Source: a phage | Sequence record: PZ452611.1 | Length of the DNA stretch: 64,000 nucleotides | Strand: one strand, 5' to 3' | Part shown: positions 1-64,000 of the stretch, one piece after another | Position numbering within the stretch: position 1 is the stretch's first letter | Layout of the letters: every line of letters begins with the position of its first letter | Notes under the pieces: model-generated | The model's database searches: none | Told to the model about the DNA's origin: nothing | The model's input: only the letters and a program-made list of their open reading frames with translations | Program-made: the position numbers and the translations under genes

Positions 1-25
1 CCTTTCGCTCCGGTAGGTTTGCAAT

Positions 26-649
26 ATGGCAAAAGTAGAATCCACGCATTGTAAGAGGTGCATCAAGTGCGGGGAGGTGAAAGACCTCTCCGAGTTCTAC
101 AAACACCAAAAGATGTCTGACGGTCATCTTAATAAGTGCAAAGAGTGTTGCAAGAAGGCCAGTAGGGAGGCTGACCAATTTTCCTACGACTCTTCAGAAA
201 AAGGTGTAATACGCGTGCTGTACAAGGCTCAAAAGTGCAACAGCAAGCAAAGAGGTCACCCGCCTCCGACTTACACCAAAAAAGAGTTTAAGGAGTGGCT
301 ATACCTAAACGGTTACAAAGAGTTGTATGATCAATGGGTAGCCAGCGGATACGACAAAAGGAAAAAGCCTTCTTGTGATAGGATAGATGATTTCAAAGGG
401 TACTCTTTTGATAATATCCGTTTAACTACCTGGGGAGAAAATAAAGACAAGCAGACGGAGGATATTCTGTTGCATAGAAGCACCAGCGGTAGACGGTGTA
501 AAAATGTAAGGAGACTGGACATGAATGGCAACGTTCTTAAAGAATGGGTATCCCACAATTCTTGTAGAAGAGAAACCGGAATATGTGTTGATTACTACAT
601 TCATGAAAAAATTCCAGCTCCCGATGGATACCTCTATGAATACTTTTAG
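26..649 (+). CDS. Cys-rich zinc-ribbon protein, possibly homing-endonuclease-like
   Basis: 207 aa ORF; N-terminal CxxC...CxxC cluster (CKRCIKCG...CKECCKK); weak RBS. Confidence 0.35.
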
Positions 650-711
650 CACCTAACTGACATAGCCCTGCCCGAAAGGGTGGGGCATTTTTGTATAAGG
701 AGATCTGAAAA

Positions 712-1128
712 ATGACATTAGAAGATATCATTGTTAAACCTGAGAACTATGACCAATACAACCTGTCAACTCAATCTGTAGACCTCGGATGCGCCACAGT
801 CAGTGCATGGCTGGTTAACGGAAAAGAGCTTGACGAGTGCCTGGAAGCACACATGTCGGTGAATAAATTTCTTGATGAAAATACCCACTGGCTAGAGGGT
901 GCAGGAGTATATGCTTCATGGTTGGAGAGTATGGGATTCGACTACCAATCTGAAGAGGGGTGGTGGAGCTATTTAGCTATCTGCCCAGAGACGCTGCAAT
1001 GCTTCATGAAATATTCTGAAGATTTGGAGTACCGGGCGGTGGTTGATAGTGCCATTGCCCGTTATAGCCGTAAACCTTTTTCCCACGACATTAAAACTGT
1101 GGAAGAGTTTGTTGAAGTTTTCTGTTGA
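712..1128 (+). CDS. hypothetical protein
   Basis: 138 aa ORF preceded by AAGGAGA RBS. Confidence 0.5.
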   Translation: MTLEDIIVKPENYDQYNLSTQSVDLGCATVSAWLVNGKELDECLEAHMSVNKFLDENTHWLEGAGVYASWLESMGFDYQSEEGWWSYLAICPETLQCFMKYSEDLEYRAVVDSAIARYSRKPFSHDIKTVEEFVEVFC

Positions 1129-1224
1129 CACAGGTTGAAAGGTGTGCAATTATAACTTCATAGAACGGGAGGACGTGATGAACGAAGAAAACTGGGATGT
1201 ATAACTAACAGGAGGCCACTGCCC

Positions 1225-1422
1225 ATGATTTATCGAATCCGTGTAAGAGAAGATGCACCAGGCTGTTACTTTGACTGGCGTGGGTGGTGGTTTCTCCACC
1301 CGATGGATGGACTCACAGATAGAATGCTGGATGCTGCCCTTTATACAGATACCGACATAGAATATAATCTCTATCTGAAGGACGGTATAGATAACGGTCT
1401 ATTTGAAGCAATTCCTGTGTAA
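1225..1422 (+). CDS. hypothetical protein
   Basis: 65 aa ORF preceded by AGGAGG RBS. Confidence 0.4.
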   Translation: MIYRIRVREDAPGCYFDWRGWWFLHPMDGLTDRMLDAALYTDTDIEYNLYLKDGIDNGLFEAIPV

Positions 1423-1490
1423 GAGACTGTGATAGCCATGTTTTATGATCTTCCTGTAGCACCACCACCTGTTGAACCTGGAGAACTAAG

Positions 1491-1916
1491 ATGATCTATG
1501 AAATTCCAAAACTGATTCGCGACGATGCCCAAAACGCCCACACCTTTATCATGGGCAAGCGCATGGATATTATTTGTCATAAAGATTTCTGGGAAAGTAG
1601 TTACTTCACAGAGTATTTTGGTAAACTGGACAATGGTCTGCTGATCCAGTTCTACACCGACGAGGAAAACAATATCTGCTGGGAGTTCGAAACTGAAGAT
1701 ATCCATAAACTTCTCACCTTCCTCGGTATTAAGGTTGAGGCCAAGTTTGAAGAAGGTGAGTGCGACGATTGTGGATTCTACGAGGTAACAGATTTCTATC
1801 TTCCGAGTGGTGAGAACCTTTACTATGAAAGCCACTTCGGTAACTCCAATATGCCACAGTGCTGGACTGAGTTTTTTGAAATTGCGGAAGAGGAGCTGGC
1901 ATACCGTGATTATTGA
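1491..1916 (+). CDS. hypothetical protein
   Basis: 141 aa ORF, GGAGA RBS. Confidence 0.5.
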   Translation: MIYEIPKLIRDDAQNAHTFIMGKRMDIICHKDFWESSYFTEYFGKLDNGLLIQFYTDEENNICWEFETEDIHKLLTFLGIKVEAKFEEGECDDCGFYEVTDFYLPSGENLYYESHFGNSNMPQCWTEFFEIAEEELAYRDY

Positions 1917-2364
1917 TACTGTAGAGGGAGATCTAATCTCTCTTTTCAAGAAAGGGTCGGGCCACATGATCCACGGTTGTAACTGCTTTCACACAATGGG
2001 TGCAGGCATAGCGAAAGATATTGCCCGTGAGTTCCCTCAAGCACTGGCAGCCGACAAAGAGACTGCCTATGGTAATCTGGACAAGCTGGGTATGTTTTCT
2101 TGTTGGGAGCATTTTGCCAAGAACAGGGTCGTATATGGAATCAACCTGTATACCCAGTTCTACCCAGGGCCCAATGCTGAATACTTCTCAATAATGAAAG
2201 GTTTTGAGCGAGTCAACGAGGTATTCAAAGGTGTGTCATTGCCGTTCTACATTCCTAAAATTGGATGCGGTATTGGCGGTCTAAAGTGGGAACATGTAGA
2301 AGATGTAATTAATCTTGCAACCACAGATATTGATGTGGTTGTAGTAGAGTACAAAAAGTGTTGA
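1906..2364 (+). CDS. macro-domain-like protein (ADP-ribose binding/processing), putative
   Basis: GDLISLF...IHGCNCFHTMGAGIAKDI resembles macro-domain N-terminal Gly-rich motif; start uncertain (GTG 1906 or ATG 1966), track ORF begins 1807. Confidence 0.45.
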   Translation: MIIDTVEGDLISLFKKGSGHMIHGCNCFHTMGAGIAKDIAREFPQALAADKETAYGNLDKLGMFSCWEHFAKNRVVYGINLYTQFYPGPNAEYFSIMKGFERVNEVFKGVSLPFYIPKIGCGIGGLKWEHVEDVINLATTDIDVVVVEYKKC

Positions 2365-2794
2365 CGACCATCTTCTGAGGTGATATAGTTTCCACAACAA
2401 CTAAGAGAGGAGAGCACTGTGGAGACTAAAATCTTAATTCTTGCTGTGGTAGATACAACCGAAGGAGCTATATTCGAATCTGCAGGAGGGTATTTCTACC
2501 TACCCTACGGAAAAAGAACTGCCGAACCGGGTAAAGATTCAATCATCAAAGTGTTCCCGTGTGCTTTCTGGCTGGAGATTCTGGCATGAAAACCTGCATG
2601 TGTGTGTCCACGCAATCGGATAATCAAGGGCTGTTTGAAGAATATCCAGTAATAGATGGGCCTAGCATATCCTTGTGCGACTTCCTGACTGGGACACGTG
2701 GTGGCTGTACAAAAGTGATGAATATTCAGGCTATTACTTTGCAAAAACATTTACCGGAGAGTTGGTATTTGTTCTGGAGGACTGAGGAGGGCTT

Positions 2795-2989
2795 ATGAGA
2801 AACAAGAAAGAACTTTACTCTGGCGAGTGGATCAACGATCAACAGATTGGAGAGGTAACCTGCTTCCGATGTTTTACCAGGTACAATATTAAAACTGCAC
2901 CAAAAAGTGTTCCAAAGACTGATGGTTATTACATAAAAGAACCTTATTGCCCAAAATGTAAATGCCGATTATATTGGAGTAACCTGTAA
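2795..2989 (+). CDS. small Cys-rich protein (zinc ribbon)
   Basis: 64 aa, CxxC...CxxC, GAGGAGG RBS. Confidence 0.4.
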   Translation: MRNKKELYSGEWINDQQIGEVTCFRCFTRYNIKTAPKSVPKTDGYYIKEPYCPKCKCRLYWSNL

Positions 2990-3251
2990 AAGATTGACAT
3001 CTGAAAACTGCAGTGTATAATATATGCATAAACTAACAGAGAGTGATGTATTATGGTAATTTTTAACCGGGATGGTATCATAGTTAGACAGCACCCGTTC
3101 CTTGAATACTATCAAATTGAGCAATGGTGCTACGGGGATTGCAGTCACTCCTATGGGCAAAGTTGGGGATATCGTACAGTTTTTGAATCCACAGACCTTG
3201 ACAAAGTAAGACAGAAAGTTTTAGAACTTATTAACAACAAGTGAGTATGAT

Positions 3252-3584
3252 ATGGTAACATTAGAAAGACGTAAAGCTATCGCCGCCACACTGGCAGACA
3301 TCTTTTGGGAGTGCAATTTAAAAGATACTAGATATTGTGGCGCATCTGTAGATGCATTGTTCCCACGGCCCACTATTGTTGCAATGGGGAACCTGTTAAA
3401 CGTAGTGTATGGAGCGTGGGACAAAGAAGGTGGATTTTATATCTGGCAACCTGACTACGGGACCTGGAAAGAGGTAAGGGGTGCGGATGACTTTGGGCCT
3501 GCAGTTGCTAAGATGGATGGCTGGGAAATCTATGTTGGAAACGACATGAAGCTGAAGGGCGAGATTGTTTACTGGTTACCTTAA
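3252..3584 (+). CDS. hypothetical protein
   Basis: 110 aa ORF in + early block. Confidence 0.4.
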   Translation: MVTLERRKAIAATLADIFWECNLKDTRYCGASVDALFPRPTIVAMGNLLNVVYGAWDKEGGFYIWQPDYGTWKEVRGADDFGPAVAKMDGWEIYVGNDMKLKGEIVYWLP

Positions 3585-3604
3585 GAAAGTGCAGGAGATA
3601 AAGT

Positions 3605-3850
3605 ATGAACAAAGGGTGGACATTTGTAGACGGCGTTAAAAACATGCCTCTAGGAAAGTATATTGTAGCCATGGCTGATGAGGATGGCAATGTAGATTTC
3701 GGAGCTTGCGAGGTTGTTCTTGCAGGATCTGGTAACTATGTGAGTAAAACCGGGATAATTAACGGTCAGTTCTACTTTGATCACAACCCTGTTGTAGCGT
3801 ATATGGCTATGCCAGAGTTTAAGTTCCCAAAGGAGGATGCAGATGTTTAA
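3605..3850 (+). CDS. hypothetical protein
   Basis: 81 aa ORF, AGGAGA RBS. Confidence 0.45.
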   Translation: MNKGWTFVDGVKNMPLGKYIVAMADEDGNVDFGACEVVLAGSGNYVSKTGIINGQFYFDHNPVVAYMAMPEFKFPKEDADV

Positions 3851-4040
3851 GCTTAAATCTGCATGGAACATCGCTGTGGGTGATGAGATCCGTATCCCCG
3901 GTGGGAAGACCATTATGAAGATATCTCGTATTGAGTACGAAGGTGACCGTGTATTCCACATCTTCGCAGAAGATGGTCGAGAAATTTATATACAGGCAGG
4001 TTCTCACATTTATATCCGTAAGAAAGGGGACGACAAATGA
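3837..4040 (+). CDS. hypothetical protein
   Basis: 67 aa ORF, AGGAGG RBS, 14 nt overlap with upstream gene. Confidence 0.45.
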   Translation: MQMFKLKSAWNIAVGDEIRIPGGKTIMKISRIEYEGDRVFHIFAEDGREIYIQAGSHIYIRKKGDDK

Positions 4041-4366
4041 CAGAGATCATCATTTCAACTGCAGGGTATGTGTTCCTGACAATCATTGCACTGACTATTT
4101 TGGTGACAGTGTATGGGTTTGTTATCCTTCCTATCCTTGAGACATTTAGTTTGTGTCGGTGTTGGAGAAAAGCTTACGGTCCACAACCATGGAAGGACTG
4201 GCCCCACCTAGTGCGCTTAGCGTTCTCTTATGCTTACGATCACTCCAGCAGTGCATGCATAACCGGATACCACGCCCACAACTGGAGCTGGGAAGGGTTG
4301 AGGAAATGGAATGTTACAAAGACCATACCTCTGCGCATGTACAAACCTAAAAACAAAGACAGCTGA
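4037..4366 (+). CDS. hypothetical membrane protein
   Basis: 109 aa, hydrophobic N-terminus, ATGA overlap with upstream stop. Confidence 0.4.
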   Translation: MTEIIISTAGYVFLTIIALTILVTVYGFVILPILETFSLCRCWRKAYGPQPWKDWPHLVRLAFSYAYDHSSSACITGYHAHNWSWEGLRKWNVTKTIPLRMYKPKNKDS

Positions 4367-4384
4367 TACTTGAAAATTCCTGGC

Positions 4385-4960
4385 ATATCAAGTATAAGGG
4401 GGATTTCTAAAATGGATTTCCTCCTTTTGATATTTCACCGGGCTGGATATTTTAAAATTCTTAGAAAATCAGAAAATGGATCGAAAACTAAAATGGATTT
4501 TTTCAGCACAGGCGCGGAAAATTGTGCCAATCTATCTAGCCGTTTGCACCATATTCGAGATCACCGTTCCAGATTTCCCACACATACACACCTCTCCACC
4601 ATACCTTTCTCCACTCACTCTTAGTGATTTATGACGGAAAACCCATCGCTATCAGTGAGTTGCGGTACAATTTTTCCAGTACTCGATCTACTTTTCATCT
4701 CATGGCTTGGATTTTCTGAAAATTTTTCTCGATAAATTTCTCAGTACTCGATCTGTTTTTCGTTTTCTGAATCGGATTTTCTGGAAATCGTTCCGGAGCT
4801 CGACCTGAAATTTTTGGGGACGAAATCGATTTTTCGTTTTCAGAAATGGATTTTTAAAATTTCTATATGGGAATATTTTATGGGATACTGTTTTATAGGA
4901 AATTGTTACGGAGGGTAATTAGCATGCTAACTAAATTTATGAAATGCGAAAAGTTCTCAT
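4385..4960. repeat. ORF-poor repeat region (AAAATGGATTT x4, GGATTTTCTGRAAAT x2, TACTCGATCT x2)
   Basis: short direct repeats read directly in sequence; no convincing RBS-led ORF. Confidence 0.6.
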
Positions 4961-4974
4961 TTAGAATTTTGAAT

Positions 4975-5190
4975 GATAATCATTCTCGTTTGCAGAATAA
5001 CGGGCACCCCCGGTGATTGTCTCCCGGCCCCTACTGCCCCGGCTTGTTATTATAGTAACACACAGGACAAAGAAAGCAAGAAGTTTTTGCATAAATTTTT
5101 AGACGATAATGATAATCGTTCTCATTTTATGCAGCGCCCATCCCCGGTGGTTGTCTCCCCCGTCACCGGTGCCTGCCGTCCTTTCGATAG
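4975..5190. repeat. two ~55 bp direct repeats (GATAATC..TTGCAG..CACCCCCGGTGATTGTCTCCC)
   Basis: copy at 4975-5030 and 5108-5165; related inverted copy at 13801-13850. Confidence 0.55.
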
Positions 5191-5381
5191 GTATATTGTG
5201 CCACCTGGCGGGGCCGCTGTCAACACTTTTCAAAAAATTTTTCTAACCTGATGCGCTAACCGCTGCAACCTGGCGGGGCCAGCCTGGCAGGACCTAACTG
5301 ACCAGGTAGGAGAGAATGAAGGCTTATAATCTGGTGGGCCTGTGCTATAGGATAGGTAACAATTGAAGAGGAGGTACAAAA

Positions 5382-5564
5382 ATGAAAGGTAATATGATCC
5401 CCCTGGAAAATGTAGCGATTAATGACGCTGAGGCTATCGCCCTGGTTGAAAAGGCTATGGCGGGAGCGTTGGAACATAAAGAAGAGTACGAAAAATGGTG
5501 GTTAACCTGGCGGGGGCGGCGGCTGGAGAATTCTGCCCAAAAAATAATTTTAACTAATGGTTGA
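5382..5564 (+). CDS. hypothetical protein
   Basis: 60 aa, GAGGAGG RBS. Confidence 0.5.
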   Translation: MKGNMIPLENVAINDAEAIALVEKAMAGALEHKEEYEKWWLTWRGRRLENSAQKIILTNG

Positions 5565-5643
5565 CAGCTCGGACAGTTCTTGTTATTCTTATCCTCGCAA
5601 GGTGAACAACACCACACTAATTAACAGAGAGGATAAAAAAATC

Positions 5644-5841
5644 ATGAACGCCTACGGAATCAAAGTACGTCGCAGCACTCGCCAGGTGGTCACCGATCAA
5701 ATGGTTTGCCAGGTGGACGTAACCATCAACAACGGGCAAGGCCTTTATAAATTTCGTCGCGGTCATAGCTATACCCTGCAACAGCTTAATCGTTGCGCCC
5801 TGACAAAAGGTCAGATCAACCACTGGTTTAATAAAAAATAA
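5644..5841 (+). CDS. hypothetical protein
   Basis: 65 aa from internal ATG with GAGAGGA RBS (track ORF starts 5557). Confidence 0.5.
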   Translation: MNAYGIKVRRSTRQVVTDQMVCQVDVTINNGQGLYKFRRGHSYTLQQLNRCALTKGQINHWFNKK

Positions 5842-5844
5842 GTA

Positions 5845-5873
5845 TTGACATATAGTCCGACACCAAATACACT
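5845..5873 (+). promoter_or_regulatory. sigma70-like promoter TTGACA-N17-TACACT
   Basis: consensus -35 and near-consensus -10 upstream of gene 5906. Confidence 0.5.
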
Positions 5874-5905
5874 AAAAGCACAAAAGACACTAAGAGGATA
5901 AAATC

Positions 5906-6304
5906 ATGAAAACCACTACCTTTAATTTTGATAATGCAGACTTTTCTTTTTCTGATGTCAAGAACTGCCGCCGTGATCGTGGATTTTACAAGGCTTATAA
6001 TCTGGTGGGCCTGGACGATGACAATAATTTGCACGAAGTAGCTGAGATCCGGTATTATGCCGCCGCCAGTGGGAACACTTACTACTGCGTTTTTTGGATA
6101 CACGACAACAAGAACAATAAGTACGGCTATACTGGCGGCAAGGCAAGCGGTCACGGTTATGATAAAGCTAACGCAGCACTTGAGAGCGCATTAAATGCCA
6201 TGGGGATCACTGCCGACGGCTGGATCTACGAAGAAGAGTTTTTGTCGGCACTTGCTGACCACCTAGGCTATAAAAAGCACATTGTAACATGCGCCCACGA
6301 ATAA
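5906..6304 (+). CDS. hypothetical protein
   Basis: 132 aa, AAGAGGA RBS. Confidence 0.55.
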   Translation: MKTTTFNFDNADFSFSDVKNCRRDRGFYKAYNLVGLDDDNNLHEVAEIRYYAAASGNTYYCVFWIHDNKNNKYGYTGGKASGHGYDKANAALESALNAMGITADGWIYEEEFLSALADHLGYKKHIVTCAHE

Positions 6305-6310
6305 AAATCA

Positions 6311-6338
6311 TTGACACGCTGCAAAATTTAAGTAAACT
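6311..6338 (+). promoter_or_regulatory. sigma70-like promoter TTGACA-N16-TAAACT
   Basis: followed by 5'UTR hairpin GGCGGGAAtgttTTCCCGCC (6349-6367) and RBS. Confidence 0.5.
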
Positions 6339-6386
6339 AGACACAAAAGGCGGGAATGTTTCCCGCCAGCACAAAGGAAAAAGATC

Positions 6387-6791
6387 ATGAATAAGAACGT
6401 ACGCCGCATCATGAACGAGTTGGCAAACGATGAAAAAATTATTGACATGCATTTGATCAACATTTGCCGCCGTTGTGTAACATATAACAACCGCGCCGCA
6501 AAAGCGCGTGAGATGAACGCAAAAGGCACCTTAAAGCCATTCCAGGTGGTGGTAAAGGCCATTAAAGATGTAACTAATACGGCAAACCAGGTACAGGGGA
6601 ACACCAACGAGAGTACCAATATTGATCCGGCTTACATCATGAAACGGATCCGGACCTGCAAGAACAAAGAGCAAGTGTATAATGTCATAGACTGGTTGGA
6701 TTCTATGGGCGATGTGGTTTACAATAGGTTTTCTGCAGCTATCGAGATCCAGCTTGACAGGTTGGACGGTAAAGTACTAAAAACTTACTAA
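6387..6791 (+). CDS. hypothetical protein
   Basis: 134 aa, RBS AAAGGAAAAAG. Confidence 0.55.
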   Translation: MNKNVRRIMNELANDEKIIDMHLINICRRCVTYNNRAAKAREMNAKGTLKPFQVVVKAIKDVTNTANQVQGNTNESTNIDPAYIMKRIRTCKNKEQVYNVIDWLDSMGDVVYNRFSAAIEIQLDRLDGKVLKTY

Positions 6792-6793
6792 GT

Positions 6794-6838
6794 TTATTTT
6801 TAGATGGCCTTGACTCCAGGGCCATCGATAAAGTAAAC
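6794..6838. promoter_or_regulatory. conserved palindromic cassette TTTTTAGATGGCCTTGACT-CAGGGCCATC-ATAAAGTAAAC (copy 1)
   Basis: near-identical 45 bp element also at 7424-7470 and 11166-11210; inverted repeat GATGGCC/GGCCATC flanks TTGACT. Confidence 0.6.
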
Positions 6839-6871
6839 TAATCCCAGTTAAGCGAAAAAGGAGGCTTGAAG

Positions 6872-6991
6872 ATGAGCACTACACGCCAACACACAAAGGT
6901 AACGATTATCGTTTGCATCATTGGTTACATCCTGGCGCAAATGTTGATGGGTAGCGCCAATGATTTCGCAAAATTTTTCTTAGACTTTTAA
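6872..6991 (+). CDS. small hydrophobic peptide (39 aa)
   Basis: AAAGGAGG RBS then ATG; single predicted TM; below track length cutoff. Confidence 0.4.
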   Translation: MSTTRQHTKVTIIVCIIGYILAQMLMGSANDFAKFFLDF

Positions 6992-7071
6992 TTGACAAGC
7001 TAACTTAAATCAGTATAATACTAAGCACATAAACGGGAAAACTTCCCAGAACACCAAAAGGAGAAAACATT

Positions 7072-7422
7072 ATGAATACTTCCATCACTATGACCGCCGA
7101 AGAAAAAGCCCTGCAGATCGCCGCTCTGAAAAAACAGATTGCAGAACTTGAAGACAAGATCGACAATTTTGAAATCGACGAAGACAAATACGACGATAAA
7201 TATGATGAATGGTTGGACGAGATCTACGGCGAAATTATGATCGGAAACATTTCTTTTCTTCCGTCGCGTATCCTCAAGGAGCTAGATCCTATCGCTTACC
7301 GCTGCGGATTTAGCGACTACATCGACAGCCTGGATATTGAGGACGATGAAGAATACCAGGAATTACAGACAGAGCTTGAAGAAGTGAAAGAAGAGCTTGC
7401 AGAACTGGAAGAAAACGAGTAA
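7072..7422 (+). CDS. acidic coiled-coil protein
   Basis: 116 aa, AAAGGAGAAAACATTATG. Confidence 0.55.
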   Translation: MNTSITMTAEEKALQIAALKKQIAELEDKIDNFEIDEDKYDDKYDEWLDEIYGEIMIGNISFLPSRILKELDPIAYRCGFSDYIDSLDIEDDEEYQELQTELEEVKEELAELEENE

Positions 7423-7423
7423 A

Positions 7424-7470
7424 TTTATTTTTAGATGGCCTTGACTTCAGGGCCATCAATAAAGTAAACT
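7424..7470. promoter_or_regulatory. conserved palindromic cassette (copy 2)
   Basis: same 45 bp element as 6794-6838. Confidence 0.6.
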
Positions 7471-7511
7471 TTAGACTGTTAACACTTAACCAATACAGAG
7501 GAGTTAAAACC

Positions 7512-7757
7512 ATGGCCGCACTAATTACCAAATATTATGCCCCTACCAACACCAAAAGCGCCCGTATCATGGTAAAAGGCTTCGGACGTAAAAAGGTGTA
7601 CACCTGGGATTATTCCCTAGACATGGAAGACAACTACACCAACGCGATGACAGATTTTATTAATGAGCTGAACACGCGGATCTTGACAAATTATAAAATT
7701 ACCGATATTGCCTATATAGGGGAAGGCGGGATCTGTTTTGTCGGTATCGTCAAATAA
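7512..7757 (+). CDS. hypothetical protein
   Basis: 81 aa, GAGGAG RBS. Confidence 0.5.
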   Translation: MAALITKYYAPTNTKSARIMVKGFGRKKVYTWDYSLDMEDNYTNAMTDFINELNTRILTNYKITDIAYIGEGGICFVGIVK

Positions 7758-7833
7758 ACTGTTTTTTCGGTGGTCCTGGTAGCAGGGCCATCTATAAAGA
7801 TAGTTTATCAGCACAATGAAAGGAGAAAGTAAC

Positions 7834-8187
7834 ATGATCAGCGGGGCAAGTTTTATTATTGGCGCTATTGCTACGGCTTTAATTGTAAACAAGATCCAAT
7901 CCAAAAACGAAAAAGAGAGCAACGCGCTTACAGAATACCCATTTTGGGTATTCAACGACAATGAAGACTACATTATCAAGTACAAGGATGAGAAAGGGGA
8001 CCAGGTAACACCGAGACCGATCCCAGCTTACAAGATGCAAGAAACATTATACCGCTTAAAGGCTGGCGGCGCAAAAATCGTAGACTTTTGGGGATATGAT
8101 TGCAAGGATCAGGAGACTATAAAACGTCGTATCCGGGCGATTCAGGCAAATATTGAGATCAGTAAAGGGGGCGTTTATGAAAATTAA
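7834..8187 (+). CDS. hypothetical protein with N-terminal TM
   Basis: start moved to ATG 7834 after AAAGGAGAAAG RBS (track 7816). Confidence 0.5.
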   Translation: MISGASFIIGAIATALIVNKIQSKNEKESNALTEYPFWVFNDNEDYIIKYKDEKGDQVTPRPIPAYKMQETLYRLKAGGAKIVDFWGYDCKDQETIKRRIRAIQANIEISKGGVYEN

Positions 8188-8374
8188 TTTCGAAAAAATT
8201 GTAAAGCGCCCCCACGATTCCGAAGAGCTGCCGGAACGCCGCCAGCGTAACAATAAACTGAATAAACCGAAAAGGTTCGGGAAGATCTGGAGAAATCACT
8301 ATGATCGCAAATTACCGGGCCTGCTTTTGGAACGTGAACGACAGGCGGAACGATACCGCCACAAAGACAAATAG
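8177..8374 (+). CDS. small basic protein
   Basis: Arg/Lys-rich 65 aa; internal ATG after AAAGGGGG. Confidence 0.4.
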   Translation: MKINFEKIVKRPHDSEELPERRQRNNKLNKPKRFGKIWRNHYDRKLPGLLLERERQAERYRHKDK

Positions 8375-8382
8375 CAACCAAC

Positions 8383-8410
8383 GCCCCGCCATTGTGCGGG
8401 GCTTTTTATT
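8383..8410 (+). terminator. rho-independent terminator
   Basis: GCCCCGCC-attgt-GCGGGGC followed by TTTTT. Confidence 0.7.
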
Positions 8411-8555
8411 TCTATCCCGCCGATAGCGCCCCTGGTTGGCCCTACAAGCGCCATAAAGGCCCCTACCTATGCAATCCCCTTTCTTAACCTGAAAACAGCG
8501 TCTAGGGCCGTTTTATGGCGTTAAAAATATTATTGACAGTAATTCTATTTAAAGC

Positions 8556-8584
8556 TTGACACCTTGGGATAGTCCGGATATACT
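8556..8584 (+). promoter_or_regulatory. sigma70-like promoter TTGACA-N17-TATACT
   Basis: second TTGACA at 8533; upstream of gene 8620. Confidence 0.5.
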
Positions 8585-8619
8585 AACCACATCAAAGCAA
8601 GAAGGAAGGAGTAAACGCC

Positions 8620-8880
8620 ATGCGTAAATTAAAAAATTTTGATAAAGTAGATGTTGTCCTGAATAATTTTTACTACTGCAATAATAAAGCCGTTTGGTGG
8701 CGTGATAGTTCCACCGATAAAGTTAAAGCGCGCTTTCTCCAAGGGCACTGGCAAGGCCGCCCAGTGATTAAAATCTCGGGGCAATTGGTAGCGTTTAAAA
8801 ATTGCCGCCGTGTTGATGACGTTGAAGAGATTCTAAACATTTTACGCCACAATAATTTAAAAAATAGTGTTGACAAGTAA
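8620..8880 (+). CDS. hypothetical protein
   Basis: 86 aa, GGAAGGAG RBS. Confidence 0.5.
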   Translation: MRKLKNFDKVDVVLNNFYYCNNKAVWWRDSSTDKVKARFLQGHWQGRPVIKISGQLVAFKNCRRVDDVEEILNILRHNNLKNSVDK

Positions 8881-8897
8881 GTCTCAATAAGTATACT
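8870..8897 (+). promoter_or_regulatory. sigma70-like promoter TTGACA-N16-TATACT
   Basis: followed by hairpin GGCGGGAAaacTTCCCGCC (8908-8926). Confidence 0.5.
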
Positions 8898-8954
8898 TAA
8901 ACACACAGGCGGGAAAACTTCCCGCCACTAACAAAGAAAATAGGAGAAAATATC

Positions 8955-9578
8955 ATGACCACCGTTAACATTACCACAGGTTACAATTTAGCTTTCGACG
9001 TGCTGACCGACGAACAAAAAGAAAAAGCCGTTGAAATGGTCCGAGAAAGAGAAGAACACAGCGGGGATAACTTTTTTGCAGAAAGTGTAATTGAAGACTA
9101 TAAAGAATATGTCTTTCCAGAGTATGGCCTTGAAGATACCAAGGTACATTGGTCCGGCTTTTGGTGCCAGGGTGACGGCGCGTCAATCAGTGCGGAAAAC
9201 GTGGATTTAGAAAAATTCTTGCGTAAAGTAAAGGCCCTGACCAAGTTCCGATCAATTCGTCACTTGTTCGGCACAATGCACGATGGCGAGCTATCCGCAA
9301 GTGTTGAGCGTGATCCATATAGCCGCTATAGTCACGAAAACACTGTAAGCGGGTACATCGATACTACATGGCTAGACCTGACCGCCAAACAAGAAAATAA
9401 AGTGGAAGATCTGGAAGAGCTGATCACCGAGACGGTACGGGAGCTATCCCGCAAGGTTTACGTAGACCTGGAGGAGGCCTATCTAGAACAGTTCACTACC
9501 GAAAACCTGATCGGCCTTATTGAGGCCAATGATTGGCGGTTTGATGTGGATGAATATGGAGAGATGAGTTTTTCATAA
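8955..9578 (+). CDS. hypothetical protein
   Basis: 207 aa, TAGGAGAAAATATCATG. Confidence 0.6.
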   Translation: MTTVNITTGYNLAFDVLTDEQKEKAVEMVREREEHSGDNFFAESVIEDYKEYVFPEYGLEDTKVHWSGFWCQGDGASISAENVDLEKFLRKVKALTKFRSIRHLFGTMHDGELSASVERDPYSRYSHENTVSGYIDTTWLDLTAKQENKVEDLEELITETVRELSRKVYVDLEEAYLEQFTTENLIGLIEANDWRFDVDEYGEMSFS

Positions 9579-9667
9579 ATAAAGTGTTGCAATAATCTAA
9601 AAACCTGCTATATTAAAACTCAAGGGGCAAGACGTTTGCCCCCACACAAAACAAAGAGGAAAACATC

Positions 9668-10048
9668 ATGAAAAACACTACCAAAGCTATTTACACCGTT
9701 ATGTTTAACCTGGTTACCTTTCGCGAGGATATGAAAGATCTTCCGCGTGAAACAGTGTGCGACCATATCGAAAACTATCGCAAACTAATCAAAGAGTTGC
9801 CTTTAAAACGTGATCAGTATGCGGCTAACGCCATGCTTAATGCCATGATCAAAAAGATGATCCAGTGTGATTTAATTCTAGCCTATGATTATGCGGGTGG
9901 TCGTTTTGCAGTATACAATCAGCCCGTGCCCGGTATGGGCACCATCGAAGAATTGCACGCGCTCAATCTAAAACAAGATGTGTGGGATAGTATGCCCCGC
10001 GTGGTGGTGTGGGCAGAAAGCGGGAAGATTTACGGCGATAGTTTTTAA
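9668..10048 (+). CDS. hypothetical protein
   Basis: 126 aa, AAAGAGGAAAACATCATG. Confidence 0.55.
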   Translation: MKNTTKAIYTVMFNLVTFREDMKDLPRETVCDHIENYRKLIKELPLKRDQYAANAMLNAMIKKMIQCDLILAYDYAGGRFAVYNQPVPGMGTIEELHALNLKQDVWDSMPRVVVWAESGKIYGDSF

Positions 10049-10112
10049 TCAGGTAACAGGCGGCATATTTGCCGCCTTATTGTTAAACAAAACTGCAAAA
10101 GAGGTACATAGA

Positions 10113-10484
10113 ATGGAATTTATTATTTTGGCTGTATTGGTTGCCTTGTTTAACGCCTGGATCGCTGGCAAGATGGGCAGATCCGCCTTTTTATGGTTTA
10201 TTATATCTATTTTCCTGGGGGTGGTTGCAACTATTGTATTGGTTATCCTTGCAATTGTTGACAAGGGGAATAATAGAAAGGGTAAAGTATTTTCAGACCT
10301 GTACGACGCTCAAACGTTTGTCAACGCCTATTATAGTGATCTTCCAGTCTCCCTACGCTGCAGCTTGGCACAACAGGTTTTTGATGAGGCTAAAACCAGA
10401 GATCAAGCCCATGAGATATGTTTAACTGAGGCGGATCGCCTATTTGAGAGGAATAGAAAATATGTGGGCCAACCGTTTAAATAA
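10113..10484 (+). CDS. membrane protein (2 TM)
   Basis: internal ATG with AAAAGAGG RBS; two hydrophobic helices. Confidence 0.5.
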   Translation: MEFIILAVLVALFNAWIAGKMGRSAFLWFIISIFLGVVATIVLVILAIVDKGNNRKGKVFSDLYDAQTFVNAYYSDLPVSLRCSLAQQVFDEAKTRDQAHEICLTEADRLFERNRKYVGQPFK

Positions 10485-10707
10485 TGCCACGTTAATTAAT
10501 CCCTTTAGTGAAGATTTGAAGCCAGCCGCCTGGCGTGACGGATTCAATAACGAACGCTTTATTTTCAGGCCTGATCTTGAGGAATTTTATAACAATGGAT
10601 CGAACAACAGCGGAGATAATTTTTCTTGTGGTGTGTGTCGTGATAGGACTCCTGGGGGCCATTGTAGATCGCGTCACTACTACCAGAAGGAAAGGGGGAG
10701 ACGATGA
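10444..10707 (+). CDS. hypothetical protein
   Basis: ORF ending in ATGA overlap with next small gene; true start possibly ATG 10462. Confidence 0.3.
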   Translation: MRGIENMWANRLNNATLINPFSEDLKPAAWRDGFNNERFIFRPDLEEFYNNGSNNSGDNFSCGVCRDRTPGGHCRSRHYYQKERGRR

Positions 10708-10823
10708 CAACCAAGGATAAGCCATGCACCGATAAGGTGCGCCGCGTTATGGTATGGCTTGAGATTATCGCCCTTGAAATATTGCTAGGCGTAGGGATGT
10801 ACTTTATCGCTGTAAGTAACTAA
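10704..10823 (+). CDS. small membrane peptide (39 aa)
   Basis: AAAGGGGGAG RBS; hydrophobic core; followed by terminator. Confidence 0.4.
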   Translation: MTTKDKPCTDKVRRVMVWLEIIALEILLGVGMYFIAVSN

Positions 10824-10827
10824 GAAC

Positions 10828-10856
10828 GGCCCCCGATCATGGGGGCCTATCTTTTA
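10828..10856 (+). terminator. rho-independent terminator
   Basis: GGCCCCC-gatcat-GGGGGCC followed by T-rich run. Confidence 0.65.
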
Positions 10857-10963
10857 AAAAAAAATTTTCTTCCGGGGTGTTGCAATCCGGTCCGGAATGT
10901 GGATAATAACAATCAACGGGGAGCTAATCCCCACCACCACAAAAACCAGAAAGGAGAAACAAA

Positions 10964-11164
10964 ATGAGCAACAATATCCGCGTTATTAACTTCAAAAAAG
11001 AAGAAAAAATTGCCGTGCTGATTGACGGTCAAGAAATCTTCAAGGGCGACTATGAAGATCATCAAACGGCGATTAGTATCACTCGCGTGATTGGTTACCA
11101 TAATTTCTACCCCCAAGGCGCTGAGGCAGCAGTTAAACGAATCAAAGAGATTGTAGGCCTGTAA
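10964..11164 (+). CDS. hypothetical protein
   Basis: 66 aa, AAAGGAGAAACAAAATG. Confidence 0.5.
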   Translation: MSNNIRVINFKKEEKIAVLIDGQEIFKGDYEDHQTAISITRVIGYHNFYPQGAEAAVKRIKEIVGL

Positions 11165-11165
11165 A

Positions 11166-11210
11166 ATTTATTTTTAGATGGCCTTGACTTCAGGGCCATC
11201 AATAAAGTAA
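11166..11210. promoter_or_regulatory. conserved palindromic cassette (copy 3)
   Basis: same 45 bp element as 6794-6838. Confidence 0.6.
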
Positions 11211-11255
11211 ATTTAAACCCTGTTAAAATAATCAGTGCAAAAAGGAGTAATGATC

Positions 11256-11555
11256 ATGTTTATACCCGCCAATAATCTTTATTTCTTTGATGGTCAGATC
11301 GTAGACGGTGTGGAAGTGGAGATCACTGGGTGCCCTGGTGGTCAGGCTATGACTTTTCGGAATAATGCCTTTGATGATTCTCGTATCGTTATGAGAATGG
11401 AAGTTACAAAGCTGGACGACAAGAAAACGCTCATTGACTATTCCGTGAAAGATCATCCAGACTACCACATGATCTATGGTGATTTGTGTATTGTTGACCG
11501 TGACAAGGTGGGCGGCATTGTGATCGCTATTGTGAACGATGTTTTCTCTGAATAA
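11256..11555 (+). CDS. hypothetical protein
   Basis: AAAAGGAG RBS then ATG 11256 (track 11235). Confidence 0.5.
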   Translation: MFIPANNLYFFDGQIVDGVEVEITGCPGGQAMTFRNNAFDDSRIVMRMEVTKLDDKKTLIDYSVKDHPDYHMIYGDLCIVDRDKVGGIVIAIVNDVFSE

Positions 11556-11779
11556 TTCCGGCAAATGATGCAAAATAAGGCCCCTAGCAGGGCCTGCAGC
11601 GATATAATCACATAAAGGCTATGCGGTTGCATGGCCTTTATTATTTTAGCGTTACAGCGTCCCCAAGGCGCTTAAAAAATTTTTAAAGAAGTACTTGCAT
11701 CAAGTCCTACAATATGGATAATAGGACGTGTCAGGGGGGCGGCCCCCAATCATTAACCGGATAGATAGGAGTTAAAATC

Positions 11780-12064
11780 ATGGCTATTGTCACCGTTGGC
11801 GATGTAGTGGAAATGGAAGCAAAATACTTAAAAGCGGGTATGCATATCCTACGGAATGATCAAGAATTGTTATTAACGATGGTAGACTATAATCCCGGCC
11901 AGGATTATCCAAGCATCGACATACTTTTTGAGTATGTTGATGAAGAATTGAAAGAGGATGAGGCTTATCAGGGTGAATTCTGCAATTTCTTTTGCCCTGA
12001 TGAGGTTGTAAAAGTTATCTATCAACCTGGCGTACCTTTCCCGCTGCACGCTATCAATAAATAA
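11780..12064 (+). CDS. hypothetical protein
   Basis: 94 aa, TAGGAG RBS. Confidence 0.5.
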   Translation: MAIVTVGDVVEMEAKYLKAGMHILRNDQELLLTMVDYNPGQDYPSIDILFEYVDEELKEDEAYQGEFCNFFCPDEVVKVIYQPGVPFPLHAINK

Positions 12065-12118
12065 ACCTGGCGGGGCCGAAAAGGCCCCAATTATGAAAAT
12101 AAAGAGAGGTAAATCATC

Positions 12119-12352
12119 ATGATGGAACAAATTAAACGCGCTGAGGCTATTAATGGCAATGTGATCTATTTTGTCAGCAAAAACGAAAAAGGCGTACCAT
12201 ATGCGGCGGTAATAGTACAACCTGACGGCGATTATTGGTTTACTGTATACGGATCTTATTCTTTCGGGCGTCCGGTTCATGATAGAATTTTGAAAGTAGC
12301 GAATCCGACCGGGAAAAATATCACAGCAGAAAAATTTTTTGAAAATAGTTGA
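12119..12352 (+). CDS. hypothetical protein
   Basis: 77 aa, AAAGAGAGG RBS. Confidence 0.5.
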   Translation: MMEQIKRAEAINGNVIYFVSKNEKGVPYAAVIVQPDGDYWFTVYGSYSFGRPVHDRILKVANPTGKNITAEKFFENS

Positions 12353-12428
12353 CATGACCATATAAGACTGTAATATATAAATCAAAGGGGGGCAACAAGC
12401 CCCACCAACCACAAAGAGGATAAAAATC

Positions 12429-12608
12429 ATGGCTATTATTGCAAAGACTGAGATCGTAGGCTTAGATTCTATTCTCCTCGCATATGAGGAAGCTATAGAA
12501 ATGTATGTGGTTTCCTATGGTGAATATATCCGTGAATATAAATCTATTGATCTGGCTTTTGAATGTTATATTCGCCAGGTTAATAAAGCGTACGATGATT
12601 ATCGTTAA
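12429..12608 (+). CDS. hypothetical small protein (59 aa)
   Basis: AAAGAGGATAAAAATCATG; below track cutoff. Confidence 0.4.
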   Translation: MAIIAKTEIVGLDSILLAYEEAIEMYVVSYGEYIREYKSIDLAFECYIRQVNKAYDDYR

Positions 12609-12698
12609 AATAGCTTGACAACAAACAACCATCTAACAAAGCATAATACATAAGGCGGTGGAATGGTCCGCCACCTGGAACAAGAAGAGGAAAACAAG

Positions 12699-12803
12699 AT
12701 GAAACAGAAATTAATTGATGCGGTGATCCTGGTTATTGCCCTGGGTATTGGCCTGATTGCAACCATGTCTAATATGATCTTGTCTTCCAACGGTATCGGG
12801 TGA
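12699..12803 (+). CDS. small membrane peptide (34 aa)
   Basis: AAGAAGAGGAAAACAAGATG; hydrophobic. Confidence 0.35.
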   Translation: MKQKLIDAVILVIALGIGLIATMSNMILSSNGIG

Positions 12804-12812
12804 GGTTGGCAA

Positions 12813-13028
12813 ATGATCACTAACAAAACAGGCAAAACAGAATTTTTACGCAACTTACAGATCGGCAAGCCTGAGATCTGGTATTGCACTAAAACACCAC
12901 GTGACGAAATGAAAGACTTCACCGCCACGCTGCAACGGGTAAAGATATCCATCACGCAGAAAAAGGCCTTATTAGTGGTGGAAGGTGAGATCCCCCAAAC
13001 CGTTGTTATAGTTGAGCGTACAGCATAG
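12813..13028 (+). CDS. hypothetical protein
   Basis: 71 aa ORF. Confidence 0.4.
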   Translation: MITNKTGKTEFLRNLQIGKPEIWYCTKTPRDEMKDFTATLQRVKISITQKKALLVVEGEIPQTVVIVERTA

Positions 13029-13119
13029 TTTAATTTATACCGATACCCGAAAATTAACCAACAAAGCATAAACAGGCGGTTACCGCCGCCTTAAACGTAG
13101 CAGAAAGAGGATAGACACA

Positions 13120-13404
13120 ATGAAAAAGATGATCGCAGTGGTTGCCCTGGTTGTTGGACTTAATGCGCCTGTAATGGCTAAAGAGCTGGCAAAAGAGGTT
13201 AATCTAACGGATATTCATGCCGTCAATCAAATCGGGGTTACTTATCGCTTATGCCTTGCCGCTAAAACTTTTAATGACGGTACAACAGAGTACTACGGAT
13301 TCGAGGGTATCCGGTGCGGTGAGCTTGCTCGCGACCTTAAGGAAGATTCAGACCTGGAGGATCTGCCCATAACCGTGAACGGGAAAACTTACGTGAACCG
13401 TTAA
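13120..13404 (+). CDS. secreted protein (signal peptide)
   Basis: MKKMIAVVALVVGLNAPVMA signal-like N-terminus; AAAGAGGA RBS. Confidence 0.5.
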   Translation: MKKMIAVVALVVGLNAPVMAKELAKEVNLTDIHAVNQIGVTYRLCLAAKTFNDGTTEYYGFEGIRCGELARDLKEDSDLEDLPITVNGKTYVNR

Positions 13405-13406
13405 CC

Positions 13407-13541
13407 ATGAAAAAGATAATCATCACCTTGGGGATTGTGGTGGCAATATTGGCGCTCTTCCCCCTTATGGTTAGGTATGTGCTGATCAGTGTTATTCTAG
13501 TGGTCAGCGATCTGGTGTTATATATTAACTCATTGTTTTAG
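13407..13541 (+). CDS. small membrane peptide (44 aa)
   Basis: hydrophobic ORF directly after previous stop. Confidence 0.35.
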   Translation: MKKIIITLGIVVAILALFPLMVRYVLISVILVVSDLVLYINSLF

Positions 13542-13549
13542 GTGCGATA

Positions 13550-13741
13550 ATGACCACTGATGAAGCTGTAAAAGTGTTGGCGGTATTGAGATATCATAAT
13601 CAAACAAAGGTTATAAACGATCCTGATTATGTTGACTCAAAGCGTGAAGATGAGACATTGACCGCAATATGGATTATTCAAGAATTGCTAAAGCGCATGA
13701 CAGAGAAAAACCGACCGGACTACATAGGCGAAAAAATATAA
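13550..13741 (+). CDS. hypothetical protein
   Basis: 63 aa ORF. Confidence 0.45.
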   Translation: MTTDEAVKVLAVLRYHNQTKVINDPDYVDSKREDETLTAIWIIQELLKRMTEKNRPDYIGEKI

Positions 13742-13756
13742 TATTTATAAACTACA

Positions 13757-13787
13757 AAACAGGGCTTGCAATGGTCCTGTTTTTTGT
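13757..13787 (+). terminator. putative rho-independent terminator
   Basis: ACAGG-loop-CCTGT followed by TTTTTT. Confidence 0.45.
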
Positions 13788-13800
13788 TATACTTATTCCA

Positions 13801-13850
13801 CGGCAGGCACCTGGCGACGGGGGGAGACAATCACCGGGGGGTGCCTGTCA
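13801..13850. repeat. inverted copy of GGAGACAATCACCGGGGG element, internally palindromic
   Basis: reverse complement of the 4995-5022 / 5143-5190 motif. Confidence 0.55.
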
Positions 13851-13953
13851 TATAAGAACTATAAAAACCGTTGACATCTGCCAGGGGGTGGGGTAACATT
13901 TATCTTGAAGGGGCAAAAGTGCCCACACAACAACCAGAAGAGAGGAAAACATT

Positions 13954-14226
13954 ATGTCAAGCTGGATTAATCAAGAAGTCGAATCACGTTTTAATGCTAT
14001 TTGGGATCTCATCGAAAAAGAGGACGGAACATCAAGCCCTTACCTCAATAATCTTGAATTCCATTTTGTGGAAGCGATGAACGCAGAACATGATCACGAA
14101 GGTGGTGCGGACGAGTTCGCTAAAAGGTATGGCTTCAACAATGCCAACGAAATGATCGAGGCGGTTGTACTCCAGGCTGAGGAAGATTATCAATTAAAAA
14201 CGCTTGAATTCTGCCGCCGCAAGTAA
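13954..14226 (+). CDS. hypothetical protein
   Basis: 90 aa, AGAGAGGAAAACATTATG. Confidence 0.5.
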   Translation: MSSWINQEVESRFNAIWDLIEKEDGTSSPYLNNLEFHFVEAMNAEHDHEGGADEFAKRYGFNNANEMIEAVVLQAEEDYQLKTLEFCRRK

Positions 14227-14286
14227 TAAGATAATGACACGGGCCAAAAGGCCCACTAATCAGAACCACACAAAGAGAGAAAGAAA

Positions 14287-14505
14287 ATGACAACCCGTAA
14301 AATTAAAGTTGTTTGCATTGAATCTACTGGGGGCGCTTTTGTAGTTGGTCAGGAATATAATGCGGTTTTAATGGGTACGGATTGGAAGGTTAAAGGCCTT
14401 AATGGTTACGAGTACGGCACTACTTGCGGCTTGCGTGGTCGAATCGGATACGTGAGTTTAGACAATAAAGAAAAATTTGTTTTCGACACCCTTGTGAGTA
14501 AATAG
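14287..14505 (+). CDS. hypothetical protein
   Basis: 72 aa, AAAGAGAGAAAG RBS. Confidence 0.5.
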   Translation: MTTRKIKVVCIESTGGAFVVGQEYNAVLMGTDWKVKGLNGYEYGTTCGLRGRIGYVSLDNKEKFVFDTLVSK

Positions 14506-14582
14506 CATGAATTGCTAAAGACTGATCTGCGAACTGCTGTATTATCAACTAATCAAAACGAACCACATAAAGAGGAAACATC

Positions 14583-14846
14583 ATGAAACGTCTGGATCAG
14601 CTTAAATTAGTTCAGTACATGGCCTACAGAATTCTTGAAGTCCAAAAAGGTAGCAAAAAAGAGGTTTGCGAGAAAGCTTATAAGATCTTTACCCGCAAAA
14701 AAGATGACTGGATGCTACGCCAGACCAAAAAGGCTGACATCTTGGGGTACCTGGAAGAAGAGATCCGACTTGAAGAGCAAGAAGAGATCCGCCGCAGTGA
14801 GGCAGATTATCAGGCAGCTTGGGAAAACTGGATGAGTAACAAATAA
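14583..14846 (+). CDS. hypothetical protein
   Basis: 87 aa, AAAGAGGAAACATCATG. Confidence 0.5.
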   Translation: MKRLDQLKLVQYMAYRILEVQKGSKKEVCEKAYKIFTRKKDDWMLRQTKKADILGYLEEEIRLEEQEEIRRSEADYQAAWENWMSNK

Positions 14847-14992
14847 TACAACAAGTTGCACGATCAGGGGGGCAATAAAGCCCCTTGATCACATAAAAAT
14901 TATGCTATCCTTGGTTGACAAGGATCGGCAGTTTTGCTATATTCTTTTTTGAAGGGAAGTTGTAAGAAAATTAACTAAGAGGTAAAAACACC

Positions 14993-15412
14993 ATGAACAT
15001 TAAATCTAATAATCCGGCATATAGCTTTGATAACGCTTTTTGTCACGGTCCGGCGGCGAAAGGATTCGAAATCGATGGTAAACTAATTATTGTCAATGTT
15101 GACGGGGAAGAGGTTGCAGTATATCCGGTGGCAGACGTTAAAAGCCGTTTGCAATGCCGCATGGATGTTACCGCCTACCAGCTTGATCCGGTCCGCATAG
15201 TTGCCCTGGTCCTGGAGGAAGAGATCAAAGCCATGCATCATAGCAATAAGTTTATCGGTGACGCGCAAGATAATATGAAGGTATGCCGCTATAAAGTTAA
15301 TGAAGTGCTTAAAGAATACGGCTTCAAAGATCTGATGATCAAGCGTGATGAAAAATTCCGTTATCGTAACGACCTGGCAAATCGAATCTATGAAATATAC
15401 GAATCATTATAA
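14993..15412 (+). CDS. hypothetical protein
   Basis: 139 aa, TAAGAGG RBS; last gene of + early block. Confidence 0.55.
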   Translation: MNIKSNNPAYSFDNAFCHGPAAKGFEIDGKLIIVNVDGEEVAVYPVADVKSRLQCRMDVTAYQLDPVRIVALVLEEEIKAMHHSNKFIGDAQDNMKVCRYKVNEVLKEYGFKDLMIKRDEKFRYRNDLANRIYEIYESL

Positions 15413-15429
15413 TTTCTTAACTAAACTAT

Positions 15430-15459
15430 CAGGGGCTTTAAAAGGCCCCTTTCTTTTGT
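15430..15459 (+). terminator. rho-independent terminator
   Basis: AGGGGC-ttttaaaa-GGCCCCT followed by TTCTTTTG. Confidence 0.7.
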
Positions 15460-16059
15460 CTGTATTTCTCCTACCACAAACGGCCCAGCCTGGCAAGTGG
15501 AATAATTGACTAGCCAGCAATTACCAACACTGTACAAATATACATATAAAATAACTATTGCATAATCTTTCATCTTGTGGTAGCAGGGCCATTTTTACAC
15601 GTTTTCCTTCCAAAATTGCACGTAATGCAGCTATTGCATAAAATTTAACCTGATGCACATCTTCAATAGCTTGTCAACAACTAAAAATCTTTATAAGTCA
15701 TACACTTACATAACCACAAAAGCGTGTTCTACGTGAAAAATCGAGTATAACTATAGCCGCCAGATCTCAGAATTTACGTACGCTCACCATTCTATAGTCT
15801 GCTAAGTATTTATTCCAACCATAGAATAACAGAATAGTCAATACCTGCATAAAATAATTATTCGTGTAAACTGCATAACATAAATCAGCCGGGGTGTCAA
15901 CATTTTTCGTAAACGGCTCGAAATTATCACTGTGAGCTATCATAAACAGAGAAATCTTTAGTCGTCTAATGTTTACTGTACGTTACTATACTAACTGGAA
16001 TCATTAGATGACTAATAAAAAGATAAGAAATCATTAACAATGCAATTGTTTTATTCATA

Positions 16060-16395
16060 ACAATAAGGCAACTATGCAAACGAATGGCATGGCGCGACGG
16101 AGTCGCGACATAATATAAAAGCAGTAACCATCACCCCCGTGATAGTTTGTCTGCAAACTATTAATCAGATCATAGTTGCCTTGTATTTAGTTAATCATGA
16201 CATAAACTCAGGCATAGCCTTCGTCTCGAGGATGTTAACAAGCAAGGCAACTATAGATCTTCTAATAGTTGCCCTGCTTTTATATTATGTCATAGAAACA
16301 CCCGAAGGGGTGACCAAAGGTCACCTGGCATAGCCAGTGAAATATTGTAAACAAGTTAATTATTATCATGCAAACGAATGGCATGGCTTATCATC
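16060..16395. repeat. repeat cluster: TGCAAACGAATGGCATGGC x2 and GGCAACTAT/ATAGTTGCC x4 in alternating orientation
   Basis: read directly; no coding support. Confidence 0.55.
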
Positions 16396-16560
16396 TCTGT
16401 GTAAATAGTTTGTTTGTAAACAGTTTATACGTGAACAGTTAGCTGTGTAAACTATCAGGCATGTAAGCTATTGAGCATGTAAACAGTAAAGGTCGTGAAC
16501 AGTAAGCGAGCGAATAGTAATGGCGTGAACAATGACAGCGTAAACAGTCAGGCATGTCAA
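16395..16560. repeat. iteron-like array, about 9 copies of GTRAAYAGT at 12-17 bp spacing
   Basis: GTAAATAGT, GTAAACAGT, GTGAACAGT, GTAAACTAT, GTAAACAGT, GTGAACAGT, GCGAATAGT, GTGAACAAT, GTAAACAGT. Confidence 0.6.
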
Positions 16561-18016
16561 TTATGTTCAGTGTGTCACCATTATGTCATATTGTGTCAGA
16601 CAAGTTTTTCTCCTCTTTGTCAAGTGCTGCATGAAAAATTTACAATCTGGTATGGTAGCATTTTTGCGGCCCTGTTTACATTCAGTACTGTATGTATAAG
16701 CCTTGTTGTGTGGGCGCTTAGACGTCTAGACGGTTGGAAGTCTGCAGGTCAATATCTAATCTATTGGTTGCTAACTATATCCCACACAAATAGTAAGAAA
16801 TGCAATTGTTATATGCGTAAACTGTAACTCATGTTATCAATCCCTGTATGGATCGCCAGTGGTGCGCATAATAGGTATTATGTTAAATTGCCAGTAATGA
16901 TAACTATTCTCACAGTGATAGGTATTCTCATTCAACCCCACAAGATAGGTTGCAAATGTTGTGCCACTGTGTGAACGGCCTCGCCTATTAATTTGCCTCA
17001 CTGCCTCGATATTTGAGAATTATTATAAGAATGAGAAGTATTCCCATTTCGTCCGCCTGGCAGCACTCCTGTAGGTCAGGTCAAAATCGGGAGAGAACTG
17101 GACCTGTTCAGATATTTCTGGCTGGCTCTTCAGGTCTGTGTGGGAAAAGCCGACCCCTCCGGCGGCGGGGAGGGGGTCAATTAAAAAATTTACGGGGCAT
17201 ATGAAGCGCTCTTCAGGTAAGGCATGTATTATGGGATGAAACCCTCTTCAGGAAATGATATTTGTGGGTGTGATATTTGCTGGAAAGCTAGATATGACTG
17301 GACTCCTGGCGGGGCAGGGGTAGTACAGACAGGGGAAATATGGGGGATGTAGTTGGGTAAATTGATCAGGCAGGTAGAGTATGGAATATGTTACGAGTAT
17401 GTTAAATATGGAGGGTGAATATCTGCAGGATTTGTGTGTAAAATCAAAGACTTAAGTGGTGTTGTGGTATTTTCTATAAATAATTCAAGTTTAATAGGTG
17501 ATATTTGTCCCTATCCACTTTGTGTGGTAAACAGATTCAGATGAGATTGGTTTACGAGTGTATACATAATATACAAATTAAAGATACAAGAAACCCCCCT
17601 CCCCCTTCGGCTACCATTCACCTTTTCCTCTGACTGGTACTTAAACACTTATTCAGACTCTTCAGGTTATCACCCATATATCATATGGCAGTGACTGGTG
17701 TCCTCCGGCCCCTCTTTCGTCACCCGTCCGCTTCGCCATGCTAATGCCATAGCCAATGGTTCGGTTGTTCACCCTGTTCACTCAGGTGTATCTCCATACC
17801 CCTTCAAACCGAAGAGAACAGAAAACCCGAATTACTCGGTAAAAGAAAAGAGAAGAACTTAATTTTATCAGGATAAGCAAGAATGTCAAGGCATGACTGC
17901 TCACTAAACAAGCAAACAGTCATGTGTGGGAGGTAAGTGATTGTGGTGGTAGGAAATTTAGTTGAAAGATGTGTTATAGGTGCTCCCAGCACTTTAGCCG
18001 GGTAGCTAATTGTGTG

Positions 18017-18298
18017 TCAGTCCAGCGGTTCATCCTCTACTTCACTGAAATCAATGTTCATGGTCTCTTCCCAACCATCGATCTCAGCACAAGAGTGAAG
18101 TTCTTTAGGGTTTACTCCCAAAGCCTCAGCAACAGAGTCTATATTTAACACCTCTGGCAGGTATGATTCATCGAATTCAAGGTAAATCAGGCCACGAGTG
18201 TTGTCAGCCCCACCAAATATTTCTATCTTCATGAAATCTCCTCTGGAAATGAGAGTGTGAACAGGGTTTATACGTTCCAATGCACTGGAATTATGCAC
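18017..18298 (-). CDS. acidic hypothetical protein
   Basis: 93 aa; first ORF of minus-strand block. Confidence 0.45.
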   Translation of the reverse strand: MHNSSALERINPVHTLISRGDFMKIEIFGGADNTRGLIYLEFDESYLPEVLNIDSVAEALGVNPKELHSCAEIDGWEETMNIDFSEVEDEPLD

Positions 18299-18352
18299 GT
18301 TTGCCTCTTCAGGCCATGCTTTAGCATGAGGAACCTGTGTGGGCTCGGTGCT

Positions 18353-18658
18353 TCATAGTCTACCACCCCTGAACTCTTCGTGCTCAGGCATAATAGAGAA
18401 CCAGATATCTACGATGTCCTCCCACGTCAGGTCATCAGCCTCAGGATCTATCTGGAGCGAAGATGGAGAATCTTCAGAATCGAAGTTTTCCTCTTTCGCT
18501 GGCTCAGCCAAGGGACATATAGTCACTCCTTTGGATGTCTCTTCAGATGCATGTGTGTTTATCATGTTCCACCCGTGAGTATTCCTGCAACAGCTGCTAT
18601 GGACGTAATGATCATCAGGATCACCACCAAAACTTCGGACAATGTTTTCATTGTGCAC
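18353..18658 (-). CDS. acidic hypothetical protein
   Basis: 101 aa ORF. Confidence 0.45.
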   Translation of the reverse strand: MHNENIVRSFGGDPDDHYVHSSCCRNTHGWNMINTHASEETSKGVTICPLAEPAKEENFDSEDSPSSLQIDPEADDLTWEDIVDIWFSIMPEHEEFRGGRL

Positions 18659-18925
18659 TCCATATTCTCTAGACTATGTGTTGATACTATCACTGGAGCG
18701 GTAATGTGTCAACAGAAACGCCGCGAGGGTTTGGTTAAAATCCGAGCGTATGGTGATTTGGGTCAAAACGGACGTGCGTTCTCGCTACGCTCGAAAGAGA
18801 GATTTGTTTGTAGACCGTCCTTAAACGCTCTGTAACGAGATTATCTGTCCAAGGTATGCAATCGTGCACCAGATAAAGAAAAGGACGCCACAGAGCGTCC
18901 TAGGTGTCTTAAATTTGATATTTTG

Positions 18926-19237
18926 CTATACCCATGAGGGTTTATCAAGGTTGGAGTAGCTGAAAGGTGTCAAAAGGTGATTGTCAAAATCTCTCAAACT
19001 ATCCAGATCTTTTTCCTCGTCCTGGCACCATCTGTGCCTACATTTATTGTTGTAGTGCATAGAATGCATAGCGTTCTGCAACTTAACAGGTACAAGTGAT
19101 TCAGGAGTAGATAGTATTGTTGGGTATGCCAGAACCACCTCAAACAGTGGAAACACATCGAAACTAAAGTCTACCTCTGCAGAGGTTGATGGCATATAGG
19201 AGTATTTAGCCGCCTTTGTAGACATAATCCACCTCAC
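18926..19237 (-). CDS. hypothetical protein
   Basis: 103 aa, 4 nt overlap with upstream gene. Confidence 0.45.
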   Translation of the reverse strand: MRWIMSTKAAKYSYMPSTSAEVDFSFDVFPLFEVVLAYPTILSTPESLVPVKLQNAMHSMHYNNKCRHRWCQDEEKDLDSLRDFDNHLLTPFSYSNLDKPSWV

Positions 19238-19566
19238 ACAGGTTTGATAATACCTTTACCGAATAACTCTTCGTATCTAATCCTATCCGGATCCCACTCC
19301 TGGATAATTTCGAAGACAATATCCAACCCTGGGATGATCACTTCTCCAGTGTCAAGCTTAGCAAGAACAAAACCGGAAGGTTGAATGGTTTCCCAGTTAC
19401 GGCGATCAGAGTAGAGTACTTCGAAAATATCACCAACCTCAACCCGTTTCTGTTGCTCAAGATGCTCCAGGTTCTCTTTCATGCGGATGCAGCGGATTTT
19501 TCGTGCAGGCCATAGACCGCCTGCATCACGTTCATTTAGCTCTTTTACAGTAATCGGTATACCCAT
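19234..19566 (-). CDS. hypothetical protein
   Basis: 110 aa ORF. Confidence 0.5.
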   Translation of the reverse strand: MGIPITVKELNERDAGGLWPARKIRCIRMKENLEHLEQQKRVEVGDIFEVLYSDRRNWETIQPSGFVLAKLDTGEVIIPGLDIVFEIIQEWDPDRIRYEELFGKGIIKPV

Positions 19567-19621
19567 CCCAAATCTCCTTCATAGATAGTAAAAAGAGGGG
19601 CCCAAGCCCCCCTCTTTGTCA

Positions 19622-19927
19622 TTATTCTACAGAGCGTTTGAACAGAATGTCTGCCTCGGACATGTGCTCAACCTCTTCTTCGATTTTAGCTCGACGTTTT
19701 TCAGCCTCATAGCGAATATCGAACTCAGTAGCCACCAGAGATTTGATGAATTTAGGAGAATACAGATGATCCTGCTTCTCAACGAGAATGATATCCTTAA
19801 TGGCATCTTTCAGATCTTTAATCTGAAGTTGGAGTTCCACCAGTTCTTCGATTGTTTTGCGAAGGCGATCACGCTCTGCAGTGTCAGAAGGAAGAGAGGT
19901 GAACAGTTCAACTTTAGATTTAGCCAT
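19622..19927 (-). CDS. coiled-coil hypothetical protein
   Basis: 101 aa; preferred over antisense + ORF 19616-19954 because the flanking ORF block is on the minus strand. Confidence 0.45.
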   Translation of the reverse strand: MAKSKVELFTSLPSDTAERDRLRKTIEELVELQLQIKDLKDAIKDIILVEKQDHLYSPKFIKSLVATEFDIRYEAEKRRAKIEEEVEHMSEADILFKRSVE

Positions 19928-19955
19928 AGTAAGAGTCTCCTTATGTTGTTTTAAA

Positions 19956-20273
19956 TTAACGTTCTACAAAAATACCGTTCAGTTCAATAACCAGGAATTT
20001 CTGGTCTTCACTATCGTCTCGTGCCAGCACCTCACAGACGTATCGGTCATCTCCATCATCATCGCAGTCAAATACAAGACTGAGAACTTTATCATGATAA
20101 ACCTTCGCCACTACCGCCTCGTAAGTATTGCCGATTGTGAATCCAAGATAATCTCCAATGCATTTGACAACAACATGATCGCCAGCATTCAAGTCAATCT
20201 TCGTCATTACTGCGCTCCTTGGGTAATAATATTGTATGTAAAACTTTAACCAGAGATGTGAATAACGCCCCAA
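19956..20273 (-). CDS. hypothetical protein
   Basis: ORF; real start probably internal Met (MTKIDLN). Confidence 0.45.
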   Translation of the reverse strand: MGRYSHLWLKFYIQYYYPRSAVMTKIDLNAGDHVVVKCIGDYLGFTIGNTYEAVVAKVYHDKVLSLVFDCDDDGDDRYVCEVLARDDSEDQKFLVIELNGIFVER

Positions 20274-20362
20274 AACACACCGATAGCGCTAAAACAGACA
20301 AGGCCATCATTAAAGCTTCAGTAAAATCAGTCACTCCTCACCTCTTGTTAGTCACTATACTG

Positions 20363-20626
20363 TCATTTATCCTTGCCGTCAAGAACTTTTTTAAATCTTT
20401 CAGGGATATCGCCTGTTCTTAGATAGCTCATGACCTCACAAGGTTCCCACTTGAATTTCTTACAAAGCAGGGCGGCTGAGATTGTTTCATTGCGAAAAGA
20501 AAGGATATTAATATCCCATTCTGAGAACCCCAACTTCCGAAGGGTAGCTACAGAAATCCTCACCGCAACCCAGCAGCAAAAACATGCAACAAACGCCACT
20601 GCTATAACCCACATCAGGATGTTCAT
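20363..20626 (-). CDS. membrane protein
   Basis: 87 aa, N-terminal TM helix. Confidence 0.45.
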   Translation of the reverse strand: MNILMWVIAVAFVACFCCWVAVRISVATLRKLGFSEWDINILSFRNETISAALLCKKFKWEPCEVMSYLRTGDIPERFKKVLDGKDK

Positions 20627-20715
20627 ATAAGCACCTTACTGAAATACAAGACACAGTGTTAAGGTTACTGACCAGCAAATAATTAATAGTGCCGTTGCAA
20701 CCTTGGCAAGATTTA

Positions 20716-21003
20716 TCATAGTGCCTCTAAGATTTCATATCCTTCTGGTCGGAATACAAGCCACTCCGTGGCTCCGTTTGGTCGATACGCTTTATACAGA
20801 ACAACCTGATCTCGGCACATGCACATGGCTACATAGTTTTCATCCACACCTGCAGCCTGCATTGCATCTTCTTCTCCGGCAACTGCTTTGCTTACAACTT
20901 CCTTGGTAGGCAGGTGTGCGATCAGCTCGTCACCATCATTAATTCCAAAATGGCGGAGTTCTCCATTGGTATCTTTAATCTTAATCTTAACCAGATCTTT
21001 CAT
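20716..21003 (-). CDS. small acidic protein, paralog family B
   Basis: 95 aa; MK-I/V-K-I N-terminus shared with neighbours. Confidence 0.5.
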   Translation of the reverse strand: MKDLVKIKIKDTNGELRHFGINDGDELIAHLPTKEVVSKAVAGEEDAMQAAGVDENYVAMCMCRDQVVLYKAYRPNGATEWLVFRPEGYEILEAL

Positions 21004-21332
21004 TAGTCTTCCTCCAGGTTCAAAGGCCCTAAGATTTCATATGCCAGATTAGAAGTTACCAGAGGGTCTTCTGCATCTTTAGTATTATACCACCCGTGGA
21101 TAACTAGAGCTCCACCACGCTGCATGTCAAACTGGAACTGTTTTGCCATGTACTCATCAATCTCTAGGATTTCCATGAGGTATTTAATGTTTGGAAGATA
21201 CGCAGTCACTACAGTTCCTTCCACCAATCCTTCAGGCCAACCCACGTCCGGATGACAATCTGGAACTAGAGTGGTCAGCTTAATGGTGTACGCTTTTTCT
21301 GCACGAGCCTTCAGTAACGGGTCAATCTTCAT
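21003..21332 (-). CDS. hypothetical protein
   Basis: 109 aa; start abuts upstream stop. Confidence 0.5.
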   Translation of the reverse strand: MKIDPLLKARAEKAYTIKLTTLVPDCHPDVGWPEGLVEGTVVTAYLPNIKYLMEILEIDEYMAKQFQFDMQRGGALVIHGWYNTKDAEDPLVTSNLAYEILGPLNLEED

Positions 21333-21682
21333 TATTCGTCCTCCTCTTCGGTGCCTGCTTCCAGTAATAAGTTAAGAATATCTTCTGCACAAGGCTCATA
21401 GAACTCTTGACCTTCATTATCGATGATTTTGTAGTCATCCCCGCGAATAATCAGAGGATCACTCTCAAAATTATCGAGACCTTTAACAACGACAACACGA
21501 TCGATTGCCATCATTGTAAGAACTTTATCGACATCTTCCTCTGCTACACCATACTGCAGTAGAATGTCTTTGGTAGGAGGAACAGCATCTACCACAACAC
21601 CGTTACCAAAACCTTCCGGCAAGTTAGCTAAAATATCTTCCGGAACCACACTAACATCAAAACCAGTAATTTCTACTTTCAT
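21332..21682 (-). CDS. small acidic protein, paralog family B
   Basis: MKVEITG N-terminus, acidic C-terminus. Confidence 0.5.
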   Translation of the reverse strand: MKVEITGFDVSVVPEDILANLPEGFGNGVVVDAVPPTKDILLQYGVAEEDVDKVLTMMAIDRVVVVKGLDNFESDPLIIRGDDYKIIDNEGQEFYEPCAEDILNLLLEAGTEEEDE

Positions 21683-21943
21683 TTACAGCACCTCTTCGTC
21701 AACTACTTCATAAAAATGGCCTGGGATTGCAATAGCGTTCTCACCTTCACCTACAAACACAGTTCCGTCAAGAATCAACATCATAAGAATTTCTGGAATA
21801 TCCTCTTCCGGAACGTTGCCAAAACCTTTAATCAGTGTGTAGGTTGGAAGATTTACCTCTAAGATGTCACCATCTTTAGAGCGGAAATCAACACCATCCT
21901 GAATCTCTGCCATTTCAAGGTTTTTCAGTTTAATCTTCATCAA
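21683..21943 (-). CDS. small acidic protein, paralog family B
   Basis: MMKIKLK..., ends YEVVDEEVL. Confidence 0.5.
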   Translation of the reverse strand: MMKIKLKNLEMAEIQDGVDFRSKDGDILEVNLPTYTLIKGFGNVPEEDIPEILMMLILDGTVFVGEGENAIAIPGHFYEVVDEEVL

Positions 21944-22019
21944 TCAGTCTCCCGTCTTGTTAAGATGAAGGTATTATTTCACACAGGGTTGGTGTTGTCA
22001 ACACCTGTGTGCAAGAAAA

Positions 22020-22415
22020 TTACTGAAACAGTGCAGATAAATTACCTTCTGGTGGGAACTTATCTGCCAAAAACGGTGTTAGCACAGTAGCCTTCTGAAG
22101 ATCTGGGGTCCACTCGTTGTTCAGAACATCCCAGTAGTACGCAATGTTGCTGTGTGGGTGCCGCATTACGAACTTTTTCCCTTCGTAGTCATCTGAAACC
22201 TCTACAGAAGAAATAACAACAGAATCTTCAAGGGTTTCTTCATAGAAAGATCCGCCTTCAAATTTCCAACGAGATGCAAGAGCCCCTGCCTTGAACGCTG
22301 CAGATAACGGACTGTCGGCAAGAACATACATTTCTTGCACTCTGTCGCTGCGATCTTTGCTTCTTACGTTGTACACAGTATCTGAGCTATACTCAACACG
22401 GTATAGGCTTACCAT
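22020..22415 (-). CDS. hypothetical protein, paralog family C
   Basis: HPHSNIAYYWDVLNNEWTP matches HPDSRVKHYWNSRTKTWTP in ORF 24222-24620. Confidence 0.55.
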   Translation of the reverse strand: MVSLYRVEYSSDTVYNVRSKDRSDRVQEMYVLADSPLSAAFKAGALASRWKFEGGSFYEETLEDSVVISSVEVSDDYEGKKFVMRHPHSNIAYYWDVLNNEWTPDLQKATVLTPFLADKFPPEGNLSALFQ

Positions 22416-22774
22416 TACCGCACCTCCTCAATAACTTCCACATCTGAACCCACCACAAATGCAAAAGGACAGGTTTCATGAAAGACATCCGGATCGCCGC
22501 CAAGCTTGCTAACAATTTCTCCACCACTAATAAACACAAGCTCACCGATATTCATCAGATTGCTGAAATAGTATCCATAATGATTAAAGAATGCAGCAGG
22601 GTCAGGTAGACTAGTAGCCTCAAGTTCTACATCGGTTGAGATTACTTTCTTATCATAACCTCTCGCCTTCTGAGATGCAAGATCTGCAGAATCTTCAGGC
22701 GACCGGAGATGCACAGGAATTGTTTCACCAATAAAGCGTACTTTCATATTATCACCCAACAACCATAGCTTCAA
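22415..22774 (-). CDS. hypothetical protein, paralog family A-like
   Basis: 119 aa; MKVRFIG internal motif; acidic C-terminus VEVIEEV. Confidence 0.5.
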   Translation of the reverse strand: MKLWLLGDNMKVRFIGETIPVHLRSPEDSADLASQKARGYDKKVISTDVELEATSLPDPAAFFNHYGYYFSNLMNIGELVFISGGEIVSKLGGDPDVFHETCPFAFVVGSDVEVIEEVR

Positions 22775-23015
22775 AAGGGGTCATGAACGAATAAACGGCA
22801 TCATCATCTGCTTCAGGGAATGCTCCCAAAGACTTCATGTCCGAGCCCTTGACAAATACAAGGTTTTGATCAAAAGCTTCTTGGGGGTCAATCCGATACA
22901 TATTTCGTAGAATATCACCTACCTCTTCATCAAGAGGTGAGTATGCTGTGCACGTTTTTCCGATCAAGCTTTGAGAATCAGGGTATCCACCTGAAGTTTT
23001 AAAATAAACAATCAT
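22752..23015 (-). CDS. small protein, paralog family A
   Basis: GYPDSQSLIGKT...VFVKGSDMKSLGA resembles ORF 28532-28765. Confidence 0.5.
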   Translation of the reverse strand: MIVYFKTSGGYPDSQSLIGKTCTAYSPLDEEVGDILRNMYRIDPQEAFDQNLVFVKGSDMKSLGAFPEADDDAVYSFMTPFEAMVVG

Positions 23016-23106
23016 ATAGTATCACCTCTGGTAAGAGATTGGGATTCCTTTCCCACAAATAATTACAAATCTTCCTTATCGAGGAAGTATGCTAATCCAA
23101 GCAGGA

Positions 23107-23376
23107 TTATTCCTCTACAATCTCATACACATCAGGAGTTACAATCAACTCTTCTCCGTTACCCGGTGCAACAAACACCACCAAACCTTCAGGTGTGTGC
23201 TTTTTAGCCATCTCGATAACATCTTCGCGCAGAGCTGGCTCCATCAGATCAAAACCTTCACCCAGGGCATCACGAACCACCTTCATATAGTCCACTGGTT
23301 GTGCTTCAACAATCATGCCTTCAACCAGTCCACAGTTTTTGTCTGCCAGCTCAGTTTTGAATAATTTAATTTTCAT
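23107..23376 (-). CDS. small acidic protein, paralog family B
   Basis: MKIKLFK..., ends YEIVEE. Confidence 0.5.
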   Translation of the reverse strand: MKIKLFKTELADKNCGLVEGMIVEAQPVDYMKVVRDALGEGFDLMEPALREDVIEMAKKHTPEGLVVFVAPGNGEELIVTPDVYEIVEE

Positions 23377-23513
23377 TTAGAGGTCTCCTCAATTATTTGA
23401 TATTAATAGCCGTAACCTAACACATTAACTACAATTGCGATTGCAAACATAATTTCAAAGCATGCAATCTCTACATTTGGGACTAATTTCTTAATCACAC
23501 CCATTGTAGCACC

Positions 23514-23831
23514 TCATTCTCCAAAGTCAATCTTTACTTTGCCTTTCCCCTTACCTTTCTTTCCACCACATTTAGCCAGCTGACGTGCTGCAACATCTAC
23601 CATACGGTCAGTTGCCTCGTAAGCATCACTGCCTTTAGCTTTGGCAATAACTTCTTTTCCAGAATTGTCAAAAATGAACGCCATAACTTCCTGGTGATCA
23701 TTTTCAACTTTTACACTCACACGTGCATAGTTGGCAGAGGGGTGCAAACGCTCCAGCTTAGACATTTTGTGGGAAATGAAAGACACCATACCTTCAGTGA
23801 TTTCTACGTTGCCAGTGATTTCAATTTGCAT
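23514..23831 (-). CDS. hpf: ribosome hibernation promoting factor / RaiA-like protein
   Basis: MQIEITGNVEITEG...KLERL...VSVKVEN...AKAKGSDAYEATDRMVDVAARQL aligns by eye with E. coli HPF recalled from memory (MQLNITGNNVEITEA...ARQL); Lys/Gly-rich tail. Confidence 0.7.
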   Translation of the reverse strand: MQIEITGNVEITEGMVSFISHKMSKLERLHPSANYARVSVKVENDHQEVMAFIFDNSGKEVIAKAKGSDAYEATDRMVDVAARQLAKCGGKKGKGKGKVKIDFGE

Positions 23832-23913
23832 AACGTGTTCCTTTTAAAGAAGAGGGAACCAAACCCTCTTTGAAAACAATGATACTAAATCTGAAGCGTT
23901 GTGTCAACAGTTT

Positions 23914-24204
23914 TTACAGCTTGTTGTCGATAGTTTTTAAAATATCTACAGCAAGATCTGCCATTTTTCGAACATACTCTGCAAACTCAACAGGATCCTT
24001 GATCAAAGAATTCACAGGGTCGTACCCTAGAGCGTTCAAAATGGCTGCAGCATCTACAACCTTCTCATCATTTGCGAAGATCTCTCCGTCAAACTTGTAG
24101 GTCCATTTTGAGTCAACCTTAGCAGAGCAGGGTTTGTCCATGCTTGTTACACCATCGTCTTTAAACTCTCCTGCGTTATCAATATTCAGAACTAAATCCA
24201 TCAT
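23914..24204 (-). CDS. hypothetical protein
   Basis: 96 aa ORF. Confidence 0.45.
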   Translation of the reverse strand: MMDLVLNIDNAGEFKDDGVTSMDKPCSAKVDSKWTYKFDGEIFANDEKVVDAAAILNALGYDPVNSLIKDPVEFAEYVRKMADLAVDILKTIDNKL

Positions 24205-24221
24205 AGTGGTACCTCACTGTT

Positions 24222-24620
24222 TCAGTTTAGCTTTTCTTCAACAACCCCATAGCTTGGGACAGAATCAAGAGCTTTCTGGTTTAAAAGTGGTGTAGCAGAA
24301 TCTGCAAACGGTGTCCAAGTTTTTGTTCTGGAATTCCAGTAATGCTTCACTCTGGAATCTGGATGCACTATAACAAAAACTTTTTCACTTGTCAACACAT
24401 TAATTTCTTCTACACCCTTGCTGATAATTTCTCCGTCATAGCCCCCAGTCTGGTATCCTTCGTACCAGGTTCTTGCATAGGCATAGCCAGCCTGCCAGCA
24501 TGCAGCCTCCTCCGAGGTGGAGATTACGTAGAAGTCCTTCTCAAATTCCGGAATACGCCCTTGCTTTACGCTCCAAGCTCCGCGAATTTTCATTGTAACT
24601 TTGAACAGTTTATTTTTCAC
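24222..24620 (-). CDS. hypothetical protein, paralog family C
   Basis: paralog of 22020-22415. Confidence 0.55.
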   Translation of the reverse strand: MKNKLFKVTMKIRGAWSVKQGRIPEFEKDFYVISTSEEAACWQAGYAYARTWYEGYQTGGYDGEIISKGVEEINVLTSEKVFVIVHPDSRVKHYWNSRTKTWTPFADSATPLLNQKALDSVPSYGVVEEKLN

Positions 24621-24632
24621 AACGGTTACCCA

Positions 24633-24887
24633 TCACAGCTCTGCAATATCTGCATCTGACCCTACCCCAAAGGCATAATAGGACTCTTCCCCGAAATAAT
24701 ATTCAGGTGCACCAGCGGTGATCAGGTCTGATCCTAAGATAAACACCACGTTGTGGCCTACATAACTGTGATGTTGCCGCACAGGATCATCCCACGGCAA
24801 CCCTTCAAAGTATACCGCAGGAACGACCTTTCCCTTCAGGAAGGATTGTCCCAAGTAGACGTTAGAATCAAGAATTTTAACCTTCAT
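24633..24887 (-). CDS. small protein, paralog family A
   Basis: MKVKILDSNVYLGQ...GKVV...GSDLITAGAP. Confidence 0.55.
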   Translation of the reverse strand: MKVKILDSNVYLGQSFLKGKVVPAVYFEGLPWDDPVRQHHSYVGHNVVFILGSDLITAGAPEYYFGEESYYAFGVGSDADIAEL

Positions 24888-25104
24888 GATCGTCCTCCAC
24901 TACCTCTACATCCTCGCCTAGGGCAAAGTTGTAGGTCCACTGACTGTCAAAGCAGTCCTGAGGTGCACCAGCGGCAATAAGATCTGCTCCTTTTATTTTT
25001 AAAAGGTCAGGGTAATCTTCGTTAGGGACAGCAGTAAACACTTTTCCTACTAAAGGCTCCTGACCAATATAGAAGCTTGAATCTAAAACTTTAACTTTCA
25101 TCAA
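24877..25104 (-). CDS. small protein, paralog family A
   Basis: MMKVKVLDSSFYIGQ...GKVF...GADLIAAGAP. Confidence 0.55.
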   Translation of the reverse strand: MMKVKVLDSSFYIGQEPLVGKVFTAVPNEDYPDLLKIKGADLIAAGAPQDCFDSQWTYNFALGEDVEVVEDDHEG

Positions 25105-25388
25105 CGGTCTCCATCAGGTGGTTGTGGGACGTAAACACTGTTACGAATATCGTCCGCAGTATAGTAATAAGTGTCTCCAACCCTATCTCTGGCTGCAATG
25201 TACTCTGCTATGCCAATAAGTGCCATTGATTTGGTGGCGTATCTTCCCAACTCGTTAGCTCCCCAGTAGAATTTAGACCAATAGGGAATAAGACCGAACA
25301 AATATACCTTTTGACGAACTTCCCAGTAAGTGCCTTTCCCGACAAGTTTAAACTCGACTTCACCACTGTTAATCTTTTTCATTATCAA
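25101..25388 (-). CDS. hypothetical protein
   Basis: 95 aa, 4 nt overlaps both sides. Confidence 0.45.
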   Translation of the reverse strand: MIMKKINSGEVEFKLVGKGTYWEVRQKVYLFGLIPYWSKFYWGANELGRYATKSMALIGIAEYIAARDRVGDTYYYTADDIRNSVYVPQPPDGDR

Positions 25389-25681
25389 TCTCCCTCCACC
25401 GTGGTCGGATTGTCAGTAAGAAATTGAGCATTAGCTGGAGGCACACCTGACATTTTCCACACAACCATAAGTTTGTAACCAGGCACTCTATTAAGTGCAG
25501 ATCGAGTAGAGTTTGTGCACGTATATTTTCGCTTTCCAAACCCGTTCTCAAGCATGATCCAGTATCCCGTGTCTTTATCACCTGGAATTGGTAATCCCTC
25601 ATCGTCCACCCATTGAATGGACCATGGCACGATGGCTACAGCTTTATATTTAAACTTTTTAAACCACTCAAAAAGTTTCAT
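25385..25681 (-). CDS. hypothetical protein
   Basis: 98 aa; chosen over overlapping 25369-25602 frame. Confidence 0.45.
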   Translation of the reverse strand: MKLFEWFKKFKYKAVAIVPWSIQWVDDEGLPIPGDKDTGYWIMLENGFGKRKYTCTNSTRSALNRVPGYKLMVVWKMSGVPPANAQFLTDNPTTVEGD

Positions 25682-25776
25682 AATTCAGCCTCGCATAGAC
25701 ATAATCACTATAAACAGGCAAACAATGAATCCGAATGCCACGCCACCCATAAACGTTAATATTGATGCAATCATAG

Positions 25777-25962
25777 TCAATCAGCCTCGCTTGGCAACTC
25801 TTCCACCTTAACATGCCGAAAAGTGTTACCGTAATGGTTGATCCATGACATCAGCTCACTTTCTTGCTCTTCCTCTGGGATGAACTCTCGAATACTGACA
25901 AGTTTTAAGAAAACCCAATCACAATCTGCACCCATTCTACCAGACAGACAATAGTGCTTCAT
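25777..25962 (-). CDS. hypothetical protein
   Basis: 61 aa ORF. Confidence 0.35.
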   Translation of the reverse strand: MKHYCLSGRMGADCDWVFLKLVSIREFIPEEEQESELMSWINHYGNTFRHVKVEELPSEAD

Positions 25963-25981
25963 AAAAACCCTCCATCCTGGT

Positions 25982-26182
25982 TTAGAATACTGCCTCTTTT
26001 AATGATCCAAGGAGCAGCAGGTGTGAAATCTGATCCACATCCATGGTAGATTCAATCTCCTCTTTTTTGAAAGGTTCTCGGCAAAACAGTACTACATTTG
26101 GGTTTTCGCTACGCACTATATAATACAGATCGTTCAAATCATTCTCATAGTAGGTATTAAATTTAAGAATTTTGTCACTCAT
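25982..26182 (-). CDS. hypothetical protein
   Basis: 66 aa ORF. Confidence 0.35.
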   Translation of the reverse strand: MSDKILKFNTYYENDLNDLYYIVRSENPNVVLFCREPFKKEEIESTMDVDQISHLLLLGSLKEAVF

Positions 26183-26466
26183 TTTCTAATCCTCTTCTTA
26201 GATTTTTGTGCAGAAACGCTTTCTGCAATACGAGACAGGCGTTCTTCTGAAGCTTTACCTACCCCAGGTTTCTTGAGCGGGTTATCTTTATGACCGCAAT
26301 CCAATTGGATGCTAGATACCTCCCCAACCTTGTAAGTCAATTCTAACAAAAGGTTGTCGTCCTTGTCAAATGTTTTTACGATAAATTTTTTATCGTCCTC
26401 CTGAACTTCATACCTAGTACCTGCAGTATACAGCATGGTGCCATCAGTGTAGGATATCCAAATCAT
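26179..26466 (-). CDS. hypothetical protein
   Basis: 95 aa, coupled. Confidence 0.45.
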   Translation of the reverse strand: MIWISYTDGTMLYTAGTRYEVQEDDKKFIVKTFDKDDNLLLELTYKVGEVSSIQLDCGHKDNPLKKPGVGKASEERLSRIAESVSAQKSKKRIRK

Positions 26467-26810
26467 TGCACCTCCTTCTGCTGCAACAGCATTAACTCTT
26501 TGTTGGAAATCTTTACTGCTGTCTTTATTGTTCCATCTTCACGGAACCACGACCAGAATTCTACAGTGTCACCACTATCAAGCAAGGCATGACCATGGTA
26601 AAAATCCTTGTCCTTAGACAGTTTCTCATCTATATCTGCATCGACACATTCGTGATCCATAGCATTTTGCCTGAATGCATCGGTTATGCCAATGCATGCC
26701 TTGCTCTCAAGACTGGTATATCCGATATCTTTTAATTCAGTTTCCCAAGTCCAGTATCCTACAAAAGCCACAACAGCTACCCACATTAATATCGATTTAA
26801 TCTTTGACAT
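26463..26810 (-). CDS. secreted or membrane-anchored protein
   Basis: N-terminal hydrophobic segment MSKIKSILMWVAVVAFVGYW. Confidence 0.45.
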   Translation of the reverse strand: MSKIKSILMWVAVVAFVGYWTWETELKDIGYTSLESKACIGITDAFRQNAMDHECVDADIDEKLSKDKDFYHGHALLDSGDTVEFWSWFREDGTIKTAVKISNKELMLLQQKEVQ

Positions 26811-26870
26811 TCTCTCTACCTCTTTCTTAATTTGTTTAATTATGGCACATCCTTTGTGCCTTGTTGCACA

Positions 26871-27332
26871 CTACTTAAACAACAGTTCAAAATAGTGCAA
26901 AATTAACAGAAGTTGAATTACGCCTAGCACAACAGCAAGTATGTTAATCTTAGAATCAAAAAACTTCTTAACTTTTACCCTAAAAGGTTCCTTAATGTCC
27001 TTTACGATCCTATCTATAGATGACCTCATATCCCTGATTACCATCCTGAACATTAAAGACGGATGATCCCTCTCTGTAACGGAATCGAAAACATACTCTC
27101 TTTGATCACAAGGGCCGCCAGCTCTGCGTATTAACCTCTCCACAGAGACCTCGTACGACACACCTGTAACGTAATCATCTATGACAAGGAGTGACGGGTC
27201 TTTATCGTCCAAGGGTATCAAAGTTATCTTTCCAGATTTTGTTAAAATTTCTCCTTTTTCAAGTAAGGTGTACCAATGCTCTCTGCCAAGACTGTTGAGG
27301 CACGTTTTTACATATTTAACAAACATCGTCAC
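26871..27332 (-). CDS. hypothetical protein with C-terminal TM
   Basis: 153 aa; C-terminal LAVVLGVIQLLLILHYF. Confidence 0.45.
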   Translation of the reverse strand: MTMFVKYVKTCLNSLGREHWYTLLEKGEILTKSGKITLIPLDDKDPSLLVIDDYVTGVSYEVSVERLIRRAGGPCDQREYVFDSVTERDHPSLMFRMVIRDMRSSIDRIVKDIKEPFRVKVKKFFDSKINILAVVLGVIQLLLILHYFELLFK

Positions 27333-27532
27333 CCCTCATCGCACGTCTGATATAACCACTCTATAAAATCTTGATACCATTCGCCCTCTGAGCGCTCCGT
27401 AGGCCAATAATCTTCACCCTCTCGTGCATTAAAATCTGAGTATTCAACTTTCCACTCCTTTACCAGCTCGTGGAGAAGGTTTTCAGCCTGCTCTAAAGAT
27501 TTATTTTTTGCCATTGCTGTCTCCTTTTTCAA
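27329..27532 (-). CDS. hypothetical protein
   Basis: 67 aa ORF. Confidence 0.4.
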   Translation of the reverse strand: MKKETAMAKNKSLEQAENLLHELVKEWKVEYSDFNAREGEDYWPTERSEGEWYQDFIEWLYQTCDEG

Positions 27533-27733
27533 GATAGTTATACATCAGAACTGCACCACCTAAGATGGCTACCAGTAACAATACCCCAGATAGCATCTCA
27601 ATAAACATGGCTTGAAACACTGGAAGGTCTCCCTAAATTAACGCACCATTTTAAATACATGCTCTTTTCCCATAAAGGTGCCTGGCTAAGATCTGCGTAG
27701 AACGCAATCTCTTTAAGAACAGTATAAACAGTT

Positions 27734-27970
27734 TTAGGTGCGGTCTCCATCCCTACTCTCCTTTTTCTCCTTACGGATATTCTTGTAGTAATCAACTAGG
27801 CACATTATTACAATGAAGATAACAATAGGCCAAAAAGGTGCAGCAGTGATGATGGTGATAAAATCATCAAACTTCACCTTTCGTCTAGCTACGATGCATA
27901 CACCTGTCAAGAATACCGCTGTTATAACGGCTATTACCAGGTAACCTATTAGCACAGCATTTATACTCAT
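27734..27970 (-). CDS. small membrane protein (2 TM)
   Basis: two hydrophobic helices, basic C-terminus; holin-like topology, weak support. Confidence 0.45.
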   Translation of the reverse strand: MSINAVLIGYLVIAVITAVFLTGVCIVARRKVKFDDFITIITAAPFWPIVIFIVIMCLVDYYKNIRKEKKESRDGDRT

Positions 27971-28001
27971 TAGTCCTCCCTTTTGTAGGTTAAATTATAT
28001 A

Positions 28002-28535
28002 CTACAGATGGTTGCTTATGGTGTCAAGAAAATTATCTCGTTCTTTCTCGGAGTTTTCACAGGTGTAGCTGAAAAACATATCTAGAATAACCTTATTGAT
28101 ATATTCCAGCTCCTCTGTGTTCAGGTACTTAGCAGGATCTACAATGACATCCCAAATATCATACAGACCACACTCATGATATCCATAACGCCACTCAATT
28201 GTCAAGCTGAGCGGCAAATCTTTACCGTCACAAACAACCTTCCATCTACATATGTTGGTATCTGGGCGTATCTGTGCACGGTATACCTGTACAAAATCCA
28301 ATTTGAATTTGAGGTATTCGTCATGCAATTTAAGCACAAAGCTCTCGATTTGTGGAGACACTTTTGCAGCAAACTGTGCGTATTTGTATTTGCACTGGAT
28401 GATCTTTCTGCGTTTTGCAGTTAAATTTTTTGCCGCCAGTTGTTCTTCAGTGTATCTCCACCTACGATCAACAAACGCAACAGGGTCTTTGTCCCCATAG
28501 AGGTCTTCCCAGTTAATCAGAAGCATACCTGTCAC
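28002..28535 (-). CDS. hypothetical protein
   Basis: 177 aa ORF. Confidence 0.5.
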   Translation of the reverse strand: MTGMLLINWEDLYGDKDPVAFVDRRWRYTEEQLAAKNLTAKRRKIIQCKYKYAQFAAKVSPQIESFVLKLHDEYLKFKLDFVQVYRAQIRPDTNICRWKVVCDGKDLPLSLTIEWRYGYHECGLYDIWDVIVDPAKYLNTEELEYINKVILDMFFSYTCENSEKERDNFLDTISNHL

Positions 28536-28765
28536 TCCTCCACAACTTCAAGGCCTTTGCCGCCTCGTTCTGGTAGATTACTTAAAGACAGGTAATACGT
28601 ATAGTCAGGAGAGATCCTGCCAGACTCTGCACCTGCAGCTAATAAATCTTTTCCCTTAACCATGACAACATTATCGTTTGCAGATAACCGTTTTGCTTCC
28701 ACAATTTTACCAATGCAGTCAACCAAGGAAGGGTATCCTAAATCTGTAAGAAATTTAACTTTCAT
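28532..28765 (-). CDS. small protein, paralog family A
   Basis: MKVKFLTDLGYPSL...GKIV...GKDLLAAGA. Confidence 0.55.
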   Translation of the reverse strand: MKVKFLTDLGYPSLVDCIGKIVEAKRLSANDNVVMVKGKDLLAAGAESGRISPDYTYYLSLSNLPERGGKGLEVVEE

Positions 28766-28804
28766 GCTACCTCCTACTTCTACCGTCCCTGGTAAGATAA
28801 ATTA

Positions 28805-29203
28805 TTACTGAACAGAGCGCGGAGCTGGGAAGGATAACTCTTCTAAAGAGAAGATTTCATTTCCCACAATCCATGTTGCCGGATCATCTGGGTTGACTGG
28901 ATAGATAATCATCACCTCGTCCGTGTTACATACCCGCTTTTTACCTGTGAGGTTATCAGCAACCCGCATGCGCGGTTCTTCAGAAATACACAGGTAGCCT
29001 CCTCGGCCCACTGTTCCTTCCACAGGATCCTGCCCTTTGATTACAATGATTATCTTCTCCCCTGTGGCGATATTGCCTTGCACACTAACAGTTTGACCAA
29101 CTTTAGATGTGCCGAACTTGGTGGTTTCAAACATTAAATCTCGAATTACTGTTGCATAGTCTCCAGACACTTTCTTACCTTCTTTAGTGATCTCAATCTT
29201 CAT
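28805..29203 (-). CDS. hypothetical protein, family B-like N-terminus
   Basis: 132 aa, MKIEITK. Confidence 0.5.
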   Translation of the reverse strand: MKIEITKEGKKVSGDYATVIRDLMFETTKFGTSKVGQTVSVQGNIATGEKIIIVIKGQDPVEGTVGRGGYLCISEEPRMRVADNLTGKKRVCNTDEVMIIYPVNPDDPATWIVGNEIFSLEELSFPAPRSVQ

Positions 29204-29472
29204 ACACTGGGCTCCTTAAATGAATCTATGTAATCAATTAAATCCCAAGCATCCCTATGACCTGTCAGAGGGTATACTTCTCCAAGAGGGATCATAGCAA
29301 TAAGTCTATCAAAAACCCAATCTGGACGCAACATTTTATGGTGATACTCCCACTCACCTTCTACAGACTTTTTCTGAGTGATCAGGATCTCTGTGTAGTG
29401 TTTCGCCTGTCTTGAGTAGATTGAGAATGACTTGTACATAAATGACCCCCTCTTGTTGAAAACAAAATACAC
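29200..29472 (-). CDS. hypothetical protein
   Basis: 90 aa ORF. Confidence 0.45.
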   Translation of the reverse strand: MYFVFNKRGSFMYKSFSIYSRQAKHYTEILITQKKSVEGEWEYHHKMLRPDWVFDRLIAMIPLGEVYPLTGHRDAWDLIDYIDSFKEPSV

Positions 29473-29474
29473 TA

Positions 29475-29789
29475 CTACCAGGTCACTGTCAAGTAGGCAA
29501 CTGTGTTATTTTTCTCCGGAGAGATGCCAACAACATCCACCTGCAGACCTCCTGCCCTCAAATCCCCAACAATGTGCGGGAAGTAATCTGAGAGATGCGA
29601 GGGTAGATTTATCGAAAATCCGCATCCCAGAAAGCCTGCTAACGCTTTATTTTGTATCTCCCCTACAATCGCATCATAAATGGAGTTAAGCTCGTCAGGG
29701 AGCGTTACAGGACGTTTTAGCGCTAACTGGTGTAATTTGTCCTTAGCACTCATTTTCATTTCAGGTCTACCTCTGGTGGTGCCAACCAC
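29475..29789 (-). CDS. hypothetical protein
   Basis: 104 aa ORF. Confidence 0.45.
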   Translation of the reverse strand: MVGTTRGRPEMKMSAKDKLHQLALKRPVTLPDELNSIYDAIVGEIQNKALAGFLGCGFSINLPSHLSDYFPHIVGDLRAGGLQVDVVGISPEKNNTVAYLTVTW

Positions 29790-30289
29790 ATAAATGGCGG
29801 CAAGCCTAAACGGTTTTTCTTATCCCACACAAAATATGCATATGCTTGCCCGTCAGTTCTGCCATTTGATTGAAATGACGGACGCTTAGATATTGTGATC
29901 ACAGTGGTAGGTGCATTATCAAGCCACCATTCAAATCTGGCTTTGCTTTCCAGAAAATTAAGACGTAAAAGCATAATAACTACGTCAGCATCTTTCAACG
30001 CCTTGTCTACAAACTCACGAGCCAAGCTGTATGGTGGGTTGGTGATAATACAGTCAACATGGTTGTATTCTGTATTCAGATAGTCAACACCTTCTTGGAT
30101 TTCTCCCCATGCAGATCCTAACGGCATACGGGAGTAGAACACACCTGAGGCACTATTCCTGCAAGGCTCTAAGTAGGTCCAGTCTTCTGGGAACGGAATA
30201 AGGTCATACAGCCCTTCTGCACACCACTCCGGTGTCACATACTCATCGTAGGCGTTACGTTGTTCATCAGGTTTTCTAGCACAAGTCAT
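29756..30289 (-). CDS. DNA methyltransferase (N6-adenine/N4-cytosine class, small phage Dam-like)
   Basis: CIITNPPYS catalytic motif IV. Confidence 0.6.
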   Translation of the reverse strand: MTCARKPDEQRNAYDEYVTPEWCAEGLYDLIPFPEDWTYLEPCRNSASGVFYSRMPLGSAWGEIQEGVDYLNTEYNHVDCIITNPPYSLAREFVDKALKDADVVIMLLRLNFLESKARFEWWLDNAPTTVITISKRPSFQSNGRTDGQAYAYFVWDKKNRLGLPPFMWLAPPEVDLK

Positions 30290-30306
30290 GCAAATCTCCA
30301 GATCAT

Positions 30307-30328
30307 AAAAGCCCTCCGAAGAGGGCTT
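30307..30328 (-). terminator. hairpin terminator or attenuator between ClpP-like gene and methyltransferase gene
   Basis: AAAGCCCTC-cgaa-GAGGGCTTT. Confidence 0.5.
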
Positions 30329-30340
30329 TAGAATTAATGT

Positions 30341-31390
30341 TTAAACTTCTTCGACAATTCCTGCACCCAGGATTTTTTCATTGAGCTCTTTTGCTGTTTT
30401 AATAATATTATCTACCAGACGCTTGCGAGTCTTATCTTTCACCTTAACCTCTTCACCGCCGTTCAGAGTAGTCTTCAATTGAGACAGAATATCCTGAAGT
30501 TCAACGACAGAGAATCTCTGCAGATCTTCTGAAGTAATCTCACCCAGGGCAATTCGGACGGTCTCGCCACTTTCCATCTGCAGATTCAGGAACACAGTGT
30601 GAACATCACCTTTCGAACCACCCGCTTTTGCAGATTCAACAGCATGAACTAACTCATCTAAAGATGTGCACTGGTGAATCTCCGGAAGACCTGCTTCACC
30701 TAACACGCCTTCTTCATCACCTTTTGCCAGAAGCTTTTTCGGTTTTTGTCCGTTCTGGATGCGTTGTATGTTGCCTTCATCCAGAATAATAGCTCCAGTG
30801 CGTGCTGCCAGCTCTTCTCCGTCCAACCACACTTCGCCACCAGCTGTGATGGATGCGATCTCATCTTCTGTCAGCACCCCACCGTAGTATTTTTCGATTA
30901 AGCGTTCGAAACGTTTTTTCCAGTAGCTGACCTGAGTATTCATGTTCACACCGTTACCATAAGTGCCACCTTGGTAGTAGTGGAACATAAACTCTGTGTC
31001 CGGAGCCACAGTGCGTTCTTTGCAACCCAGCCATAAGATTGTTCCCGCAGAGCAGCACATCCCTTCAGCATGTGCAACAACGCTTGCCTGAGACTCGCGG
31101 AATGCCTGCAGATAAGCCATTGCAATGTGCACGCAACCCCCAGGACTATTGATGATCACCCGAATGCTTTCTTCCGGCTGAGCCATACGGATCGTCTGCA
31201 GACGAGACATATGATCTTGTAAGTCTTCCAAATCGTCGATATAAAGAACGTGGTCAACAACTGGTGTTGGGTAGCTGTATGTTTCCATAATACCACCCGG
31301 CATACCGAACATTTTATTACTCATAGGTTCGAAACCGTTCTGTTTTTCTTTCATGCCGTGTACCATGGTGCTACGAGGTGTTAAATTCAT
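30341..31390 (-). CDS. ClpP-family serine peptidase (S14) with long C-terminal extension
   Basis: IINSPGG motif and ClpP-like core in N-terminal half; 349 aa. Confidence 0.6.
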   Translation of the reverse strand: MNLTPRSTMVHGMKEKQNGFEPMSNKMFGMPGGIMETYSYPTPVVDHVLYIDDLEDLQDHMSRLQTIRMAQPEESIRVIINSPGGCVHIAMAYLQAFRESQASVVAHAEGMCCSAGTILWLGCKERTVAPDTEFMFHYYQGGTYGNGVNMNTQVSYWKKRFERLIEKYYGGVLTEDEIASITAGGEVWLDGEELAARTGAIILDEGNIQRIQNGQKPKKLLAKGDEEGVLGEAGLPEIHQCTSLDELVHAVESAKAGGSKGDVHTVFLNLQMESGETVRIALGEITSEDLQRFSVVELQDILSQLKTTLNGGEEVKVKDKTRKRLVDNIIKTAKELNEKILGAGIVEEV

Positions 31391-31450
31391 GAGAAATCCT
31401 TAATATTGGAAGTTGAAAGCTATTTATTTAAACCTGATTCACATTTACCT

Positions 31451-31762
31451 TTATTTAGCAATCACTATAGAGTACTTACGATTGTCAGAAGCATCGCAGC
31501 TCAATGATTGCCAGTCTACCACATACCACGTATCATTGTCAACAATCACTTTATCGCCTGTTCTGTAGCAGGTGCTGCTTTCAATAATCCGAGACTCGAT
31601 AAAGAATCTGTGTCGGCGCTCACGTAGCAACGCTAAGTTGATTATATTGCCACCACTGTCCTTGATCCATACATTCTTGGATCCTTTATATGCCAGAATT
31701 GTCTCGCCGTTATAGACAAACAGGCAGTATATTTTATTTAGTTTCTCTTGTATTGTGGCCAT
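31451..31762 (-). CDS. hypothetical protein
   Basis: 103 aa ORF. Confidence 0.45.
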   Translation of the reverse strand: MATIQEKLNKIYCLFVYNGETILAYKGSKNVWIKDSGGNIINLALLRERRHRFFIESRIIESSTCYRTGDKVIVDNDTWYVVDWQSLSCDASDNRKYSIVIAK

Positions 31763-31865
31763 ACTATCTCCTTCTCCTTGTCTTGTCCGATAATAATATC
31801 TAAAGCTTACCTGTTTGTCAACAACTGTTTTAGATATTTAAGGGTGGAATAACCACCCTTCTGTA

Positions 31866-32654
31866 TTACTCGGAAACAGGGGTCCAAATATGATTTGCAC
31901 GATCCTCTATAAGATTGAGAGCAATCTGACGACCCAACCCGGAACGAACGACATCGTCTGGACTATCAAAGCTGATCATTCCAACCTCGGGATCTGGATG
32001 ACGAGTAAAGAAATCCGTCACCCATGCAAGGCCAGATTTACCAGGGATGTCACGTTGACTATTATCGCCCATAATTACAAGGGTGGCCTGATCAGAGATC
32101 CTTGTAATAATTGACAACATTTCTTCAGGGTTAGTTTGCTGTGCCTCGTCAATCAGGACAAAGCATCGCTCATCGAAACTACGACCACGAATGCTTTCAA
32201 CTTCACAAATCTCGATACGGCTGTTCTGACCATCTCCCAGCATTGCGGCAAAAGCACCTTTGCCAACACGACGACAAATAGTGTCCATCATGCTTCGAAG
32301 ATAGGGCCACAGTTTTTGCATTGCATTCCCTGGTTTAAATCCTGAAGTCTTTCCTGTCTGAACGTAAGGACGTGCAACAATGATCTTATCAATCTCGTTC
32401 TTACGCAGAAGATCACCTGCATATGCAGATGCCATGAATGTCTTACCGGATCCAAACACACCGTTTACAATAATAATCTTACGTGACCCTAGATAATCAA
32501 GATACTTTTGCTGCTTCTTATTCATTGGTCGGAGAGCTGGAGCAGTGTGCTCTCTTTCGTCAGCAAATTTCTCAGCAGCCTTACGCAGGCGATCAGATTT
32601 GCGAGCCTCTCTAGCTTCATCACGCATGCGTTTTGTTTCTTTAGCTCGACCCAT
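31866..32654 (-). CDS. phoH: PhoH-like ATPase
   Basis: Walker A GVFGSGKT, LIDEAQ motif, overall PhoH architecture. Confidence 0.8.
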   Translation of the reverse strand: MGRAKETKRMRDEAREARKSDRLRKAAEKFADEREHTAPALRPMNKKQQKYLDYLGSRKIIIVNGVFGSGKTFMASAYAGDLLRKNEIDKIIVARPYVQTGKTSGFKPGNAMQKLWPYLRSMMDTICRRVGKGAFAAMLGDGQNSRIEICEVESIRGRSFDERCFVLIDEAQQTNPEEMLSIITRISDQATLVIMGDNSQRDIPGKSGLAWVTDFFTRHPDPEVGMISFDSPDDVVRSGLGRQIALNLIEDRANHIWTPVSE

Positions 32655-32692
32655 GTTGGGACTCCTTTCAGATTGAGATGTGCCAAGTACTT

Positions 32693-33043
32693 TTACTGCA
32701 ACAGTTTTTCAATAGCCGCTTCCATGCTGCTTGCAACAGCCTGAACTCGGATATTCATCTCTTCTTGGTGGATCAGCTCCTTAAGCTCTTTAACGGTAAA
32801 TTCTTTAGAGAAACCTTCCACCATGATCTTGTGCAAGGCTTCTTGCGTGTCCACTTGCAAGAACTTTTCCAGTTTGTTGGCAGAGGCTTCTAAATCAGCC
32901 CGAATACGAGGGTCATCTGTGCGATTCAGCATTAGACGTAAGCCATCAAGATTAGTAGAAATAGCATCTGCATGTTGAGTAACTAACCGTGGCAAAATGA
33001 GATCTACAAACTTATTAGCCAAATCGATACGTTCTTGTGTCAC
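32693..33043 (-). CDS. hypothetical protein
   Basis: 116 aa, GTG start. Confidence 0.45.
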   Translation of the reverse strand: MTQERIDLANKFVDLILPRLVTQHADAISTNLDGLRLMLNRTDDPRIRADLEASANKLEKFLQVDTQEALHKIMVEGFSKEFTVKELKELIHQEEMNIRVQAVASSMEAAIEKLLQ

Positions 33044-33153
33044 TGTTGCACCCCCTCTTCATCCTCATGATATTTCTTTTCACGCTTGTGTTTTTTCTTA
33101 AGCTCAAGCGCAATCTCTTTTTTGTACGCCTTCTTCAAGGCTTTTTTAGCCAT
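33040..33153 (-). CDS. small Lys-rich basic protein (37 aa)
   Basis: GGAGGTG RBS; stop overlaps downstream start; below track cutoff. Confidence 0.35.
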   Translation of the reverse strand: MAKKALKKAYKKEIALELKKKHKREKKYHEDEEGVQQ

Positions 33154-33215
33154 TTGGCACCTCCTCTGCTTTCATTACGACAATTATAACCAACTTAACA
33201 AAGCTTTGTCAACGA

Positions 33216-33689
33216 TTAGTCAACCTGAACCCAACCACCTGCTACCTTTTTAAACATTCTTTGGTTATCACTGCCTCTAAAGGGTTTTTTGGTGGGGTTA
33301 TCTTTTTCGTACTTACCATCCATAATGTAATCAACACTATCTTTAATGTGATCAGGGACTTCTTCAAACAAATACCCTGTGTACACCCAGATAGTTTTTG
33401 TGTTGCCGAAGCGTTCACGGATAGCACAAATGATTGAATACATACCATCAATATTGTAAGGCGCTAAAGGCTCGCCACCGCATAATGTAACGCCGGTAAT
33501 ATGGTTTGGTTCTATAGAGCTAAGTATGCTCTCAATTGTGTCATTTGTTAACGGTTCCCCTTTAGCTGGGGACCAAACACTTTTGTTTTGGCAACCTACG
33601 CAGTGATGTGGACAACCAGAACAGAACACTGTTGTCCTAATACCTGGGCCGTCAACCATGCTACACTCTATAATATTAACAACATTCAT
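33216..33689 (-). CDS. nrdG: anaerobic ribonucleotide reductase activating protein (radical SAM)
   Basis: CPHHCVGC radical-SAM cysteine motif; adjacent to nrdD. Confidence 0.85.
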   Translation of the reverse strand: MNVVNIIECSMVDGPGIRTTVFCSGCPHHCVGCQNKSVWSPAKGEPLTNDTIESILSSIEPNHITGVTLCGGEPLAPYNIDGMYSIICAIRERFGNTKTIWVYTGYLFEEVPDHIKDSVDYIMDGKYEKDNPTKKPFRGSDNQRMFKKVAGGWVQVD

Positions 33690-33922
33690 TCCTTGCCCTC
33701 TTTGAGGTAGGGATATTCAGGCCCACAATAATCTCTATCTAAGAAAACAGCTTCTTCCCCTCTGGAATCAGTAGATTTATAATACCCATCACCCTGGTAA
33801 CTAACGAACCAGTAGCACCCATCATCGCTTTCTACTGTTGTGGCTCTGTCCGAATGAAAGATAATTTCGTAATCCTTACCGAATGTAAACCATCTGTTAG
33901 CTTTTACACAGACACCTATCAT
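33686..33922 (-). CDS. hypothetical protein
   Basis: 78 aa, coupled to nrdG. Confidence 0.45.
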   Translation of the reverse strand: MIGVCVKANRWFTFGKDYEIIFHSDRATTVESDDGCYWFVSYQGDGYYKSTDSRGEEAVFLDRDYCGPEYPYLKEGKE

Positions 33923-34073
33923 AAGGAACCTCTCTTCTGTGGTGTGCTTCTATTCAAGATAAGCTTATAAAAGTCCATTTGATGAAGCCGTATAACTTTT
34001 TATACTTACGCTTCAATGCTAACAATTTTATCTTGATTTTCTTGATAGATTTCCGCATTTCGACCCCTTATGC

Positions 34074-34190
34074 TTATAAGTACTCCGCGTCGCATTCAGG
34101 ACAATGCCAAATAAAATCGTCCAGTGCCTTGCACCAACGAAGATTGCAACGACAACCACACTTGCAAATTTTATAAATACCTTTAGACAT
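34074..34190 (-). CDS. small Cys-rich zinc-ribbon peptide (38 aa)
   Basis: AGGAGG RBS; CKCGCRC...HCPEC. Confidence 0.35.
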   Translation of the reverse strand: MSKGIYKICKCGCRCNLRWCKALDDFIWHCPECDAEYL

Positions 34191-34251
34191 ACTGTACCTC
34201 CTAGTTCACTGTGCCAACAATATGCCACATCCTTGTGGCTTTTGTCAAGTA

Positions 34252-36375
34252 TCAGCAACCACAACTTCCGTAGTGCTTAACCCGTTCTATAACTTCCGCT
34301 TGCTTACCTTTATTGTAAGGACGGGAGTTAGGACTGGAAAGGTATCCAGACACACGTCGAATTACGCTGATCGTTCCCTCTTCATGGTTTCCACACTCTG
34401 GACATACAAAGCCTTTAGCTGTTGCACTGAACTCACCAGAGAAACCACACTTGAGACATTTATCCACAGGCTGGTTGATACCAAAATACATAATGTGTTT
34501 ATATCCGAAATCAACAAGAGCTTCCAAAGCATCTAAGTTGTTTTTCAGATTTGGTGTCTCTACGTATCCGATGTTGCCACCAGAAGAGATCATAGCAAAA
34601 CCTTCCTCATACTCCCACTTATCAAAAGGAGAGCTATTGATCCATACTGGCTGATGGAAACTGTTGGTGAGATATTCATGCTCGTGCTTCAACACTTCAG
34701 GATATTCACGATCCAGACAGGTTGCAGCTTTATAGCATAGACTCTCAGAAGGGGTGCCGTACAAGCTAAACGCTAGTCTACTTTCCTTCTTGTATCGCTC
34801 ACAAGCATCTCTCATGTGCTGAAGTATTCCAAGAGCTAAAGCCTTGTCACCCTCCCTGCCCAAAATCTGACAGGTTTCATACACACCAATATACCCAATA
34901 CTGATGGAAGCGTACCCGTCATAGAAGAGTTTATCAATACTCTCTTCAGGATCCAGGCGAGCAAGAGCGCCTTCACACCACATGATAGGGTTCTGCCCTG
35001 CCTTTGTTCCTTTTAGACGGTTAACCCTTACAAGGTGAGCTTCATACGCCAAATCCAGATACTCGTCAAGAACTGCAAAGAAATCAACACCTTCCGTTTT
35101 AGCTTTTGCCGCAATCATTGGCAGGTTAAGGCTAACAACGCCTAAGTTAAATCTGCCAAGGTATTTCTCCTCGCCTGTTTCCAAGTCATTGTATTTGCTA
35201 AGAAAACTCCGGCAACCCATGCTCGTTACTTTACCATCTGTCGAGCCTGTCACTTTACGATTTAGTGGAACAGAAACAAAGTCAGGATAAATCCGCTCTG
35301 CAGAGCATTCCAGAGCTAATCGTTTCAAATCATAGTTAGGATCTCCAGGGTTCATGTTGACACCCTCTTCTAGGAAGAACAGCACTTTAGGGAACACAGG
35401 TGTGATACGTTCTTCACCAAGACCCATTTTGTGGACTTTCAAGTAGTTTTTGGTAATCATTCTACCAAAGACCGAGGTATCCAGTCCTAAACTTAATGTT
35501 ATGAATGGAGTTTGCCCGTTGACAGAAGTTAACGTATTGATTTGATAGAGCAAAGTCTGCATGCTGTCAAATACGTCTTTATCTGTCATTTGCATTGCAA
35601 CAGTCTCAGCATCTGGCAACCAATGTTCCTGGCAAAATTTAAGGTTCTTCTCATAGGTCGCTTCAGCATACTGTGCCAGATAATGATCAATATGGCTCAT
35701 AGTCTGACCCCCATATTGAGCACTAGCTACTGCACTAGAGATTTGGCTAAGGATTGTTGTTGCAACCCCTATTGACTTAGGCTTACTGACATGGGCGTTA
35801 CCAATGTTGAATCCGTTTTCCAACATATCTGGATAATTTACCAAACAACAGTTTGTTAACGGACTGATCAAGTAGTCAAGATCATGCACATGGATGAAGC
35901 CTCTATTGTGCTCTTCTGAGACACGGTCTGGCAGGATCTGTGTTGATGCAAGGTGTTTGCTAAGGATGCCTGCAAGCAGGTCACGATGAGTGTGTACATG
36001 ATTGGTAGGCTTATTTGCGTTTTCTTTTGTAAATTCATCACAAGTGCGATCCAAGAAGCCACTAATATCTGCAAGCAGTTTTCCACCTGCCTCTCTGTTA
36101 TTATCTCTTGTCTGCCTATACTGGATGTATTCTCTGGCTGCACATTTTAAACCCATATCCATAAGAGCGTCTTCAACAAGGATATGGATATTTTTTACAG
36201 AGATCGTGCACTGGTCGGTTGGTAGATTGTTAGCAACAACTTCATTAACCGCGCAGGCGATCCGGTAAGCTTCTTCTTCAGTATGTCCAGACTCAAGTAA
36301 GGCGGACTCTGCCGCCTTGATCACCTTAATTCCGTTATAGAACTCTTCTCTACCGTCCCGTTTTACAACTTTCAC
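34252..36375 (-). CDS. nrdD: anaerobic ribonucleoside-triphosphate reductase (class III)
   Basis: 707 aa; C-terminal glycyl-radical motif RVSGYL and Cys cluster. Confidence 0.9.
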   Translation of the reverse strand: MKVVKRDGREEFYNGIKVIKAAESALLESGHTEEEAYRIACAVNEVVANNLPTDQCTISVKNIHILVEDALMDMGLKCAAREYIQYRQTRDNNREAGGKLLADISGFLDRTCDEFTKENANKPTNHVHTHRDLLAGILSKHLASTQILPDRVSEEHNRGFIHVHDLDYLISPLTNCCLVNYPDMLENGFNIGNAHVSKPKSIGVATTILSQISSAVASAQYGGQTMSHIDHYLAQYAEATYEKNLKFCQEHWLPDAETVAMQMTDKDVFDSMQTLLYQINTLTSVNGQTPFITLSLGLDTSVFGRMITKNYLKVHKMGLGEERITPVFPKVLFFLEEGVNMNPGDPNYDLKRLALECSAERIYPDFVSVPLNRKVTGSTDGKVTSMGCRSFLSKYNDLETGEEKYLGRFNLGVVSLNLPMIAAKAKTEGVDFFAVLDEYLDLAYEAHLVRVNRLKGTKAGQNPIMWCEGALARLDPEESIDKLFYDGYASISIGYIGVYETCQILGREGDKALALGILQHMRDACERYKKESRLAFSLYGTPSESLCYKAATCLDREYPEVLKHEHEYLTNSFHQPVWINSSPFDKWEYEEGFAMISSGGNIGYVETPNLKNNLDALEALVDFGYKHIMYFGINQPVDKCLKCGFSGEFSATAKGFVCPECGNHEEGTISVIRRVSGYLSSPNSRPYNKGKQAEVIERVKHYGSCGC

Positions 36376-36650
36376 TTTTTCTCTCCAAAACCATTTTTAA
36401 CAAAAGAGATGAAATCGTCGGCACCGCCTATATGGACACTTTCAAGATTGCTTTCTAAGAAGATCTGCGGCAACGTTCTGGGTACGATTGGACTGCACTT
36501 CTCAATAAGCTCTTCTTTTGTGTAACCCTCGCCAAGTGTCTTATATACAAAAGGCAGACCTTTACTGACTGCAAATTCTTTTGCTCTTACACAATGTGGG
36601 CAGTTATCTTTACCGTAAATAATAAAGAAAAAAGATTTTTCACAGCTCAT
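36372..36650 (-). CDS. glutaredoxin-like protein
   Basis: CPHC active site, 92 aa, between nrdB and nrdD. Confidence 0.7.
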   Translation of the reverse strand: MSCEKSFFFIIYGKDNCPHCVRAKEFAVSKGLPFVYKTLGEGYTKEELIEKCSPIVPRTLPQIFLESNLESVHIGGADDFISFVKNGFGEKK

Positions 36651-36653
36651 GTA

Positions 36654-37742
36654 TTAAAACTCCCAAATTTCTTCTTCAGCGTCGTTAACAGTTGTGTTGA
36701 CGCGGTAGTCAGTGTTCGACATTTCTTGGTTCGCCGTCTGTTGCAATGAAGGTTTCATCCACACCTGCATAAACGGTAGAGGGTCCTTTGTTGGCGGCAC
36801 AAAGTCTTTGTCGATGCCATAGTAATCATAAATTGGTGAGCAGTTATAGTCAACCCATTCTTTAAGCAACGGTGAGTTAAGACCTATAATCGCTCTTCCC
36901 TCGCTGAAAATATAGTCACTCCAACCGTACTCTTTGGTTCGTACTTCATCAAGAATCTCTTTTAACTCCCCTTTTATCTCAAGGAAGCTTTTCTCCCATG
37001 CCGGATCATTAAGCAGGATATCAATGATGGCAAAATCACCTTTCGAGTGTAGCATTTCGTCAAGCATGATTTTTTGAACAAGCTGCGCCACCTGAACAAA
37101 AATACCCTGTTCAGCTACTGCGAAAGTGCATGCAAAACTTGCAATAAACTCAATACTTTCCAGGGCTAAAAGTGCAAAAAGCGCTCTAAGAATGCATTTC
37201 CGCACAATATCTTCTTTAACACTAGAAGGATCCAGTCGGTATTTTGCACCAATAACCTCAAGCTCTTGCATGTATTTGACAATAACGCCAGATCTGCTCA
37301 GAACGTTTTGGTTTTCCTGAATCTCTTCTATAATCTCACGGGCATTGGGGAGGCATTGTCTAACAATCTCTGAGTAAGTTAGTGCGTGAAGAACTTCAAT
37401 CTCTGACTGTTTCATCAATAGAGTGAAAAGCTCACTATTAGTGATGAATGGTGAAAAGAGGCAGATGATCGATCTTGCCGCAACGCTATCAGCCTCCCAT
37501 TGCCACATCAAGGTCTGCACCATCACATCATAAGTTGACTTGGAGCATGTTACAAAATCTGAAATAGATTGCGACAAATCAACTTCATCCTCTGCCCAGT
37601 CTTGTTCTTTTTGTTTTTTGTATAGTTCAAACAGTTGTGGATATTTTTTGTTGATAGAGTCGTACATACCCATTTGCTGTCCTAGAAACAGCGGATAGTC
37701 ACCAGTTTTATGAGCGGTGTTCTCAGCATTAAATACAGCCAT
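36654..37742 (-). CDS. nrdB: ribonucleotide reductase class Ia small subunit
   Basis: 362 aa ferritin-like protein immediately downstream of nrdA. Confidence 0.8.
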   Translation of the reverse strand: MAVFNAENTAHKTGDYPLFLGQQMGMYDSINKKYPQLFELYKKQKEQDWAEDEVDLSQSISDFVTCSKSTYDVMVQTLMWQWEADSVAARSIICLFSPFITNSELFTLLMKQSEIEVLHALTYSEIVRQCLPNAREIIEEIQENQNVLSRSGVIVKYMQELEVIGAKYRLDPSSVKEDIVRKCILRALFALLALESIEFIASFACTFAVAEQGIFVQVAQLVQKIMLDEMLHSKGDFAIIDILLNDPAWEKSFLEIKGELKEILDEVRTKEYGWSDYIFSEGRAIIGLNSPLLKEWVDYNCSPIYDYYGIDKDFVPPTKDPLPFMQVWMKPSLQQTANQEMSNTDYRVNTTVNDAEEEIWEF

Positions 37743-37781
37743 TATTCTAACCTCTAAAATGGGGCCGAAGCCCCTTTAAAA

Positions 37782-40097
37782 TTATAGTGCACAACTTTCG
37801 CAATACGGATCTTCAACTGAACTATCTGCAATCAAAGGATAGTTCTTTCTGGTTTCATCTTCAGCCTGCTTCTTGGCATGAAGTTCCTCTGCCAAGGAGT
37901 CACCAGCACCAACCCTGGAGTTTAAATAATACCATGTCTTCATCCCGAATTTAGTGGCACGGATAAGGTACCCTAGCTGCTCCTTCATTGAAATTTTACC
38001 ATCTTTCAACTTGGTGTAGTCTATGTATAAATCCGCGCTGATTGCCTGACCTGTGAATTTTTGAATCACAGCATACATATCGATCATGTCGTTAGTATCA
38101 ACGTCCCAAGCCGAGGTGTAATACTCTTTCAACTCATCATAGTCAGGAACGATAAACAGCACCTGCCCTTGTGGCGATTTTTTAAAGATAATGTGCTCAC
38201 GGACAGGATAAACCCCATTAGTGGTGTTTGTTGCCAGCGAAGAGCTTTCATTAGGCATATATGCTTCAAGAACGCTATTACGTAGCCCACCATTTTCAAT
38301 GATTTCTTTACGTAACCCTTCCCAATCCTGTTTAAGAGAAGGATCTTTCACCACGCTATCGACCTCTTTGTTATAGGTGTCGATTGGTAACCAACCTTCT
38401 GGATATTTTGTTTTATGCATCCACTCGCAGACACCACGCTCTTTTGCCAACCGTAAACTTGCCTTATGCAAGCTGTAGCTGTGAAGTTCTGCAAGATCGT
38501 GAACAAGCTGTTTACTTTCAGGAGATCCGTAAGTAACCTTGTGGCTGGCAATAAAATGTGCAACATTGGTAAGGCCAACTCCGATGGATCTGCGTTTTTT
38601 AACAGTGCTCTCCATATTTTCATACGGATATGTCATGATTTCCATAACATTGTCAATCATAAGCACCGTGTAATATGCAACATCCTCATACTCCTCTGGG
38701 GTAACCCTTCCAGCTACAAGTGATGACAGGAAGCACAATGCAACTTCGCCATCATCAACATCGTGCTTGAAGATATTACGCATATCTGAATAGCCTTTTG
38801 TCGGGAGGGCTATTTCTGCACACAGGTTACTTGAATAGATCACATCTTTAAAAGGTGTATGTCTATTCATCTCGTCTGTCCAGTATACGAACAGCCTTCC
38901 AACCTCAATACGCTGCGTGAGCAGTTCAACAGCAAGATCTCTAGCTCGGATCCATGTTTTAGGAATACTGTCATCTTTAGCGATACGATCAACCTCTGCA
39001 TCAAACTCCTCCATAGACATGGTGAAGATACCTTCATGCAGTTGAGGCGCGTGCTTATAAGAAACAAGCATCCAATCTAAATTCTTAGCCACACGGTTGA
39101 TAAACGACCTATTAATACCTATAGAGTAGTCCATGGTGTTGATTCTTTTTGAAGCAACAGTCATAGGGTTTCTCAAACGGATTAGCTCATCAATCTGCGG
39201 GTCTAGTGCAAGGAATGATACTGTTGCAGAACCGCCACGTGATTGTTGTCTGTTCTCCTTAACCCCAGCATCAATACCTCGATAATATGGAATCTTACCC
39301 ATGTGTTTAATAGTGTTACCACGAACACCATCGCCTGCAGATCTTGATGATAAATAGTAGCCGATACCTGCTTGGTTAACCGTCATTGTGTACGCAACTT
39401 CACGTGCCACACCAATAGATTTTGCTGTATCATCAGCTTTTATTACACAACAAGATGCATACCCTGTCTTACCTGTGCGCAGCCCGTTTAAGTACGGTGT
39501 CGGGGCATTGATCTTTAAGTCGGACAGATAAGTGTATAATTTTACAACATCGTTGATACGACGTTCTTTCGGCATATTCTTCATGACAGCCATTGCTATC
39601 CCCATAAACATCATCTGGGGAGATTCAAACAAGGTGTCTTTAAGAGTATCCTTGATCCCGTATTTGTCGCGAAACTGTTTAAGGACTGCATAGCCATAAC
39701 CGAGATCTTTACTGTGGTCAATAACAGCGTCTAAAGTGTTTAGCTCGGTAAAGCTATAGCCCATATCCTCCCAATACCCTTTCTCAACCATGGTATTGTA
39801 AAATGATGGTAAGGAAGGGATCTTTGTAAACCCTCCAAAAGCCTCTTTATAAATCTGACCAATAAGAACACGACCAGCCATACGGGAATGTTCTTCGTCT
39901 TTACGGCTAACACAGGAGTCTATGATAGCTTGGTTAACTTCTTTGGTTGTACATCCATCATACAGTCGTTTGTATGCATCCAGTGCAATATGTGACCAAT
40001 TGCCGTTACCGTCGTCACCGAAAATAGCTGCCTTATTTAAACGTTCTGGATCGAATGCCACTTCACATCCGTTGCTTTTAATTACCTTGGTGATCAA
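37782..40097 (-). CDS. nrdA: ribonucleotide reductase class Ia large subunit
   Basis: 771 aa; N-terminal ATP-cone, NLCAEIALPT active site, C-terminal CESC. Confidence 0.9.
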   Translation of the reverse strand: MITKVIKSNGCEVAFDPERLNKAAIFGDDGNGNWSHIALDAYKRLYDGCTTKEVNQAIIDSCVSRKDEEHSRMAGRVLIGQIYKEAFGGFTKIPSLPSFYNTMVEKGYWEDMGYSFTELNTLDAVIDHSKDLGYGYAVLKQFRDKYGIKDTLKDTLFESPQMMFMGIAMAVMKNMPKERRINDVVKLYTYLSDLKINAPTPYLNGLRTGKTGYASCCVIKADDTAKSIGVAREVAYTMTVNQAGIGYYLSSRSAGDGVRGNTIKHMGKIPYYRGIDAGVKENRQQSRGGSATVSFLALDPQIDELIRLRNPMTVASKRINTMDYSIGINRSFINRVAKNLDWMLVSYKHAPQLHEGIFTMSMEEFDAEVDRIAKDDSIPKTWIRARDLAVELLTQRIEVGRLFVYWTDEMNRHTPFKDVIYSSNLCAEIALPTKGYSDMRNIFKHDVDDGEVALCFLSSLVAGRVTPEEYEDVAYYTVLMIDNVMEIMTYPYENMESTVKKRRSIGVGLTNVAHFIASHKVTYGSPESKQLVHDLAELHSYSLHKASLRLAKERGVCEWMHKTKYPEGWLPIDTYNKEVDSVVKDPSLKQDWEGLRKEIIENGGLRNSVLEAYMPNESSSLATNTTNGVYPVREHIIFKKSPQGQVLFIVPDYDELKEYYTSAWDVDTNDMIDMYAVIQKFTGQAISADLYIDYTKLKDGKISMKEQLGYLIRATKFGMKTWYYLNSRVGAGDSLAEELHAKKQAEDETRKNYPLIADSSVEDPYCESCAL

Positions 40098-40345
40098 TTT
40101 GCTTCCTCCACTTCATTAACGTATTTATCAAGGCAGGTATCAGTATCTTGCTGGATAAAGGTATCCTCTTCTACAGAGATATTTATAATTTTACCTGTAT
40201 ACTCGTCATAATAAACATCATCATACATTTTAATATCGTTTGTCAGGCCGTTGAACCAAAGCCAGCCAACATATTCTGCCCGACTTGCAAAACCAAGATC
40301 CTTCCACTTGGAGTTATGACTCATCTTCACCACCTTAGCTTTCAA
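40094..40345 (-). CDS. hypothetical protein
   Basis: 83 aa, coupled to nrdA. Confidence 0.45.
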   Translation of the reverse strand: MKAKVVKMSHNSKWKDLGFASRAEYVGWLWFNGLTNDIKMYDDVYYDEYTGKIINISVEEDTFIQQDTDTCLDKYVNEVEEAN

Positions 40346-40835
40346 TACCGAATAATTTTTCTAGGCGATGCAGATCTTCAAAATTGAAAGGTTCATCAAC
40401 AATATGAATATCTTCAGCCTTTTCAGATTGTTTTGTATATTTTCTTACATTAACACGATCCTCTACAGGGATATCATACGGAAGATCTTGAACAAGCATT
40501 GCCTCACCAGGTGCTTTATCTACATCTAAAATATCTACACCGTTATACATTTGTGGGTATCTAAAGTCTGCACGCATGACACCAGCAAATACATCTGCCT
40601 TTCGATAATGGGTTGGCTTATTTTTGCATCTAACGTTTTTTCCACGAAGAACATCAATATTTTTTAAATCAAACCCTACGGCGAAGAGTGCAGCTCGGAG
40701 ACCGTTTCGTGTGCGAACGTTAAACCCAGGTACGGTAGCTAGGAAATCTAAAGTAACTGAAATAAATGTCTTTTTAGGAATCATAACATTACTCATATCT
40801 GTCTCCATTTCTGGCTCACCAACAAAGTGAGCCAT
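40335..40835 (-). CDS. hypothetical protein
   Basis: 166 aa; no motif recognised. Confidence 0.45.
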   Translation of the reverse strand: MAHFVGEPEMETDMSNVMIPKKTFISVTLDFLATVPGFNVRTRNGLRAALFAVGFDLKNIDVLRGKNVRCKNKPTHYRKADVFAGVMRADFRYPQMYNGVDILDVDKAPGEAMLVQDLPYDIPVEDRVNVRKYTKQSEKAEDIHIVDEPFNFEDLHRLEKLFGIES

Positions 40836-40894
40836 TATTATAGATTATCTGATACTATTAGTCAACACAAAAGTTACCTATCGCTGTGATAGGA

Positions 40895-41878
40895 TTAACC
40901 TTTCACGAAGTGGTTATTAAGCAGTTGTCTGTGCTGAACCCACCCACAAAAGTTGGCAGACCAGAATTTACCATCACGGTCTTGATGGGTTACACCTTCC
41001 TGCCAAGTACTAATGTCTTGTGTGATTTCACATGAAGACAGGTAGTAGTTTAAACGTTCCATTGCGTTATCGTGATCCATAGGTGTTGCCTGGTGTTCGT
41101 AAGGGCTTGCATGAATACGATCCCCACCAATCAATTTTTTAGCCACACTGTCTGCCTTTTCAAACGTACTGTCAATATTTCGATAAGATACTTGTGCACA
41201 GCAACTAGCACTAATAGACAGAGCTTCTTTAGTATCAAGAATGCAGAGCTTTCCTTCTGTGTCACGTACAGCGTAGTTAAACTCTCCGTCCAAATAAACG
41301 TGCTCTACATATGGAGTGTGCCATTGACCTGGTTTAAGGATTTCAGGAGTGCTATTCACAAGAGCTTCCCACATACAATTAGCCAACATCTGAATCGTAG
41401 GATCCGCATCGTGCCAGCAACGGAGATGGAAAAAATTATTCCACTCTGTGCTTGTTACAACTGTTTTCATGCGTTGGAACGGCTCTACTAAGCGGTTACA
41501 TACTTGTTTATGGTAACCAGCAAGGGCGAACTTCTCTGCATGCCAAGCGGCGTTTTTTGCAGCTTCTTTCCAAAACTCTTCAGGGGTTAGCTCCATGTCA
41601 GTGTACTCTACACGGATCTTTTGATCGTGTTCCCCACCATCTTCCATCCCTTGCTTATTTACACCGAAGCGAACTGGCATTGCCGGATTCTCCACAATCT
41701 GCTGCAGCATCTTGCCGACAGGCACTGCACGGGAAGACATGGCGTTTCGGCTGAATACTCGATGCGTCATAAGCTCTGAGTGAATAATTCGAGGATACTC
41801 TAGCTCAAAAGTGGTGATGCGCTTACCTTTCTCGGAAATGCTGTCAGCAATGATCTTTGCAGTGCACAGTTTTAGCAT
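40895..41878 (-). CDS. ThyX-like flavin-dependent thymidylate synthase, putative
   Basis: HRVFSRNAMSSR resembles ThyX RHR-x7-S motif; nucleotide-metabolism context; 327 aa is longer than typical ThyX. Confidence 0.4.
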   Translation of the reverse strand: MLKLCTAKIIADSISEKGKRITTFELEYPRIIHSELMTHRVFSRNAMSSRAVPVGKMLQQIVENPAMPVRFGVNKQGMEDGGEHDQKIRVEYTDMELTPEEFWKEAAKNAAWHAEKFALAGYHKQVCNRLVEPFQRMKTVVTSTEWNNFFHLRCWHDADPTIQMLANCMWEALVNSTPEILKPGQWHTPYVEHVYLDGEFNYAVRDTEGKLCILDTKEALSISASCCAQVSYRNIDSTFEKADSVAKKLIGGDRIHASPYEHQATPMDHDNAMERLNYYLSSCEITQDISTWQEGVTHQDRDGKFWSANFCGWVQHRQLLNNHFVKG

Positions 41879-42078
41879 TATTTAGCTCTCCTTGTTTTAA
41901 TTTTGGAAATTTCGTCTGGGTTTATATTGGCCTTAAATGCAAGGTATCTGTTAAACATATCAGAGCACATGTCTTGGGTGATCCTGGAGGCATACACTAG
42001 CTTACCCCCCAGATCATATACCTCCAGCCAGTCACCGTATCTGACTACAGGATCTCCACCTTTAGAACATCTGCCCAT
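41878..42078 (-). CDS. hypothetical protein
   Basis: 66 aa ORF. Confidence 0.4.
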   Translation of the reverse strand: MGRCSKGGDPVVRYGDWLEVYDLGGKLVYASRITQDMCSDMFNRYLAFKANINPDEISKIKTRRAK

Positions 42079-42079
42079 T

Positions 42080-42673
42080 TCAAATACCTTCTAAAAACTT
42101 TCCTATTTTATACCAACTATTAGCGGTATAGTCAACACTGACCTTTAACTCCTCGAATTGCTCATAAGGCGTATCTTTTAGGATTTTAATAACTTCAGGT
42201 CGTGAAGCGAATTGGTTAAGGTATTCATGCCTGTCGTCAATTATAACATCTACAGCCACATTTCCTTTGAAATGTGTGGCGTAGAAGCCGTGACCCTGGG
42301 TGTGATCGTCCAGATCCATAAAATCACTGGTCCAACGCTTTAAGAACCTTGATTTAGATGCAAGGTGACCTTTCTTGCATACCGAGATAAATGCAAGCTT
42401 GTGACCACGAGCCACCAAATCTTTCATAACCTCAATAGCCCCCTCTTCAGGCTTAAGAAAGTCGTAGAGGAATGGGTCACTCCAGAAATCAAAAGGCCCT
42501 ATGATGTTTTCTTTGGGGCGATCAGGCCAATACTTTGGCAGATCGTAATACATCAGCCCATTAGAAGGTTTAACGACTGTCTTACTGGCTGGACCATACA
42601 AACGCTCCAACCACTCCCACCATGCTGTTCCTGAATCTACCAGTGTCAAATCTACATCAATTCCGATTAACAT
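42080..42673 (-). CDS. HAD-family phosphatase, putative 5'-deoxyribonucleotidase
   Basis: N-terminal GIDVDLTL (DxDxT) HAD motif. Confidence 0.5.
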   Translation of the reverse strand: MLIGIDVDLTLVDSGTAWWEWLERLYGPASKTVVKPSNGLMYYDLPKYWPDRPKENIIGPFDFWSDPFLYDFLKPEEGAIEVMKDLVARGHKLAFISVCKKGHLASKSRFLKRWTSDFMDLDDHTQGHGFYATHFKGNVAVDVIIDDRHEYLNQFASRPEVIKILKDTPYEQFEELKVSVDYTANSWYKIGKFLEGI

Positions 42674-43284
42674 TCTTCTTGGGCCTCTTTAGCATCAATA
42701 TACTTGCACACAATCTCCGATGCACATTCCCAAGGTGCACCTTCAGGATTTACAACATCGAACTCAATCCCTTTTATTCCGTTCTTTTCCAGACTTAGAT
42801 AGGTTCTGGAATCATTTCCCCAGTCATATCCGACACGGTGAATACGGAACAACAACAGATCTCCACCTGTGCTGTATGCGTACTCACTAAGGCATGCCAG
42901 CTCCTCTTTGAATCCACCATCGGAGTAAACAACAACCCCTTTACCTTTAGGGAAATCTTTCTTCAAGGATGTGACTGCGGCCTTACCGAAAGCATCTTCA
43001 CCAAAGATAGGTTTAATCAGATTTTCACTACAATGGATCATCCATTCTCGCGGAGAAACATGCTTGCCGTCTATCATTAAGAAAGGGCAAGGCTCTTCTT
43101 TGTAGTGGCGGTCATAAAGTGCATTCCAGAGTTGAGGAGTTACACCAGCTGCCTTAATTGCCACGCTGAAGAGCATCTCCTTAACCTCACGGTGGTGTGA
43201 GTTAGGAATAGCTTCCAACAAGAGATCTGCAATGTGATCCTTACCACTGCTGGGTGGGGCGTTAAGAACAATAATATCCATCAA
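42667..43284 (-). CDS. deoxynucleoside monophosphate kinase-like P-loop protein
   Basis: P-loop NAPPSSGKD; resembles T4 gp1 N-terminus. Confidence 0.55.
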   Translation of the reverse strand: MMDIIVLNAPPSSGKDHIADLLLEAIPNSHHREVKEMLFSVAIKAAGVTPQLWNALYDRHYKEEPCPFLMIDGKHVSPREWMIHCSENLIKPIFGEDAFGKAAVTSLKKDFPKGKGVVVYSDGGFKEELACLSEYAYSTGGDLLLFRIHRVGYDWGNDSRTYLSLEKNGIKGIEFDVVNPEGAPWECASEIVCKYIDAKEAQEEC

Positions 43285-43484
43285 AAACCTCCGTGGTATT
43301 CTTCAACTGCATCAATAATACTTTTACACTTATCTACCAGCTCGTTAGCCACTACAGCATCGTCTTCCCAAACAGCTTCCTCAATCTGATCAAGCAATGA
43401 TCGCATCTTGCCCATCATTTCTGGGATAAAGTTTTCTGAAAAGCTGTCTGGAATTGTTAACTTTAGTGTCATTGCGGTCTCCAA
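43281..43484 (-). CDS. hypothetical protein
   Basis: 67 aa ORF. Confidence 0.4.
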   Translation of the reverse strand: METAMTLKLTIPDSFSENFIPEMMGKMRSLLDQIEEAVWEDDAVVANELVDKCKSIIDAVEEYHGGF

Positions 43485-43499
43485 CCATACTATGCGTTA

Positions 43500-43958
43500 T
43501 TAGAAGTTTGTTTTTACACGTCCCTTTTCATCGACCTCGTTATTAGCTAAAAGCGTTACAAAGTCTGTGAAACGGACATGAAGAACTCTTTTCTTATCAA
43601 GGTATCCTAAAGCCACCCCTGAGAAATTTAGCATCAAAGGGGCTAAAGAAGCTCTGGCACTGAAATGCTGTTGTTCTACCCTTCCAACACCCTTAGTGTA
43701 GGATGGGTTAAGATTGTAAGTTCTGAATCCTAGTTTTGTTGGAGCTTTAGAATTAAAAACAACTTTATAGCGTTTCTTACTCAACTTATGCTCCAGGATA
43801 AGCATTCCCTTATCACCCTTGATAAGTTGAAAATCTGTAAAGTGCTCTTTTAAGACGAAAGGTAGTGCCAGCCCCATCGCCTGCCCCCTTTGTACCGCTG
43901 TCTCACCAAAAGCTTTTGCATCAGTAAGTTCTTTGGTCAAGTCTATGCTTTTGATCAT
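43500..43958 (-). CDS. hypothetical protein
   Basis: 152 aa ORF. Confidence 0.45.
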   Translation of the reverse strand: MIKSIDLTKELTDAKAFGETAVQRGQAMGLALPFVLKEHFTDFQLIKGDKGMLILEHKLSKKRYKVVFNSKAPTKLGFRTYNLNPSYTKGVGRVEQQHFSARASLAPLMLNFSGVALGYLDKKRVLHVRFTDFVTLLANNEVDEKGRVKTNF

Positions 43959-44769
43959 ACCTAGTCTCCAAAATGTATTGTAGTTCTTTCTTACCTATAC
44001 TCTTCATTCCGGCAGTCTTACCTGCTTCTTCTTGAAAAGAAGAATAGCATTCAGCAAACACTCTGTCAACACCGTCAACTAAAGATTTTATGAAATATGT
44101 TGATTCTTCAGATTTTGGGTCATCATCCCCCAATACTTTTCCAGCATTATACCCAACACGTCTTACACAGAAGTCGTAGTCATCTGGTGTGCTAAAAGAA
44201 AATAACTTATTCTCTCCAATCTTTACAGGATCCCTATTGCACTCCTTTTTCTCCCAAATTTGGAAAACACATGGCACGTCATAAGGTTTGCCATTAAGTA
44301 AAAACGAGTTCTTAGGGCACCTTTCGCTGTAGACAAGGTGCATCGACATGTCCAATTTGTTTGCAAAAAATATTTTTTCAAATGTCCTCGGCAAGATGAA
44401 GGCTATGGCCCCTCCAAGCTCTAGCAATGATGCACAATGGTTGAAGAATTTGCAAGCTAAAGATGAATTCTTGCCAAATGGTGGGTTACCTATGAAGACA
44501 TCTGCCTTGGGGTGCACCTCCAAGAAGTTTGCCTGAATGCACGGTGTTGGCCCTTCAAATTCAGGATCTGGTACTAAATCGTACGACAGTATCTCTGAAA
44601 ATAGTTTTGAAAAAGAACCCCTTCCAGCAGAGGGCTCAACGTATGCACAATTCCCATACTTATCTTTTACTTTACCAACAAGATATTCTGCATACTCAGG
44701 GTTTGTGTAATATTTGTCGTTGGACTCTTTCTTGCTCAAAGTGCCTCCAAAAGGAAAAGGGAGGCGCAA
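43921..44769 (-). CDS. DNA N6-adenine methyltransferase
   Basis: motif I VEPSAGRGSF and motif IV GNPPFG. Confidence 0.7.
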   Translation of the reverse strand: MRLPFPFGGTLSKKESNDKYYTNPEYAEYLVGKVKDKYGNCAYVEPSAGRGSFSKLFSEILSYDLVPDPEFEGPTPCIQANFLEVHPKADVFIGNPPFGKNSSLACKFFNHCASLLELGGAIAFILPRTFEKIFFANKLDMSMHLVYSERCPKNSFLLNGKPYDVPCVFQIWEKKECNRDPVKIGENKLFSFSTPDDYDFCVRRVGYNAGKVLGDDDPKSEESTYFIKSLVDGVDRVFAECYSSFQEEAGKTAGMKSIGKKELQYILETRYDQKHRLDQRTY

Positions 44770-44784
44770 GCCTCCCCATAATTG

Positions 44785-45774
44785 TTAGATTATCTGAATC
44801 AGGGTGTTTTTCATTTCTTCTCTGGTACGGATGTTGTTACGGTCACGAACAACAGATCCACAACCTTCGCAGCGGTATGTTTTAAATGCACTCAGCTGAG
44901 TATATGCCAAAGCTTCTTCCTCGTGAAGGTGTTCTCCACCACAGCGTGGGCAACGAACCTTTGGCTCCTCGTCCTGGTAGTACAATGACATGTTTGGGTG
45001 CTGCTTAGCAAACGGGCGAGCCAGCAAATACAGTCCTTCCAGAGACAGGATATCACCAACATTATACTCCCGCATCTGTTTAAATGCCTCAAGATCGCCA
45101 TGGACACACTTGATCCACATTTCAAATGTGTGGTCAATCAGTTTCTGCCGGGCTAGTTGGAAGTATTTGCATGCATACTCCAAAGTGTTTGCATTCAAAC
45201 GAAATGCCTTCTTGATCATTTTAAGGGTGTCAACCTCTTTGTAGGGGCTTGTTGGAGGCAACCCGTGAAATGCAAATCGTTGGTTGGCCCACCCGCAGTC
45301 AAAACCTGAATTGTGGGCTACTGCGACATCGCATTTATCCAGATAATACCACAAATCCTGAATCAATTCGAGATCATTGTGAATATCCTCATCCCACATT
45401 TTGTAATCGGGAAGAGCGCAGTCAACCACACTAGGGCTGTCTAACCACTTACCTGCGAAAGTTAGCATATAAGGCATAACTTCAATACCACAGGTTTGAA
45501 TGTTGGTCTTATAGTGCCCAAAGAACCAGCCGTTTGTTGGGGATGTCTCTGTATCATACACCCAAACTTTAGCGCCTTTGTGCTCTTCAAGGAAGCGCTC
45601 CGTTGCTTCTCCTACAATCTCTGACATATTCTCTTGTGCACGTTTAAGCTGTAGTCGGATCCAACTCTCACGTGACTCACGGCCTAAAAATTCACGAGCG
45701 ATTTGTCTATTAGTGTATCCTTGTTGCTTTAGTGTTAAAATTTGCTCAAGAGTTAACTTTGTCATCATCGTCAA
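44785..45774 (-). CDS. DEDD-type 3'-5' exonuclease with C-terminal zinc finger
   Basis: VWVYDTETSP (Exo I), AVAHNSGFD (Exo II), CPRCGG...CEGCG. Confidence 0.6.
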   Translation of the reverse strand: MTMMTKLTLEQILTLKQQGYTNRQIAREFLGRESRESWIRLQLKRAQENMSEIVGEATERFLEEHKGAKVWVYDTETSPTNGWFFGHYKTNIQTCGIEVMPYMLTFAGKWLDSPSVVDCALPDYKMWDEDIHNDLELIQDLWYYLDKCDVAVAHNSGFDCGWANQRFAFHGLPPTSPYKEVDTLKMIKKAFRLNANTLEYACKYFQLARQKLIDHTFEMWIKCVHGDLEAFKQMREYNVGDILSLEGLYLLARPFAKQHPNMSLYYQDEEPKVRCPRCGGEHLHEEEALAYTQLSAFKTYRCEGCGSVVRDRNNIRTREEMKNTLIQII

Positions 45775-45780
45775 GATTCC

Positions 45781-46002
45781 TTAGTAAAACTGAAGAATGT
45801 CTTTTAAAGCGAAGTCACGATATTCGCCCTTGTCTACATCGAAGGCATGCATCAACCACTGCTCTTCTTTATGATATTCTGTAGAGCCAAACCATAAATT
45901 AGGCTCAGTAACGCAGCGATCTGCAACAACACCTTTCCAGTTACGGTATTTCATCCTGATCAGAACTGAATCGCAAGGATTGAATACCTTTTTCATCCCC
46001 AT
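45781..46002 (-). CDS. hypothetical protein
   Basis: 73 aa ORF. Confidence 0.35.
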   Translation of the reverse strand: MGMKKVFNPCDSVLIRMKYRNWKGVVADRCVTEPNLWFGSTEYHKEEQWLMHAFDVDKGEYRDFALKDILQFY

Positions 46003-46546
46003 AGAAATCTCTCTCCTCAGTTTTCTTTATAAACTCCTGCATGTAGAACTCAATAGCCTCATGCTTGGTGCACTCTGGATTAATGACAAGATTGAGATCT
46101 GATTCTGCTCGTGCAATGATCGTAGCTTTAGAGCATCTCCTCAAGAACTTTGTCATATCATCTCTGTAGTTTTTGTGGAGCGGGAAGTCGCTGTAGTCTT
46201 TCTCCAGATAGTCAGCCATCCGGCGCAACGCCTCTGATAAACTGCAATCTGTATACTCGTTACAGTATTTCATCCAGTATTTAAGCACATACCCCTCAAA
46301 GGTATTAGTGCACTGAGACAAAACACCCCTGCAACGACCAGTCAGATGATCATGATCTAGACAAGGCTTACGAAGTGGCTCGCACAAGATAGGATCAAGA
46401 CCATCCTGCTCCTCTGACAATTCTTTTCGAAAGTTGGCTATGTCTTTAGAATCTTTTAGCCACCCGTTATGAACGGGTGCTTTGACAGCTTTCTTTCTTA
46501 TTTTACGCTTTGCGATAATCCCTCCAGATGCGCCCTGCCTATCCAA
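45941..46546 (-). CDS. endonuclease VII-like Holliday junction resolvase
   Basis: CLDHDHLTGRCRGVLSQCTN matches T4 gp49 zinc/HNH-like motif. Confidence 0.65.
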   Translation of the reverse strand: MDRQGASGGIIAKRKIRKKAVKAPVHNGWLKDSKDIANFRKELSEEQDGLDPILCEPLRKPCLDHDHLTGRCRGVLSQCTNTFEGYVLKYWMKYCNEYTDCSLSEALRRMADYLEKDYSDFPLHKNYRDDMTKFLRRCSKATIIARAESDLNLVINPECTKHEAIEFYMQEFIKKTEERDFYGDEKGIQSLRFSSDQDEIP

Positions 46547-47127
46547 TAAGCATCTGCAAGATCGGCCTTACCTTGTACCAAATTGATCCCATCTAGGAAC
46601 CCAGGTTCAGATACTTCACAGGCCTTAACCATCAACTTTTTATCCATCGTAACAGGTTTCTTCACAGTATGCTCTTTACCTGTCTTTTTGTCAAGCTTTT
46701 TCTTCTCCTCGAAAGCAAGTTCCTCAGGAAGATGACTACGAGCAAACTTTTTGGCAGTTGTTGGTGTCACTGTGTGGACCTTAAATAGGCCGTCATTTTC
46801 ACAATCAGCTAAAGCATCCCAAAGCATAACTTCAAGACCGTAAAACAATCCAGCCAGTTCACGTGTGGCATCCCCGCGTGATCCAAAGGAAAGCCCTTCC
46901 ATAACTACGGTGTCAACGCCGTGCGTGTGGATATAATATCTGACCTGTTTGCAGATCCAGTCAATACGCTCAGCAGCTGTTGCAAAAGAAACCGTCCCTG
47001 GTTTCTTCTCTTTTGCAGATGAGCTTTGAGTTCGTAACACAACCTTATGAACAGGCTTTCCATCGTCCCATACAACGCAAGCTGTGTGTGTCAACGACTG
47101 GTCTATGGATAATAGACGCTCTCTCAT
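46498..47127 (-). CDS. RuvC-like Holliday junction resolvase
   Basis: LSIDQSLTHTACVVW, VVMEGLSF, DLADAYWIGRAH resemble RuvC catalytic motifs. Confidence 0.6.
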   Translation of the reverse strand: MRERLLSIDQSLTHTACVVWDDGKPVHKVVLRTQSSSAKEKKPGTVSFATAAERIDWICKQVRYYIHTHGVDTVVMEGLSFGSRGDATRELAGLFYGLEVMLWDALADCENDGLFKVHTVTPTTAKKFARSHLPEELAFEEKKKLDKKTGKEHTVKKPVTMDKKLMVKACEVSEPGFLDGINLVQGKADLADAYWIGRAHLEGLSQSVK

Positions 47128-47456
47128 ACTTCCTCATCCTCCTCTCCTTCATCAGGAGCATAAGCCTTATCTTTGAACAAGACGAGAGAGCAAAGCTTAA
47201 CATCTGTTTCCACACTGGTGAACATGCATAACCGCTCGCCCTCAATCAGTTCACAATCCTCTTTTAAAACAGCAGACCATACACGGTCATCTGCGTAATC
47301 ATCCGTGTACAGGATGTATGAAATGGTGTCATCTTCATACAACCGCCACATACCTGTGGCAACAACGAATGTATTTTTTGTTTTAAGTGTCCCTGTTGTA
47401 TGATCATCCTCAAAAACAGCTTCCATAATTGCGTTATCTACAGCATTTTTAGTCAT
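47124..47456 (-). CDS. hypothetical protein
   Basis: 110 aa, acidic C-terminus. Confidence 0.45.
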   Translation of the reverse strand: MTKNAVDNAIMEAVFEDDHTTGTLKTKNTFVVATGMWRLYEDDTISYILYTDDYADDRVWSAVLKEDCELIEGERLCMFTSVETDVKLCSLVLFKDKAYAPDEGEEDEEV

Positions 47457-48595
47457 CAGATTGCTCCAACATTTCTAAGAACGTTAACAAGTTTTGTCTG
47501 GTCATTAAATGTCCGCTTCATATACAAACAGTCAAAAATTATACTCATCCATTGACCTACGGAAATTCTACGATCAATACCATTGAAGTCAGTATACTTA
47601 ACAACACCTTTCGGGAACCACTTCTTGTACTGATCAATAATAGCCACCCACATCTCCTTTGGAGTGCTGCACTGAGACAGTAGGTAGAATGCTGAGGCAT
47701 CCCCAAACTTACCCTTACCGATAAGTCCTTGATACGGCTTGATGTTGTCAGCAGAGTCACCACACAGCATTTGGTATCCGAAGAACAGCATTCCGTAACC
47801 ACCAACCTCTCCATTAGGCTTCATGAAGATGTTACCCATACCGTTATCGATCAGCATAGGGGTTTCCCTTACAAAATCTCCCTTATCGTTTCGCATAGGA
47901 TCGAACACAAGCCCTGGTAGTGTTCTTTGGTCCTTATCAATAGAGATAATAAACTTGTTGAACTTACCTGTTTTTTGGTAGTGGTTCCAACCTTCAAATT
48001 GCTGGATAGCTAACCAGTCGTCAGCCTCGATACCGTTGATCACTTGAGCATTATACTGCTTTTGGAGATACTGTCTTGCATCTCCAAGCAGCAGTGGTCG
48101 AAGAGTATTGTTACGGTTGGCTTTATATCTTTCCGGCATTGGAAGATCTAGCCTGAAGTTACCTGTGCCTCCAAGTACCCCAACGCACCGATCTTCCGGA
48201 ATACCGAGATAATTAAGGACTGCATTAGCTTTACACTTAATTGTGTGCAAGCAGTTCTCTACAGGATCAGGGGTTTGGATATCCAAGACATCGAAATCCT
48301 CTCGTGTCCACGGAATAAACTCCTTGCCAGCCTTTTTACATGCAGCTTCACGGTTGGTATTCTCAGCTTTTAACCAACCACCAACGGTGTTCTTCTGCCG
48401 CCCCCAGAACTCTGTTCGTGTTTTAAACATCTTCTTACGTCCGGAGGCTTTGTGTGTTACCTCAATTGTCCTTTTTTCACAACTTGCTGCAGCTTGATAT
48501 GCAACCTGATCGAAGTCATAATAAACTATAGCGTCAGGTTCAAGAAGATCAGCCAGACAATCTATGGACTCAATAAGTGGATATTCTCTACTCAA
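47456..48595 (-). CDS. flap endonuclease / 5'-3' exonuclease (T5 D15 / RNase H family)
   Basis: INGIEADDWLAI and GDSADNIKPYQGLIGKGKF match FEN motifs; about 150 aa N-terminal extension. Confidence 0.65.
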   Translation of the reverse strand: MSREYPLIESIDCLADLLEPDAIVYYDFDQVAYQAAASCEKRTIEVTHKASGRKKMFKTRTEFWGRQKNTVGGWLKAENTNREAACKKAGKEFIPWTREDFDVLDIQTPDPVENCLHTIKCKANAVLNYLGIPEDRCVGVLGGTGNFRLDLPMPERYKANRNNTLRPLLLGDARQYLQKQYNAQVINGIEADDWLAIQQFEGWNHYQKTGKFNKFIISIDKDQRTLPGLVFDPMRNDKGDFVRETPMLIDNGMGNIFMKPNGEVGGYGMLFFGYQMLCGDSADNIKPYQGLIGKGKFGDASAFYLLSQCSTPKEMWVAIIDQYKKWFPKGVVKYTDFNGIDRRISVGQWMSIIFDCLYMKRTFNDQTKLVNVLRNVGAI

Positions 48596-48896
48596 AGACC
48601 CTCCTGTTAGTTATTCTGCAAGATGGTTGGATGCTGTAATGGAATGCATCATCACTTTCTGCAATAAGTGACTCAACATCCCAATACTTTTCAAAAAGGA
48701 ACGGATTAGAACCCCAGTGATGAGTTATTTTCATCAAGGAGTCTGGTATCAGATAACCAGAGATCTTAACTACATCGCCAGGTTGAATTGTGTTTTCATG
48801 AAGGTTGCTTGCCTTCTTCAGGATCATACCTTTATGATTCTCGTTTGCATACAACTGGACAATATCTTTATCTTCAACAATAAAAATTTTAAGCAT
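48588..48896 (-). CDS. hypothetical protein
   Basis: 102 aa ORF. Confidence 0.45.
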   Translation of the reverse strand: MLKIFIVEDKDIVQLYANENHKGMILKKASNLHENTIQPGDVVKISGYLIPDSLMKITHHWGSNPFLFEKYWDVESLIAESDDAFHYSIQPSCRITNRRVFE

Positions 48897-48955
48897 ATCT
48901 AGTTCTCCTGGTTTATAAATATCTGAACGATAATATCAGATTAATAACACTTTTG

Positions 48956-49249
48956 TCAAGACTTTTTAGTCTTTCTTGGAGAGCTTTTTGTTGATCTTTT
49001 CCTTTTGTGGTAGATTCCAAGTGCAGCGTTTTCTTGGGCGCACGTTTTAACAGTTCTCAGACAAGAACTTTCAGCTTTAGGCAGGTTTAACTCCCACCAA
49101 CCAAGCCAGTAAAGTTCTGATTCAGACAACTGCTCAGATTCAGCCTTCCGATACAAGGTTCGCATACCTCTGATGATATCGTCCAGAGGTGTATCGAATA
49201 CAAAAGCTGTCTTATCGAATTTCTCTTTTACAGGTCTCTTAGCCATCAA
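48956..49249 (-). CDS. hypothetical protein
   Basis: 97 aa, basic C-terminus. Confidence 0.4.
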   Translation of the reverse strand: MMAKRPVKEKFDKTAFVFDTPLDDIIRGMRTLYRKAESEQLSESELYWLGWWELNLPKAESSCLRTVKTCAQENAALGIYHKRKRSTKSSPRKTKKS

Positions 49250-49703
49250 GGTAACCCTCTATCCACGAAAAGTCAGTCTTCCATTCTGGAACTTTACTAA
49301 GCTCACGCCACTCTGCAAAGCAGTCTCGGTAATACGCCTCTGCCATACCTTTGGTGATCTTATTCACCTTAGCCAACTGATTAACTGCCTGAGCATACTT
49401 TCCACGGATATTTGCTAACCCAGGATGCACCGATGTGTGACAATCTGGGCACAACGCTATCAGTCCGACAAGCCGGATCACTCCCTCTTCGAAAGTGTAA
49501 AGTTCATGGCACTCCACTGGATGTTTGCTACCTTTACCGCCGCACACCTCACAAGTGTAGTTGGCTTCTCTATAGCACTTCTTACGGATCTTATCCCACT
49601 CACTCTTCTTCACAGCGTTTCGGAGGTTATTATACCAAGCTGTTTCTGGGATCAGTTGCACAATAAGCCTGCGTTCAGACTTCATTAAACGTCCGTCTTC
49701 CAC
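49239..49703 (-). CDS. HNH endonuclease-like protein
   Basis: CEVCGG...HPVECHE...CPDCHTSVH pattern. Confidence 0.45.
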   Translation of the reverse strand: MEDGRLMKSERRLIVQLIPETAWYNNLRNAVKKSEWDKIRKKCYREANYTCEVCGGKGSKHPVECHELYTFEEGVIRLVGLIALCPDCHTSVHPGLANIRGKYAQAVNQLAKVNKITKGMAEAYYRDCFAEWRELSKVPEWKTDFSWIEGYLDG

Positions 49704-49712
49704 GTATCCTCC

Positions 49713-49919
49713 TCATTCAAAGAAATGGGTGCGAGGGCAGGAACCTGCCTCACCTTGTTTCACAAGTTCGTAGAGCTCACCTTGGCTTGTCTCATAAAGG
49801 CAAATACGTTTACCATTGTCCCGATATACATCGACAAGATACGCTGTTTCACCTGCAAACACGACACCACAGGCCAGACATGCTGCCATGAACAAAATTG
49901 CCAACAGAAAATCTTTCAT
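49713..49919 (-). CDS. small lipoprotein
   Basis: signal peptide with lipobox AACLAC; downstream of endolysin. Confidence 0.45.
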   Translation of the reverse strand: MKDFLLAILFMAACLACGVVFAGETAYLVDVYRDNGKRICLYETSQGELYELVKQGEAGSCPRTHFFE

Positions 49920-49982
49920 GGTTAAACCCTCCTAAACATTTTATGAGGTAAAAATACCACGTCCGTGTGGTTATGTCAATGA

Positions 49983-50453
49983 TCAATCAAGGACAACACC
50001 GCCTGCCTTTTTAAACACCTCGATCAACTTCTCAATCTTCTGTTCATGCTGACCATATCCAGCACCAGGTAACGAAGCCCAGCGGGAACGGCATTTATGG
50101 ATAGCCTCGTGGATACGCCCTTCGTCAATGTCAGCGAGAGCCTTGCACTCACGGATCAGTTGCAACGCAATCTTGTCCTGACTGGCAGGGCCAAAATCTG
50201 GTAATCCTAACTGTTTCATATAGTGTTTAGCAAACTTCTCCAAAACCTGGTAACGCCCAGCAGCGGAGGAGGTAAGTTTAGCATTTAGCTTAACGTAAAC
50301 ACCGGGGTGCTTGCTGTAATCGCTGAACAGCTTGCCGCCGACTATGACATCGTACCCCCGATCCTTGGTAGGTTGTCTACCATTATCTGTGCCTTCCGAA
50401 TATGCGATCATATCCAAGAAAGCTTTTCGTTGAACATTTTTATCAAGTTTCAT
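49983..50453 (-). CDS. endolysin, lambda R-like lytic transglycosylase
   Basis: NVQRKAFLDMIAYSEGTDNGRQ...YDVIVGG...WASLPGAGYGQHE closely parallels lambda R as recalled. Confidence 0.85.
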   Translation of the reverse strand: MKLDKNVQRKAFLDMIAYSEGTDNGRQPTKDRGYDVIVGGKLFSDYSKHPGVYVKLNAKLTSSAAGRYQVLEKFAKHYMKQLGLPDFGPASQDKIALQLIRECKALADIDEGRIHEAIHKCRSRWASLPGAGYGQHEQKIEKLIEVFKKAGGVVLD

Positions 50454-50576
50454 TTTTCATACTCTCCAGTTTACTCATAACTAACCCGATCAACAACACT
50501 GCATAGTGTGGTTATGTAGGTGCCAATTGAAAACCATCATTCAATTGGTTACCGTTACCTACTAGACCTTCCTACA

Positions 50577-51842
50577 TTATTCCAGCACCTCCCAAGTTTC
50601 TGGATTAAGATTGCGGAATGCGATACCCACAGGGAATTGAGGCACACCGTCCACCGTACGCTGTTGGAATTTTATCGTGATAAATTTGCCAACATATGAG
50701 CAGCATTTTTCGTAGTTCCTTACGGCAAAAGTGCCTTTCATTTTGCATTTGCATTGTGTCCCATCTTTCTCTTCGCAGATAAGAACACCTTCCCCGTTTT
50801 TATCTTTTTCAACACCGATCACTTTTGCTTCAACATCGGTGAACAGTTTCCACTTGAGCAGATCAGTAGAGCGTTGACCGTATTCGTAGGTGCCACGGAA
50901 GTTACGAATAATAGATCCTTCATAACCTTCCTGCATGTACTGTCCGATGGAGTTGCGAACCTCTTCCTCGTTGTAGGAGATCTTGAAAGGAACACCCTCG
51001 ACGTTGGTGAGATGGTTAACTTCACAATAATCAATAACTTCCTGAAGATTTGTGGCCCGATCTTCCCAGCGATGGATGCAATCAGGAACATCGAACACCA
51101 TCAGTTTCAGGTCATAAGAGCAGTAACCTCCATACCGATCAGAATCACGGACAGGTTCTTCATAAACCGGATGATCAACCTTGTTGAAGTCTTTCCATGT
51201 CTCCTCTCCGGCCTTGATCGCTTTCTCACGGCGTTTTATGTCTGCCATGAAATCCTTATCAATTTCTTTCTCAATGTCTTCCAGACTACGCCATTTCTTA
51301 ACGAGGGAGGTTATTTTCTGCAACGGTAAACCGTGAATGTAGAACTCCCCATCAAATTCATCAAAGCCTGTTTCTTCATGCAGGTCTTGTAGCTCACGGA
51401 GGATGTTACCTTTCGGCTCATACACTTTGTTACCGCGAGAGATGAATTTAGGTACACCGTCTACGAATTTGACAAAGCAACGGTTCCCGTCAAGTTTGTG
51501 TTGCAGGTGGCATGGATACACAATAGCGTGTGGTTTTTTCGAAGCATCTTGCGCCAGCATAGGTGAAATGTCAATGGCCTCAAGGTCTTCGACATTTTCT
51601 TTGTAACCCAGCCGGACTTGCTTTTCCCATTTAGACTGCGCCTCTAAAACAGCTTGTTCTTCTGCTGTAGTTTCGTTGGATCGCCCGATGTTTTTGGCTT
51701 CACATTTTGTGGTTTTTGATTGTACAGCGCCACCAACCCTGCCGAACACAACAATAACCTCGTTGCCGCTTGTATCTACTTTCCACATCTGGATGGACCC
51801 GTCTTTATTGCGAGCATAAAGTGTTGTTTTGAATTGATGCAT
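50577..51842 (-). CDS. ATP-dependent DNA ligase
   Basis: KLDGNR motif I; C-terminal EGSIIRNF...GQRS and PQFPVGIAFR match virus-type ligases. Confidence 0.8.
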   Translation of the reverse strand: MHQFKTTLYARNKDGSIQMWKVDTSGNEVIVVFGRVGGAVQSKTTKCEAKNIGRSNETTAEEQAVLEAQSKWEKQVRLGYKENVEDLEAIDISPMLAQDASKKPHAIVYPCHLQHKLDGNRCFVKFVDGVPKFISRGNKVYEPKGNILRELQDLHEETGFDEFDGEFYIHGLPLQKITSLVKKWRSLEDIEKEIDKDFMADIKRREKAIKAGEETWKDFNKVDHPVYEEPVRDSDRYGGYCSYDLKLMVFDVPDCIHRWEDRATNLQEVIDYCEVNHLTNVEGVPFKISYNEEEVRNSIGQYMQEGYEGSIIRNFRGTYEYGQRSTDLLKWKLFTDVEAKVIGVEKDKNGEGVLICEEKDGTQCKCKMKGTFAVRNYEKCCSYVGKFITIKFQQRTVDGVPQFPVGIAFRNLNPETWEVLE

Positions 51843-52111
51843 TACTCTACCTCTTCCTTAAAAATTTTAAACATCTCTTCTTTACTCATTACCAACCAGT
51901 CACCCATAAAATCAACAAGCCAATCACCCTGGTACAAGACTAGGTTACCAAACGGCTCTACAAGCTCACACATACGACGAAGATCTCTGGTCCGAACAGG
52001 TGACGATGTAAACACACCTGTATCAATCCACCGTTGCAGATCAGATACTGATGAAGAGCTTCCGTCAAACTGGTGTGCTTCTACAGGTTTAGCAAGATTA
52101 AATAACGGCAT
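51842..52111 (-). CDS. hypothetical protein
   Basis: 89 aa, start abuts upstream stop. Confidence 0.45.
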   Translation of the reverse strand: MPLFNLAKPVEAHQFDGSSSSVSDLQRWIDTGVFTSSPVRTRDLRRMCELVEPFGNLVLYQGDWLVDFMGDWLVMSKEEMFKIFKEEVE

Positions 52112-52406
52112 TGCAGTCCTCCTTCTCTAATAGGTCTTTTATCGGGTAAACAAGCAGGTGTGGATCGTAATAATTTATAGTTTTATTCTGCCACACTATG
52201 AACTTAATTACAACTAAATTTACCACATCTTTATCTCCATGTAGTCCAACACACAGATTTGTCCATATTTTGTGGTTGAATACTTTGCTGTCGATGTAGA
52301 TCTTAGTGTCAAACTTATCCTCTATCCTACCTATAAGTTTAACCAATTCTTTCATCTGATCTCCAAACACAGCATCGTTTTCAAGATCTCTGGAGTGCTT
52401 GTACAT
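52098..52406 (-). CDS. hypothetical protein
   Basis: 102 aa ORF. Confidence 0.45.
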   Translation of the reverse strand: MYKHSRDLENDAVFGDQMKELVKLIGRIEDKFDTKIYIDSKVFNHKIWTNLCVGLHGDKDVVNLVVIKFIVWQNKTINYYDPHLLVYPIKDLLEKEDCNAVI

Positions 52407-52469
52407 AACTTTCTACCTCACTTGCATACTTTCCGAAACAAGTAAAGCCGGGTAATCCCGGCTATGTTG

Positions 52470-53183
52470 TTAAATATACTCTGTTACATCCTTGAAGCTC
52501 GAAGGCTTCATGATCTTACCTTTACTGTCAAGGAATATGATAACTTTATTACCGTTGTAGAATTCTTCCTTGGCAACAAAACCTTCATATCGACCATCAA
52601 AGCGTCGTTCAAGATCTTTAATCTCCAACTCGATTAGTTGTTCAGCAGGCATATCTGCACTGGCACCGTGTGAATACCGTAGATGGTTGACCCGTGCAAA
52701 CTTGCTGTCATTCGATTTGAGAACCTTACGCATCATCCCGCACACATCGCCGCGAAGCTGGAACAGCAAAGCTGTTGACAACTCTGCTAAGCGGTAAGCA
52801 GACGCTCTTTGCTTAGAGGTGTTTTTCGCAGCGATCAGTGTATCATAGAACTCGCCGATCTTGAACTTAAGACCTCGCGGATTATCAAACAGGTTTGACC
52901 ACTTTTCGTGATTATCATTAACAAGATAAGCGGCATAACTTGTGACAACGTGAAGATCGCAGGCCTCTTTTAGCAGGTGATCTCCACCATCACCTTTCTC
53001 CAGCTCTTCCAAAACCTCATTGAACTCTTCCTCAATGAAGCTAAGCTGTAATTCGAATGGTGTGTATGATTTTTTCACTTTAGCTGCCACACGGTTCCAG
53101 TTTTCCACCCAATTGGCAGACCAAAGGTAGTTTTCAGGCTGAGACAGTTTTTCCAGGTTGTCGATCAGTTTAGTATTCAGCAT
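52470..53183 (-). CDS. MazG-like nucleotide pyrophosphohydrolase, putative
   Basis: FIEEEFNEVLEELEKGD...LKEACDL resembles MazG EExxE/D box; weak. Confidence 0.35.
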   Translation of the reverse strand: MLNTKLIDNLEKLSQPENYLWSANWVENWNRVAAKVKKSYTPFELQLSFIEEEFNEVLEELEKGDGGDHLLKEACDLHVVTSYAAYLVNDNHEKWSNLFDNPRGLKFKIGEFYDTLIAAKNTSKQRASAYRLAELSTALLFQLRGDVCGMMRKVLKSNDSKFARVNHLRYSHGASADMPAEQLIELEIKDLERRFDGRYEGFVAKEEFYNGNKVIIFLDSKGKIMKPSSFKDVTEYI

Positions 53184-53196
53184 TAAAGGTCTCCTT

Positions 53197-53958
53197 TTAA
53201 AGTTCCATAAAGTTTTCTACAGTTTCAATAAATGCTTTATCAGAGAAAGCGTCAACAGCACCGTTAAACCATACAGGGATCCCGCGATCCTCATATTGAT
53301 AAAGGTCGCTACGTGAAATGCCACTTCCATCTGCACTCTGCGAATCATACTTGTTTACAATCAGCAGTTTTGTTCCTTTACAAGTAGCAGGAAACAATTC
53401 CCAGTTAAAATTAATAACTGTGTTAGAACAACCCACTAGGATCACCATATCATTGCTGGTGAGAGATGTCAACAGGTCATACATGTCTGTATACTTAGGA
53501 GCAACCTCGCCGAAGAACACTACATTGGGCTTAACCCAGGTATACTTGCCTGTATCTACCTCCGTGTATCCGATATTTTTAATTACATCATTACCTTCAG
53601 CATCTTCGTAGGTGATTTCAGGCAAATACCCGTGGACATGTAAAATATCTTCATGTTTTACACCAGCACGCTCCAGCAAATCATCTACATTGGTGGTAAG
53701 GTTGATCACACGACCAGACCAGCGGGAATACCACTCAGCGATCCGAAGATGTGCAAGGTTAGGATCAACACTGCCCAGAGCTACACGACGTGCATTGTAA
53801 AAGTCATGCACCTTATAGTAGTTCTTGGCAAAGGTGTGGATGTTGCACACCTCATCGATGCTGAAATTCTCCCACATTGCAGTGCTACCAGATCGGAAGG
53901 TGGGAATACCAGATTCTGCGCTCAAACCAGCACCAGAAATAACAATAAGTCGTCGCAT
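53197..53958 (-). CDS. Sir2-family NAD-dependent deacylase / ADP-ribosyltransferase
   Basis: ISGAGLSAESGIPTFR sirtuin signature, HG motif. Confidence 0.8.
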   Translation of the reverse strand: MRRLIVISGAGLSAESGIPTFRSGSTAMWENFSIDEVCNIHTFAKNYYKVHDFYNARRVALGSVDPNLAHLRIAEWYSRWSGRVINLTTNVDDLLERAGVKHEDILHVHGYLPEITYEDAEGNDVIKNIGYTEVDTGKYTWVKPNVVFFGEVAPKYTDMYDLLTSLTSNDMVILVGCSNTVINFNWELFPATCKGTKLLIVNKYDSQSADGSGISRSDLYQYEDRGIPVWFNGAVDAFSDKAFIETVENFMEL

Positions 53959-53966
53959 AAATGTCC

Positions 53967-54317
53967 TTAGTAGATGTTTTGTTTGATCTCTATTCCAAAC
54001 TTCTTGAATGAGTCAGCAGCAAGCATAAATTTACGAGCTGCCGATGGATTAGAAGTATGCACGAAAATAATCACGTTGTCAATAAGTGGTGGCTTTCCGA
54101 ATACAAGTTTCTCCTCTAGCGCAGAGAAGCAGTCGTACCCTTCAAGAACTTCACCTAGATCATTGTCAAAATACCATTCAGATACGCGTCTGTAGAGCTT
54201 TCTCTTATCATTAAGAAAATCCATAAATTCAGAAGAATTCTTTAGCCACAGAGCGTCTGGGAGTCCATAATCTGACGGATCTCTAAAATCATCAAGCCAC
54301 ACAATCCACTTCTTCAT
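53967..54317 (-). CDS. hypothetical protein
   Basis: start set to internal Met MKKWIVW overlapping RNA ligase stop (track 53967-54389). Confidence 0.4.
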   Translation of the reverse strand: MKKWIVWLDDFRDPSDYGLPDALWLKNSSEFMDFLNDKRKLYRRVSEWYFDNDLGEVLEGYDCFSALEEKLVFGKPPLIDNVIIFVHTSNPSAARKFMLAADSFKKFGIEIKQNIY

Positions 54318-55249
54318 TGCATATAGTCCTCGTTGTGGAAATAGCAGTCCAGTATCTCGCGACGCTCCTGCTCTAATAAGCAATTCCACACATCTTCTGT
54401 ATAGTTGCTACGAATAAATTTTACCATACCGTAAAACTCCTCGTCAACACGTTTAAAAATATCGTCATCCCAAATCTTCCATGCTTTACCTCTCATTACG
54501 GCCTTCCGTGCCAAATAGTATGGAGACTTGATCTTCAGCTGCAGGTCATAAGGGTAGTAAGGCTTACGGATCATATACCCTTCGCCCCTTGTTTCTGCAG
54601 CTAATTCTTTTGCATAGCTGAACGGGATTTCACGCACAGTGTGAGGACGTTTTGCACCAAGGTATTTGGCAATCCCATCTAAAGCTGCTTCTGGTAGCAT
54701 TATTCCAGAATCATTATATCTGCAACCTATCAAATATGCGCCATGGTCTTCTTGAACAATATGCGGATCTGAAGGGTGACAAATTTCAAACATGAATGTC
54801 ATGTTTTCATTGCCCATAACCTTCTTGATAAGATCTAAATCACCACATTGCTCTTGGATGGTTTCCTTTGCAAGGTTACAATATGGAGAATCAAGAGACC
54901 CGGTTGTTGAGAACAATAGGTCACCTTTATGAGATGATACCACACCAAGGAATCCGTTCTTTTTCTCTACCGCAGTAACAAGTTTACTGTCCGGTAGGTT
55001 GGTGGAGTTTTCTCCTAAGTTGAATACTTTTGTGAAAGGCCATGCCACAACATTCCCCTCATTGCCAACAACAATACCTCGGCACTCCAGTAAACGCGGA
55101 GACAAATGCCACAGATTGTTGTAGAATACTTTTCTGGCATATTTATAGATCTTTAATCCAAGATCTGGATAATACCGACTGGTTACAAGACCTTTGTCTA
55201 CTAGGTCATCTGCATTAAAATACTTCATCATACGTTCCTCATTTGTCAT
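54314..55249 (-). CDS. RNA ligase, T4 Rnl1-like
   Basis: LLECRGIVV and KVFNLGEN match T4 Rnl1 (LPDALECRGIMF, KFFNLNEN); nucleotidyltransferase KxNG motif EKKNG. Confidence 0.8.
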   Translation of the reverse strand: MTNEERMMKYFNADDLVDKGLVTSRYYPDLGLKIYKYARKVFYNNLWHLSPRLLECRGIVVGNEGNVVAWPFTKVFNLGENSTNLPDSKLVTAVEKKNGFLGVVSSHKGDLLFSTTGSLDSPYCNLAKETIQEQCGDLDLIKKVMGNENMTFMFEICHPSDPHIVQEDHGAYLIGCRYNDSGIMLPEAALDGIAKYLGAKRPHTVREIPFSYAKELAAETRGEGYMIRKPYYPYDLQLKIKSPYYLARKAVMRGKAWKIWDDDIFKRVDEEFYGMVKFIRSNYTEDVWNCLLEQERREILDCYFHNEDYMQ

Positions 55250-55293
55250 TTTGTCAGTCTATCCTGCCACACAAATAACCTAGTGTCAACACT

Positions 55294-55321
55294 TGAAATT
55301 AACAAAACAGTTAGGTATACT
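55294..55321 (+). promoter_or_regulatory. sigma70-like promoter TTGAAA-N16-TATACT in divergent intergenic region
   Basis: strand switch between Rnl1 (minus) and kinase (plus). Confidence 0.45.
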
Positions 55322-55349
55322 ATCATTAAAATTAAAACGGAGGATTGCT

Positions 55350-55760
55350 ATGTCTAAAATGCTATATATCGTGCGTGGTCTGCCAGGGTCTGGCAAATCA
55401 ACACTGGCAAATGCGCTATCTTTAGAAGGTCTGTATCCACATTTTGAGAACGACATGTTCTGGTATGACGATGACGGCAATTACAACTGGGATGCAAGTA
55501 AAGTAACACTCGCAGCAAAATGGTGCAAAGATAACGTAGAAGATATGATGCGTATGGGATACGACCGTATCGTGGTAAGTAATACGTTTACAAAAGAAAA
55601 ACATGTGCAGGAATATGTTGACATGGCAATCAGTCATGGGTATAGTTATACCGTGATCGTGGTTGAAAACCGCCACGGTAATAAAAGCATTCATGATGTT
55701 CCAGACAAGGTTGTGGATCGTATGGAACGCCAGCTTAAAAACTGCATTAAACTTAAATGA
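55350..55760 (+). CDS. P-loop polynucleotide kinase-like protein
   Basis: LYIVRGLPGSGKST Walker A as in T4 Pnkp kinase domain; start moved to Met after GGAGG (track 55293). Confidence 0.6.
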   Translation: MSKMLYIVRGLPGSGKSTLANALSLEGLYPHFENDMFWYDDDGNYNWDASKVTLAAKWCKDNVEDMMRMGYDRIVVSNTFTKEKHVQEYVDMAISHGYSYTVIVVENRHGNKSIHDVPDKVVDRMERQLKNCIKLK

Positions 55761-55767
55761 GGAATGT

Positions 55768-56322
55768 ATGAAATACTTTGTAACAAGCGACACACACTTT
55801 CTCCACCAGCGGGTCATGGAGTTTGATTCATGTCAAAAACACAGATCTCAGTATGATCACAATCTTGACAGTATGAATGCGGGAATCATCGCCGAGTGGA
55901 ACTCTGTTGTGTCACCTGCAGACACTGTGTTCCACTTGGGAGATATTGCGTGCACTAATGATAAGAATATCAACAAATTACTTCCAGATATTCTAAATAT
56001 GTTGAACGGACATATTATTCTTGTTCGTGGCAACCATGACACAAGGACGACTGTCAGAATTATGAAAGAGTTCTATCACGAGGTTGTAGATTATTACGAG
56101 CTTCGCCACAACAAGAATTTGATCTGTATGAGCCATTACCAATTTGCAAAGTGGAACAGAAAGCCTCACGGATCAGTCCAACTGTTCGGTCATGCTCACG
56201 GAACCACACAACAGTTGTTTGGCAGGCAGCTTGATGTCGGTTGGGATGTGTGGGGGAGACTCTTACCATTAGAAGAGGCATACCGTACTGCAATGAGTTT
56301 TGATATTGACAGCAGGGAGTAA
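55768..56322 (+). CDS. calcineurin-like metallophosphoesterase
   Basis: DTHF, GDIA, VRGNHD motifs; start moved to MKYFVTSD (track 55663). Confidence 0.7.
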   Translation: MKYFVTSDTHFLHQRVMEFDSCQKHRSQYDHNLDSMNAGIIAEWNSVVSPADTVFHLGDIACTNDKNINKLLPDILNMLNGHIILVRGNHDTRTTVRIMKEFYHEVVDYYELRHNKNLICMSHYQFAKWNRKPHGSVQLFGHAHGTTQQLFGRQLDVGWDVWGRLLPLEEAYRTAMSFDIDSRE

Positions 56323-56369
56323 TCCCTGCTATTTTAAAGAAAATTGCCACACAAGGAGAATCAGGAGAT

Positions 56370-56720
56370 ATGAAAGATGGGGATAAGCTGCTATATCTTA
56401 AAGTCCCCCTTGAAATACTATCTATGTCAAAAGTTTTGAATGACACAACTGGGGAGGTTGTTGTTCTTGACTTGTATGACAAGATCGTATACTGCTACCT
56501 GCACAACTGGTATAAGCTTGGAGGAAATTCACGCTTCACACCAAGCACAAGGAAAATTGCAGCAGATGTTGGGATAAAGAAAACAAAAGCAGCAGCGTGC
56601 GTTAAAACTTTAGAATGTGCAGGAGTGGTTGAAACATCCACACAAGGGAGAGGTAAAAGATGCACATTTTCCAAAGTTTTGCCACCAGAAAAAGTTATTC
56701 GAATGTCAACAACTGGTTAG
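56370..56720 (+). CDS. putative HTH DNA-binding protein
   Basis: helix-turn-helix-like STRKIAADVGIKKTKAAACVKTLECAGVV; directly upstream of 21-bp repeat array. Confidence 0.4.
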   Translation: MKDGDKLLYLKVPLEILSMSKVLNDTTGEVVVLDLYDKIVYCYLHNWYKLGGNSRFTPSTRKIAADVGIKKTKAAACVKTLECAGVVETSTQGRGKRCTFSKVLPPEKVIRMSTTG

Positions 56721-56794
56721 ACCAGTAAAAACTTAAATATCTGTACTATAAGGATTCGTATGTTTTATGTTCGCTCTGGAACAGAGGTTAGTAA

Positions 56795-56876
56795 CTGTCC
56801 GTGATACGGACACTACTGTCCGTCACGCGGACACATCTGCCCGTAATACGGACACTAACTGTCCGTGATACGGACA
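56795..56876. repeat. four tandem 21-bp repeats with palindromic core CTGTCCGTGATACGGACAC
   Basis: copies at 56795, 56816, 56837, 56858; GTCCGT/ACGGAC inverted repeat in each. Confidence 0.75.
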
Positions 56877-57363
56877 CATAAAGAATATAACTAAAATAAC
56901 TAAATAATAAAAAATAAAAGATCTAGTACTTATGGTACTAAAGTACATATACTTAACTTATGTAGAATATACTAGATCCTAAGTACCATGTTTTAAATTT
57001 ATTACTTACCATAGGTAGTGTCGGCCCTTCATTGGCACTCGCCTACGAGGGGCGAGATGCCGGGCCTCCGTAGTGCACACATGCAGGTCTGTTAACATGT
57101 GTGGGAGCGAAGCGATAGCGCAGGCCAAAGGCCGAGCACTAATGTGGACCACCGACGAAAGCTTGCCAGCGCCGTAAGGAGTCGGTTGAGAGCCTCCCGC
57201 GCGAGTTTGGATAAAGTTTATGTGTGGAAACGGACAATGAGGCCCCTAAATCGCTCCACAGCCATATAAACTATACCAAGTAAGGCAATCGCACCAGTTT
57301 GATAGAAAAGCTCGTTACAAAGCGATACAGTGAGTTTTTCTATAACTTGAAGAGGAGGCAGCT

Positions 57364-57942
57364 ATGAGTCCACGCAAAGATGACCGTGAAAAGATTGCAA
57401 AACGTTATCAGAATGAAGAACAGATGGAGAAAACTTTCAAGTGGAAGCCAGGTTTCCAGCGTAATCATTCTAACGCTCGTGATCGTAAGCATCCGGATAA
57501 GTGGTTAACACCGCCAAATGATGGCATGCAGGTTGGTGATGAGAAGGAGCTGTCACCTGGAAAAGATGGCAACTACATTCGCACTAAGGACGCTGGTCCA
57601 AAGGATGACAGCTATCTTGTAGATAAGGTTCTTGATGGTATCAATGTAGATGTTGACACTGCACGAAACCTTTTTCTTGGGTGGTATCGCACAGGTTTTT
57701 TCGACATCAAGGCTATTCGTCGTGTTTGTGATATTAAAAAGTCTGCATATGATGACGACTCGTTACATCGCACCCTGAGACAATATTCAGAAAGATATGG
57801 TCATCCGGTTATCACTCTTGACGATGTTAACGAAGTGATGTATCATGCAGAGGTTGTTGCAGGAAGATTTGGTGATGCATATCTTGATATCCTTTCTGCA
57901 AAGGATGAGGTAATGTTAAATAAGATTTACTATGAACGCTGA
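57364..57942 (+). CDS. hypothetical protein
   Basis: 192 aa, GAGGAGG RBS. Confidence 0.5.
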   Translation: MSPRKDDREKIAKRYQNEEQMEKTFKWKPGFQRNHSNARDRKHPDKWLTPPNDGMQVGDEKELSPGKDGNYIRTKDAGPKDDSYLVDKVLDGINVDVDTARNLFLGWYRTGFFDIKAIRRVCDIKKSAYDDDSLHRTLRQYSERYGHPVITLDDVNEVMYHAEVVAGRFGDAYLDILSAKDEVMLNKIYYER

Positions 57943-58141
57943 GGGGCGATTAATGAACAATCCGGTAGCAAAGAACTGTAATAAATTCAACAAGTCTGCT
58001 ATTCACACTGACAGGAAAAAGAGTTGGTTTCCTGACATTGACGAGGAGCTTGAGAGTTACTTTGAAGATTTAGTCACCAATGCGGATGAGGTTGCGATTA
58101 AAGAATACGCAGACAGGCGAGATAAGGCCGGAATCTGTTGA
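57932..58141 (+). CDS. hypothetical protein
   Basis: 69 aa ORF. Confidence 0.4.
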   Translation: MNAEGRLMNNPVAKNCNKFNKSAIHTDRKKSWFPDIDEELESYFEDLVTNADEVAIKEYADRRDKAGIC

Positions 58142-58217
58142 CAAAAATAATGTTACCTGATAAGATCTGCAATATGATGTGATACAATTTTAACTTACGA
58201 GGTCTACAGGTAATGCT

Positions 58218-58460
58218 ATGTTTAAGGTTAAGCTCGTTTTTCGTTCCATGAATGAGGATTATTTAGAAGATGAAGGTGAATTTCGTGCACTGGATGATGC
58301 AATAGATTTTGCCAACGACTTAGCTTGTATGAATACGGGTTATGGGCTATGCTGTTGGGATGGTGGTGTTCAGATCGGTGATAGCAAGATCTTCTACTTC
58401 TACCCTGAGCCTGATAACAAACAAATTAAGTATGTTTTATTTATTTGTGCTTTACAATGA
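58218..58460 (+). CDS. hypothetical protein
   Basis: 80 aa ORF. Confidence 0.4.
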   Translation: MFKVKLVFRSMNEDYLEDEGEFRALDDAIDFANDLACMNTGYGLCCWDGGVQIGDSKIFYFYPEPDNKQIKYVLFICALQ

Positions 58461-58747
58461 GGTTGTTTTCGTGTATCATGATGAATATCCAATTTAAAGA
58501 TGAATTTGATGGCTTTATCTCCGGATGCTTTGAAACAGGGTTCGGAGAAGGCTGAGTTCCCCTTAGAGGGCTTGATAGTGCACCACACTTAAAATGGTAG
58601 GGGCAGCCAGCACATGACGATGTGACCCCAGCCAACCTGTAATAAGGTCGAGCCAAAGTGCGGTAATGGGCTCTGGTAACCCACTTGTTGGGTCTTGCTG
58701 GTCCAGGACGCTGGACAAGTCGCAGGGAATACCACCCTGCGGCGAAC

Positions 58748-58776
58748 TTGACAATCAGTATTTGCTATGATAAAAT
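58748..58776 (+). promoter_or_regulatory. sigma70-like promoter TTGACA-N17-TAAAAT
   Basis: upstream of gene 58805 with RBS GGAGGAAAC. Confidence 0.5.
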
Positions 58777-58804
58777 CCACCTATCACGTGATAATGGAGG
58801 AAAC

Positions 58805-59143
58805 ATGGCGGATACAACTAAAAAGCGTCGCCGTAGAGGCAGACCTCTGAAAGAGGAGTCCAACGCCATTCAGCTAGAGAAGAACATCCTTGATATGAAG
58901 GAATCTTTTATAGCGATGGTTCCAGAAGCTCACAAAGTTTTAAGAGAGCTGATGTTGGACCCGAAAACCAAACAAAATATTCGTCAAAGCATTGCAGAGT
59001 ATGTTCTTGATAAGGCAGACCGAATGCAGGAAGAATATGATGAGATGTTTGGTGAAGAGGAAGAGGTGGTAGTGGAAGAGGCTGAAAAACCAGCACCTTT
59101 TATGCCATTTACTACAGAAATACAGCCTGTTAGCAATAGCTAA
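58805..59143 (+). CDS. hypothetical protein with Lys/Arg-rich N-terminus
   Basis: start at MADTTKKRRRRGRP (track 58685). Confidence 0.5.
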   Translation: MADTTKKRRRRGRPLKEESNAIQLEKNILDMKESFIAMVPEAHKVLRELMLDPKTKQNIRQSIAEYVLDKADRMQEEYDEMFGEEEEVVVEEAEKPAPFMPFTTEIQPVSNS

Positions 59144-59239
59144 AATATTTTCTTGACAAACTTTGCTTAACAGTGTAATATTGTAAACATGGTCTCCCAC
59201 CTTTTCTGGCGGCTAAGGTGTAAAAGAAAGCCACCCAGT

Positions 59240-59314
59240 GCCCTGTTAGCTTAGTGGATAAAGCAGCGGCCTTCTAAGCCGTTGACACTGGTTCGAGTCC
59301 AGTACGGGGTGCCA
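59240..59314 (+). tRNA. tRNA-Arg (anticodon TCT)
   Basis: hand-folded cloverleaf: 7 bp acceptor with two G-U pairs, anticodon loop CTTCTAA, T-loop TTCGAGT, CCA encoded. Confidence 0.75.
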
Positions 59315-59318
59315 AATT

Positions 59319-59405
59319 GGGGAGTTATCCCGTAGAGGTAGCGGTGTAGACTGTAAATCTATTGTCATTGCGACTCGGGTGGTTCGACTCCACCACTCCC
59401 CACCA
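59319..59405 (+). tRNA. tRNA-Tyr (anticodon GTA)
   Basis: perfect 7 bp acceptor GGGGAGT/ACTCCCC, loop CTGTAAA, long variable arm, T-loop TTCGACT, CCA. Confidence 0.8.
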
Positions 59406-59519
59406 AATTTATATTTTTAGATGCATAAATAATACAGATAATGGCATTGATATTTATCGTCGTTTATACTAGTCACTAACTGCTCGAAAATCAGTGTCAT
59501 TATCAGTATAATTTATAAA

Positions 59520-59610
59520 GGAGGGTAGGGAGCAATGGTGCTCAAGCGGTCTTGAAAACCGTCCCGTTGAGGATGACTCGATGATGGTTCGATTCCATTA
59601 CTCTCCGCCA
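59520..59610 (+). tRNA. tRNA-Ser (anticodon TGA)
   Basis: acceptor GGAGGGT/ACTCTCC, loop CTTGAAA, long variable arm, T-loop TTCGATT, CCA. Confidence 0.75.
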
Positions 59611-59708
59611 CATTGTTGACCTTGTAATTAAGCGAAAGCCGGAAGCAGAACCGGATTATCAAATGTTACAGTCGTCATCGCCGACTAGCAACATGGTCAA
59701 CATACTGA

Positions 59709-59805
59709 GCTAGGTAAGCCCTTTGGCAAGGGCGAGGATTTTTAATCCTGAAAATAGACGAGGTAGTCGTTGAATACATAGGTGGTTCGATTCCATCACC
59801 TAGCA
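59709..59805 (+). tRNA. aberrant tRNA-like element (possible tRNA-Lys TTT-like with about 30 nt extra arm)
   Basis: perfect acceptor GCTAGGT/ACCTAGC, canonical D-arm and T-arm (GGTGGTTCGATTCCATC), anticodon-like loop TTTTTAA, but 30 nt insertion between anticodon and T arms. Confidence 0.35.
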
Positions 59806-59812
59806 CCTTTTT

Positions 59813-59888
59813 GCTGATGTAGCACAATCGGTAGTGCAATTGATTTGTAATCAATAGGTTGTAGGTTCAAGTCCTGCCATCAGCACCA
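59813..59888 (+). tRNA. tRNA-Thr (anticodon TGT)
   Basis: acceptor GCTGATG/CATCAGC, loop TTTGTAA, T-loop TTCAAGT, CCA. Confidence 0.8.
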
Positions 59889-59889
59889 A

Positions 59890-59964
59890 GGCCCTGTAGC
59901 TGGAAGGTTCAAGCAAGCGACTCATAATCGCCAGACGGTGGTTCAATTCCACCCAGGGCCACCA
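59890..59964 (+). tRNA. tRNA-Met (anticodon CAT; Ile-lysidine type not excluded)
   Basis: acceptor GGCCCTG/CAGGGCC, loop CTCATAA, T-loop TTCAATT, CCA. Confidence 0.75.
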
Positions 59965-59975
59965 AATAGTAAATA

Positions 59976-60052
59976 CTCCGCGTAGCTCAGCTTGGTAGAG
60001 CGCCTGATTTGGGATCAGGAGGTCGAGTGTTCGAATCACTCCGTGGAGACCA
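59976..60052 (+). tRNA. tRNA-Pro (anticodon TGG)
   Basis: C1-G72 acceptor, D-arm GCTCAGCTTGGTAGAGC, loop TTTGGGA, T-loop TTCGAAT, CCA. Confidence 0.8.
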
Positions 60053-60098
60053 CTTTCAGTTATACTTTAAACATATATAAACAAAAGGAACCTTTAAA

Positions 60099-60368
60099 AT
60101 GTATACACTTAAAATTGTAGAGCGTGTAAATCCAACCCATACCGTAGATTTTCGTGACGATTTCAATCCTCTGGCTGTAAATCTTCGAGAGTCATATCAT
60201 GAACTCAGCTGCGATGCAGTGGTGGTCTTTTTTGAAGACAACTCTGAAGGGGCGGTAGCTTGTGTTGTTGATAGTGAGCAGAAGTTTTATATTTACAGAG
60301 ATGTAGATGCATACTTGATGAATGAAAACGCAGTTACTGTTAGAATCATCCACCGAGTGCCTCGATAA
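60099..60368 (+). CDS. hypothetical protein
   Basis: 89 aa, AAAAGGAAC RBS. Confidence 0.45.
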   Translation: MYTLKIVERVNPTHTVDFRDDFNPLAVNLRESYHELSCDAVVVFFEDNSEGAVACVVDSEQKFYIYRDVDAYLMNENAVTVRIIHRVPR

Positions 60369-60423
60369 GTATTAGTCTCCTTTTAGTTAGTTTCGATCTA
60401 TTTAGGTTACTCAATTTTAACCC

Positions 60424-60457
60424 GCCCCGTTAGCTGTATAGCTGCGGGGTTTTTTCG
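60424..60457 (+). terminator. rho-independent terminator
   Basis: CCCCG...CGGGG hairpin followed by TTTTTT. Confidence 0.7.
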
Positions 60458-60473
60458 TTTCTGGAGCCTTAAA

Positions 60474-60872
60474 ATGATTTCAGGTTTAACATGGCTGAGT
60501 AGGTATAGAGGGATCATAAAAGGTTTAGTTTTTGCAGCGGCTATAGGTACAGCTTATCTTGGGGCCGTGTATTGGTTTAACTCTAAGCTTAATGAAGCCT
60601 ACCAAGAAGGTGTGTTAGCAACAGAGTTGAAGTGGGAACGGATCCTTGATCAGCAACAAAAGCAGGCCGACAAAATTAAAATGGGCCACGCAGAGGAGGT
60701 TAAAAACCTTGAAAAATCCCTTTCTGATCTACAGGATAAATTAAATATAGCTGAGAGGGCAGGTAGAGAAAAGCAGATTATCTACCTCCAATCACCTGAA
60801 GGTAAGAAGTCAACACTTCCTGATCAGCTTATAGATATTTATAATGAGAGTATCAATCAGGAGGATCGATGA
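60474..60872 (+). CDS. i-spanin (Rz-like), putative
   Basis: N-terminal TM helix then coiled-coil domain; overlaps downstream lipoprotein gene. Confidence 0.55.
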   Translation: MISGLTWLSRYRGIIKGLVFAAAIGTAYLGAVYWFNSKLNEAYQEGVLATELKWERILDQQQKQADKIKMGHAEEVKNLEKSLSDLQDKLNIAERAGREKQIIYLQSPEGKKSTLPDQLIDIYNESINQEDR

Positions 60873-61156
60873 GAGTTGCCACACTGTTTATTGCGTGCTT
60901 GTTATTATGTGGGTGTGCAACCAGCGTTGAGAGAGAATACAAGATTGACCCTCCGGATGTAGGAAGGTTGATTGTTAAACCCCCAGAAGGTGCCATGAAA
61001 CCACCTGCTAAAGCTATGCCTTTGAAGAAAGGTGCGCCAGATGCAGTGAATTCTGGCATTATGAGGGATAATAATCTGTCTTGTAGCAATGATAGAGCTA
61101 AATTGATCATTTTGCAAGACTATATTAGAACACTGTTTCCAAAGGAGAGAGGTTAA
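60869..61156 (+). CDS. o-spanin (Rz1-like outer-membrane lipoprotein), putative
   Basis: lipobox LLLCGCA, Pro-rich periplasmic segment. Confidence 0.6.
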   Translation: MRVATLFIACLLLCGCATSVEREYKIDPPDVGRLIVKPPEGAMKPPAKAMPLKKGAPDAVNSGIMRDNNLSCSNDRAKLIILQDYIRTLFPKERG

Positions 61157-61584
61157 TGTCTAAGATTTACGGACCGTGTTCTGAAAAGCAGAAGATGATC
61201 CTCGAAAACGATGCAGATATCTTGGTAATCGGCGGTGCAGCAGGGTCTGGCAAGTCGTTCCTCTTGCAGTTGATGCCACTTAAAATTATTGATGACCCCC
61301 ACAGCTCTGTGGTTATGTTCCGAAGAACAACCCCACAGTTGGAAGGTGAGGGTGGGCTATGGCCTAAAGCAGTAGCTATTTATAGTGATCTGCCTGAAAA
61401 CATTAAGCCAAAGTTTAGAGAGAAGGATCATAAGTTCATTTTTCCACGGTTTGATCCGAACACTGGCAAGTGGGATAGAAGCAAAAAGGGAGCTGTTGTA
61501 AAATACTGCCACATGGAGTATGTACAAGATAAGCTTAACCATCAGGGGCTTGAGTACACCATGGTTTGCTTCGATGAGGGTTAA
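61156..61584 (+). CDS. terminase large subunit, exon 1 (ATPase N-terminus)
   Basis: Walker A GGAAGSGKS, Walker B-like CFDE; frame closes at TAA inside putative intron. Confidence 0.6.
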   Translation: MSKIYGPCSEKQKMILENDADILVIGGAAGSGKSFLLQLMPLKIIDDPHSSVVMFRRTTPQLEGEGGLWPKAVAIYSDLPENIKPKFREKDHKFIFPRFDPNTGKWDRSKKGAVVKYCHMEYVQDKLNHQGLEYTMVCFDEG

Positions 61585-61587
61585 TTT

Positions 61588-61920
61588 GTAGCTCTCGTAA
61601 AACCTCCCTAATTGCGGGGAAATCTTTATTATTGACACCACCAACCTGTTATGGTAACATAATAGAGGCTTCGAAGAGAGATCGAAGGTATGGTAACAGT
61701 GTGTTAATTTAGATAATCCGCAGCGAAGCATCCGAGAGGATGAACGTTCAACGACTAGTCGAAAGACGTAGAATCAAGCGATTCGAAACGGGAGGGTAAG
61801 CGATTGTTGTCGCTTATAAGATATAGTCTGGTCTGCATGGAGACATGCAGCTGCCTGAGAATGGCGGGGCAAGACTAGCGACCTTGCCTGAACATAAACG
61901 ACACAATTCGAATGGGAGCA
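61588..61920 (+). mobile_element. group-I-like intron 1 (no ORF), boundaries approximate
   Basis: ORF-free insert between terminase frames; shares AATTGCGGGGAAATC and ATAGTCTGGTCTGCATGGAGACATGCAGC blocks with second insert. Confidence 0.5.
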
Positions 61921-61933
61921 GATAGACTATCTG

Positions 61934-62221
61934 ATGTCTCGTCTGCGATCTCAGTCAAAGTATCCATCAAGAATGGTTATCAGCTGTAACCCTGATTCAG
62001 AACACATGCTTGCCAAACTGGTTAGATGGTGGTTGGATGATGAAGGGTATCCAGATCCGGAGAAATGCGGTAAGAAAAGATATTTTATCCGACGCGACGG
62101 TGAATTTATTTGGGGAGACTCTAAGGAAGAGTTGATAGAGAAATACACCACGGTTAACGGACTGGGTGTAGAGATCAAGCCAAGACCGTTGTCATTCTCG
62201 TTCATAGGCGCAACCATTAAA
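61934..62221 (+). CDS. terminase large subunit, exon 2 (approximate)
   Basis: short reading frame (open from about 61898) between the two inserts; assigned by position, no terminase motif recognised in this segment. Confidence 0.45.
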
Positions 62222-62224
62222 TGA

Positions 62225-63194
62225 TAGTGGCTTCGTGCAGAAATGCACGTCGAATAACTTCGTTAATTGCTGGGAAATCCGATTGCTAAACGGACAATCA
62301 GCAGCTATAATTACCCTTCCGAACCTGTAGTAGGGAGATGTTTGAAATGAAAAATTTAGGCTTTTTAGGCTACAATCATTATTGTGCTACATACGATGGC
62401 AGAATTTACAGTCTGTATTCTAATAAATTCCTCCATCCTAATGTGCAGAAAAAGACTGGCTATGCTATGGTAACTTTGTGCGAGGACGGTAAAAAGTTCC
62501 AAGTGCTCGTTCACAGAGTGATTGCTATGACTTTTGTTGATAATGACAATCCCAGCGTGAAAACTCAAGTAAACCACCTAGATGGTAATAAGTTGAATAA
62601 CGCCGCATGGAACCTTGAGTGGACAACGCCTGAGGAAAACACACATCACGCTCATGAAATGGGACTTAAAAAGGACTATGTCAATAAATACAGGTCCCTG
62701 GATGATGCCACCGCTCTTGAAATATGTAGGCTGTTAGAGCAAGGCGCAAGGGTAAAAGACATTTGTGAAATGTTTGGTGTCAATCAACCACTTGTAAGTG
62801 GTATAAAGAATGGCTCAGTATACCCAGATATTTCTAAAGAGTTTAACTTTAGAAAAGTGCCAACCTCTAATCGGATAAGTGAGCACAAGATAATAGGTAT
62901 CTGCGAGGATCTTAGTGATAAGGTCTTGTGTGTAAATAAAATAGCTAAGAAGTGGGGAGTAAGTTTTAGTGTTGTTAAAGGAATAAAAGACCGTAAGACT
63001 TACACCTATATTTCAAACAATTACGATTGGTAATGTAGTTCAACGACTATCCTGAGAGGGAGTAGGGCGCAAGCTTATGGCGCTCGAAAAGCGAAGCACC
63101 CTGAAATGGGTGGTGATATAGTCTACTCTGCATGGTAACATGCAGCAGCACGTAAAGGTGCGGAAGGTGGTGTTGCGACCACCTTTGAATATAA
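62225..63194 (+). mobile_element. group-I-like intron 2 carrying HNH homing endonuclease, boundaries approximate
   Basis: conserved blocks shared with intron 1 (TTAATTGCTGGGAAATCC; ATAGTCTACTCTGCATGGTAACATGCAGC at 63118-63146); internal free-standing ORF. Confidence 0.55.
62338..63033 (+). CDS. HNH homing endonuclease (HNH_3 with C-terminal NUMOD/HTH-like repeats)
   Basis: VHRVIAMTF...NHLDGNKLNNAAWNLEWTTPEEN HNH motif. Confidence 0.85.
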   Translation: MFEMKNLGFLGYNHYCATYDGRIYSLYSNKFLHPNVQKKTGYAMVTLCEDGKKFQVLVHRVIAMTFVDNDNPSVKTQVNHLDGNKLNNAAWNLEWTTPEENTHHAHEMGLKKDYVNKYRSLDDATALEICRLLEQGARVKDICEMFGVNQPLVSGIKNGSVYPDISKEFNFRKVPTSNRISEHKIIGICEDLSDKVLCVNKIAKKWGVSFSVVKGIKDRKTYTYISNNYDW

Positions 63195-64000
63195 GGATTC
63201 GATAATCCTGTCTGCTTAAGAGACAACCCAGAATACCTTGCTTTTCTTGAAGGTCTGCCCGAGCTTGAAAAAGCCCAGCTTCTTCATGGCAACTGGTTTG
63301 CAAAGCCTGAGGGTGCAAACTATTTTCAAAGATCTTTCCTTCGTGATGCCGATAGAGTACCCCTTGGATCAGTATCTTGCAGGGCATGGGATAAGGCAGG
63401 AACCGAGAGAACTTCCGGTAATAAATTTCCTGACTTTACCGCCAGTATTAAGGTAAGTAAAGATAGCGACGGCTTTTATTACCTGTCCGGTGATTATTGT
63501 CCTGAGAACGTGGATGACGGGAGGTATTCCACAGGTCTGGAAGGCAAGTTCTGTAAAAAGGCTGGTGAACGAGATGTGATCATCAGGAAACAGGCGCAGT
63601 TTGATGGTGATGATTGTATAATCGTATTCTCTGTGGACCCTGGTCAGGCAGGTAAGAGTGAGTTCTTAACCTCATCCAGATCCTTGCTCGCCGAAGGGTT
63701 CAGGGTTGAAGAAGACCCAATGCCTTCCAACAAATCTAAACTGACAAGGTTCTCACCTTTTGCCAATCTTGCACAACAAGGAATGGTGAGGATTGTAAAA
63801 TCCAGTTTCCATCCTGATACTCTGGAAGCATTTCTGACTGAACTTGAAAAATTCAACGGGGAAAGATCAACATTTAACAGAAAAGACGACTGGGCCGACT
63901 GTGTAGCTTCTGCGATTAATTTCCTGGAGAAAGAGGAGGTAGCACTTCCTTGTGTGATTCCATCAATCTCATCACCTTCTATGTTCAAGCGTTTTATCTA
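63195..64000 (+). CDS. terminase large subunit, exon 3 (nuclease domain), truncated at window end
   Basis: open frame without ATG: LLHGNWF..., VFSVDPGQAGK..., RKDDWADCVASAINF typical of terminase nuclease domain; not in ORF track because no start codon. Confidence 0.65.

Follow-up and report, generated by a model that had tools for sequence, protein, structure and literature searches.

The gene-free region of about 1 kb analysed here, from the lytic coliphage rV5, is best read as a conserved non-coding control region and not as a set of recombination scars. It lies in a phage DNA stretch of 64,000 nucleotides (PZ452611.1, hereafter the window), in which positions 4300-5450 match E. coli O157 typing phage 5 at 100% identity and phage rV5 (Vequintavirus) at 99.9%. 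Comparison of sequences establishes that the repeats are real, that different genera share the promoters and the arrangement of parts, and that the region carries boxes of a type found at iron-regulated genes in bacteria at large. We propose, with a probability of about 0.45, that in this conserved region Fur controls whether leftward non-coding transcription enters an iteron array, which may be origin-like. Such an arrangement suggests that the phage reads or manipulates host iron status. Fur boxes are textbook bacterial operators. Full-text literature searches turned up no report that virulent phages conserve them in gene-free control regions, and they go unmentioned in the rV5 genome paper; the regulatory region, real and conserved as it is, is apparently undescribed.

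In each cassette a sigma-70 promoter (P-2, 5223-5195; P-1, 5079-5052) is followed by a leader and then by a near-consensus Fur operator at about +55 to +80, and in the proposed mechanism leftward transcription would head towards the iterons at 4669-4860 and the AAATGGAT motifs. In iron-replete cells Fur-Fe2+ would occupy the boxes and block or curtail leftward transcription. Once iron runs short, or replicating phage DNA titrates Fur away, transcription would run through the iteron array, which may be bound by a phage protein and may serve as a cis-acting site, origin-like or of another kind. Because the boxes lie downstream of the leftward starts and classical Fur repression works by promoter occlusion, the roadblock step is conjecture. 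The initial annotation had passed over the Fur boxes, the leftward promoters and the iteron architecture, which are located in Table 1.

Table 1. Features of the control region and related loci, in window coordinates
Feature	Position	Strand	Remarks
Three AAAATGGAT motifs	4409-4498	+	at 4409, 4473 and 4490
Array of three 65-74 bp iterons	4669-4860		starts 4669, 4734, 4808
Weak Fur-like box 0, AATGCGAAAAGTTCTCATT	4943-4961		13/18 to AATGATAATNATTATCATT
Possible weak rightward promoter, not favoured	4969-4998	+	TTGAAT-18-CAGAAT; overlaps Fur box 1; under scan threshold
Fur box 1, AATGATAATCATTCTCGTT	4972-4990		16/18 to palindromic Fur consensus AATGATAATNATTATCATT
Core copy 1	5005-5025	-	minus-strand reading GGGAGACAATCACCGGGGGTG
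Leftward sigma-70 promoter P-1	5052-5079	-	TTGCTT (5079-5074), 16 nt, TACTAT (5057-5052); start about 5045
Fur box 2, AATGATAATCGTTCTCATT	5108-5126		16/18 to palindromic consensus AATGATAATNATTATCATT
Core copy 2	5139-5159	-	minus-strand reading GGGGGAGACAACCACCGGGGATG, with GGACGGCAGGCACCGGTGAC just before
Leftward sigma-70 promoter P-2	5195-5223	-	TTGACA-17-CACAAT with TG extension; start about 5188
GC-rich motif (A)CCTGGCGGGGCC, two copies	5204-5213, 5269-5278	+	5204-5213 copy forms the P-2 spacer
16-codon mini-ORF with 23-mer (5320-5342)	5316-5366	+	peptide not conserved
Gene-internal 23-mer copy	5991-6013	+	encodes KAYNLVGL in ORF 5906-6304 (PHROG 7028, unknown function)
Cassette copy 3	13766-13849	+	TTGCAA (13766-13771), 16 nt, TATACT (13788-13793), then core in 10-bp inverted arms

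The layout of promoter, core, Fur box at about +55 to +80 and three 65-74 bp iterons recurs in at least five genera of Vequintavirinae. Positions 4943-5027 retain 80-89% identity in unannotated DNA of Certrevirus, Seunavirus, Mydovirus and of Erwinia, Serratia and Pectobacterium phages, and conservation in other genera falls on the boxes, the core and the promoter hexamers instead of on reading frames. In Bas57 the equivalent locus is situated between bas57_0096 and bas57_0100. Polymorphism for presence or absence among relatives had been raised by the initial annotation; all 108 close relatives retain the region at a coverage of at least 80%. The region is not DNA captured from the host, since 4930-5310 finds no BLAST match in 5,426 complete E. 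coli genomes. Pfam and PHROGs assign no function to the flanking and downstream proteins, and no iron-related gene lies near the boxes. A genome terminus or pac site at the locus was rejected, the few records that begin nearby being about the number expected by chance.

The repeats reported earlier lie far above chance. CCCCGGTGRTTGTCTCCC occurs exactly at three sites in 64 kb, 5008-5025 (+), 5142-5159 (+) and 13822-13839 (-), against 0.04 expected, which bears out the inverted recurrence described near 13801-13850. A search of 131 of the 138 kb of rV5 places the core at these three loci and yields no further copy. The strand originally assigned to the element was wrong; the sense of the CACCCCCGGTGATTGTCTCCC core is better taken from the minus strand, where it reads GGAGACAAUCACCGG. 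The two direct repeats of about 55 bp are real, each opening with a near-consensus Fur box, and consist of two 90%-identical blocks (4972-4991/5108-5127 and 5005-5025/5139-5159) rather than one continuous repeat, with diverged sequence between the blocks and a 2-nt length difference. The right half of the region, 4943-5223, holds a cassette in two tandem copies, both read on the minus strand.

P-1 and P-2 would fire leftward, antisense to the flanking genes. P-2 is called by the promoter scan with 10/12 matches and is kept in sequences L018, L029 and L041, with TTGACG, TTGCAA or TTGACA promoters in other genera. P-1 has an 8/12 hexamer match in rV5, under the scan threshold, and its hexamers are kept in its orthologues (TTGCAA-17-TATATT, TTGATC-16-TATTAT, TTGACC-17-GATAAT and TTGACA-16-TATTAT). 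In GAP31, CR3 and Hena1 the scan calls two minus-strand promoters at the equivalent places, and across about 14 sequences the leftward hexamers stay near consensus while the 16-17 nt spacers vary in sequence. Downstream of these promoters the leader carries the motif GGAGACAA(U/C)CACCGG and is G-rich on the RNA-like strand. The suggestion of a dispersed regulatory element has held up in the form of a promoter-plus-leader cassette, present three times in rV5 and kept in Phapecoctavirus as well as in further genera of Vequintavirinae. An unrelated contig from an uncultivated phage has a similar cassette in four places; scanning viral contigs with a 15-nt core pattern returned mostly chance hits. 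The GC-rich motif (A)CCTGGCGGGGCC has more copies at 5506, 12066 and 17305. Other genera carry a GC-rich 'S' element of about 85 nt, which is absent from rV5 and whose folding on both strands is ambiguous.

Cassette copy 3 keeps the promoter-then-core order of copies 1 and 2 but lies on the plus strand and faces the opposite way. It is internally palindromic, as reported, with GGCAGGCACC (13802-13811) pairing with GGTGCCTGTC (13840-13849) at a duplex energy equalled in 1.6% of shuffles, and it indeed stands between a terminator-like hairpin and a TTGACA...TAACAT promoter. Its own promoter, TTGCAA-16-TATACT, overlaps the preceding terminator (a hairpin and T-run), with the -35 (TTGCAA) inside the hairpin loop, and is directed into the element. 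Copy 3 is conserved in Phapecoctavirus, Certrevirus and Salmonella phages. Iterons are absent at copy 3, and a Fur box is absent from rV5 copy 3 and from the Phapecoctavirus copies, so the pairing of core and Fur box is not obligatory. In Certrevirus copy 3 a Fur box lies 49 nt past the core.

The two Fur boxes are of near-consensus quality. No site with two or fewer mismatches to AATGATAATNATTATCATT is expected from 100 Markov shuffles, versus the two 16/18 boxes in the window, and no other strong Fur box occurs in 131 of the 138 kb of rV5. Against the classical consensus GATAATGATAATCATTATC, Fur box 1 matches at 15/19 (frame 4969-4987) and Fur box 2 at 17/19 (frame 5105-5123, GATAATGATAATCGTTCTC; 0.03 expected). 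Box 0 occupies the position at which GAP31 and KpS8 carry a better second box, and the number of boxes ranges from 1 to 4 among Vequintavirinae. The exact 19-mer AATGAKAATCATTCTCATT, from which each window box is one base removed, has at least 120 copies in bacterial genomes of many phyla. The 90 ORFs beside the copies listed include 9 TonB-dependent receptors, 7 Fe3+-type binding proteins, 4 FUR, 4 FeoA, 2 FTR1, 2 BFD and 1 IucA/C, an enrichment in iron genes that is relative to general expectation and not to a matched control set. The rV5 boxes share the 19-bp palindrome of bacterial iron promoters, where identical 19-mers adjoin TonB-dependent receptor, fbpA-like, feoA and fur genes. They differ from these in their setting, a strictly lytic phage and gene-free DNA, and in lying some 55-80 nt past promoters that face away from the neighbouring genes and not over a -35 or -10. 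Measured from the leftward starts, Fur box 1 is at about +56 to +74 of P-1 and Fur box 2 at about +63 to +81 of P-2. Fur box 1 overlaps only the weak 8/12 rightward candidate promoter and Fur box 2 overlaps no promoter.

If Fur really binds, a phage subfamily would tie part of its early programme to host iron status. Vequintavirinae are widely used in biocontrol and typing of E. coli O157, and both the gut and infected tissue are iron-limited. Binding would then bear on the efficacy of phage therapy, and iron or delta-fur hosts would provide a simple handle on an unexplained non-coding region of these 137-kb genomes. A comparable juxtaposition is seen elsewhere, since in the unrelated viral contigs L008, L013, L019 and L028 the same Fur box lies a few hundred bp from 18-41 bp iterons or DnaA-box clusters, and L019 and L012 carry arrays of at least five Fur boxes at a regular 26 or 34-37 bp spacing. 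That unrelated lytic phage lineages place consensus Fur operators beside iterons in origin-like DNA, gating early non-coding transcription or replication by iron or titrating Fur, is an extension that we consider somewhat unlikely. In its titration branch, host iron uptake would be switched on as the phage genome amplifies. Were the extension true, the Vequintavirinae region would be its first tractable example, with E. coli K-12 hosts and the BASEL phages at hand.

The iteron array is the presumed destination of leftward transcription. Each unit contains (G)TACTCGATC or GAGCTCGACC, followed about 30 bp further on by GGATTTT, and the spacings of 65 and 74 bp in rV5 give three regular direct repeats beside an AT-rich stretch. 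The array region is itself AT-rich (GC 0.34-0.39) and T-rich on the plus strand, with GATC at 4685 and 4750. The same three-unit architecture of about 65 bp (GGGTTCTCGATCG...ATCGTATTTTTTCT) is found in GAP31, KpS8 and CR3, which represent three other genera. Both copies of GGATTTTCTGRAAAT noted by the initial annotation (4709 and 4774) fall inside the three units. The repeat counted there four times, AAAATGGATTT, is exact only at 4409 and 4490, with near copies at 4473 (AAAATGGATCG) and 4843 (GAAATGGATTT), so the count of four is true only for the shorter AAATGGAT, whose fourth copy (4844) lies within iteron 3.

The whole region might instead be a transcription-activated replication origin, like the T7 primary origin or the T4 R-loop origins, with a G-rich leftward RNA priming or opening the AT-rich iterons and Fur acting as an accessory factor or as a stop for the RNA 3' end. 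The likeness lies in two or three leftward promoters in tandem, beyond which comes an AT-rich stretch with three regular repeat units, in the G-rich leader, and in the T7-like DNA polymerase and primase/helicase that rV5 encodes, an RNA polymerase of its own not having been noted. Fur boxes beside iterons or DnaA-box clusters in the four unrelated contigs point the same way. Unlike the T7 and T4 origins, however, the rV5 promoters are of the host sigma-70 type, the repeat units measure 65-74 bp, a spacing atypical for iterons, and a host metalloregulator site is interposed between promoters and repeats. The region contains no DnaA box (TTATNCACA), no initiator gene is recognised beside it, the flanking genes being without known function, and the cassette occurs without iterons as copy 3. 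Nucleotide skew tracks the direction of transcription and so gives no guidance here, as the rV5 authors also concluded. A stronger origin candidate exists in the larger non-coding region at 15420-18000, which carries GTRAACAGT repeats and is more likely than the iteron region to be an essential cis-acting site. We infer that it is probably the region of about 2 kb reported as insertion-free in Bas54. We regard an origin at the present locus as unlikely.

A rightward reading, favoured at first, places Fur box 1 inside a weak promoter, TTGAAT-18-CAGAAT. This would yield an RNA made under iron starvation, as one partner of an IS10-like antisense pair or as a RyhB-like sRNA, starting at about 5005 with a conserved 5' end, GCACCCCCGGUGAUUGUCUCC, that would complement the 5' ends of the leftward RNAs and the copy 3 leader. 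Its attraction is a Fur box between -35 and -10, the classical geometry of repression. In addition, the box nearest the core has TTG in nearly all genera at a fixed 18 nt from C(A/T/G)GAAT, and copy 3 holds a perfect complement of 18-20 nt. If the promoter were real, its start about 40 nt from that of P-1 and the fully complementary 5' ends would resemble pIN/pOUT of IS10, although no coding target starts in the overlap and the rightward promoter is doubtful. Its hexamers match at 8/12, the promoter scan makes no call, and the critical second base of the '-10' differs among genera (A, T, G, C). The GAATAGCGGGCA block containing 'CAGAAT' is also kept in Certrevirus copy 3, where there is no -35 in range and the Fur box is 49 nt away, so conservation of the '-10' block needs no promoter. 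Given this, the lack of a usable -10 at 16-18 nt from Fur box 2 and the conservation of the leftward promoters, the rightward reading was downgraded and now seems quite unlikely.

Neither a terminator nor an Rfam match accompanies the putative rightward RNA, and the small RNA of the initial annotation fares no better on either strand. Rfam returned nothing relevant for the whole window at the gathering threshold, and at E up to 10 gave chance-level matches only (E of at least 0.3) for 4300-5500 and the GAP31 locus. The promoter and terminator scan of the window found no intrinsic terminator after the leader. Folding and arm-pairing tests exceed shuffles in only 5-7 of 20 copies, with arm pairing significant in 5 of the 20; mean folding z is -1.1 sense and -0.8 antisense, and there is no G-U strand asymmetry. 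RNAalifold finds no consensus pairs in the core copies, and a conserved RNA hairpin around the core is not supported by these null and minority results. A small stem of 3-4 bp, CCGG...CCGG (GGGG...CCCC in L020), may surround the conserved loop. The leader is without demonstrable conserved structure and has no known partner. Its likeness to ops, boxA and MntR sites, judged by eye, was dismissed as the critical bases seem not to be conserved.

The boxes might alternatively act as a sponge, with hundreds of copies of two or three high-affinity operators, generated by amplification of the phage DNA, titrating Fur and derepressing host iron uptake for iron-dependent phage enzymes. This would be the Fur titration assay in natural form, with placement relative to promoters incidental. 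Boxes of consensus quality, present in 1 to 4 copies across Vequintavirinae, would suit this purpose, as would the regularly spaced arrays of at least five boxes in L019 and L012. However, the box position, at about +55 between leftward promoter and iterons, is fixed across genera, which argues for coupling in cis and against a sponge, and the quantitative plausibility of titration is judged from general Fur abundance. We judge it decidedly doubtful.

Very unlikely, in our estimate, is that these are promoter-containing recombination cassettes, duplicated and homogenised by recombination, functioning in transcription only and resembling Fur boxes fortuitously. The model is the PeSL (promoter-early stem-loop) cassettes of T4-type phages (PMC2839356, PMC4122927), likewise short, conserved, equipped with a sigma-70-type early promoter and dispersed among small early genes. 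The rV5 cassettes are situated among small ORFan genes, copy 3 fuses a terminator hairpin to a sigma-70 promoter, and the nearby pair of 23-mers is in concerted evolution through recombination. Against this, the boxes fit Fur operators far too well for chance, their sequence is a marker of iron genes in bacteria, and several genera keep the parts in one order within non-coding DNA that is 80-89% identical. The conserved part in rV5 is the leader past the start together with the Fur box, not a stem-loop, and copies 1 and 2 are antisense and have no upstream stem-loop. In place of many dispersed copies bounding indels, there are three copies in 131 kb, with exchange only at the 23-mer pair.

That the small proteins of the GenBank annotation (rV5 gp194, gp193 and gp192 and their Bas57/58 equivalents) are encoded here is scarcely credible, for although ORFs of 84 and 92 codons are present and annotated in related records, the 92-codon ORF begins at an ATG within Fur box 1 with no ribosome-binding site, the called ORFs differ between annotators, the CR3 annotation is empty over 958 bp, a poly-A length difference lies within the ORF, and conservation elsewhere follows the blocks described above and not the frames. 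The database entries would be corrected accordingly, the 'hypothetical proteins' gp193 and gp194 being most likely not genes. A minus-strand ORF of 43 codons (4961-5092), hydrophobic at its N-terminus, was weighed as a candidate type I toxin and rejected, having no ribosome-binding site and no conservation in other genera.

The 23-mer duplicate is a matter apart from the control-region cassettes. It is exact in both the mini-ORF and the gene, as reported, with no such pair expected by chance, the mini-ORF itself lying at 5316-5366 and not at 5313-5363. In relatives the mini-ORF DNA carries a promoter-like TTGCAA-17-TATAGG upstream of gene 5382-5564. In other vequintaviruses the intergenic copy reads GGCTTGCAAACCTGGTGGGCCTA, while that of rV5 matches the gene-internal version, and the intergenic and gene-internal copies co-vary between lineages. 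From this pattern the duplicate is read as the product of gene conversion over a short patch, between two similar segments of older date, and the recombination scar proposed by the initial annotation applies to this converted pair and not to the other repeats.

The gene-free region near the left end of the window has the layout of a control region, in which consensus Fur boxes and conserved predicted leftward promoters follow a fixed order across genera: promoter, leader, Fur box, iterons. Fur-Fe2+ (Fur being the ferric uptake regulator of the host) bound at +55 to +80 would limit leftward non-coding transcription, and where Fur is inactive or titrated, transcription would enter the iteron array. 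The stretch 4300-5450 matches E. coli O157 typing phage 5 at 100% identity and phage rV5 (Vequintavirus) at 99.9%, and 122 phage records carry it at 80-95% identity. In rV5 it falls within an extended run of small + strand (rightward) genes whose functions are unknown, and upstream of that run lie the rIIB, helicase, primase/helicase and T7-like DNA polymerase genes. Between the stop codon at 4366 and the ATG at 5382 there is no convincing gene; the small ORFs called there differ from annotator to annotator, and the equivalent region of CR3 is annotated with zero ORFs in 958 bp. No E. coli genome gave a BLAST match to 4930-5310. An 8-bp inverted repeat, ATACTTGA...TCAAGTAT (4363-4398), directly follows the stop codon of ORF 4037-4366 and could be a weak two-way terminator forming the left boundary of the region.

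Everything listed in the initial annotation is present in the sequence, small corrections apart. The core CCCCGGTGRTTGTCTCCC is repeated as claimed, with three copies in the window where 0.04 are expected and no further copy in 131/138 kb of rV5. The two direct repeats of about 55 bp are real, each consisting of two 90%-identical blocks, and the palindrome of copy 3 has 10-bp inverted arms (p about 0.016). Four copies of AAAATGGATTT had been counted, of which two are exact and two only near copies; the count of two for GGATTTTCTGRAAAT was correct, and both sit inside three units of 65-74 bp (4669-4860).

By consensus match, each 55-bp repeat has a Fur box as its left block. The site at 5105-5123 (GATAATGATAATCGTTCTC) agrees with the classical Fur consensus at 17/19 positions (0.03 expected), and those at 4972-4990 and 5108-5126 each match the palindromic form AATGATAATNATTATCATT at 16/18, a score reached by no shuffle. 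The exact 19-mer variant AATGAKAATCATTCTCATT, with TGAGAAT/ATTCTCA half-sites, was scanned as a Fur site against one genome per bacterial species and gave at least 120 matches in Proteobacteria, Firmicutes, Cyanobacteria, Actinobacteria and others, where our own estimate from collection size is a handful by chance. The nearest ORF on each side of 120 such sites yielded 90 ORFs for Pfam assignment, led by TonB-dependent receptors (9) and Fe3+-type periplasmic binding proteins (7), with FUR (4), FeoA (4), FTR1 (2), BFD (2) and IucA/IucC (1) also present; judged on raw counts without a matched control set, these neighbours are the Fur regulon. Both strong window boxes are one base off AATGAKAATCATTCTCATT, and the boxes of related genera match it exactly. 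By sequence and genomic association the window boxes are predicted sites of the Fur-operator family. Neither the rV5 paper nor the literature searched mentions Fur boxes in virulent-phage control regions. The exact box also occurs in IMG/VR phage contigs unrelated to rV5, no more than a few hundred bp from likely origin features.

A sensitive BLAST search with 4930-5310 found the boxes and core (4943-5027) at 80-89% identity in unannotated DNA of five groups, namely Certrevirus (CR3, Pectobacterium phages), Seunavirus (GAP31, PVP-SE1), Mydovirus (KpS8), and Erwinia and Serratia phages. The order of parts is identical at all loci read, beginning with short A/T-rich motifs. The last part, an AT-rich hexamer, spacer and TTGNNN hexamer, comprises predicted sigma-70 promoters on the minus strand. 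Over about 14 sequences the hexamers are near consensus (TTGCAA-17-TATATT, TTGATC-16-TATTAT, TTGACC-17-GATAAT, TTGACA-16-TATTAT), and a promoter scan called two minus-strand promoters at equivalent positions in GAP31, CR3 and Hena1. The spacers of these 14 or so sequences are constant in length and divergent in sequence, and the promoters therefore look real. Because they fire leftward, the core is best read on the minus strand, as GGAGACAA(U/A/C)CACCGG in the predicted leftward transcript, whose start site lies about 55-80 nt before the Fur box.

Features of the control region and related loci. L-numbers denote compared phage or IMG/VR viral contig sequences.
Feature	Location	Strand	Detail
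Core copies 1, 2	window 5005-5025, 5139-5159	minus (sense)	
Weaker Fur-like box	window 4943-4961		weaker match to palindromic form
P-1	window 5079->5052	minus	TTGCTT-16-TACTAT in rV5
P-2	window 5223->5195	minus	TTGACA-17-CACAAT (promoter scan)
Second part in order			three ~65 bp units; sub-motifs CTCGATC, ATCG(T/G)ATTTT
Third part in order			Fur boxes, one to four per locus
Fourth part in order			core
Fifth part in order			AT-rich hexamer, GC-rich 16-17 nt spacer, TTGNNN hexamer
GTAAA-N5-GTAAA	L002 ~2641-2665, L003 ~2639-2665, L004 ~2640-2665	minus	just upstream of P-1 -35
~85-nt GC-rich element	L002 2674-2769, L003 2672-2767, L004 2673-2768		12 further sequences
TATAAT + leader units	uncultivated contig: L283 417-548; L285 1710-1841, 2656-2787, 3287-3418		upstream of small genes
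Exact Fur box	L008		near DnaA-box clusters
Exact Fur box	L013		near 20-bp tandem iterons
Exact Fur box	L028		near 18-bp tandem iterons
Fur-box array	L019		at least 5 boxes, 26 bp spacing; 41-bp iterons
Fur-box array	L012		at least 5 boxes, 34-37 bp spacing

Upstream of the leftward promoter, at about -40 to -60, Certrevirus, Seunavirus and Mydovirus carry a tandem GTAAA-N5-GTAAA motif, which resembles the CpxR box consensus; rV5 lacks it. Other Vequintavirinae genera also conserve a GC-rich element of about 85 nt, CTACCGGCGATCCACC...GCCCCGCCTTTTCGCCGTGGGGTGGCG, which the window lacks and which occupies the site of the second Fur box and core of rV5. Its central hairpin is swapped in one sequence (L037) for an unrelated, still self-complementary one, its CCCC/GGGG stem becomes CCAA/TTGG in Erwinia phages, and it has no Rfam match.

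Copy 3 confirms the predicted unit of promoter plus core. On the + strand, TTGCAA-16-TATACT (13766-13793), its -35 inside the preceding terminator loop, is followed downstream by the core in the same sense. Phapecoctavirus, Certrevirus and Salmonella phages also keep this copy, and in three Certrevirus copies a Fur box (2-3 mismatches) lies 49 nt after the core. The leader motif also occurs outside Vequintavirinae: a 46.8-kb contig of an unrelated, uncultivated phage, for which BLAST gave no match among known phages, carries four TATAAT promoters, and about 22 nt after each of them follow GGAGACAA(T/A)CACCGGGG and a U-run. These promoter cassettes recall the PeSLs of T4-type phages (PMC2839356, PMC4122927), but their copy number does not qualify them as such, nor do copies 1 and 2 on the stem-loop. 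The core region has no Rfam match, RNAalifold gave no consensus pairs for the core copies, and their folding z-scores average -1.1 (sense) and -0.8 (antisense). Complementarity of the 5' and 3' arms exceeds shuffles in 5/20 copies, with no strand asymmetry. The palindrome of copy 3 is not a family trait; the conserved feature is a linear motif, perhaps enclosed by a CCGG...CCGG stem of 3-4 bp.

With a GC of 0.34-0.39 the iteron array is AT-rich, and it contains no DnaA boxes. An origin-like role for it is possible, because the arrangement of tandem promoters that fire into AT-rich repeats is reminiscent of the T7 primary origin and T4 R-loop origins, and rV5 carries T7-like replication genes. 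The non-coding region at 15420-18000 seems a better candidate for an origin. This larger gene-free region (2.6 kb, GC 0.34-0.39) separates rightward and leftward gene blocks. Within it, 133 bp (16416-16548) contain five exact GTRAACAGT repeats, where 1.2 are expected in the whole window; weaker Fur-like boxes form two pairs (16896-16932 and 17012-17048), and a CCTGGCGGGG motif stands at 17305. It corresponds to a 'non-coding' box and skew change in the rV5 paper, and is, by our mapping, probably the insertion-free intergenic region of about 2 kb in Bas54 (HIDEN-SEQ preprint). The boxes at 4943-5126 might also serve as a Fur sponge, a less probable role; arrays in unrelated viral contigs hold at least five such boxes at regular spacing, often near iterons or DnaA-box clusters.

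Our own first reading, a Fur-repressed rightward promoter (TTGAAT-18-CAGAAT, 4969-4998) making an sRNA, now appears unlikely: its score is 8/12, the second '-10' base differs from genus to genus, Fur box 2 is without any '-10', and the GAATAGCGGGCA block is kept in copy 3 of Certrevirus, whose Fur box lies too far off to supply a -35.

The 23-mer reported both in a 16-codon mini-ORF and within a gene has two exact copies (0 expected), and the mini-ORF is present with its position corrected to 5316-5366. Its frame and length vary between phages (16 vs 11 codons; ATG vs GTG in phage sequence L018), so it is ruled out as a gene. In MaxTheCat, HeinrichReichert and L018 the intergenic site is GGCTTGCAAACCTGGTGGGCCTA, a promoter-like TTGCAA-17-TATAGG before gene 5382-5564 that is already similar to the gene-internal AAGGCTTATAATCTGGTGGGCCTA; in rV5 the intergenic copy has taken on the gene-internal sequence across 23 nt. 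The last base co-varies (G in both copies of rV5, A in both of the other phages), and the pattern points to concerted evolution of the two direct repeats, which lie 671 bp apart, through gene conversion of short patches. A promoter-like TTGTCA-16-GATTAT (5997-6024, minus strand) overlaps the gene-internal copy, with a GC-rich spacer similar to those of P-1 and P-2. Elsewhere in the window, a full-length group I intron (Rfam, 84.9 bits; 61572-61850) adjoins a cluster of six tRNA genes (59240-60049).

Follow-up and report, generated by a model that had tools for sequence, protein, structure and literature searches.

Many early promoters of Escherichia phage rV5 are followed, about 10 bases past the -10 box, by a genuine, conserved stem-loop. 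These stem-loops most likely form the 5' ends of early mRNAs and lie inside reusable cassettes composed of a promoter, a hairpin, and a ribosome site. Our preferred reading, to which we assign a probability of about one half, is that of a 5'-terminal mRNA-stabilizing hairpin within cassettes resembling PeSL (promoter-early stem-loop) elements. The window analyzed, a stretch of 64,000 nucleotides, is 100% identical to rV5 (DQ832317/NC_011041), and its + strand corresponds to the - strand of that record.

Hairpins and promoters of the early region

All features listed here lie on the + strand. Ten hairpins had been named in a preliminary description; all are present, with coordinates corrected by 0-6 nt, and an eleventh of the same kind had been overlooked. 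The cassette of ORF194 (6311-6389) consists of a -35 box TTGACA (6311-6316), a -10 box TAAACT (6333-6338), the hairpin GGCGGGAA-tgt-TTCCCGCC (6349-6367; 8 bp, loop TGT, -13.1 kcal/mol), the leader AGCACA, the Shine-Dalgarno (SD) sequence AAGG, and ATG at 6387; the predicted 5' overhang is 4 nt. The cassette of ORF185 (8870-8957; TTGACA-16-TATACT, ATG 8955) carries GGCGGGAA-aac-TTCCCGCC at 8908-8926 (-13.1 kcal/mol). For ORF184 (9587-9670; TTGCAA-16-TATATT, 9/12, leader CACACAAAACAA, ATG 9668) the hairpin is located at 9624-9642 (-11.1 kcal/mol), and for ORF179 (10880-10966; TTGCAA-16-GATAAT, 9/12, ATG 10964) at 10918-10932 (-7.8 kcal/mol). The hairpin missed earlier, GGGGGcggCCCCC at 11735-11747, belongs to ORF176 (11695-11782), which has a weak -35 box TTGCAT, a -10 box GATAAT at 11718-11723, and ATG at 11780. 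ORF174 (12349-12431; TTGACA-16-TAATAT, ATG 12429) and ORF167 (13871-13956; TTGACA-17-TAACAT, leader ACACAACAACCAGA, ATG 13954) have hairpins at 12387/12389-12403 (about -9 to -12 kcal/mol) and 13911-13924 (-6.8 kcal/mol), respectively. The weakest member, GGGAA-aac-TTCCC (7035-7047, 5 bp, -4.0 kcal/mol), is found in the cassette of ORF192 (6992-7074, ATG 7072) behind a consensus promoter, TTGACA-16-TATAAT (12/12). It begins 15 nt past the -10 box, and its predicted overhang of 9 nt counts against the 5'-terminal reading.

A location downstream of a promoter, as originally proposed, was borne out for seven of the ten hairpins, whose promoters (starting at 6311, 6992, 8870, 9587, 10880, 12349, and 13871) match at least 9 of 12 positions. 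A convincing promoter is missing for the three others. One of these, GGCGG-tggaatggt-CCGCC (12654-12672; extended form 12653-12676), is followed by a leader and SD (12654-12701, probable start ATG 12699), and the sole TTGACA upstream (12615) has a 21-nt spacer to CATAAT. The second (13074-13091, -11.0 kcal/mol) likewise precedes a leader and SD (13074-13122, ATG 13120). The third lies at 14241-14254 (-9.2 kcal/mol) in the cassette of ORF166 (14230-14289), with GATAAT at 14230-14235, leader ACTAATCAGAACCACACAAAGAG, and ATG 14287. Neither of the latter two has a convincing -35 box.

Further hairpins are present in the same region. An intercistronic hairpin, GGGGCC-gaaaa-GGCCCC (12072-12088), lies 8 nt past the ORF176 stop and 30 nt ahead of ATG 12119, with neither promoter nor T-run. 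A terminator-like hairpin, AGGCGGCA-tatt-TGCCGCCT (10058-10077), has a T-rich tail, TATTGTT, and no promoter; it precedes ATG 10113 by 35 nt and is annotated as a terminator in the EdH4 record. Without a recognizable promoter, the similar-looking hairpins 12072, 13074, 14241, and 10058 cannot be 5'-terminal unless processing creates them. A second hairpin class occurs as repeat copy 1 (6792-6840; GATGGCC-ttgactccag-GGCCATC, hairpin 6803-6826), copy 2 (7424-7471, hairpin 7434-7457), copy 3 (11165-11214, hairpin 11177-11200), and a diverged copy (7758-7806; hairpin 7769-7792, GGTGGTCCTG-gtag-CAGGGCCATC, two G.U pairs). In copy 1, TTGACT is part of the loop region, TAAACT follows 18 nt further on, and the 5' UTR is without a hairpin, as it is in all four cassettes of this class. 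The sense strand is the stabler one in copy 1 (-17.7 versus -13.8) and in the diverged copy (-17.8 versus -7.7 kcal/mol). The same holds for nearly all orthologues of hairpin 14862-14890, GATCAGGGGG-gcaataaag-CCCCTTGATC, which is situated past ORF165 and ahead of promoter P164 (14915-14943). Because five good rV5 promoters (2361, 2994, 5845, 8556, and 14915) and the four second-class cassettes go without the downstream hairpin, it must be regarded as optional.

Spacing, leader, and conservation

Between the genes of positions 1-15500, the + strand has 18 promoter-like sites. A hairpin of -7 kcal/mol or below, starting no more than 18 nt past the -10 box, was found at 5 of them, versus 0.33 ± 0.57 in dinucleotide shuffles (maximum 2 in 100). 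The distance from the -10 end to the hairpin start was 8-11 nt in rV5 (n = 7), 6-11 nt in phi92 (n = 12), and 8-12 nt in Cronobacter phage CR8 (n = 9), with a median of 10 in each. Four more phages of the phi92/phAPEC8 group supplied 46 cassettes, and in 42 of these the distance was 9-11 nt. This spacing is nearly constant despite differing sequence in between, unlike the stretch between hairpin and SD, where most orthologue indels fall. Hairpin end and ATG are 19-32 nt apart, close to the 15-30 nt given before. As the preliminary description had stated for most copies, the hairpins are not simple gene-strand terminators. No T-run follows them in rV5 or in related genomes, so that the terminator T-tracts named there as evidence against its reading did not turn up; the next 8 nt contain a mean of 0.7 T in rV5 and 0.7-1.2 across rV5, phi92, and CR8. 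The rV5 leaders consist of 60% A, 29% C, 9% G, and 2% T, compared with 29% T in the window.

Escherichia coli RNA polymerase usually starts about 7 nt past the -10 hexamer. With hairpins beginning 8-12 nt past this box, the mRNA is thus predicted to start 0-6 nt ahead of the stem-loop. When predicted transcripts were folded, the hairpin formed with a probability of about 1, the SD was mostly unpaired, and well-supported promoters gave overhangs of 3-6 nt. A literature search for mapped transcription start sites found none for rV5 or any relative; we infer both the start sites and the stabilizing effect of the rV5 hairpins.

Comparison with 11 relatives supports selection on the hairpins as structures. 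Substitutions per column amounted to 0.177 in stems, 0.637 in loops, and 0.297 in flanks, and some of the stem changes are compensatory. At the position of hairpin 6349, relative L005 has a different stem, GGCGGTTGA-tac-TCAGCCGCC, with 2 or 3 pairs altered on both sides. Among the orthologues of hairpin 11735, one stem position is G-C, G.T, or A-T in different phages, and the loop measures 3 to 8 nt. L007 and L008 differ in the inner stem and loop of hairpin 9624 and keep the hairpin; the loop of hairpin 10918 is variable; hairpins 12389 and 6803 are lost in L001. The compensatory changes claimed earlier were thus recovered between orthologues and not between paralogous rV5 copies. In a sequence-based alignment the base pairs of the paralogues are not in register, and their differences do not constitute covariation in the strict sense; the structural evidence comes from the orthologues. 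Overall, the sense strand was favored in 45 and the antisense strand in 10 of 96 orthologue variants, an effect that comes mainly from other hairpins. The rV5 copies are perfect palindromes, and for hairpins of this kind the comparison of strands does not settle the matter. In the Certrevirus family GCGAC...GCCGC, an A.C mismatch renders the antisense hairpin stabler.

The cassettes are also junctions of early-gene insertion and deletion. Most relatives lack ORF166, with the junction falling within a repeated leader: the ORF166 leader recurs at 14548-14582, upstream of ORF165, and relatives have a chimeric single leader. In contig L013, a deletion extends from second-class copy 1 to copy 2, between two copies of a 47-nt repeat.

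Proposed function and alternatives

Each cassette begins with AT-rich sequence and a sigma70-type promoter. Some 10 nt further on comes a GC-rich stem-loop with 5-9 bp, then an A/C-rich leader poor in G and T, a strong SD, and the ATG of a small, uncharacterized gene. In the proposed scheme, the stem-loop, predicted so near the 5' triphosphate end of every early mRNA, would withhold a single-stranded end from RppH and from RNase E's 5' sensor and so prolong mRNA life. Both enzymes require single-stranded 5' ends, which accounts for stabilization by 5' secondary structure; in E. coli, however, no more than about 10% of mRNAs respond to RppH loss, and direct entry is also open to RNase E (PMC3997798). 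rV5 gp11 has been reported as a homologue of Srd (PMC3606486), and T4 Srd, as cited in PMC4980113, stimulates RNase E against host mRNA. The U-poor, unstructured leader may keep the ribosome site open and offer few RNase E sites. In read-through transcripts from an upstream promoter, the hairpin would take an intercistronic position and could halt 3' exonucleases, and the cassettes, being repeated sequence, may double as crossover points for early-gene gain and loss. Among the roles suggested in the preliminary description, 5'-end protection fits best, given the near-constant 10-nt spacing in three phage groups. Processing by RNase III is not supported, the stems having only 5-9 bp.

The hairpins might instead attenuate or terminate transcription from the upstream cassette, leaving its own promoter as the main source of expression for each small gene. 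The authors of the PeSL work themselves, like several genome annotators, read the stem-loop as limiting read-through; when they inserted one PeSL stem-loop ahead of lacZ, behind a strong promoter, expression fell to a degree similar to that caused by the rrnB terminator (PMC2839356). The hairpins are intergenic, nearly every intergenic gap in 6300-15000 has one, and the EdH4 and ASO2A records annotate them as rho-independent terminators between promoter and gene. However, the U-tract is missing, T is so scarce in the rV5 leaders that terminator tails seem to be avoided, and the region has its own, separate terminators with a proper hairpin and T-run (8383, 10828, 11612, 13756, and 15431). A terminator of upstream transcripts would not need to lie exactly 10 nt past a -10 box, where it would also hit that promoter's own transcripts. 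We consider this explanation unlikely. Somewhat less probable is that the cassettes are mainly recombination sequences, kept by modular shuffling (PeSL-type exchange or gene conversion) with little effect on expression. The gain and loss junctions do fall in repeated cassette parts sharing 26-47 nt, related hairpin sequences (GGCGGGAA.., GGCGGTGGAAT..) are common to rV5, phi92-group, and Certrevirus phages beside unrelated genes, and single phages such as L001 sometimes lose a hairpin. Yet recombination needs homology and not self-complementarity, whereas stems are three to four times better conserved than loops and their changes are compensated; moreover, the rV5 copies are too dissimilar for good homologous exchange, and both observed junctions, in the leader and the 47-nt repeat, lie outside the listed hairpins. 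Lower still we rank terminators on the - strand, where a hairpin followed by a T/G-rich run would stop polymerases opposing the early genes. A terminator scan returned seven of these hairpins on that strand, for example GGCGGGAAACATTCCCGCC TTTTGTGT, a mean of 4.3 A occurs in the 8 nt ahead of the hairpin, and the Certrevirus GCGAC family is stabler as antisense RNA. Against this, the - strand of positions 1-15400 is free of genes and has no more than weak promoter-like sites, one terminator per gene far exceeds the need, the phi92-group and rV5 orthologue variants favor the sense strand, and the A-rich stretch doubles as the promoter's start-site region.

An RNA site bound by a phage or host protein, either nut/boxB-like for antitermination or a translational operator, had been suggested as well, with a phage protein as the binder, and found no support; we judge it slightly less probable again. 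The loop motif AATGG/AATAG/AGTGG is kept on differing stems in the phi92/phAPEC8 group and Certrevirus, some rV5 hairpins are boxB-sized (such as that at 12072), and an early protein encoded at 8177-8374 is small and very basic. The rV5 copies, though, are unlike in both stem and loop, with no common loop motif (TGT, AAC, GACGT, GCTAA, CGG, AACAA, AAAG, AAAA), and orthologue loops vary freely, from TGT to ACA and from 3 to 8 nt. A boxA-like partner is absent, no Rfam family matches the hairpins, and recent common descent of the copies may explain the phi92-group motif. Least probable of all appears an element acting in DNA, be it a palindromic operator centered near +13, where lacO lies, and bound by a dimeric repressor, or a GC-rich initial transcribed sequence tuning promoter escape. 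Perfect inverted repeats whose offset from the -10 box is fixed are compatible with it, and early promoters need to be shut off later in infection. But the half-sites are unlike between copies, and the arms are 3 to 9 nt apart across copies and vary in spacing among the orthologues of one copy, a variation incompatible with binding by a dimeric DNA-binding protein. Changes preserve complementarity and not sequence, and the G.T 'pairs' of the phi92 group are meaningful for single strands only.

Relation to PeSL elements

The rV5 cassettes match the PeSL elements of RB49-like T4-type phages, examples of which were also read directly. PeSL elements of RB49 and phi1 combine a sigma70 promoter with a stem-loop of G-runs followed by C-runs, end in an SD and ATG, and are located upstream of ORFans; in one subclass the stem-loop lies downstream of the -10 box (PMC2839356). 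Many stem-loops of RB49-like phages and Certrevirus are situated inside the promoter and hence outside that promoter's own transcript; PeSL elements must in part serve some other function. The same cassette, with related hairpin sequences, fills the early regions of Certrevirus and of phi92-like phages; the phi92-group hairpin AGGCGGTGGaatagCCCACCGCCT is related to rV5 hairpin 12654. CR8 and KaOmega have a promoter-spacer hairpin and a downstream hairpin together in one cassette, which marks the downstream hairpin as a separate element and not merely as one hairpin per gap. Promoter/stem-loop cassettes were known from T4-like phages, and their counterpart in the rV5 group is an addition.

Organization of the Early Region

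The 8-kb query region was 100% identical to Escherichia phage rV5 (DQ832317 / NC_011041), the plus strand of the window corresponding to the minus strand of the record. A few indels of 1-5 nt distinguish the window from the GenBank rV5 record (at about 4037, 10964, 11349, and 21003; 8001 versus 8004 nt over the query). Positions 1-15415 form the distal part of a long early transcription unit, ORF214 to ORF164, with all genes on the plus strand, and are followed by a stretch annotated as non-coding and then by minus strand genes. Small hypothetical proteins make up nearly all gene products encoded within 6300-14300. In the rV5 genome paper, 33 sigma70-type promoters and 20 terminators are given and these hairpins go unmentioned (PMC3606486).

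Several of the tiny annotated rV5 ORFs are untranslatable in the window, and ORF177 and ORF178 fuse into one ORF (11256-11555). A small, very basic early protein (MKINFEKIVKRPHDSEELPERRQRNNKLNKPKRFGKIWRNHYDRKLPGLLLERERQAERYRHKDK), possibly a nucleic-acid binder, is encoded at 8177-8374. About 20 records labeled "Campylobacter phage" (MG0656xx) match rV5 at about 93% identity over the query region; these are probably coliphages within a Campylobacter phage set, or mislabeled.

Hairpins Lie at a Fixed Distance from Early Promoters

The preliminary description had listed ten hairpins upstream of early genes. An exhaustive stem-loop search found all ten, displaced by 0-6 nt from the listed positions and starting at 6349, 7035, 8908, 9624, 10918, 12387/12389, 12654, 13074, 13911, and 14241 (designated hp6349 and so forth), together with an eleventh of the same kind at 11735-11747. 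All are intergenic and precede hypothetical ORFs of 40-207 amino acids within 6300-14300. The stems comprise 5-9 bp, and the energies range from -4.0 kcal/mol for hp7035, clearly the weakest, to -13.1 kcal/mol for hp6349 and hp8908. Distances between the hairpin end and the start codon were 19-32 nt, close to the 15-30 nt originally put forward. The annotated ATG of ORF173 (12663) is located inside the loop of the hairpin at 12654-12672; the in-frame ATG at 12699, behind AGAGGAAAA, is more likely the start and yields a product of 34 instead of 46 amino acids.

Seven of the ten hairpins are preceded by a promoter match of at least 9/12 (6311, 6992, 8870, 9587, 10880, 12349, and 13871), with AT-rich stretches upstream of the -35 boxes. 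The claim that many of them lie downstream of a promoter was thus borne out, but three lack a convincing one: hp12654 has an upstream TTGACA with a 21-nt spacer, and no convincing -35 box was seen for hp13074 and hp14241. The complete unit consists of an AT-rich stretch, the -35 box, a spacer of 16-18 nt, the -10 box, about 10 CA-rich nt, the hairpin, an A/C-rich leader, a strong Shine-Dalgarno (SD) sequence, and, after 7-9 nt, the ATG. The interval between the end of the -10 box and the first paired base is 8-11 nt (n = 7, median 10). The leader between hairpin and SD sequence contains 60% A, 29% C, 9% G, and 2% T, compared with 29% T in the whole window.

Given the usual start about 7 nt past the -10 box, the hairpins would begin at +1 to +7, and the same assumption predicts a 5' overhang of 0-6 nt in ten cassettes and of 9 nt for hp7035. 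When the predicted transcripts were folded, the hairpins formed with a probability near 1 and the SD sequence was mostly open. Searching the literature brought up neither transcriptomes nor mapped start sites for phages of the Vequintavirinae or the phi92 group.

Among 18 intergenic promoter-like sites on the plus strand of 1-15500, five were followed by a hairpin with a stability of at least -7 kcal/mol starting no more than 18 nt past the -10 box. Dinucleotide shuffles of the same leaders produced 0.33 +/- 0.57 such hairpins, with a maximum of two. Five good promoters (2361, 2994, 5845, 8556, and 14915) are without any hairpin. The CA-rich, T-poor leader is retained at hairpin-less early promoters (2361-2419, 2994-3053, 5845-5906, and 8556-8620), so the hairpin looks like an optional addition to leaders of one common design.

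Pairing Is under Selection among Relatives

Eighteen intergenic hairpins were compared with nine annotated Vequintavirus relatives and two IMG/VR contigs, the only two close relatives from that source. Stems had 0.177 distinct substitutions per column, against 0.637 for loops and 0.297 for flanks. Each distinct variant was refolded, and the hairpin was retained almost everywhere. The counterpart of hp6349 in phage MiataMamis reads GGCGGTTGA-tac-TCAGCCGCC, with two or three pairs altered on both sides. One stem position of hp11735 is G-C, G.T, or A-T depending on the phage, and loop lengths of 3 to 8 nt occur in this hairpin. In hp9624 orthologues, inner stem and loop are altered together. Phage Gotham has lost the hairpin at 12389 and that of the repeat at 6803, showing that the element is not essential.

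Sequence-based alignments proved unsuitable. With 39 paralogous copies the arms fell out of register and three consensus pairs only were obtained, and MAFFT plus RNAalifold mis-registered the arms of ten hp11735 and six hp6349 variants through loop indels. A fixed-column count of pair states, subject to the same distortion, gave 9 G.U versus 12 A.C events, several of them artefactual. The pairing evidence therefore rests on the refolding of each variant. Covariation had originally been deduced from differences among the copies within rV5. Such paralogous differences are not a valid test by themselves, but orthologue refolding and the stem and loop rates uphold the selection on structure.

The Same Element Occurs in phi92-group and Certrevirus Phages

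A more regular version of the cassette is present in the early region of phi92 (Stephanstirmvirinae): TTGACA-N17-TAnnnT, (a)tcacata, GGCGGGAAAtggTTTCCCGCC or GGGCGGCAatagTGCCGCTC, an A-rich leader, AGAG, and ATG. The -10 box and the hairpin are separated by 6-11 nt in phi92 (n = 12) and by 8-12 nt in Cronobacter phage CR8 (n = 9), with a median of 10 in each. In four further phages of the phi92/phAPEC8 group, 46 of the 62 strong promoters having an SD sequence and ATG carry a hairpin, and the distance is 9-11 nt in 42 of these 46 cassettes. BLAST with one phi92 cassette retrieved 151 phage records; among these are Certrevirus and Klebsiella/Enterobacter phages, which align from the -10 box onward.

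Related hairpin sequences recur across the groups, for example GGCGGGAA..TTCCCGCC of rV5, and GGCGGTGGAATGG.. of rV5 versus the AGCGGTGGAATAG.. forms of the phi92 group. The hairpins of the listed class share the loose cross-phage consensus CACATAGGGCGGGAAT..CCCGC.A.AA and nothing closer. Within phi92, ASO2A, tuntematon, muut, and VEcB, the loop region of the downstream hairpins retains a motif AATGG / AATAG / AGTGG and the stems differ, which could reflect recent common descent or recognition by a factor.

Most promoters of CR8 and KaOmega (nearly every early one) contain a hairpin, either GGGCC...GGCCC within the spacer between -35 and -10 or one that spans the -10 box. Because several of them possess a downstream hairpin in addition, the latter is a separate element.

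Gain and Loss of Cassettes and a 47-nt Repeat

ORF166 (14287-14505) is missing from most relatives, where a chimeric leader is present. In rV5 it is flanked on both sides by leader copies (14227-14292 and 14506-14588; ACTAATCA..AACCACA(C/T)AAAGAG) sharing 26-36 nt, roughly 30 nt, and phages nom and JES2013 have a single chimeric leader in its place. The locus is a clean example of cassette gain or loss. In one contig (L013), the segment between two copies of a 47-nt repeat is deleted. Most other break points are located between genes, intergenic DNA accounting for 23% of the region.

The 47-nt repeat (ATTTATTTTTAGATGGCCTTGACTTCAGGGCCATCAATAAAGTAAACT) is present in near-identical copies at 6792-6840, 7424-7471, and 11165-11214 and in a diverged copy at 7758-7806. 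It represents a second class of hairpin (6803, 7434, and 11177) situated over the -35 box, with 10 bp, a -35-like TTGACT in the loop region, and TAAACT 18 nt downstream. Its G.U pairs are valid on the sense strand only (-17.8 versus -13.6; -17.8 versus -7.7 for the diverged copy). The hairpin lies beyond the reach of its own promoter's transcript.

The Hairpins Lack Terminator Tails on the Gene Strand

The statement that most hairpins lack a following T-run was confirmed: the 8 nt past the hairpin contain on average 0.7 T in rV5, and the corresponding value for phi92, CR8, and four other phages is about 1.0-1.2. Functional T-tracts behind the hairpins of related genomes, which would speak against the original proposal, were not seen; neither rV5 nor its relatives have a gene-strand tail, and a terminator scan reported these hairpins on the minus strand only. 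A sense-strand intrinsic terminator was rejected, as a U-rich tract directly after the hairpin is missing. Intrinsic terminators resemble the rV5 hairpins as intergenic, GC-rich stem-loops of similar size; the latter, in contrast, have no gene-strand U-tract and are sited between promoter and gene. The EdH4 (650-668, 4312-4329, and 7001-7015) and ASO2A (e.g. 4161-4195) records nevertheless annotate such hairpins as rho-independent terminators between a promoter and its gene, which is probably a tool artefact because the U-tract is missing. True plus strand terminators with hairpin and T-run do occur among the early cassettes, at 665-687, 8383-8402, 10828-10847, 11612-11641, 13756-13783, and 15431-15450; the one at 10828 is bidirectional in appearance. 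The core of the preliminary description, i.e. a selected structure that is not a terminator, was right.

Intrastrand pairing is supported by comparison of the two strands. Among 96 distinct orthologue variants, a stability advantage of at least 1 kcal/mol belonged to the sense RNA in 45 and to the antisense RNA in 10, and G.U pairs numbered 46 in sense versus 24 in antisense. This excess was driven mostly by the 47-nt repeat class, the hairpin at 14862, and hp11735. The hairpins originally listed are perfect palindromes in rV5 and hence uninformative about the strand. The sense strand was favored 5 versus 1 in phi92 and 10 versus 3 in four other phages of its group (26 unique hairpins). In the Certrevirus GCGAC...GCCGC family, an A.C mismatch renders the antisense form more stable; it is present in all copies of CR8 and KaOmega and may have arisen once and been inherited. 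When wobble pairs were sought across whole loci irrespective of strand, chance hairpins within coding sequence diluted the outcome. For the originally listed class, sense-strand RNA is likely, but not proven, to be the functional form.

A 5'-Terminal Stabilizer as the Favored Function

We propose, with a probability of about one half, that the hairpin is a 5'-terminal mRNA-stabilizing stem-loop. It occupies a fixed position relative to the promoter in three phage groups, its pairing is selected, no terminator tail follows, and the leader is open and poor in U. The start sites and an effect on decay are predicted. RppH and RNase E require a single-stranded 5' end (PMC3997798), and it is from this requirement that stabilization was deduced. 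The role in 5'-end protection suggested earlier is accordingly plausible but unproven, and the constant spacing from the -10 box favors it. On the other side stand the good promoters that have no hairpin, look-alike hairpins without promoters (12072, 13074, and 14241), the weakness of hp7035, the mixed strand evidence, and the many stem-loops of PeSL (promoter-early stem-loop) cassettes in other phages that lie outside the promoter's own transcript.

A homologue of Srd has been reported in rV5 (PMC3606486), and in T4 this protein stimulates the attack of RNase E on host mRNA (cited in PMC4980113). Speculatively, RNase E stimulated in this way would give protection by a hairpin a purpose. A hairpin 10 nt past the -10 box might then serve as a portable "self" mark of early phage mRNAs in at least three genera (Vequintavirus, the phi92/phAPEC8 group, and Certrevirus). 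Together with the U-free leader it would let phage mRNA resist 5'-end-dependent RNase E stimulated by the phage Srd homologue against host mRNA, and the AAUGG-type loop of the phi92 group may additionally be read by a protein. Taken as a whole, this joint reading is doubtful.

Attenuation of read-through is an unlikely explanation, against which the missing U-tract speaks. A recombination sequence with little role in expression is suggested by gain-and-loss junctions in repeated cassette parts, as at the ORF166 locus, and is rather improbable next to the selected pairing. The minus strand calls of the terminator scan and the Certrevirus mismatch point to an antisense terminator, which the excess of stable sense-strand forms renders quite improbable. 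We consider a protein-binding RNA or antitermination site very improbable; the AAUGG/AAUAG loop conserved in the phi92 group is the sole observation that sustains it, and the loops of rV5 vary among copies and orthologues. Least probable is a DNA-level operator or promoter-escape element, with which the fixed distance from the -10 box would agree. A palindromic operator for a dimeric repressor was rejected, as the arms differ among copies and the center of 3-9 nt changes among orthologues.

If the hairpins are 5'-terminal stabilizers, rV5-like, phi92-like, and Certrevirus phages share a compact and very regular expression cassette, with consensus promoter, 5' hairpin, unstructured U-poor leader, and strong SD sequence, that could be directly reusable as an E. 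coli expression part. A recurring annotation error, the "rho-independent terminator" between promoter and gene in several GenBank records, would be corrected, and modular gene shuffling of the PeSL type, besides T4-like phages, would include therapeutic-type coliphages, in which unknown genes crowd the early regions. The cassettes would also offer a concrete test of how phage mRNA escapes the host mRNA decay that some phages accelerate.

Comparison with Known Systems

The Rfam covariance models gave a single match, at chance level (E = 0.49) and falling far short of the gathering score. An RNase III site is a duplex of roughly two helical turns, and processing by this enzyme was rejected for stems of just 5-9 bp. 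In the boxB element of lambdoid nut sites, a small GC stem carries an A-rich loop close to the 5' end of early transcripts, and the rV5 stems and A-rich loops resemble it. In contrast to boxB, the rV5 elements have no conserved loop or boxA and occur once per gene rather than once per operon; no shared motif was found upstream of the hairpins beyond the CA-rich start region. A nut/boxB-type antitermination site was rejected because the loops differ in sequence and length among copies and orthologues.

5'-terminal stabilizing stem-loops are known from ompA and papA of E. coli (Emory 1992, Bouvet and Belasco 1992, cited in PMC3997798). Common to these and the rV5 hairpins are a short, stable hairpin a few nucleotides from the predicted 5' triphosphate end, an open ribosome-binding site, and the same host species; the rV5 5' ends, however, are predicted, and the rV5 element is repeated across many genes and also located between cistrons of possible read-through transcripts. 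Synthetic 5' hairpins are likewise used for mRNA stabilization.

The closest counterparts are the PeSLs, about 50 of which are found in each of the RB49 and phi1 genomes (Arbiol et al. 2010, PMC2839356). Promoter activity and attenuation by the stem-loop in reporters, as well as the formation of mini-circles, belong to their published characterization. Each contains a consensus sigma70 promoter, a stem-loop of G-runs followed by C-runs, and the SD sequence and ATG of an ORFan; the stem-loop position defines five subclasses, one of them downstream of the -10 box, and the authors regarded the stem-loop as a terminator/attenuator and took homologous exchange to occur at the cassette (PMC2839356). 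PeSLs are documented for RB49/phi1, T4/PST, and KVP40/nt-1 (PMC2839356; Comeau et al. 2014, PMC4122927), and our literature search found no description outside T4-like phages. Among the RB49-like stem-loops that we inspected were ttgacaCGGGGAgaaaTCCCCGtataat and, across the -10 box, GGGGGTagtaatatACCCCC; CA-rich leaders come after them. Around the homologue of rV5 ORF206, the RB49-like region contains few cassettes, and RB49 was not among the matches listed in a tblastn search with ORF167.

As in PeSLs, an AT-rich upstream stretch, a sigma70 consensus promoter, and an adjacent stable stem-loop, often a G-run and then a C-run, lead in rV5 to a CA-rich leader and the SD sequence and ATG of a small ORFan; the early region in which the many copies cluster is variable, and the cassettes are where indels between related phages join. 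The rV5 window contains all PeSL stem-loop positions. On the minus strand, stem-loops lie over the -35 box (22011-21980 and 33222-33187), in the spacer (34246-34216), and just downstream of the -10 box (23870-23850, before a RaiA-like gene, and 40834-40812). The upstream position is represented by a stem-loop at 31860. The systems differ in that rV5 belongs to the Vequintavirinae and is not T4-like. RB49-like stem-loops are mostly placed between -35 and -10 or over the -10 box, whereas the dominant position in rV5 and the phi92 group is 10 nt past the -10 box, within the promoter's own transcript. PeSL copies share about 100 bp of sequence, in contrast to the heterogeneous rV5 copies of the listed class, and the published terminator/attenuator reading needs a U-tract that is missing from the rV5 tails. 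Thus, elements of this kind have been known before, from T4-like phages, and the rV5 hairpins are a further instance; what is new is that the downstream hairpin dominates, and is exactly placed, in phages of the rV5, phi92, and Certrevirus types.

What the first reader, a model, noticed from the sequence alone, without database searches (positions are those of the whole stretch)
6794..11210. Repeated 45 bp palindromic promoter-like cassette after three genes
The element TTATTTTTAGATGGCCTTGACT-CAGGGCCATC-ATAAAGTAAAC occurs almost identically at 6794-6838, 7424-7470 and 11166-11210, each just after a stop codon. Degenerate versions containing GGTAGCAGGGCCAT lie at 7769-7808 and about 15565-15590. 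It contains a perfect inverted repeat GATGGCC/GGCCATC around a TTGACT -35-like hexamer, followed by a TAAAGT/TAAACT -10-like box. It could be a promoter overlapped by an operator palindrome for a dimeric regulator, or a transcript processing or termination hairpin without a T-tract.
Basis: seen in the sequence. Interest (0 to 1): 0.5.

Follow-up and report, generated by a model that had tools for sequence, protein, structure and literature searches.

The report
Repeated RNA hairpin–promoter cassette in rV5
Four copies of a 51-base cassette sit at the stop codons of small early genes of coliphage rV5; each folds on the sense strand into a two-part hairpin shaped like the RNase III cutting sites of phage T7, three of them also carry promoter-like boxes, and related phages have gained or lost genes exactly at these repeats.

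Summary
The window is coliphage rV5 (Vequintavirus), and the finding lies in its early cluster of genes of unknown function. The repeats are real. There are three near-identical 51-nt copies (6790-6840, 7421-7471, 11164-11214) and one diverged copy (7756-7806), with no others in the 138-kb genome.

Each copy folds on the + strand only into one extended hairpin: an 11-bp A/U lower stem, a 2x3 internal loop, a 10-bp G/C upper stem and a tetraloop. Thirty-two distinct copies from 13 genomes keep 95.7% of pairs, through double changes and G·U-only changes. This argues against a DNA operator. The diverged copy keeps the fold but loses TTGACT.

A covariance model built only from the five early T7 RNase III sites ranks these four elements as its top four hits in the window (22.5-28.9 bits; unrelated background at most 16.2).

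Copies a, b and d also carry an A/T-rich tract, TTGAC(T/A) and TAAA(C/T)T with an 18-bp spacer. This layout resembles the PeSL promoter/stem-loop cassettes of T4-like phages.

Two relatives and one metagenomic contig lack the 631-bp module between copies a and b and keep a single chimeric copy. A phage of another subfamily carries promoter-ORF192-copy b.

No cleavage or promoter activity has been tested. I file it as a new member of known kinds, of moderate interest.

The parts
6790..6840 (+). Copy a: 51-nt bipartite hairpin cassette. It overlaps the TAA stop of ORF194 and lies upstream of ORF193.
   Evidence: RNA MFE -26.1 kcal/mol, z -6.8; minus strand -16.4; T7 RNase III model, 24.8 bits.
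7421..7471 (+). Copy b: the same cassette. It overlaps the TAA stop of ORF192 and lies upstream of ORF191.
   Evidence: -20.3 kcal/mol, z -6.1; 24.2 bits.
7756..7806 (+). Copy c: the diverged copy, after the ORF191 stop and upstream of ORF190. It keeps the whole fold through compensatory and G·U changes. The loop is GUAG instead of ACUU, so there is no TTGACT.
   Evidence: -25.1 kcal/mol, z -7.1; minus strand only -9.2; 22.5 bits.
11164..11214 (+). Copy d: the same cassette, after the ORF179 stop and upstream of ORF178.
   Evidence: -22.6 kcal/mol, z -5.9; 28.9 bits, best hit in the window.
6803..6826 (+). Upper stem and tetraloop of copy a (10 bp). The equivalents are 7434-7457 (b), 7769-7792 (c) and 11177-11200 (d). 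The 2nd and 3rd pairs from the loop are U-A and U·G in a, b and d, which is the canonical RNase III distal box.
   Evidence: 100% of cells paired; distal-box definition, PMC1540722.
6829..6830 (+). Inferred RNase III cut, ...GGCCAUC(G/A/U)AU^AAAG..., on the 3' side of the internal loop. The equivalents are 7460/7461, 7795/7796 and 11203/11204.
   Evidence: Inference from the gapless alignment to the T7 consensus CCUUUAU^GAU. ATAAAG is invariant or nearly so in all 32 copies. Not demonstrated.
6810..6839 (+). Sigma70-like boxes of copy a: TTGACT (6810-6815), 18 bp, TAAACT (6834-6839). The equivalents are 7441-7470 (b) and 11184-11213 (d, TAAATT). There is no counterpart in copy c.
   Evidence: 9 of 12 matches; PhagePromoter predictions at the orthologous b and d sites in Gotham.
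6841..7420 (+). The module bracketed by copies a and b: ORF193, consensus promoter P192 (6992-7019) and ORF192. It is absent from phages magaca and ECP32 and from one IMG/VR contig, which keep one chimeric copy. Its right-hand part (6991-7468) is present in Justusliebigvirus KKE7M.
15578..15592 (+). A 15-mer identical to the loop and 3' arm of copy c. It may be a relic and is not a structural member of the family.
   Evidence: no hit.

Best explanation
The elements are sense-strand RNA hairpin cassettes at the 3' ends of early genes of unknown function in phage rV5.

Shown. Each is a 21-bp bipartite hairpin with an asymmetric internal loop 10 bp below a tetraloop. The fold is maintained by selection on the + strand. 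It has the architecture of the T7 early RNase III processing signals and part of their sequence signature.

Inferred. Read-through transcripts are cut by host RNase III on the 3' side of the internal loop (GGCCAUCNAU^AAAG). The upstream message would then end in a protective hairpin, and the downstream message would be released.

Inferred. In copies a, b and d the same DNA also holds a sigma70 promoter, with an A/T-rich tract, -35 TTGAC(T/A) in the loop and -10 TAAA(C/T)T in the descending lower stem. If so, the cassette both ends one expression unit and starts the next. This is the logic of the PeSL promoter/stem-loop cassettes of T4-like phages.

Shown by comparison. Because the copies are near-identical direct repeats, they act as crossover points. 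Gene modules are deleted, inserted and exchanged at them, even between phage subfamilies.
For: Fold:
- All four copies give the same single hairpin, at -20 to -26 kcal/mol (z -5.9 to -7.1) on the + strand against -9 to -16 on the - strand.
- They are among the strongest + strand hairpins in the 16.5-kb early region and do not reach the -17 cut-off on the - strand.

Covariation (A1, 32 distinct copies from 13 genomes):
- 95.7% of cells are paired, against 36-60% when the partners are slid by 1-3 columns.
- Four lower-stem pairs show changes on both sides (G-C/A-U, U-A/C-G, U-A/A-U, A-U/U-A).
- The upper stem is 100% paired and varies only through G·U intermediates.

T7 test:
- A covariance model made only from T7 R0.3, R0.5, R1, R1.1 and R1.3 was run over the 64-kb window with filters off.
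- Its top four hits are the four elements, all full length and gapless on the + strand, at 28.9, 24.8, 24.2 and 22.5 bits. The next hit scores 18.3 bits.
- 99 kb of unrelated viral contigs reach at most 16.2 bits.
- Copies in seven relatives score 17.8-30.6 bits, 21 of the 24 at 22.5 or more.

RNase III determinants:
- The U-A and U·G distal box sits at the position defined by Pertzev and Nicholson.
- There is no G:C pair at proximal-box positions 2 or 4 in copies a, b and d.

Promoter:
- The boxes are listed.
- Loop bases A24 and C25 are invariant in a, b and d, while positions 26 and 27 vary freely (T/A/G and C/T). This fits TTGACN.

Recombination:
- magaca and ECP32 align to rV5 up to 6839 and again from 7424 or 7411, and the two alignments overlap on a single copy. 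That copy has the 5' flank of a and the 3' flank of b.
- KKE7M (Stephanstirmvirinae) shares 6991-7468 at 89.8% identity, and the homology ends inside the element.
Against: - No transcript ends, RNase III dependence or promoter activity have been measured, and no Vequintavirus transcript-mapping study was found.
- The reciprocal model (rV5 to T7) puts T7 R1 and R0.3 first, but only at 12.2 and 11.4 bits (E about 1), which is not significant.
- Proximal-box positions 1 and 3 (U:A and G:C) are not the optimal G:C and A:U. Copy c has C:G at distal-box position 2 and G·U at proximal-box position 2. Cleavage efficiency therefore cannot be predicted.
- The internal loop is 2x3 nt, against 4x5 nt in the T7 consensus.
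- Most of the covariation comes from the contrast between copy c and copies a, b and d, so the number of independent events is small.
- Promoter boxes at 9 of 12 matches with an 18-bp spacer are common by chance: 55 found against 35.5 expected in 16 kb.
- The authors of the rV5 genome did not annotate these sites as promoters.
Confidence: 0.55

Rival explanations
1. The element is a plain sigma70 early promoter whose -35 region is embedded in a palindromic operator bound by a dimeric phage or host regulator.
For: TTGACT or TTGACA, an 18-bp spacer, TAAACT or TAAATT, and an A/T-rich upstream tract. PhagePromoter calls sit at the orthologous sites in Gotham. There is a perfect 7-bp inverted repeat. 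rV5 encodes a GntR-like regulator, ORF79.
Against: In copy c the left arm GGTGGTCCTG differs from the complement of the right arm at two positions. Both are transitions that keep G·U pairing on the + strand only, whereas a dsDNA half-site would simply be damaged. Copy c loses TTGACT yet is conserved in every relative examined that spans this position. The A/T flanks covary with each other, which an operator does not explain. The half-sites are 17 bp apart centre to centre, an unusual phasing. The element is not found near any regulator gene.
Confidence: 0.07
2. The element is a PeSL-type terminator/attenuator plus promoter. The hairpin stops or attenuates transcription coming from upstream, as was shown for an RB49/phi1 PeSL stem-loop. 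RNase III is not involved.
For: The layout matches the published PeSL description: stop codon in an A/T-rich tract, sigma70 boxes, a stem-loop with G-T pairs overlapping the -35, then the Shine-Dalgarno sequence and ATG (PMC2839356). The element sits in an intergenic position in a gene-shuffling region and is a recombination junction.
Against: No U-tract follows either the upper stem (AAUAAAG) or the whole hairpin, so the terminator scan did not list it. The conserved 2x3 internal loop, the invariant AUAAAG and the A/U lower stem are not features of intrinsic terminators, but they do fit the T7 RNase III model.
Confidence: 0.2
3. The element acts at the DNA level. It would be a recombination or mobility signal (a cruciform or single-stranded hairpin recognised by a phage recombinase or endonuclease) or a small selfish repeat, with no role in RNA.
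For: The copies are exact junctions of module deletion and of exchange between subfamilies. rV5 encodes endonuclease VII-like proteins. The PeSL authors speculated about a stem-loop-binding recombination protein.
Against: Strand asymmetry: G·U-dependent pairs make the - strand fold far weaker, at -9.2 kcal/mol for copy c. A cruciform needs both strands to fold. All copies are on the coding strand at a fixed register to stop codons and ribosome-binding sites. Ordinary homologous recombination between 51-nt repeats is enough to explain the junctions.
Confidence: 0.08
4. The element is a phage-specific (middle or late) promoter whose core is the invariant ATAAAG. Copy c has TATAAAGA, close to the T4 late consensus TATAAATA.
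For: ATAAAG is invariant or nearly so in all copies. The rV5 paper reports T4-late-like motifs upstream of late genes.
Against: There are only four copies, all in the early cluster and none upstream of structural genes. According to the rV5 paper, rV5 has no gp55, gp33 or gp45 homologues. This reading does not explain the covarying stems.
Confidence: 0.04

Closest known systems
T7 early RNase III processing signals (R0.3, R0.5, R1, R1.1, R1.3)
   Same: - Both lie between early genes on the sense strand.
- Both have a 10-bp upper stem capped by a 4-5-nt loop, an asymmetric internal loop with the longer side 3', and a lower stem, giving about two helical turns.
- The U-A and U·G distal box is at the same place, GGCC is in the 3' arm, and AU lies at the inferred cut.
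- Neither has a U-tract.
- Minor E. coli promoters are annotated close to T7 R0.5 and R1 (B start at 1514, C start at 3113).
- A model of the T7 sites retrieves the rV5 elements specifically.
   Different: - The phage is unrelated (a myovirus of Vequintavirinae, not Autographiviridae).
- The internal loop is 2x3, not 4x5.
- The lower stem is pure A/U and begins in the stop codon.
- Proximal-box positions 1 and 3 are not optimal.
- A -35-like hexamer sits in the loop.
- Cleavage is untested, and the reciprocal model search is not significant.
PeSL (promoter-early stem-loop) cassettes of T4-like phages RB49, phi1, PST and nt-1 (Arbiol et al. 2010, PMC2839356; Comeau et al. 2014, PMC4122927)
   Same: - Both are repeated cassettes of about 50-100 bp between early genes of unknown function.
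- Each starts at the upstream stop codon in an A/T-rich tract and has sigma70-like -35 and -10 boxes.
- Each has a stem-loop with G-T pairs that may overlap the -35, followed by the Shine-Dalgarno sequence and ATG.
- Recombination between copies deletes or inserts gene modules.
   Different: - The host phage is not T4-like.
- The stem-loop is not the GGGG...CCCC type. It is a bipartite 21-bp hairpin with an internal loop.
- No terminator-like U-tract is present.
- There are only four copies in a 4.4-kb stretch.
- One copy (c) has the hairpin without a convincing promoter.
- Mini-circles and promoter or terminator activities are untested here.
Intrinsic (rho-independent) terminators
   Same: A G/C-rich hairpin directly after a stop codon.
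   Different: There is no U-tract on either strand. The T-run lies upstream of the hairpin and pairs with the downstream A-run.

Membership tests
E. coli RNase III processing signal (T7 R1.1 type) | About two helical turns of dsRNA in one hairpin. | tested here: met
   An 11-bp lower stem plus a 10-bp upper stem in all four copies. The criterion is from PMC1540722.
E. coli RNase III processing signal (T7 R1.1 type) | An internal loop about 11 bp below the tetraloop that restricts cleavage to one strand. | tested here: met
   A 2-nt/3-nt internal loop lies directly below the 10-bp upper stem. The T7 sites folded the same way show a 10-bp upper stem and an asymmetric loop.
E. coli RNase III processing signal (T7 R1.1 type) | Distal box: U-A then U·G at the 2nd and 3rd bp from the tetraloop. 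| tested here: met
   U22-A29 and U21·G30 in copies a, b and d. Copy c has U-A then C-G, which is suboptimal.
E. coli RNase III processing signal (T7 R1.1 type) | Proximal box: G:C, A:U or U:A, A:U, A:U or U:A, with no G:C at positions 2 and 4. | tested here: inconclusive
   Position 2 is A:U and position 4 is an A·A mismatch (C·U in copy c, like the U·C of R1.1), and both are acceptable. Position 1 is U:A and position 3 is G:C, which are not optimal. Copy c has G·U at position 2.
E. coli RNase III processing signal (T7 R1.1 type) | Match to a structure-plus-sequence profile of known sites. | tested here: met
   Model R1, built from five T7 sites, gives the four elements as its top four hits at 22.5-28.9 bits. 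Background is at most 18.3 bits in the window and at most 16.2 bits in 99 kb of unrelated DNA. The reciprocal search is not significant. There is no Rfam family match.
E. coli RNase III processing signal (T7 R1.1 type) | Cleavage by RNase III in vivo or in vitro. | not testable with these tools
   No transcript-end data for any Vequintavirus were found.
PeSL promoter/stem-loop cassette | A sigma70-like -35 and -10 with an A/T-rich upstream tract. | tested here: met
   Copies a, b and d have TTGACT, 18 bp, TAAACT or TAAATT (9 of 12 matches), with AAATTTATTTTT upstream. Copy c has only CTGGTA and GATAGT, so it does not meet the criterion.
PeSL promoter/stem-loop cassette | A stable stem-loop, with G-T pairs, within or overlapping the promoter. 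| tested here: met
   The -35 lies in the loop and upper stem, and the -10 lies in the descending lower stem. The classes are described in PMC2839356.
PeSL promoter/stem-loop cassette | Bounded by the upstream stop codon and the downstream Shine-Dalgarno sequence and ATG, between genes of unknown function. | tested here: met
   All flanking proteins fall in PHROG families of unknown function.
PeSL promoter/stem-loop cassette | Copies serve as crossover points for module insertion and deletion. | tested here: met
   There is a chimeric single copy in magaca, ECP32 and IMG/VR contig L014, and the KKE7M homology ends inside the element.
PeSL promoter/stem-loop cassette | Resident in the hyperplastic regions of T4-type phages. 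| tested here: not met
   The phage is rV5, Vequintavirinae. It works like a PeSL but is not a member of the described T4-type family.
PeSL promoter/stem-loop cassette | Measured promoter and terminator activity, and mini-circle formation. | not testable with these tools
   These need reporter fusions and inverse PCR.
Intrinsic terminator | A G/C hairpin followed by a U-tract. | tested here: not met
   The elements are not listed by the terminator scan. The tails are AAUAAAGUAAAC on the + strand and UAAAAAUAAA on the - strand.
Operator palindrome for a dimeric DNA-binding protein | Both half-sites conserved as double-stranded DNA sequence. | tested here: not met
   The arms diverge by changes that preserve only + strand G·U pairing, and four upper-stem pairs vary in this way.

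The most novel reading that the evidence does not exclude
The cassette is a portable, bifunctional 'cut here, start here' insulator. It would combine an RNase III processing site and a sigma70 promoter written in the same 51 bases, and it would travel with small gene modules between unrelated phage subfamilies (Vequintavirinae and Stephanstirmvirinae). Any incoming gene would then be expressed and trimmed correctly wherever it lands. By extension, the stem-loops of PeSL-type cassettes in other large lytic phages might in general be RNase III signals rather than terminators.
Probability: 0.2. Interest if true: 0.6.

Novelty: new member of a known kind. Interest (0 to 1): 0.4.

Why it matters
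rV5-like phages are widely used candidates for therapy and biocontrol, yet their early regions are annotated as strings of hypothetical genes with predicted promoters only. If these cassettes are RNase III sites with built-in promoters, they define the real early transcription units. They would also show that host RNase III shapes gene expression in a large myovirus, as it does in T7.

They further give a concrete, sequence-level mechanism for how genes of unknown function are swapped, within the genus and with a different subfamily. The cut sites are predicted to the nucleotide, so the idea can be tested directly in wild-type and rnc-null hosts.

Tried and rejected
- First search with an 11-nt spacer between the arms found nothing, because the spacer is 10 nt. 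The search was corrected.
- Exact-pattern scan of IMG/VR for CAGGGCCATCNATAAAG gave mostly chance hits, with two Vequintavirus contigs among them.
- Protein-anchored scans with ORF191 gave only 2 loci from viral contigs and 4 from metagenomes. The relatives therefore had to be fetched one by one from GenBank phage records.
- Rfam search at a permissive threshold gave only sub-threshold generic hairpin matches such as mir-924 and rhtB.
- Literature searches for Vequintavirus transcriptomics or rV5-like stem-loop promoters found no transcript mapping. The rV5 genome paper does not describe the element.
- The reciprocal covariance model (rV5 to T7) ranked true T7 sites first but was not significant.
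- The 'four places' reported for some 'Campylobacter phage' records gave no extra copy in the two such records examined.
- The intrinsic terminator, the operator palindrome and the T4-late-type promoter were considered and rejected, for the reasons given under the rival explanations.
- The 15578-15592 match was rejected as a family member.

Full report
**Identity and context.** The window is the reverse complement of Escherichia phage rV5 (V5; DQ832317 / NC_011041; Vequintavirus). It is 100% identical apart from a few small indels. The finding lies in the long leftward early unit of rV5. On the window + strand this is a run of small ORFs from ORF214 down to ORF164. All flanking proteins tested belong to PHROG families of unknown function. 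The GenBank record annotates several sigma70-type promoters here (P195A, P192, P186 and others) but nothing at the elements. The rV5 genome paper does not mention them. In the related phage Gotham, PhagePromoter predictions fall on the orthologous b and d copies.

**The observation.**
- The 24-nt core GATGGCCTTGACTNCAGGGCCATC occurs three times, against none in 100 shuffles.
- The repeat finder defines a 51-nt family: a 6790-6840, b 7421-7471, d 11164-11214 (92-100% identity) and c 7756-7806 (69%).
- Every copy begins within or right after the TAA of the upstream ORF and is followed 20-45 nt later by a Shine-Dalgarno sequence and ATG.
- An nhmmer profile finds no fifth member in the whole 137,947-bp genome.
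- The proposed copy at about 15565-15590 is a 15-mer identical to part of copy c (15578-15592). It has no 5' arm and lies beyond the last early terminator. I treat it as a possible relic.

**Anatomy.** The short palindrome is only the top of a longer structure. Folded as RNA, each 51-mer gives the same single hairpin:
- an 11-bp A/U lower stem (AAAUUUAUUUU pairing with AAAGUAAAUUU);
- an internal loop of 2 nt on the 5' side and 3 nt on the 3' side;
- a 10-bp G/C-rich upper stem;
- a tetraloop.

The energies are -20.3 to -26.1 kcal/mol (z -5.9 to -7.1). The complementary strand reaches only -9.2 to -16.4, because several pairs are G·U. In a sliding 56-nt scan of the early region, the four elements are among the strongest + strand hairpins. 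They do not reach the -17 kcal/mol cut-off on the - strand. TTG of TTGACT is base-paired, and only ACU(U/C) is loop.

**Is the fold selected?** I collected the copies from 13 genomes: rV5, Gotham, magaca, ECP32, slur16, inoa, phita32, O157 typing phage 14, KKE7M and four metagenomic or IMG/VR contigs. On 32 distinct sequences (A1), pair counting for the extended hairpin gave these results:
- 95.7% of cells are paired, against 36-60% when the 3' partners are slid by 1-3 columns.
- Four lower-stem pairs show changes on both sides (G-C/A-U/G·U; U-A/C-G; U-A/A-U/G·U; A-U/U-A).
- The upper stem is 100% paired, and four of its pairs vary only through wobble (A-U/G·U, C-G/U·G, U·G/C-G, U-A/U·G).

Such one-sided transitions keep pairing on the + strand and would give C·A mismatches on the other strand. 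Copy c is the informative case. Relative to a, b and d it differs at three lower-stem pairs on both sides, and its loop is GUAG (GUAA, GUUG, GCUG or GUGG in relatives). TTGACT is therefore gone, yet the whole fold and the string AUAAAG are kept in every relative examined that spans this position. One caveat applies. Much of the signal is the contrast between c and a/b/d, so the number of independent events is modest. Together these facts argue for a single-stranded, sense-strand (most simply RNA) structure and against a double-stranded operator.

**What the fold resembles.** It is not an intrinsic terminator, because no U-tract follows on either strand and the terminator scan does not list it. 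Its proportions are those of the classical T7 early RNase III processing signals. I folded the five T7 sites at their catalogued cleavage coordinates (890, 1468, 3138, 5887, 6448; the coordinates are recalled from the T7 annotation). Each coordinate falls on the 3' side of an internal loop directly below a 9-13-bp upper stem, 10 bp in the five-site consensus fold.

As a blind test I built a covariance model from those five T7 sequences alone. I ran it over the entire 64-kb window on both strands with filters off.
- The top four hits are exactly the four rV5 elements, all + strand, full length and gapless, at 28.9, 24.8, 24.2 and 22.5 bits (rough E 4e-4 to 0.014).
- The next hit (18.3 bits) is an ordinary terminator-like hairpin at 11598-11653.
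- The rest of the rV5 genome adds nothing.
- 99 kb of unrelated viral contigs reach at most 16.2 bits.
- The copies in seven relatives score 17.8-30.6 bits, 21 of the 24 at 22.5 or more.
- The reciprocal model (rV5 elements searched against the T7 early region) ranks T7 R1 and R0.3 first, but at 12.2 and 11.4 bits (E about 1). That direction is only suggestive.
- No Rfam family matches.

**RNase III determinants.** Pertzev and Nicholson (PMC1540722) define the requirements for E. coli RNase III: about two helical turns, an 11-bp helix between the cut and the tetraloop, a U-A/U·G distal box, a 4-bp proximal box, and internal loops that limit cutting to one strand and leave a protective 3' hairpin.
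- The elements have 21 bp in total.
- They have 10 bp plus one mismatch between the internal loop and the tetraloop.
- U22-A29 and U21·G30 sit exactly at the distal-box position in copies a, b and d.
- There is an A:U pair at proximal-box position 2, and a non-Watson-Crick pair at position 4 (A·A; C·U in copy c, compared with U·C in R1.1).
- Positions 1 and 3 (U:A and G:C) are not optimal, and copy c has C:G at distal-box position 2.

Reactivity therefore cannot be predicted from sequence. Transferring the T7 cut (CCUUUAU^GAU) through the gapless alignment places the inferred cut at GGCCAUC(G/A/U)AU^AAAG. In window coordinates this is 6829/6830, 7460/7461, 7795/7796 and 11203/11204. This is inference, not observation.

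**The promoter question.**
- Copies a, b and d carry TTGACT (TTGACA or TTGACG in relatives), an 18-bp spacer and TAAACT or TAAATT (9 of 12 matches).
- They are preceded by AAATTTATTTTT. From memory this resembles the distal half of the UP-element consensus. I did not test that.
- Such matches are common by chance: 55 found against 35.5 expected in shuffles.
- One pattern favours a real -35. In a, b and d across genomes, loop bases A24 and C25 are invariant while the next two positions vary freely (T/A/G and C/T). This is what TTGACN predicts, and RNase III has no tetraloop requirement that would explain it.
- Copy c lacks a convincing -35, so the hairpin has a function that does not depend on the promoter.
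- In T7, minor E. coli promoters are annotated close to RNase III sites R0.5 and R1 (B start at 1514, C start at 3113).

The composite layout is a stop codon in an A/T tract, sigma70 boxes, a stem-loop with G-T pairs overlapping the -35, then the Shine-Dalgarno sequence and ATG. This is what Arbiol et al. described as PeSL cassettes in the T4-like phages RB49 and phi1 (PMC2839356; also PMC4122927).

**Recombination junctions.**
- In magaca and ECP32 (and IMG/VR contig L014) the ORF194 homologue is followed directly by the ORF191 homologue.
- rV5 aligns up to 6839 and again from 7424 (magaca) or 7411 (ECP32). The two alignments overlap on a single element, which has the 5' flank of copy a and the 3' flank of copy b. 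The missing piece is exactly the 631-bp a-to-b repeat unit (ORF193, P192 and ORF192). This is the product expected from crossover between the direct repeats, or the reverse insertion.
- Gotham has a decayed copy a that has lost the 3' arm.
- Downstream of copy d, relatives carry two alternative sequences that diverge right after CCCTGTTAAAA.
- KKE7M, a Justusliebigvirus of the subfamily Stephanstirmvirinae, contains rV5 6991-7468 at 89.8% identity. This segment is promoter P192, ORF192 and copy b. Homology begins at the -35 of P192 and ends inside the lower stem of the element. KKE7M is the only record outside Vequintavirus among the 121 records that hold the element. Three other ORFs of the rV5 early cluster also align with KKE7M, at 74-93% identity.

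The cassettes therefore mark the borders of exchangeable gene modules, as PeSLs do.

**Verdict.** The operator reading is not supported. The processing-hairpin reading is the best supported, and the promoter reading is plausible for three of the four copies.

My best explanation has confidence of about 0.55 for the full statement. It is higher for 'selected sense-strand hairpin' and for 'recombination junction', and about even for actual RNase III cleavage and for promoter activity. The explanation is a T7-type RNase III processing and 3'-stabilising signal at the end of early genes, which in copies a, b and d doubles as a sigma70 promoter cassette and acts as a crossover point for module shuffling.

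It works like a PeSL and like a T7 R-site. It is not a member of the T4-type PeSL family by host, and cleavage is untested. I rate it as a new member of known kinds, of moderate interest.

Noticed in passing
window 56792-56877: Four tandem 21-22-bp units, each holding the palindrome TGTCCGT-NNN-ACGGACA. They lie just downstream of the GntR-like regulator gene ORF79 and are followed by a very A/T-rich stretch. This looks like an operator array for that regulator.
   Followed up: no
window 4669-4854: Three direct repeats of about 47-60 nt, spaced 65 and 74 bp apart, in the ORF-free gap between ORF199 and ORF198. They are also seen as repeats in all nine relatives that span this region. Their function is unknown; iterons or an origin are possibilities.
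   Followed up: no
window 6991-7080 and 8860-8962: The consensus promoter cassette P192 (TTGACA-16-TATAAT plus leader) has a second copy, about 73% identical, upstream of ORF185. The P192 copy forms the left border of the module shared with Justusliebigvirus KKE7M.
   Followed up: partly
window 13756-13793: A different hairpin (AAAACAGGGC...GTCCTGTTTT) carries TTGCAA in its loop and is followed by TGT-TATACT. This is a second, unrelated example of the layout with the -35 in a hairpin loop.
   Followed up: no
window 11598-11653: A 13-bp hairpin (ATAAAGGCTATGC...GCATGGCCTTTAT) followed by TATTTT is the fifth-best hit of the T7 RNase III model (18.3 bits) and recurs in relatives. It looks like an ordinary bidirectional terminator.
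   Followed up: partly
L024 (KKE7M) 2762-3095, 4279-4472, 10122-10401: Besides the ORF192 module, three other ORFs of the rV5 early cluster (ORF184, ORF174, ORF172) have homologues of 74-93% identity scattered in the early region of this Stephanstirmvirinae phage. This indicates repeated module exchange between the subfamilies.
   Followed up: partly
phage collection records MG0656xx: Seventeen records named 'Campylobacter phage' (UNVERIFIED, unannotated) match this rV5 region, and those listed are about 93-94% identical to it. The two examined (MG065644, MG065646) carry Vequintavirus taxonomy lines, so the names and hosts look unreliable.
   Followed up: no
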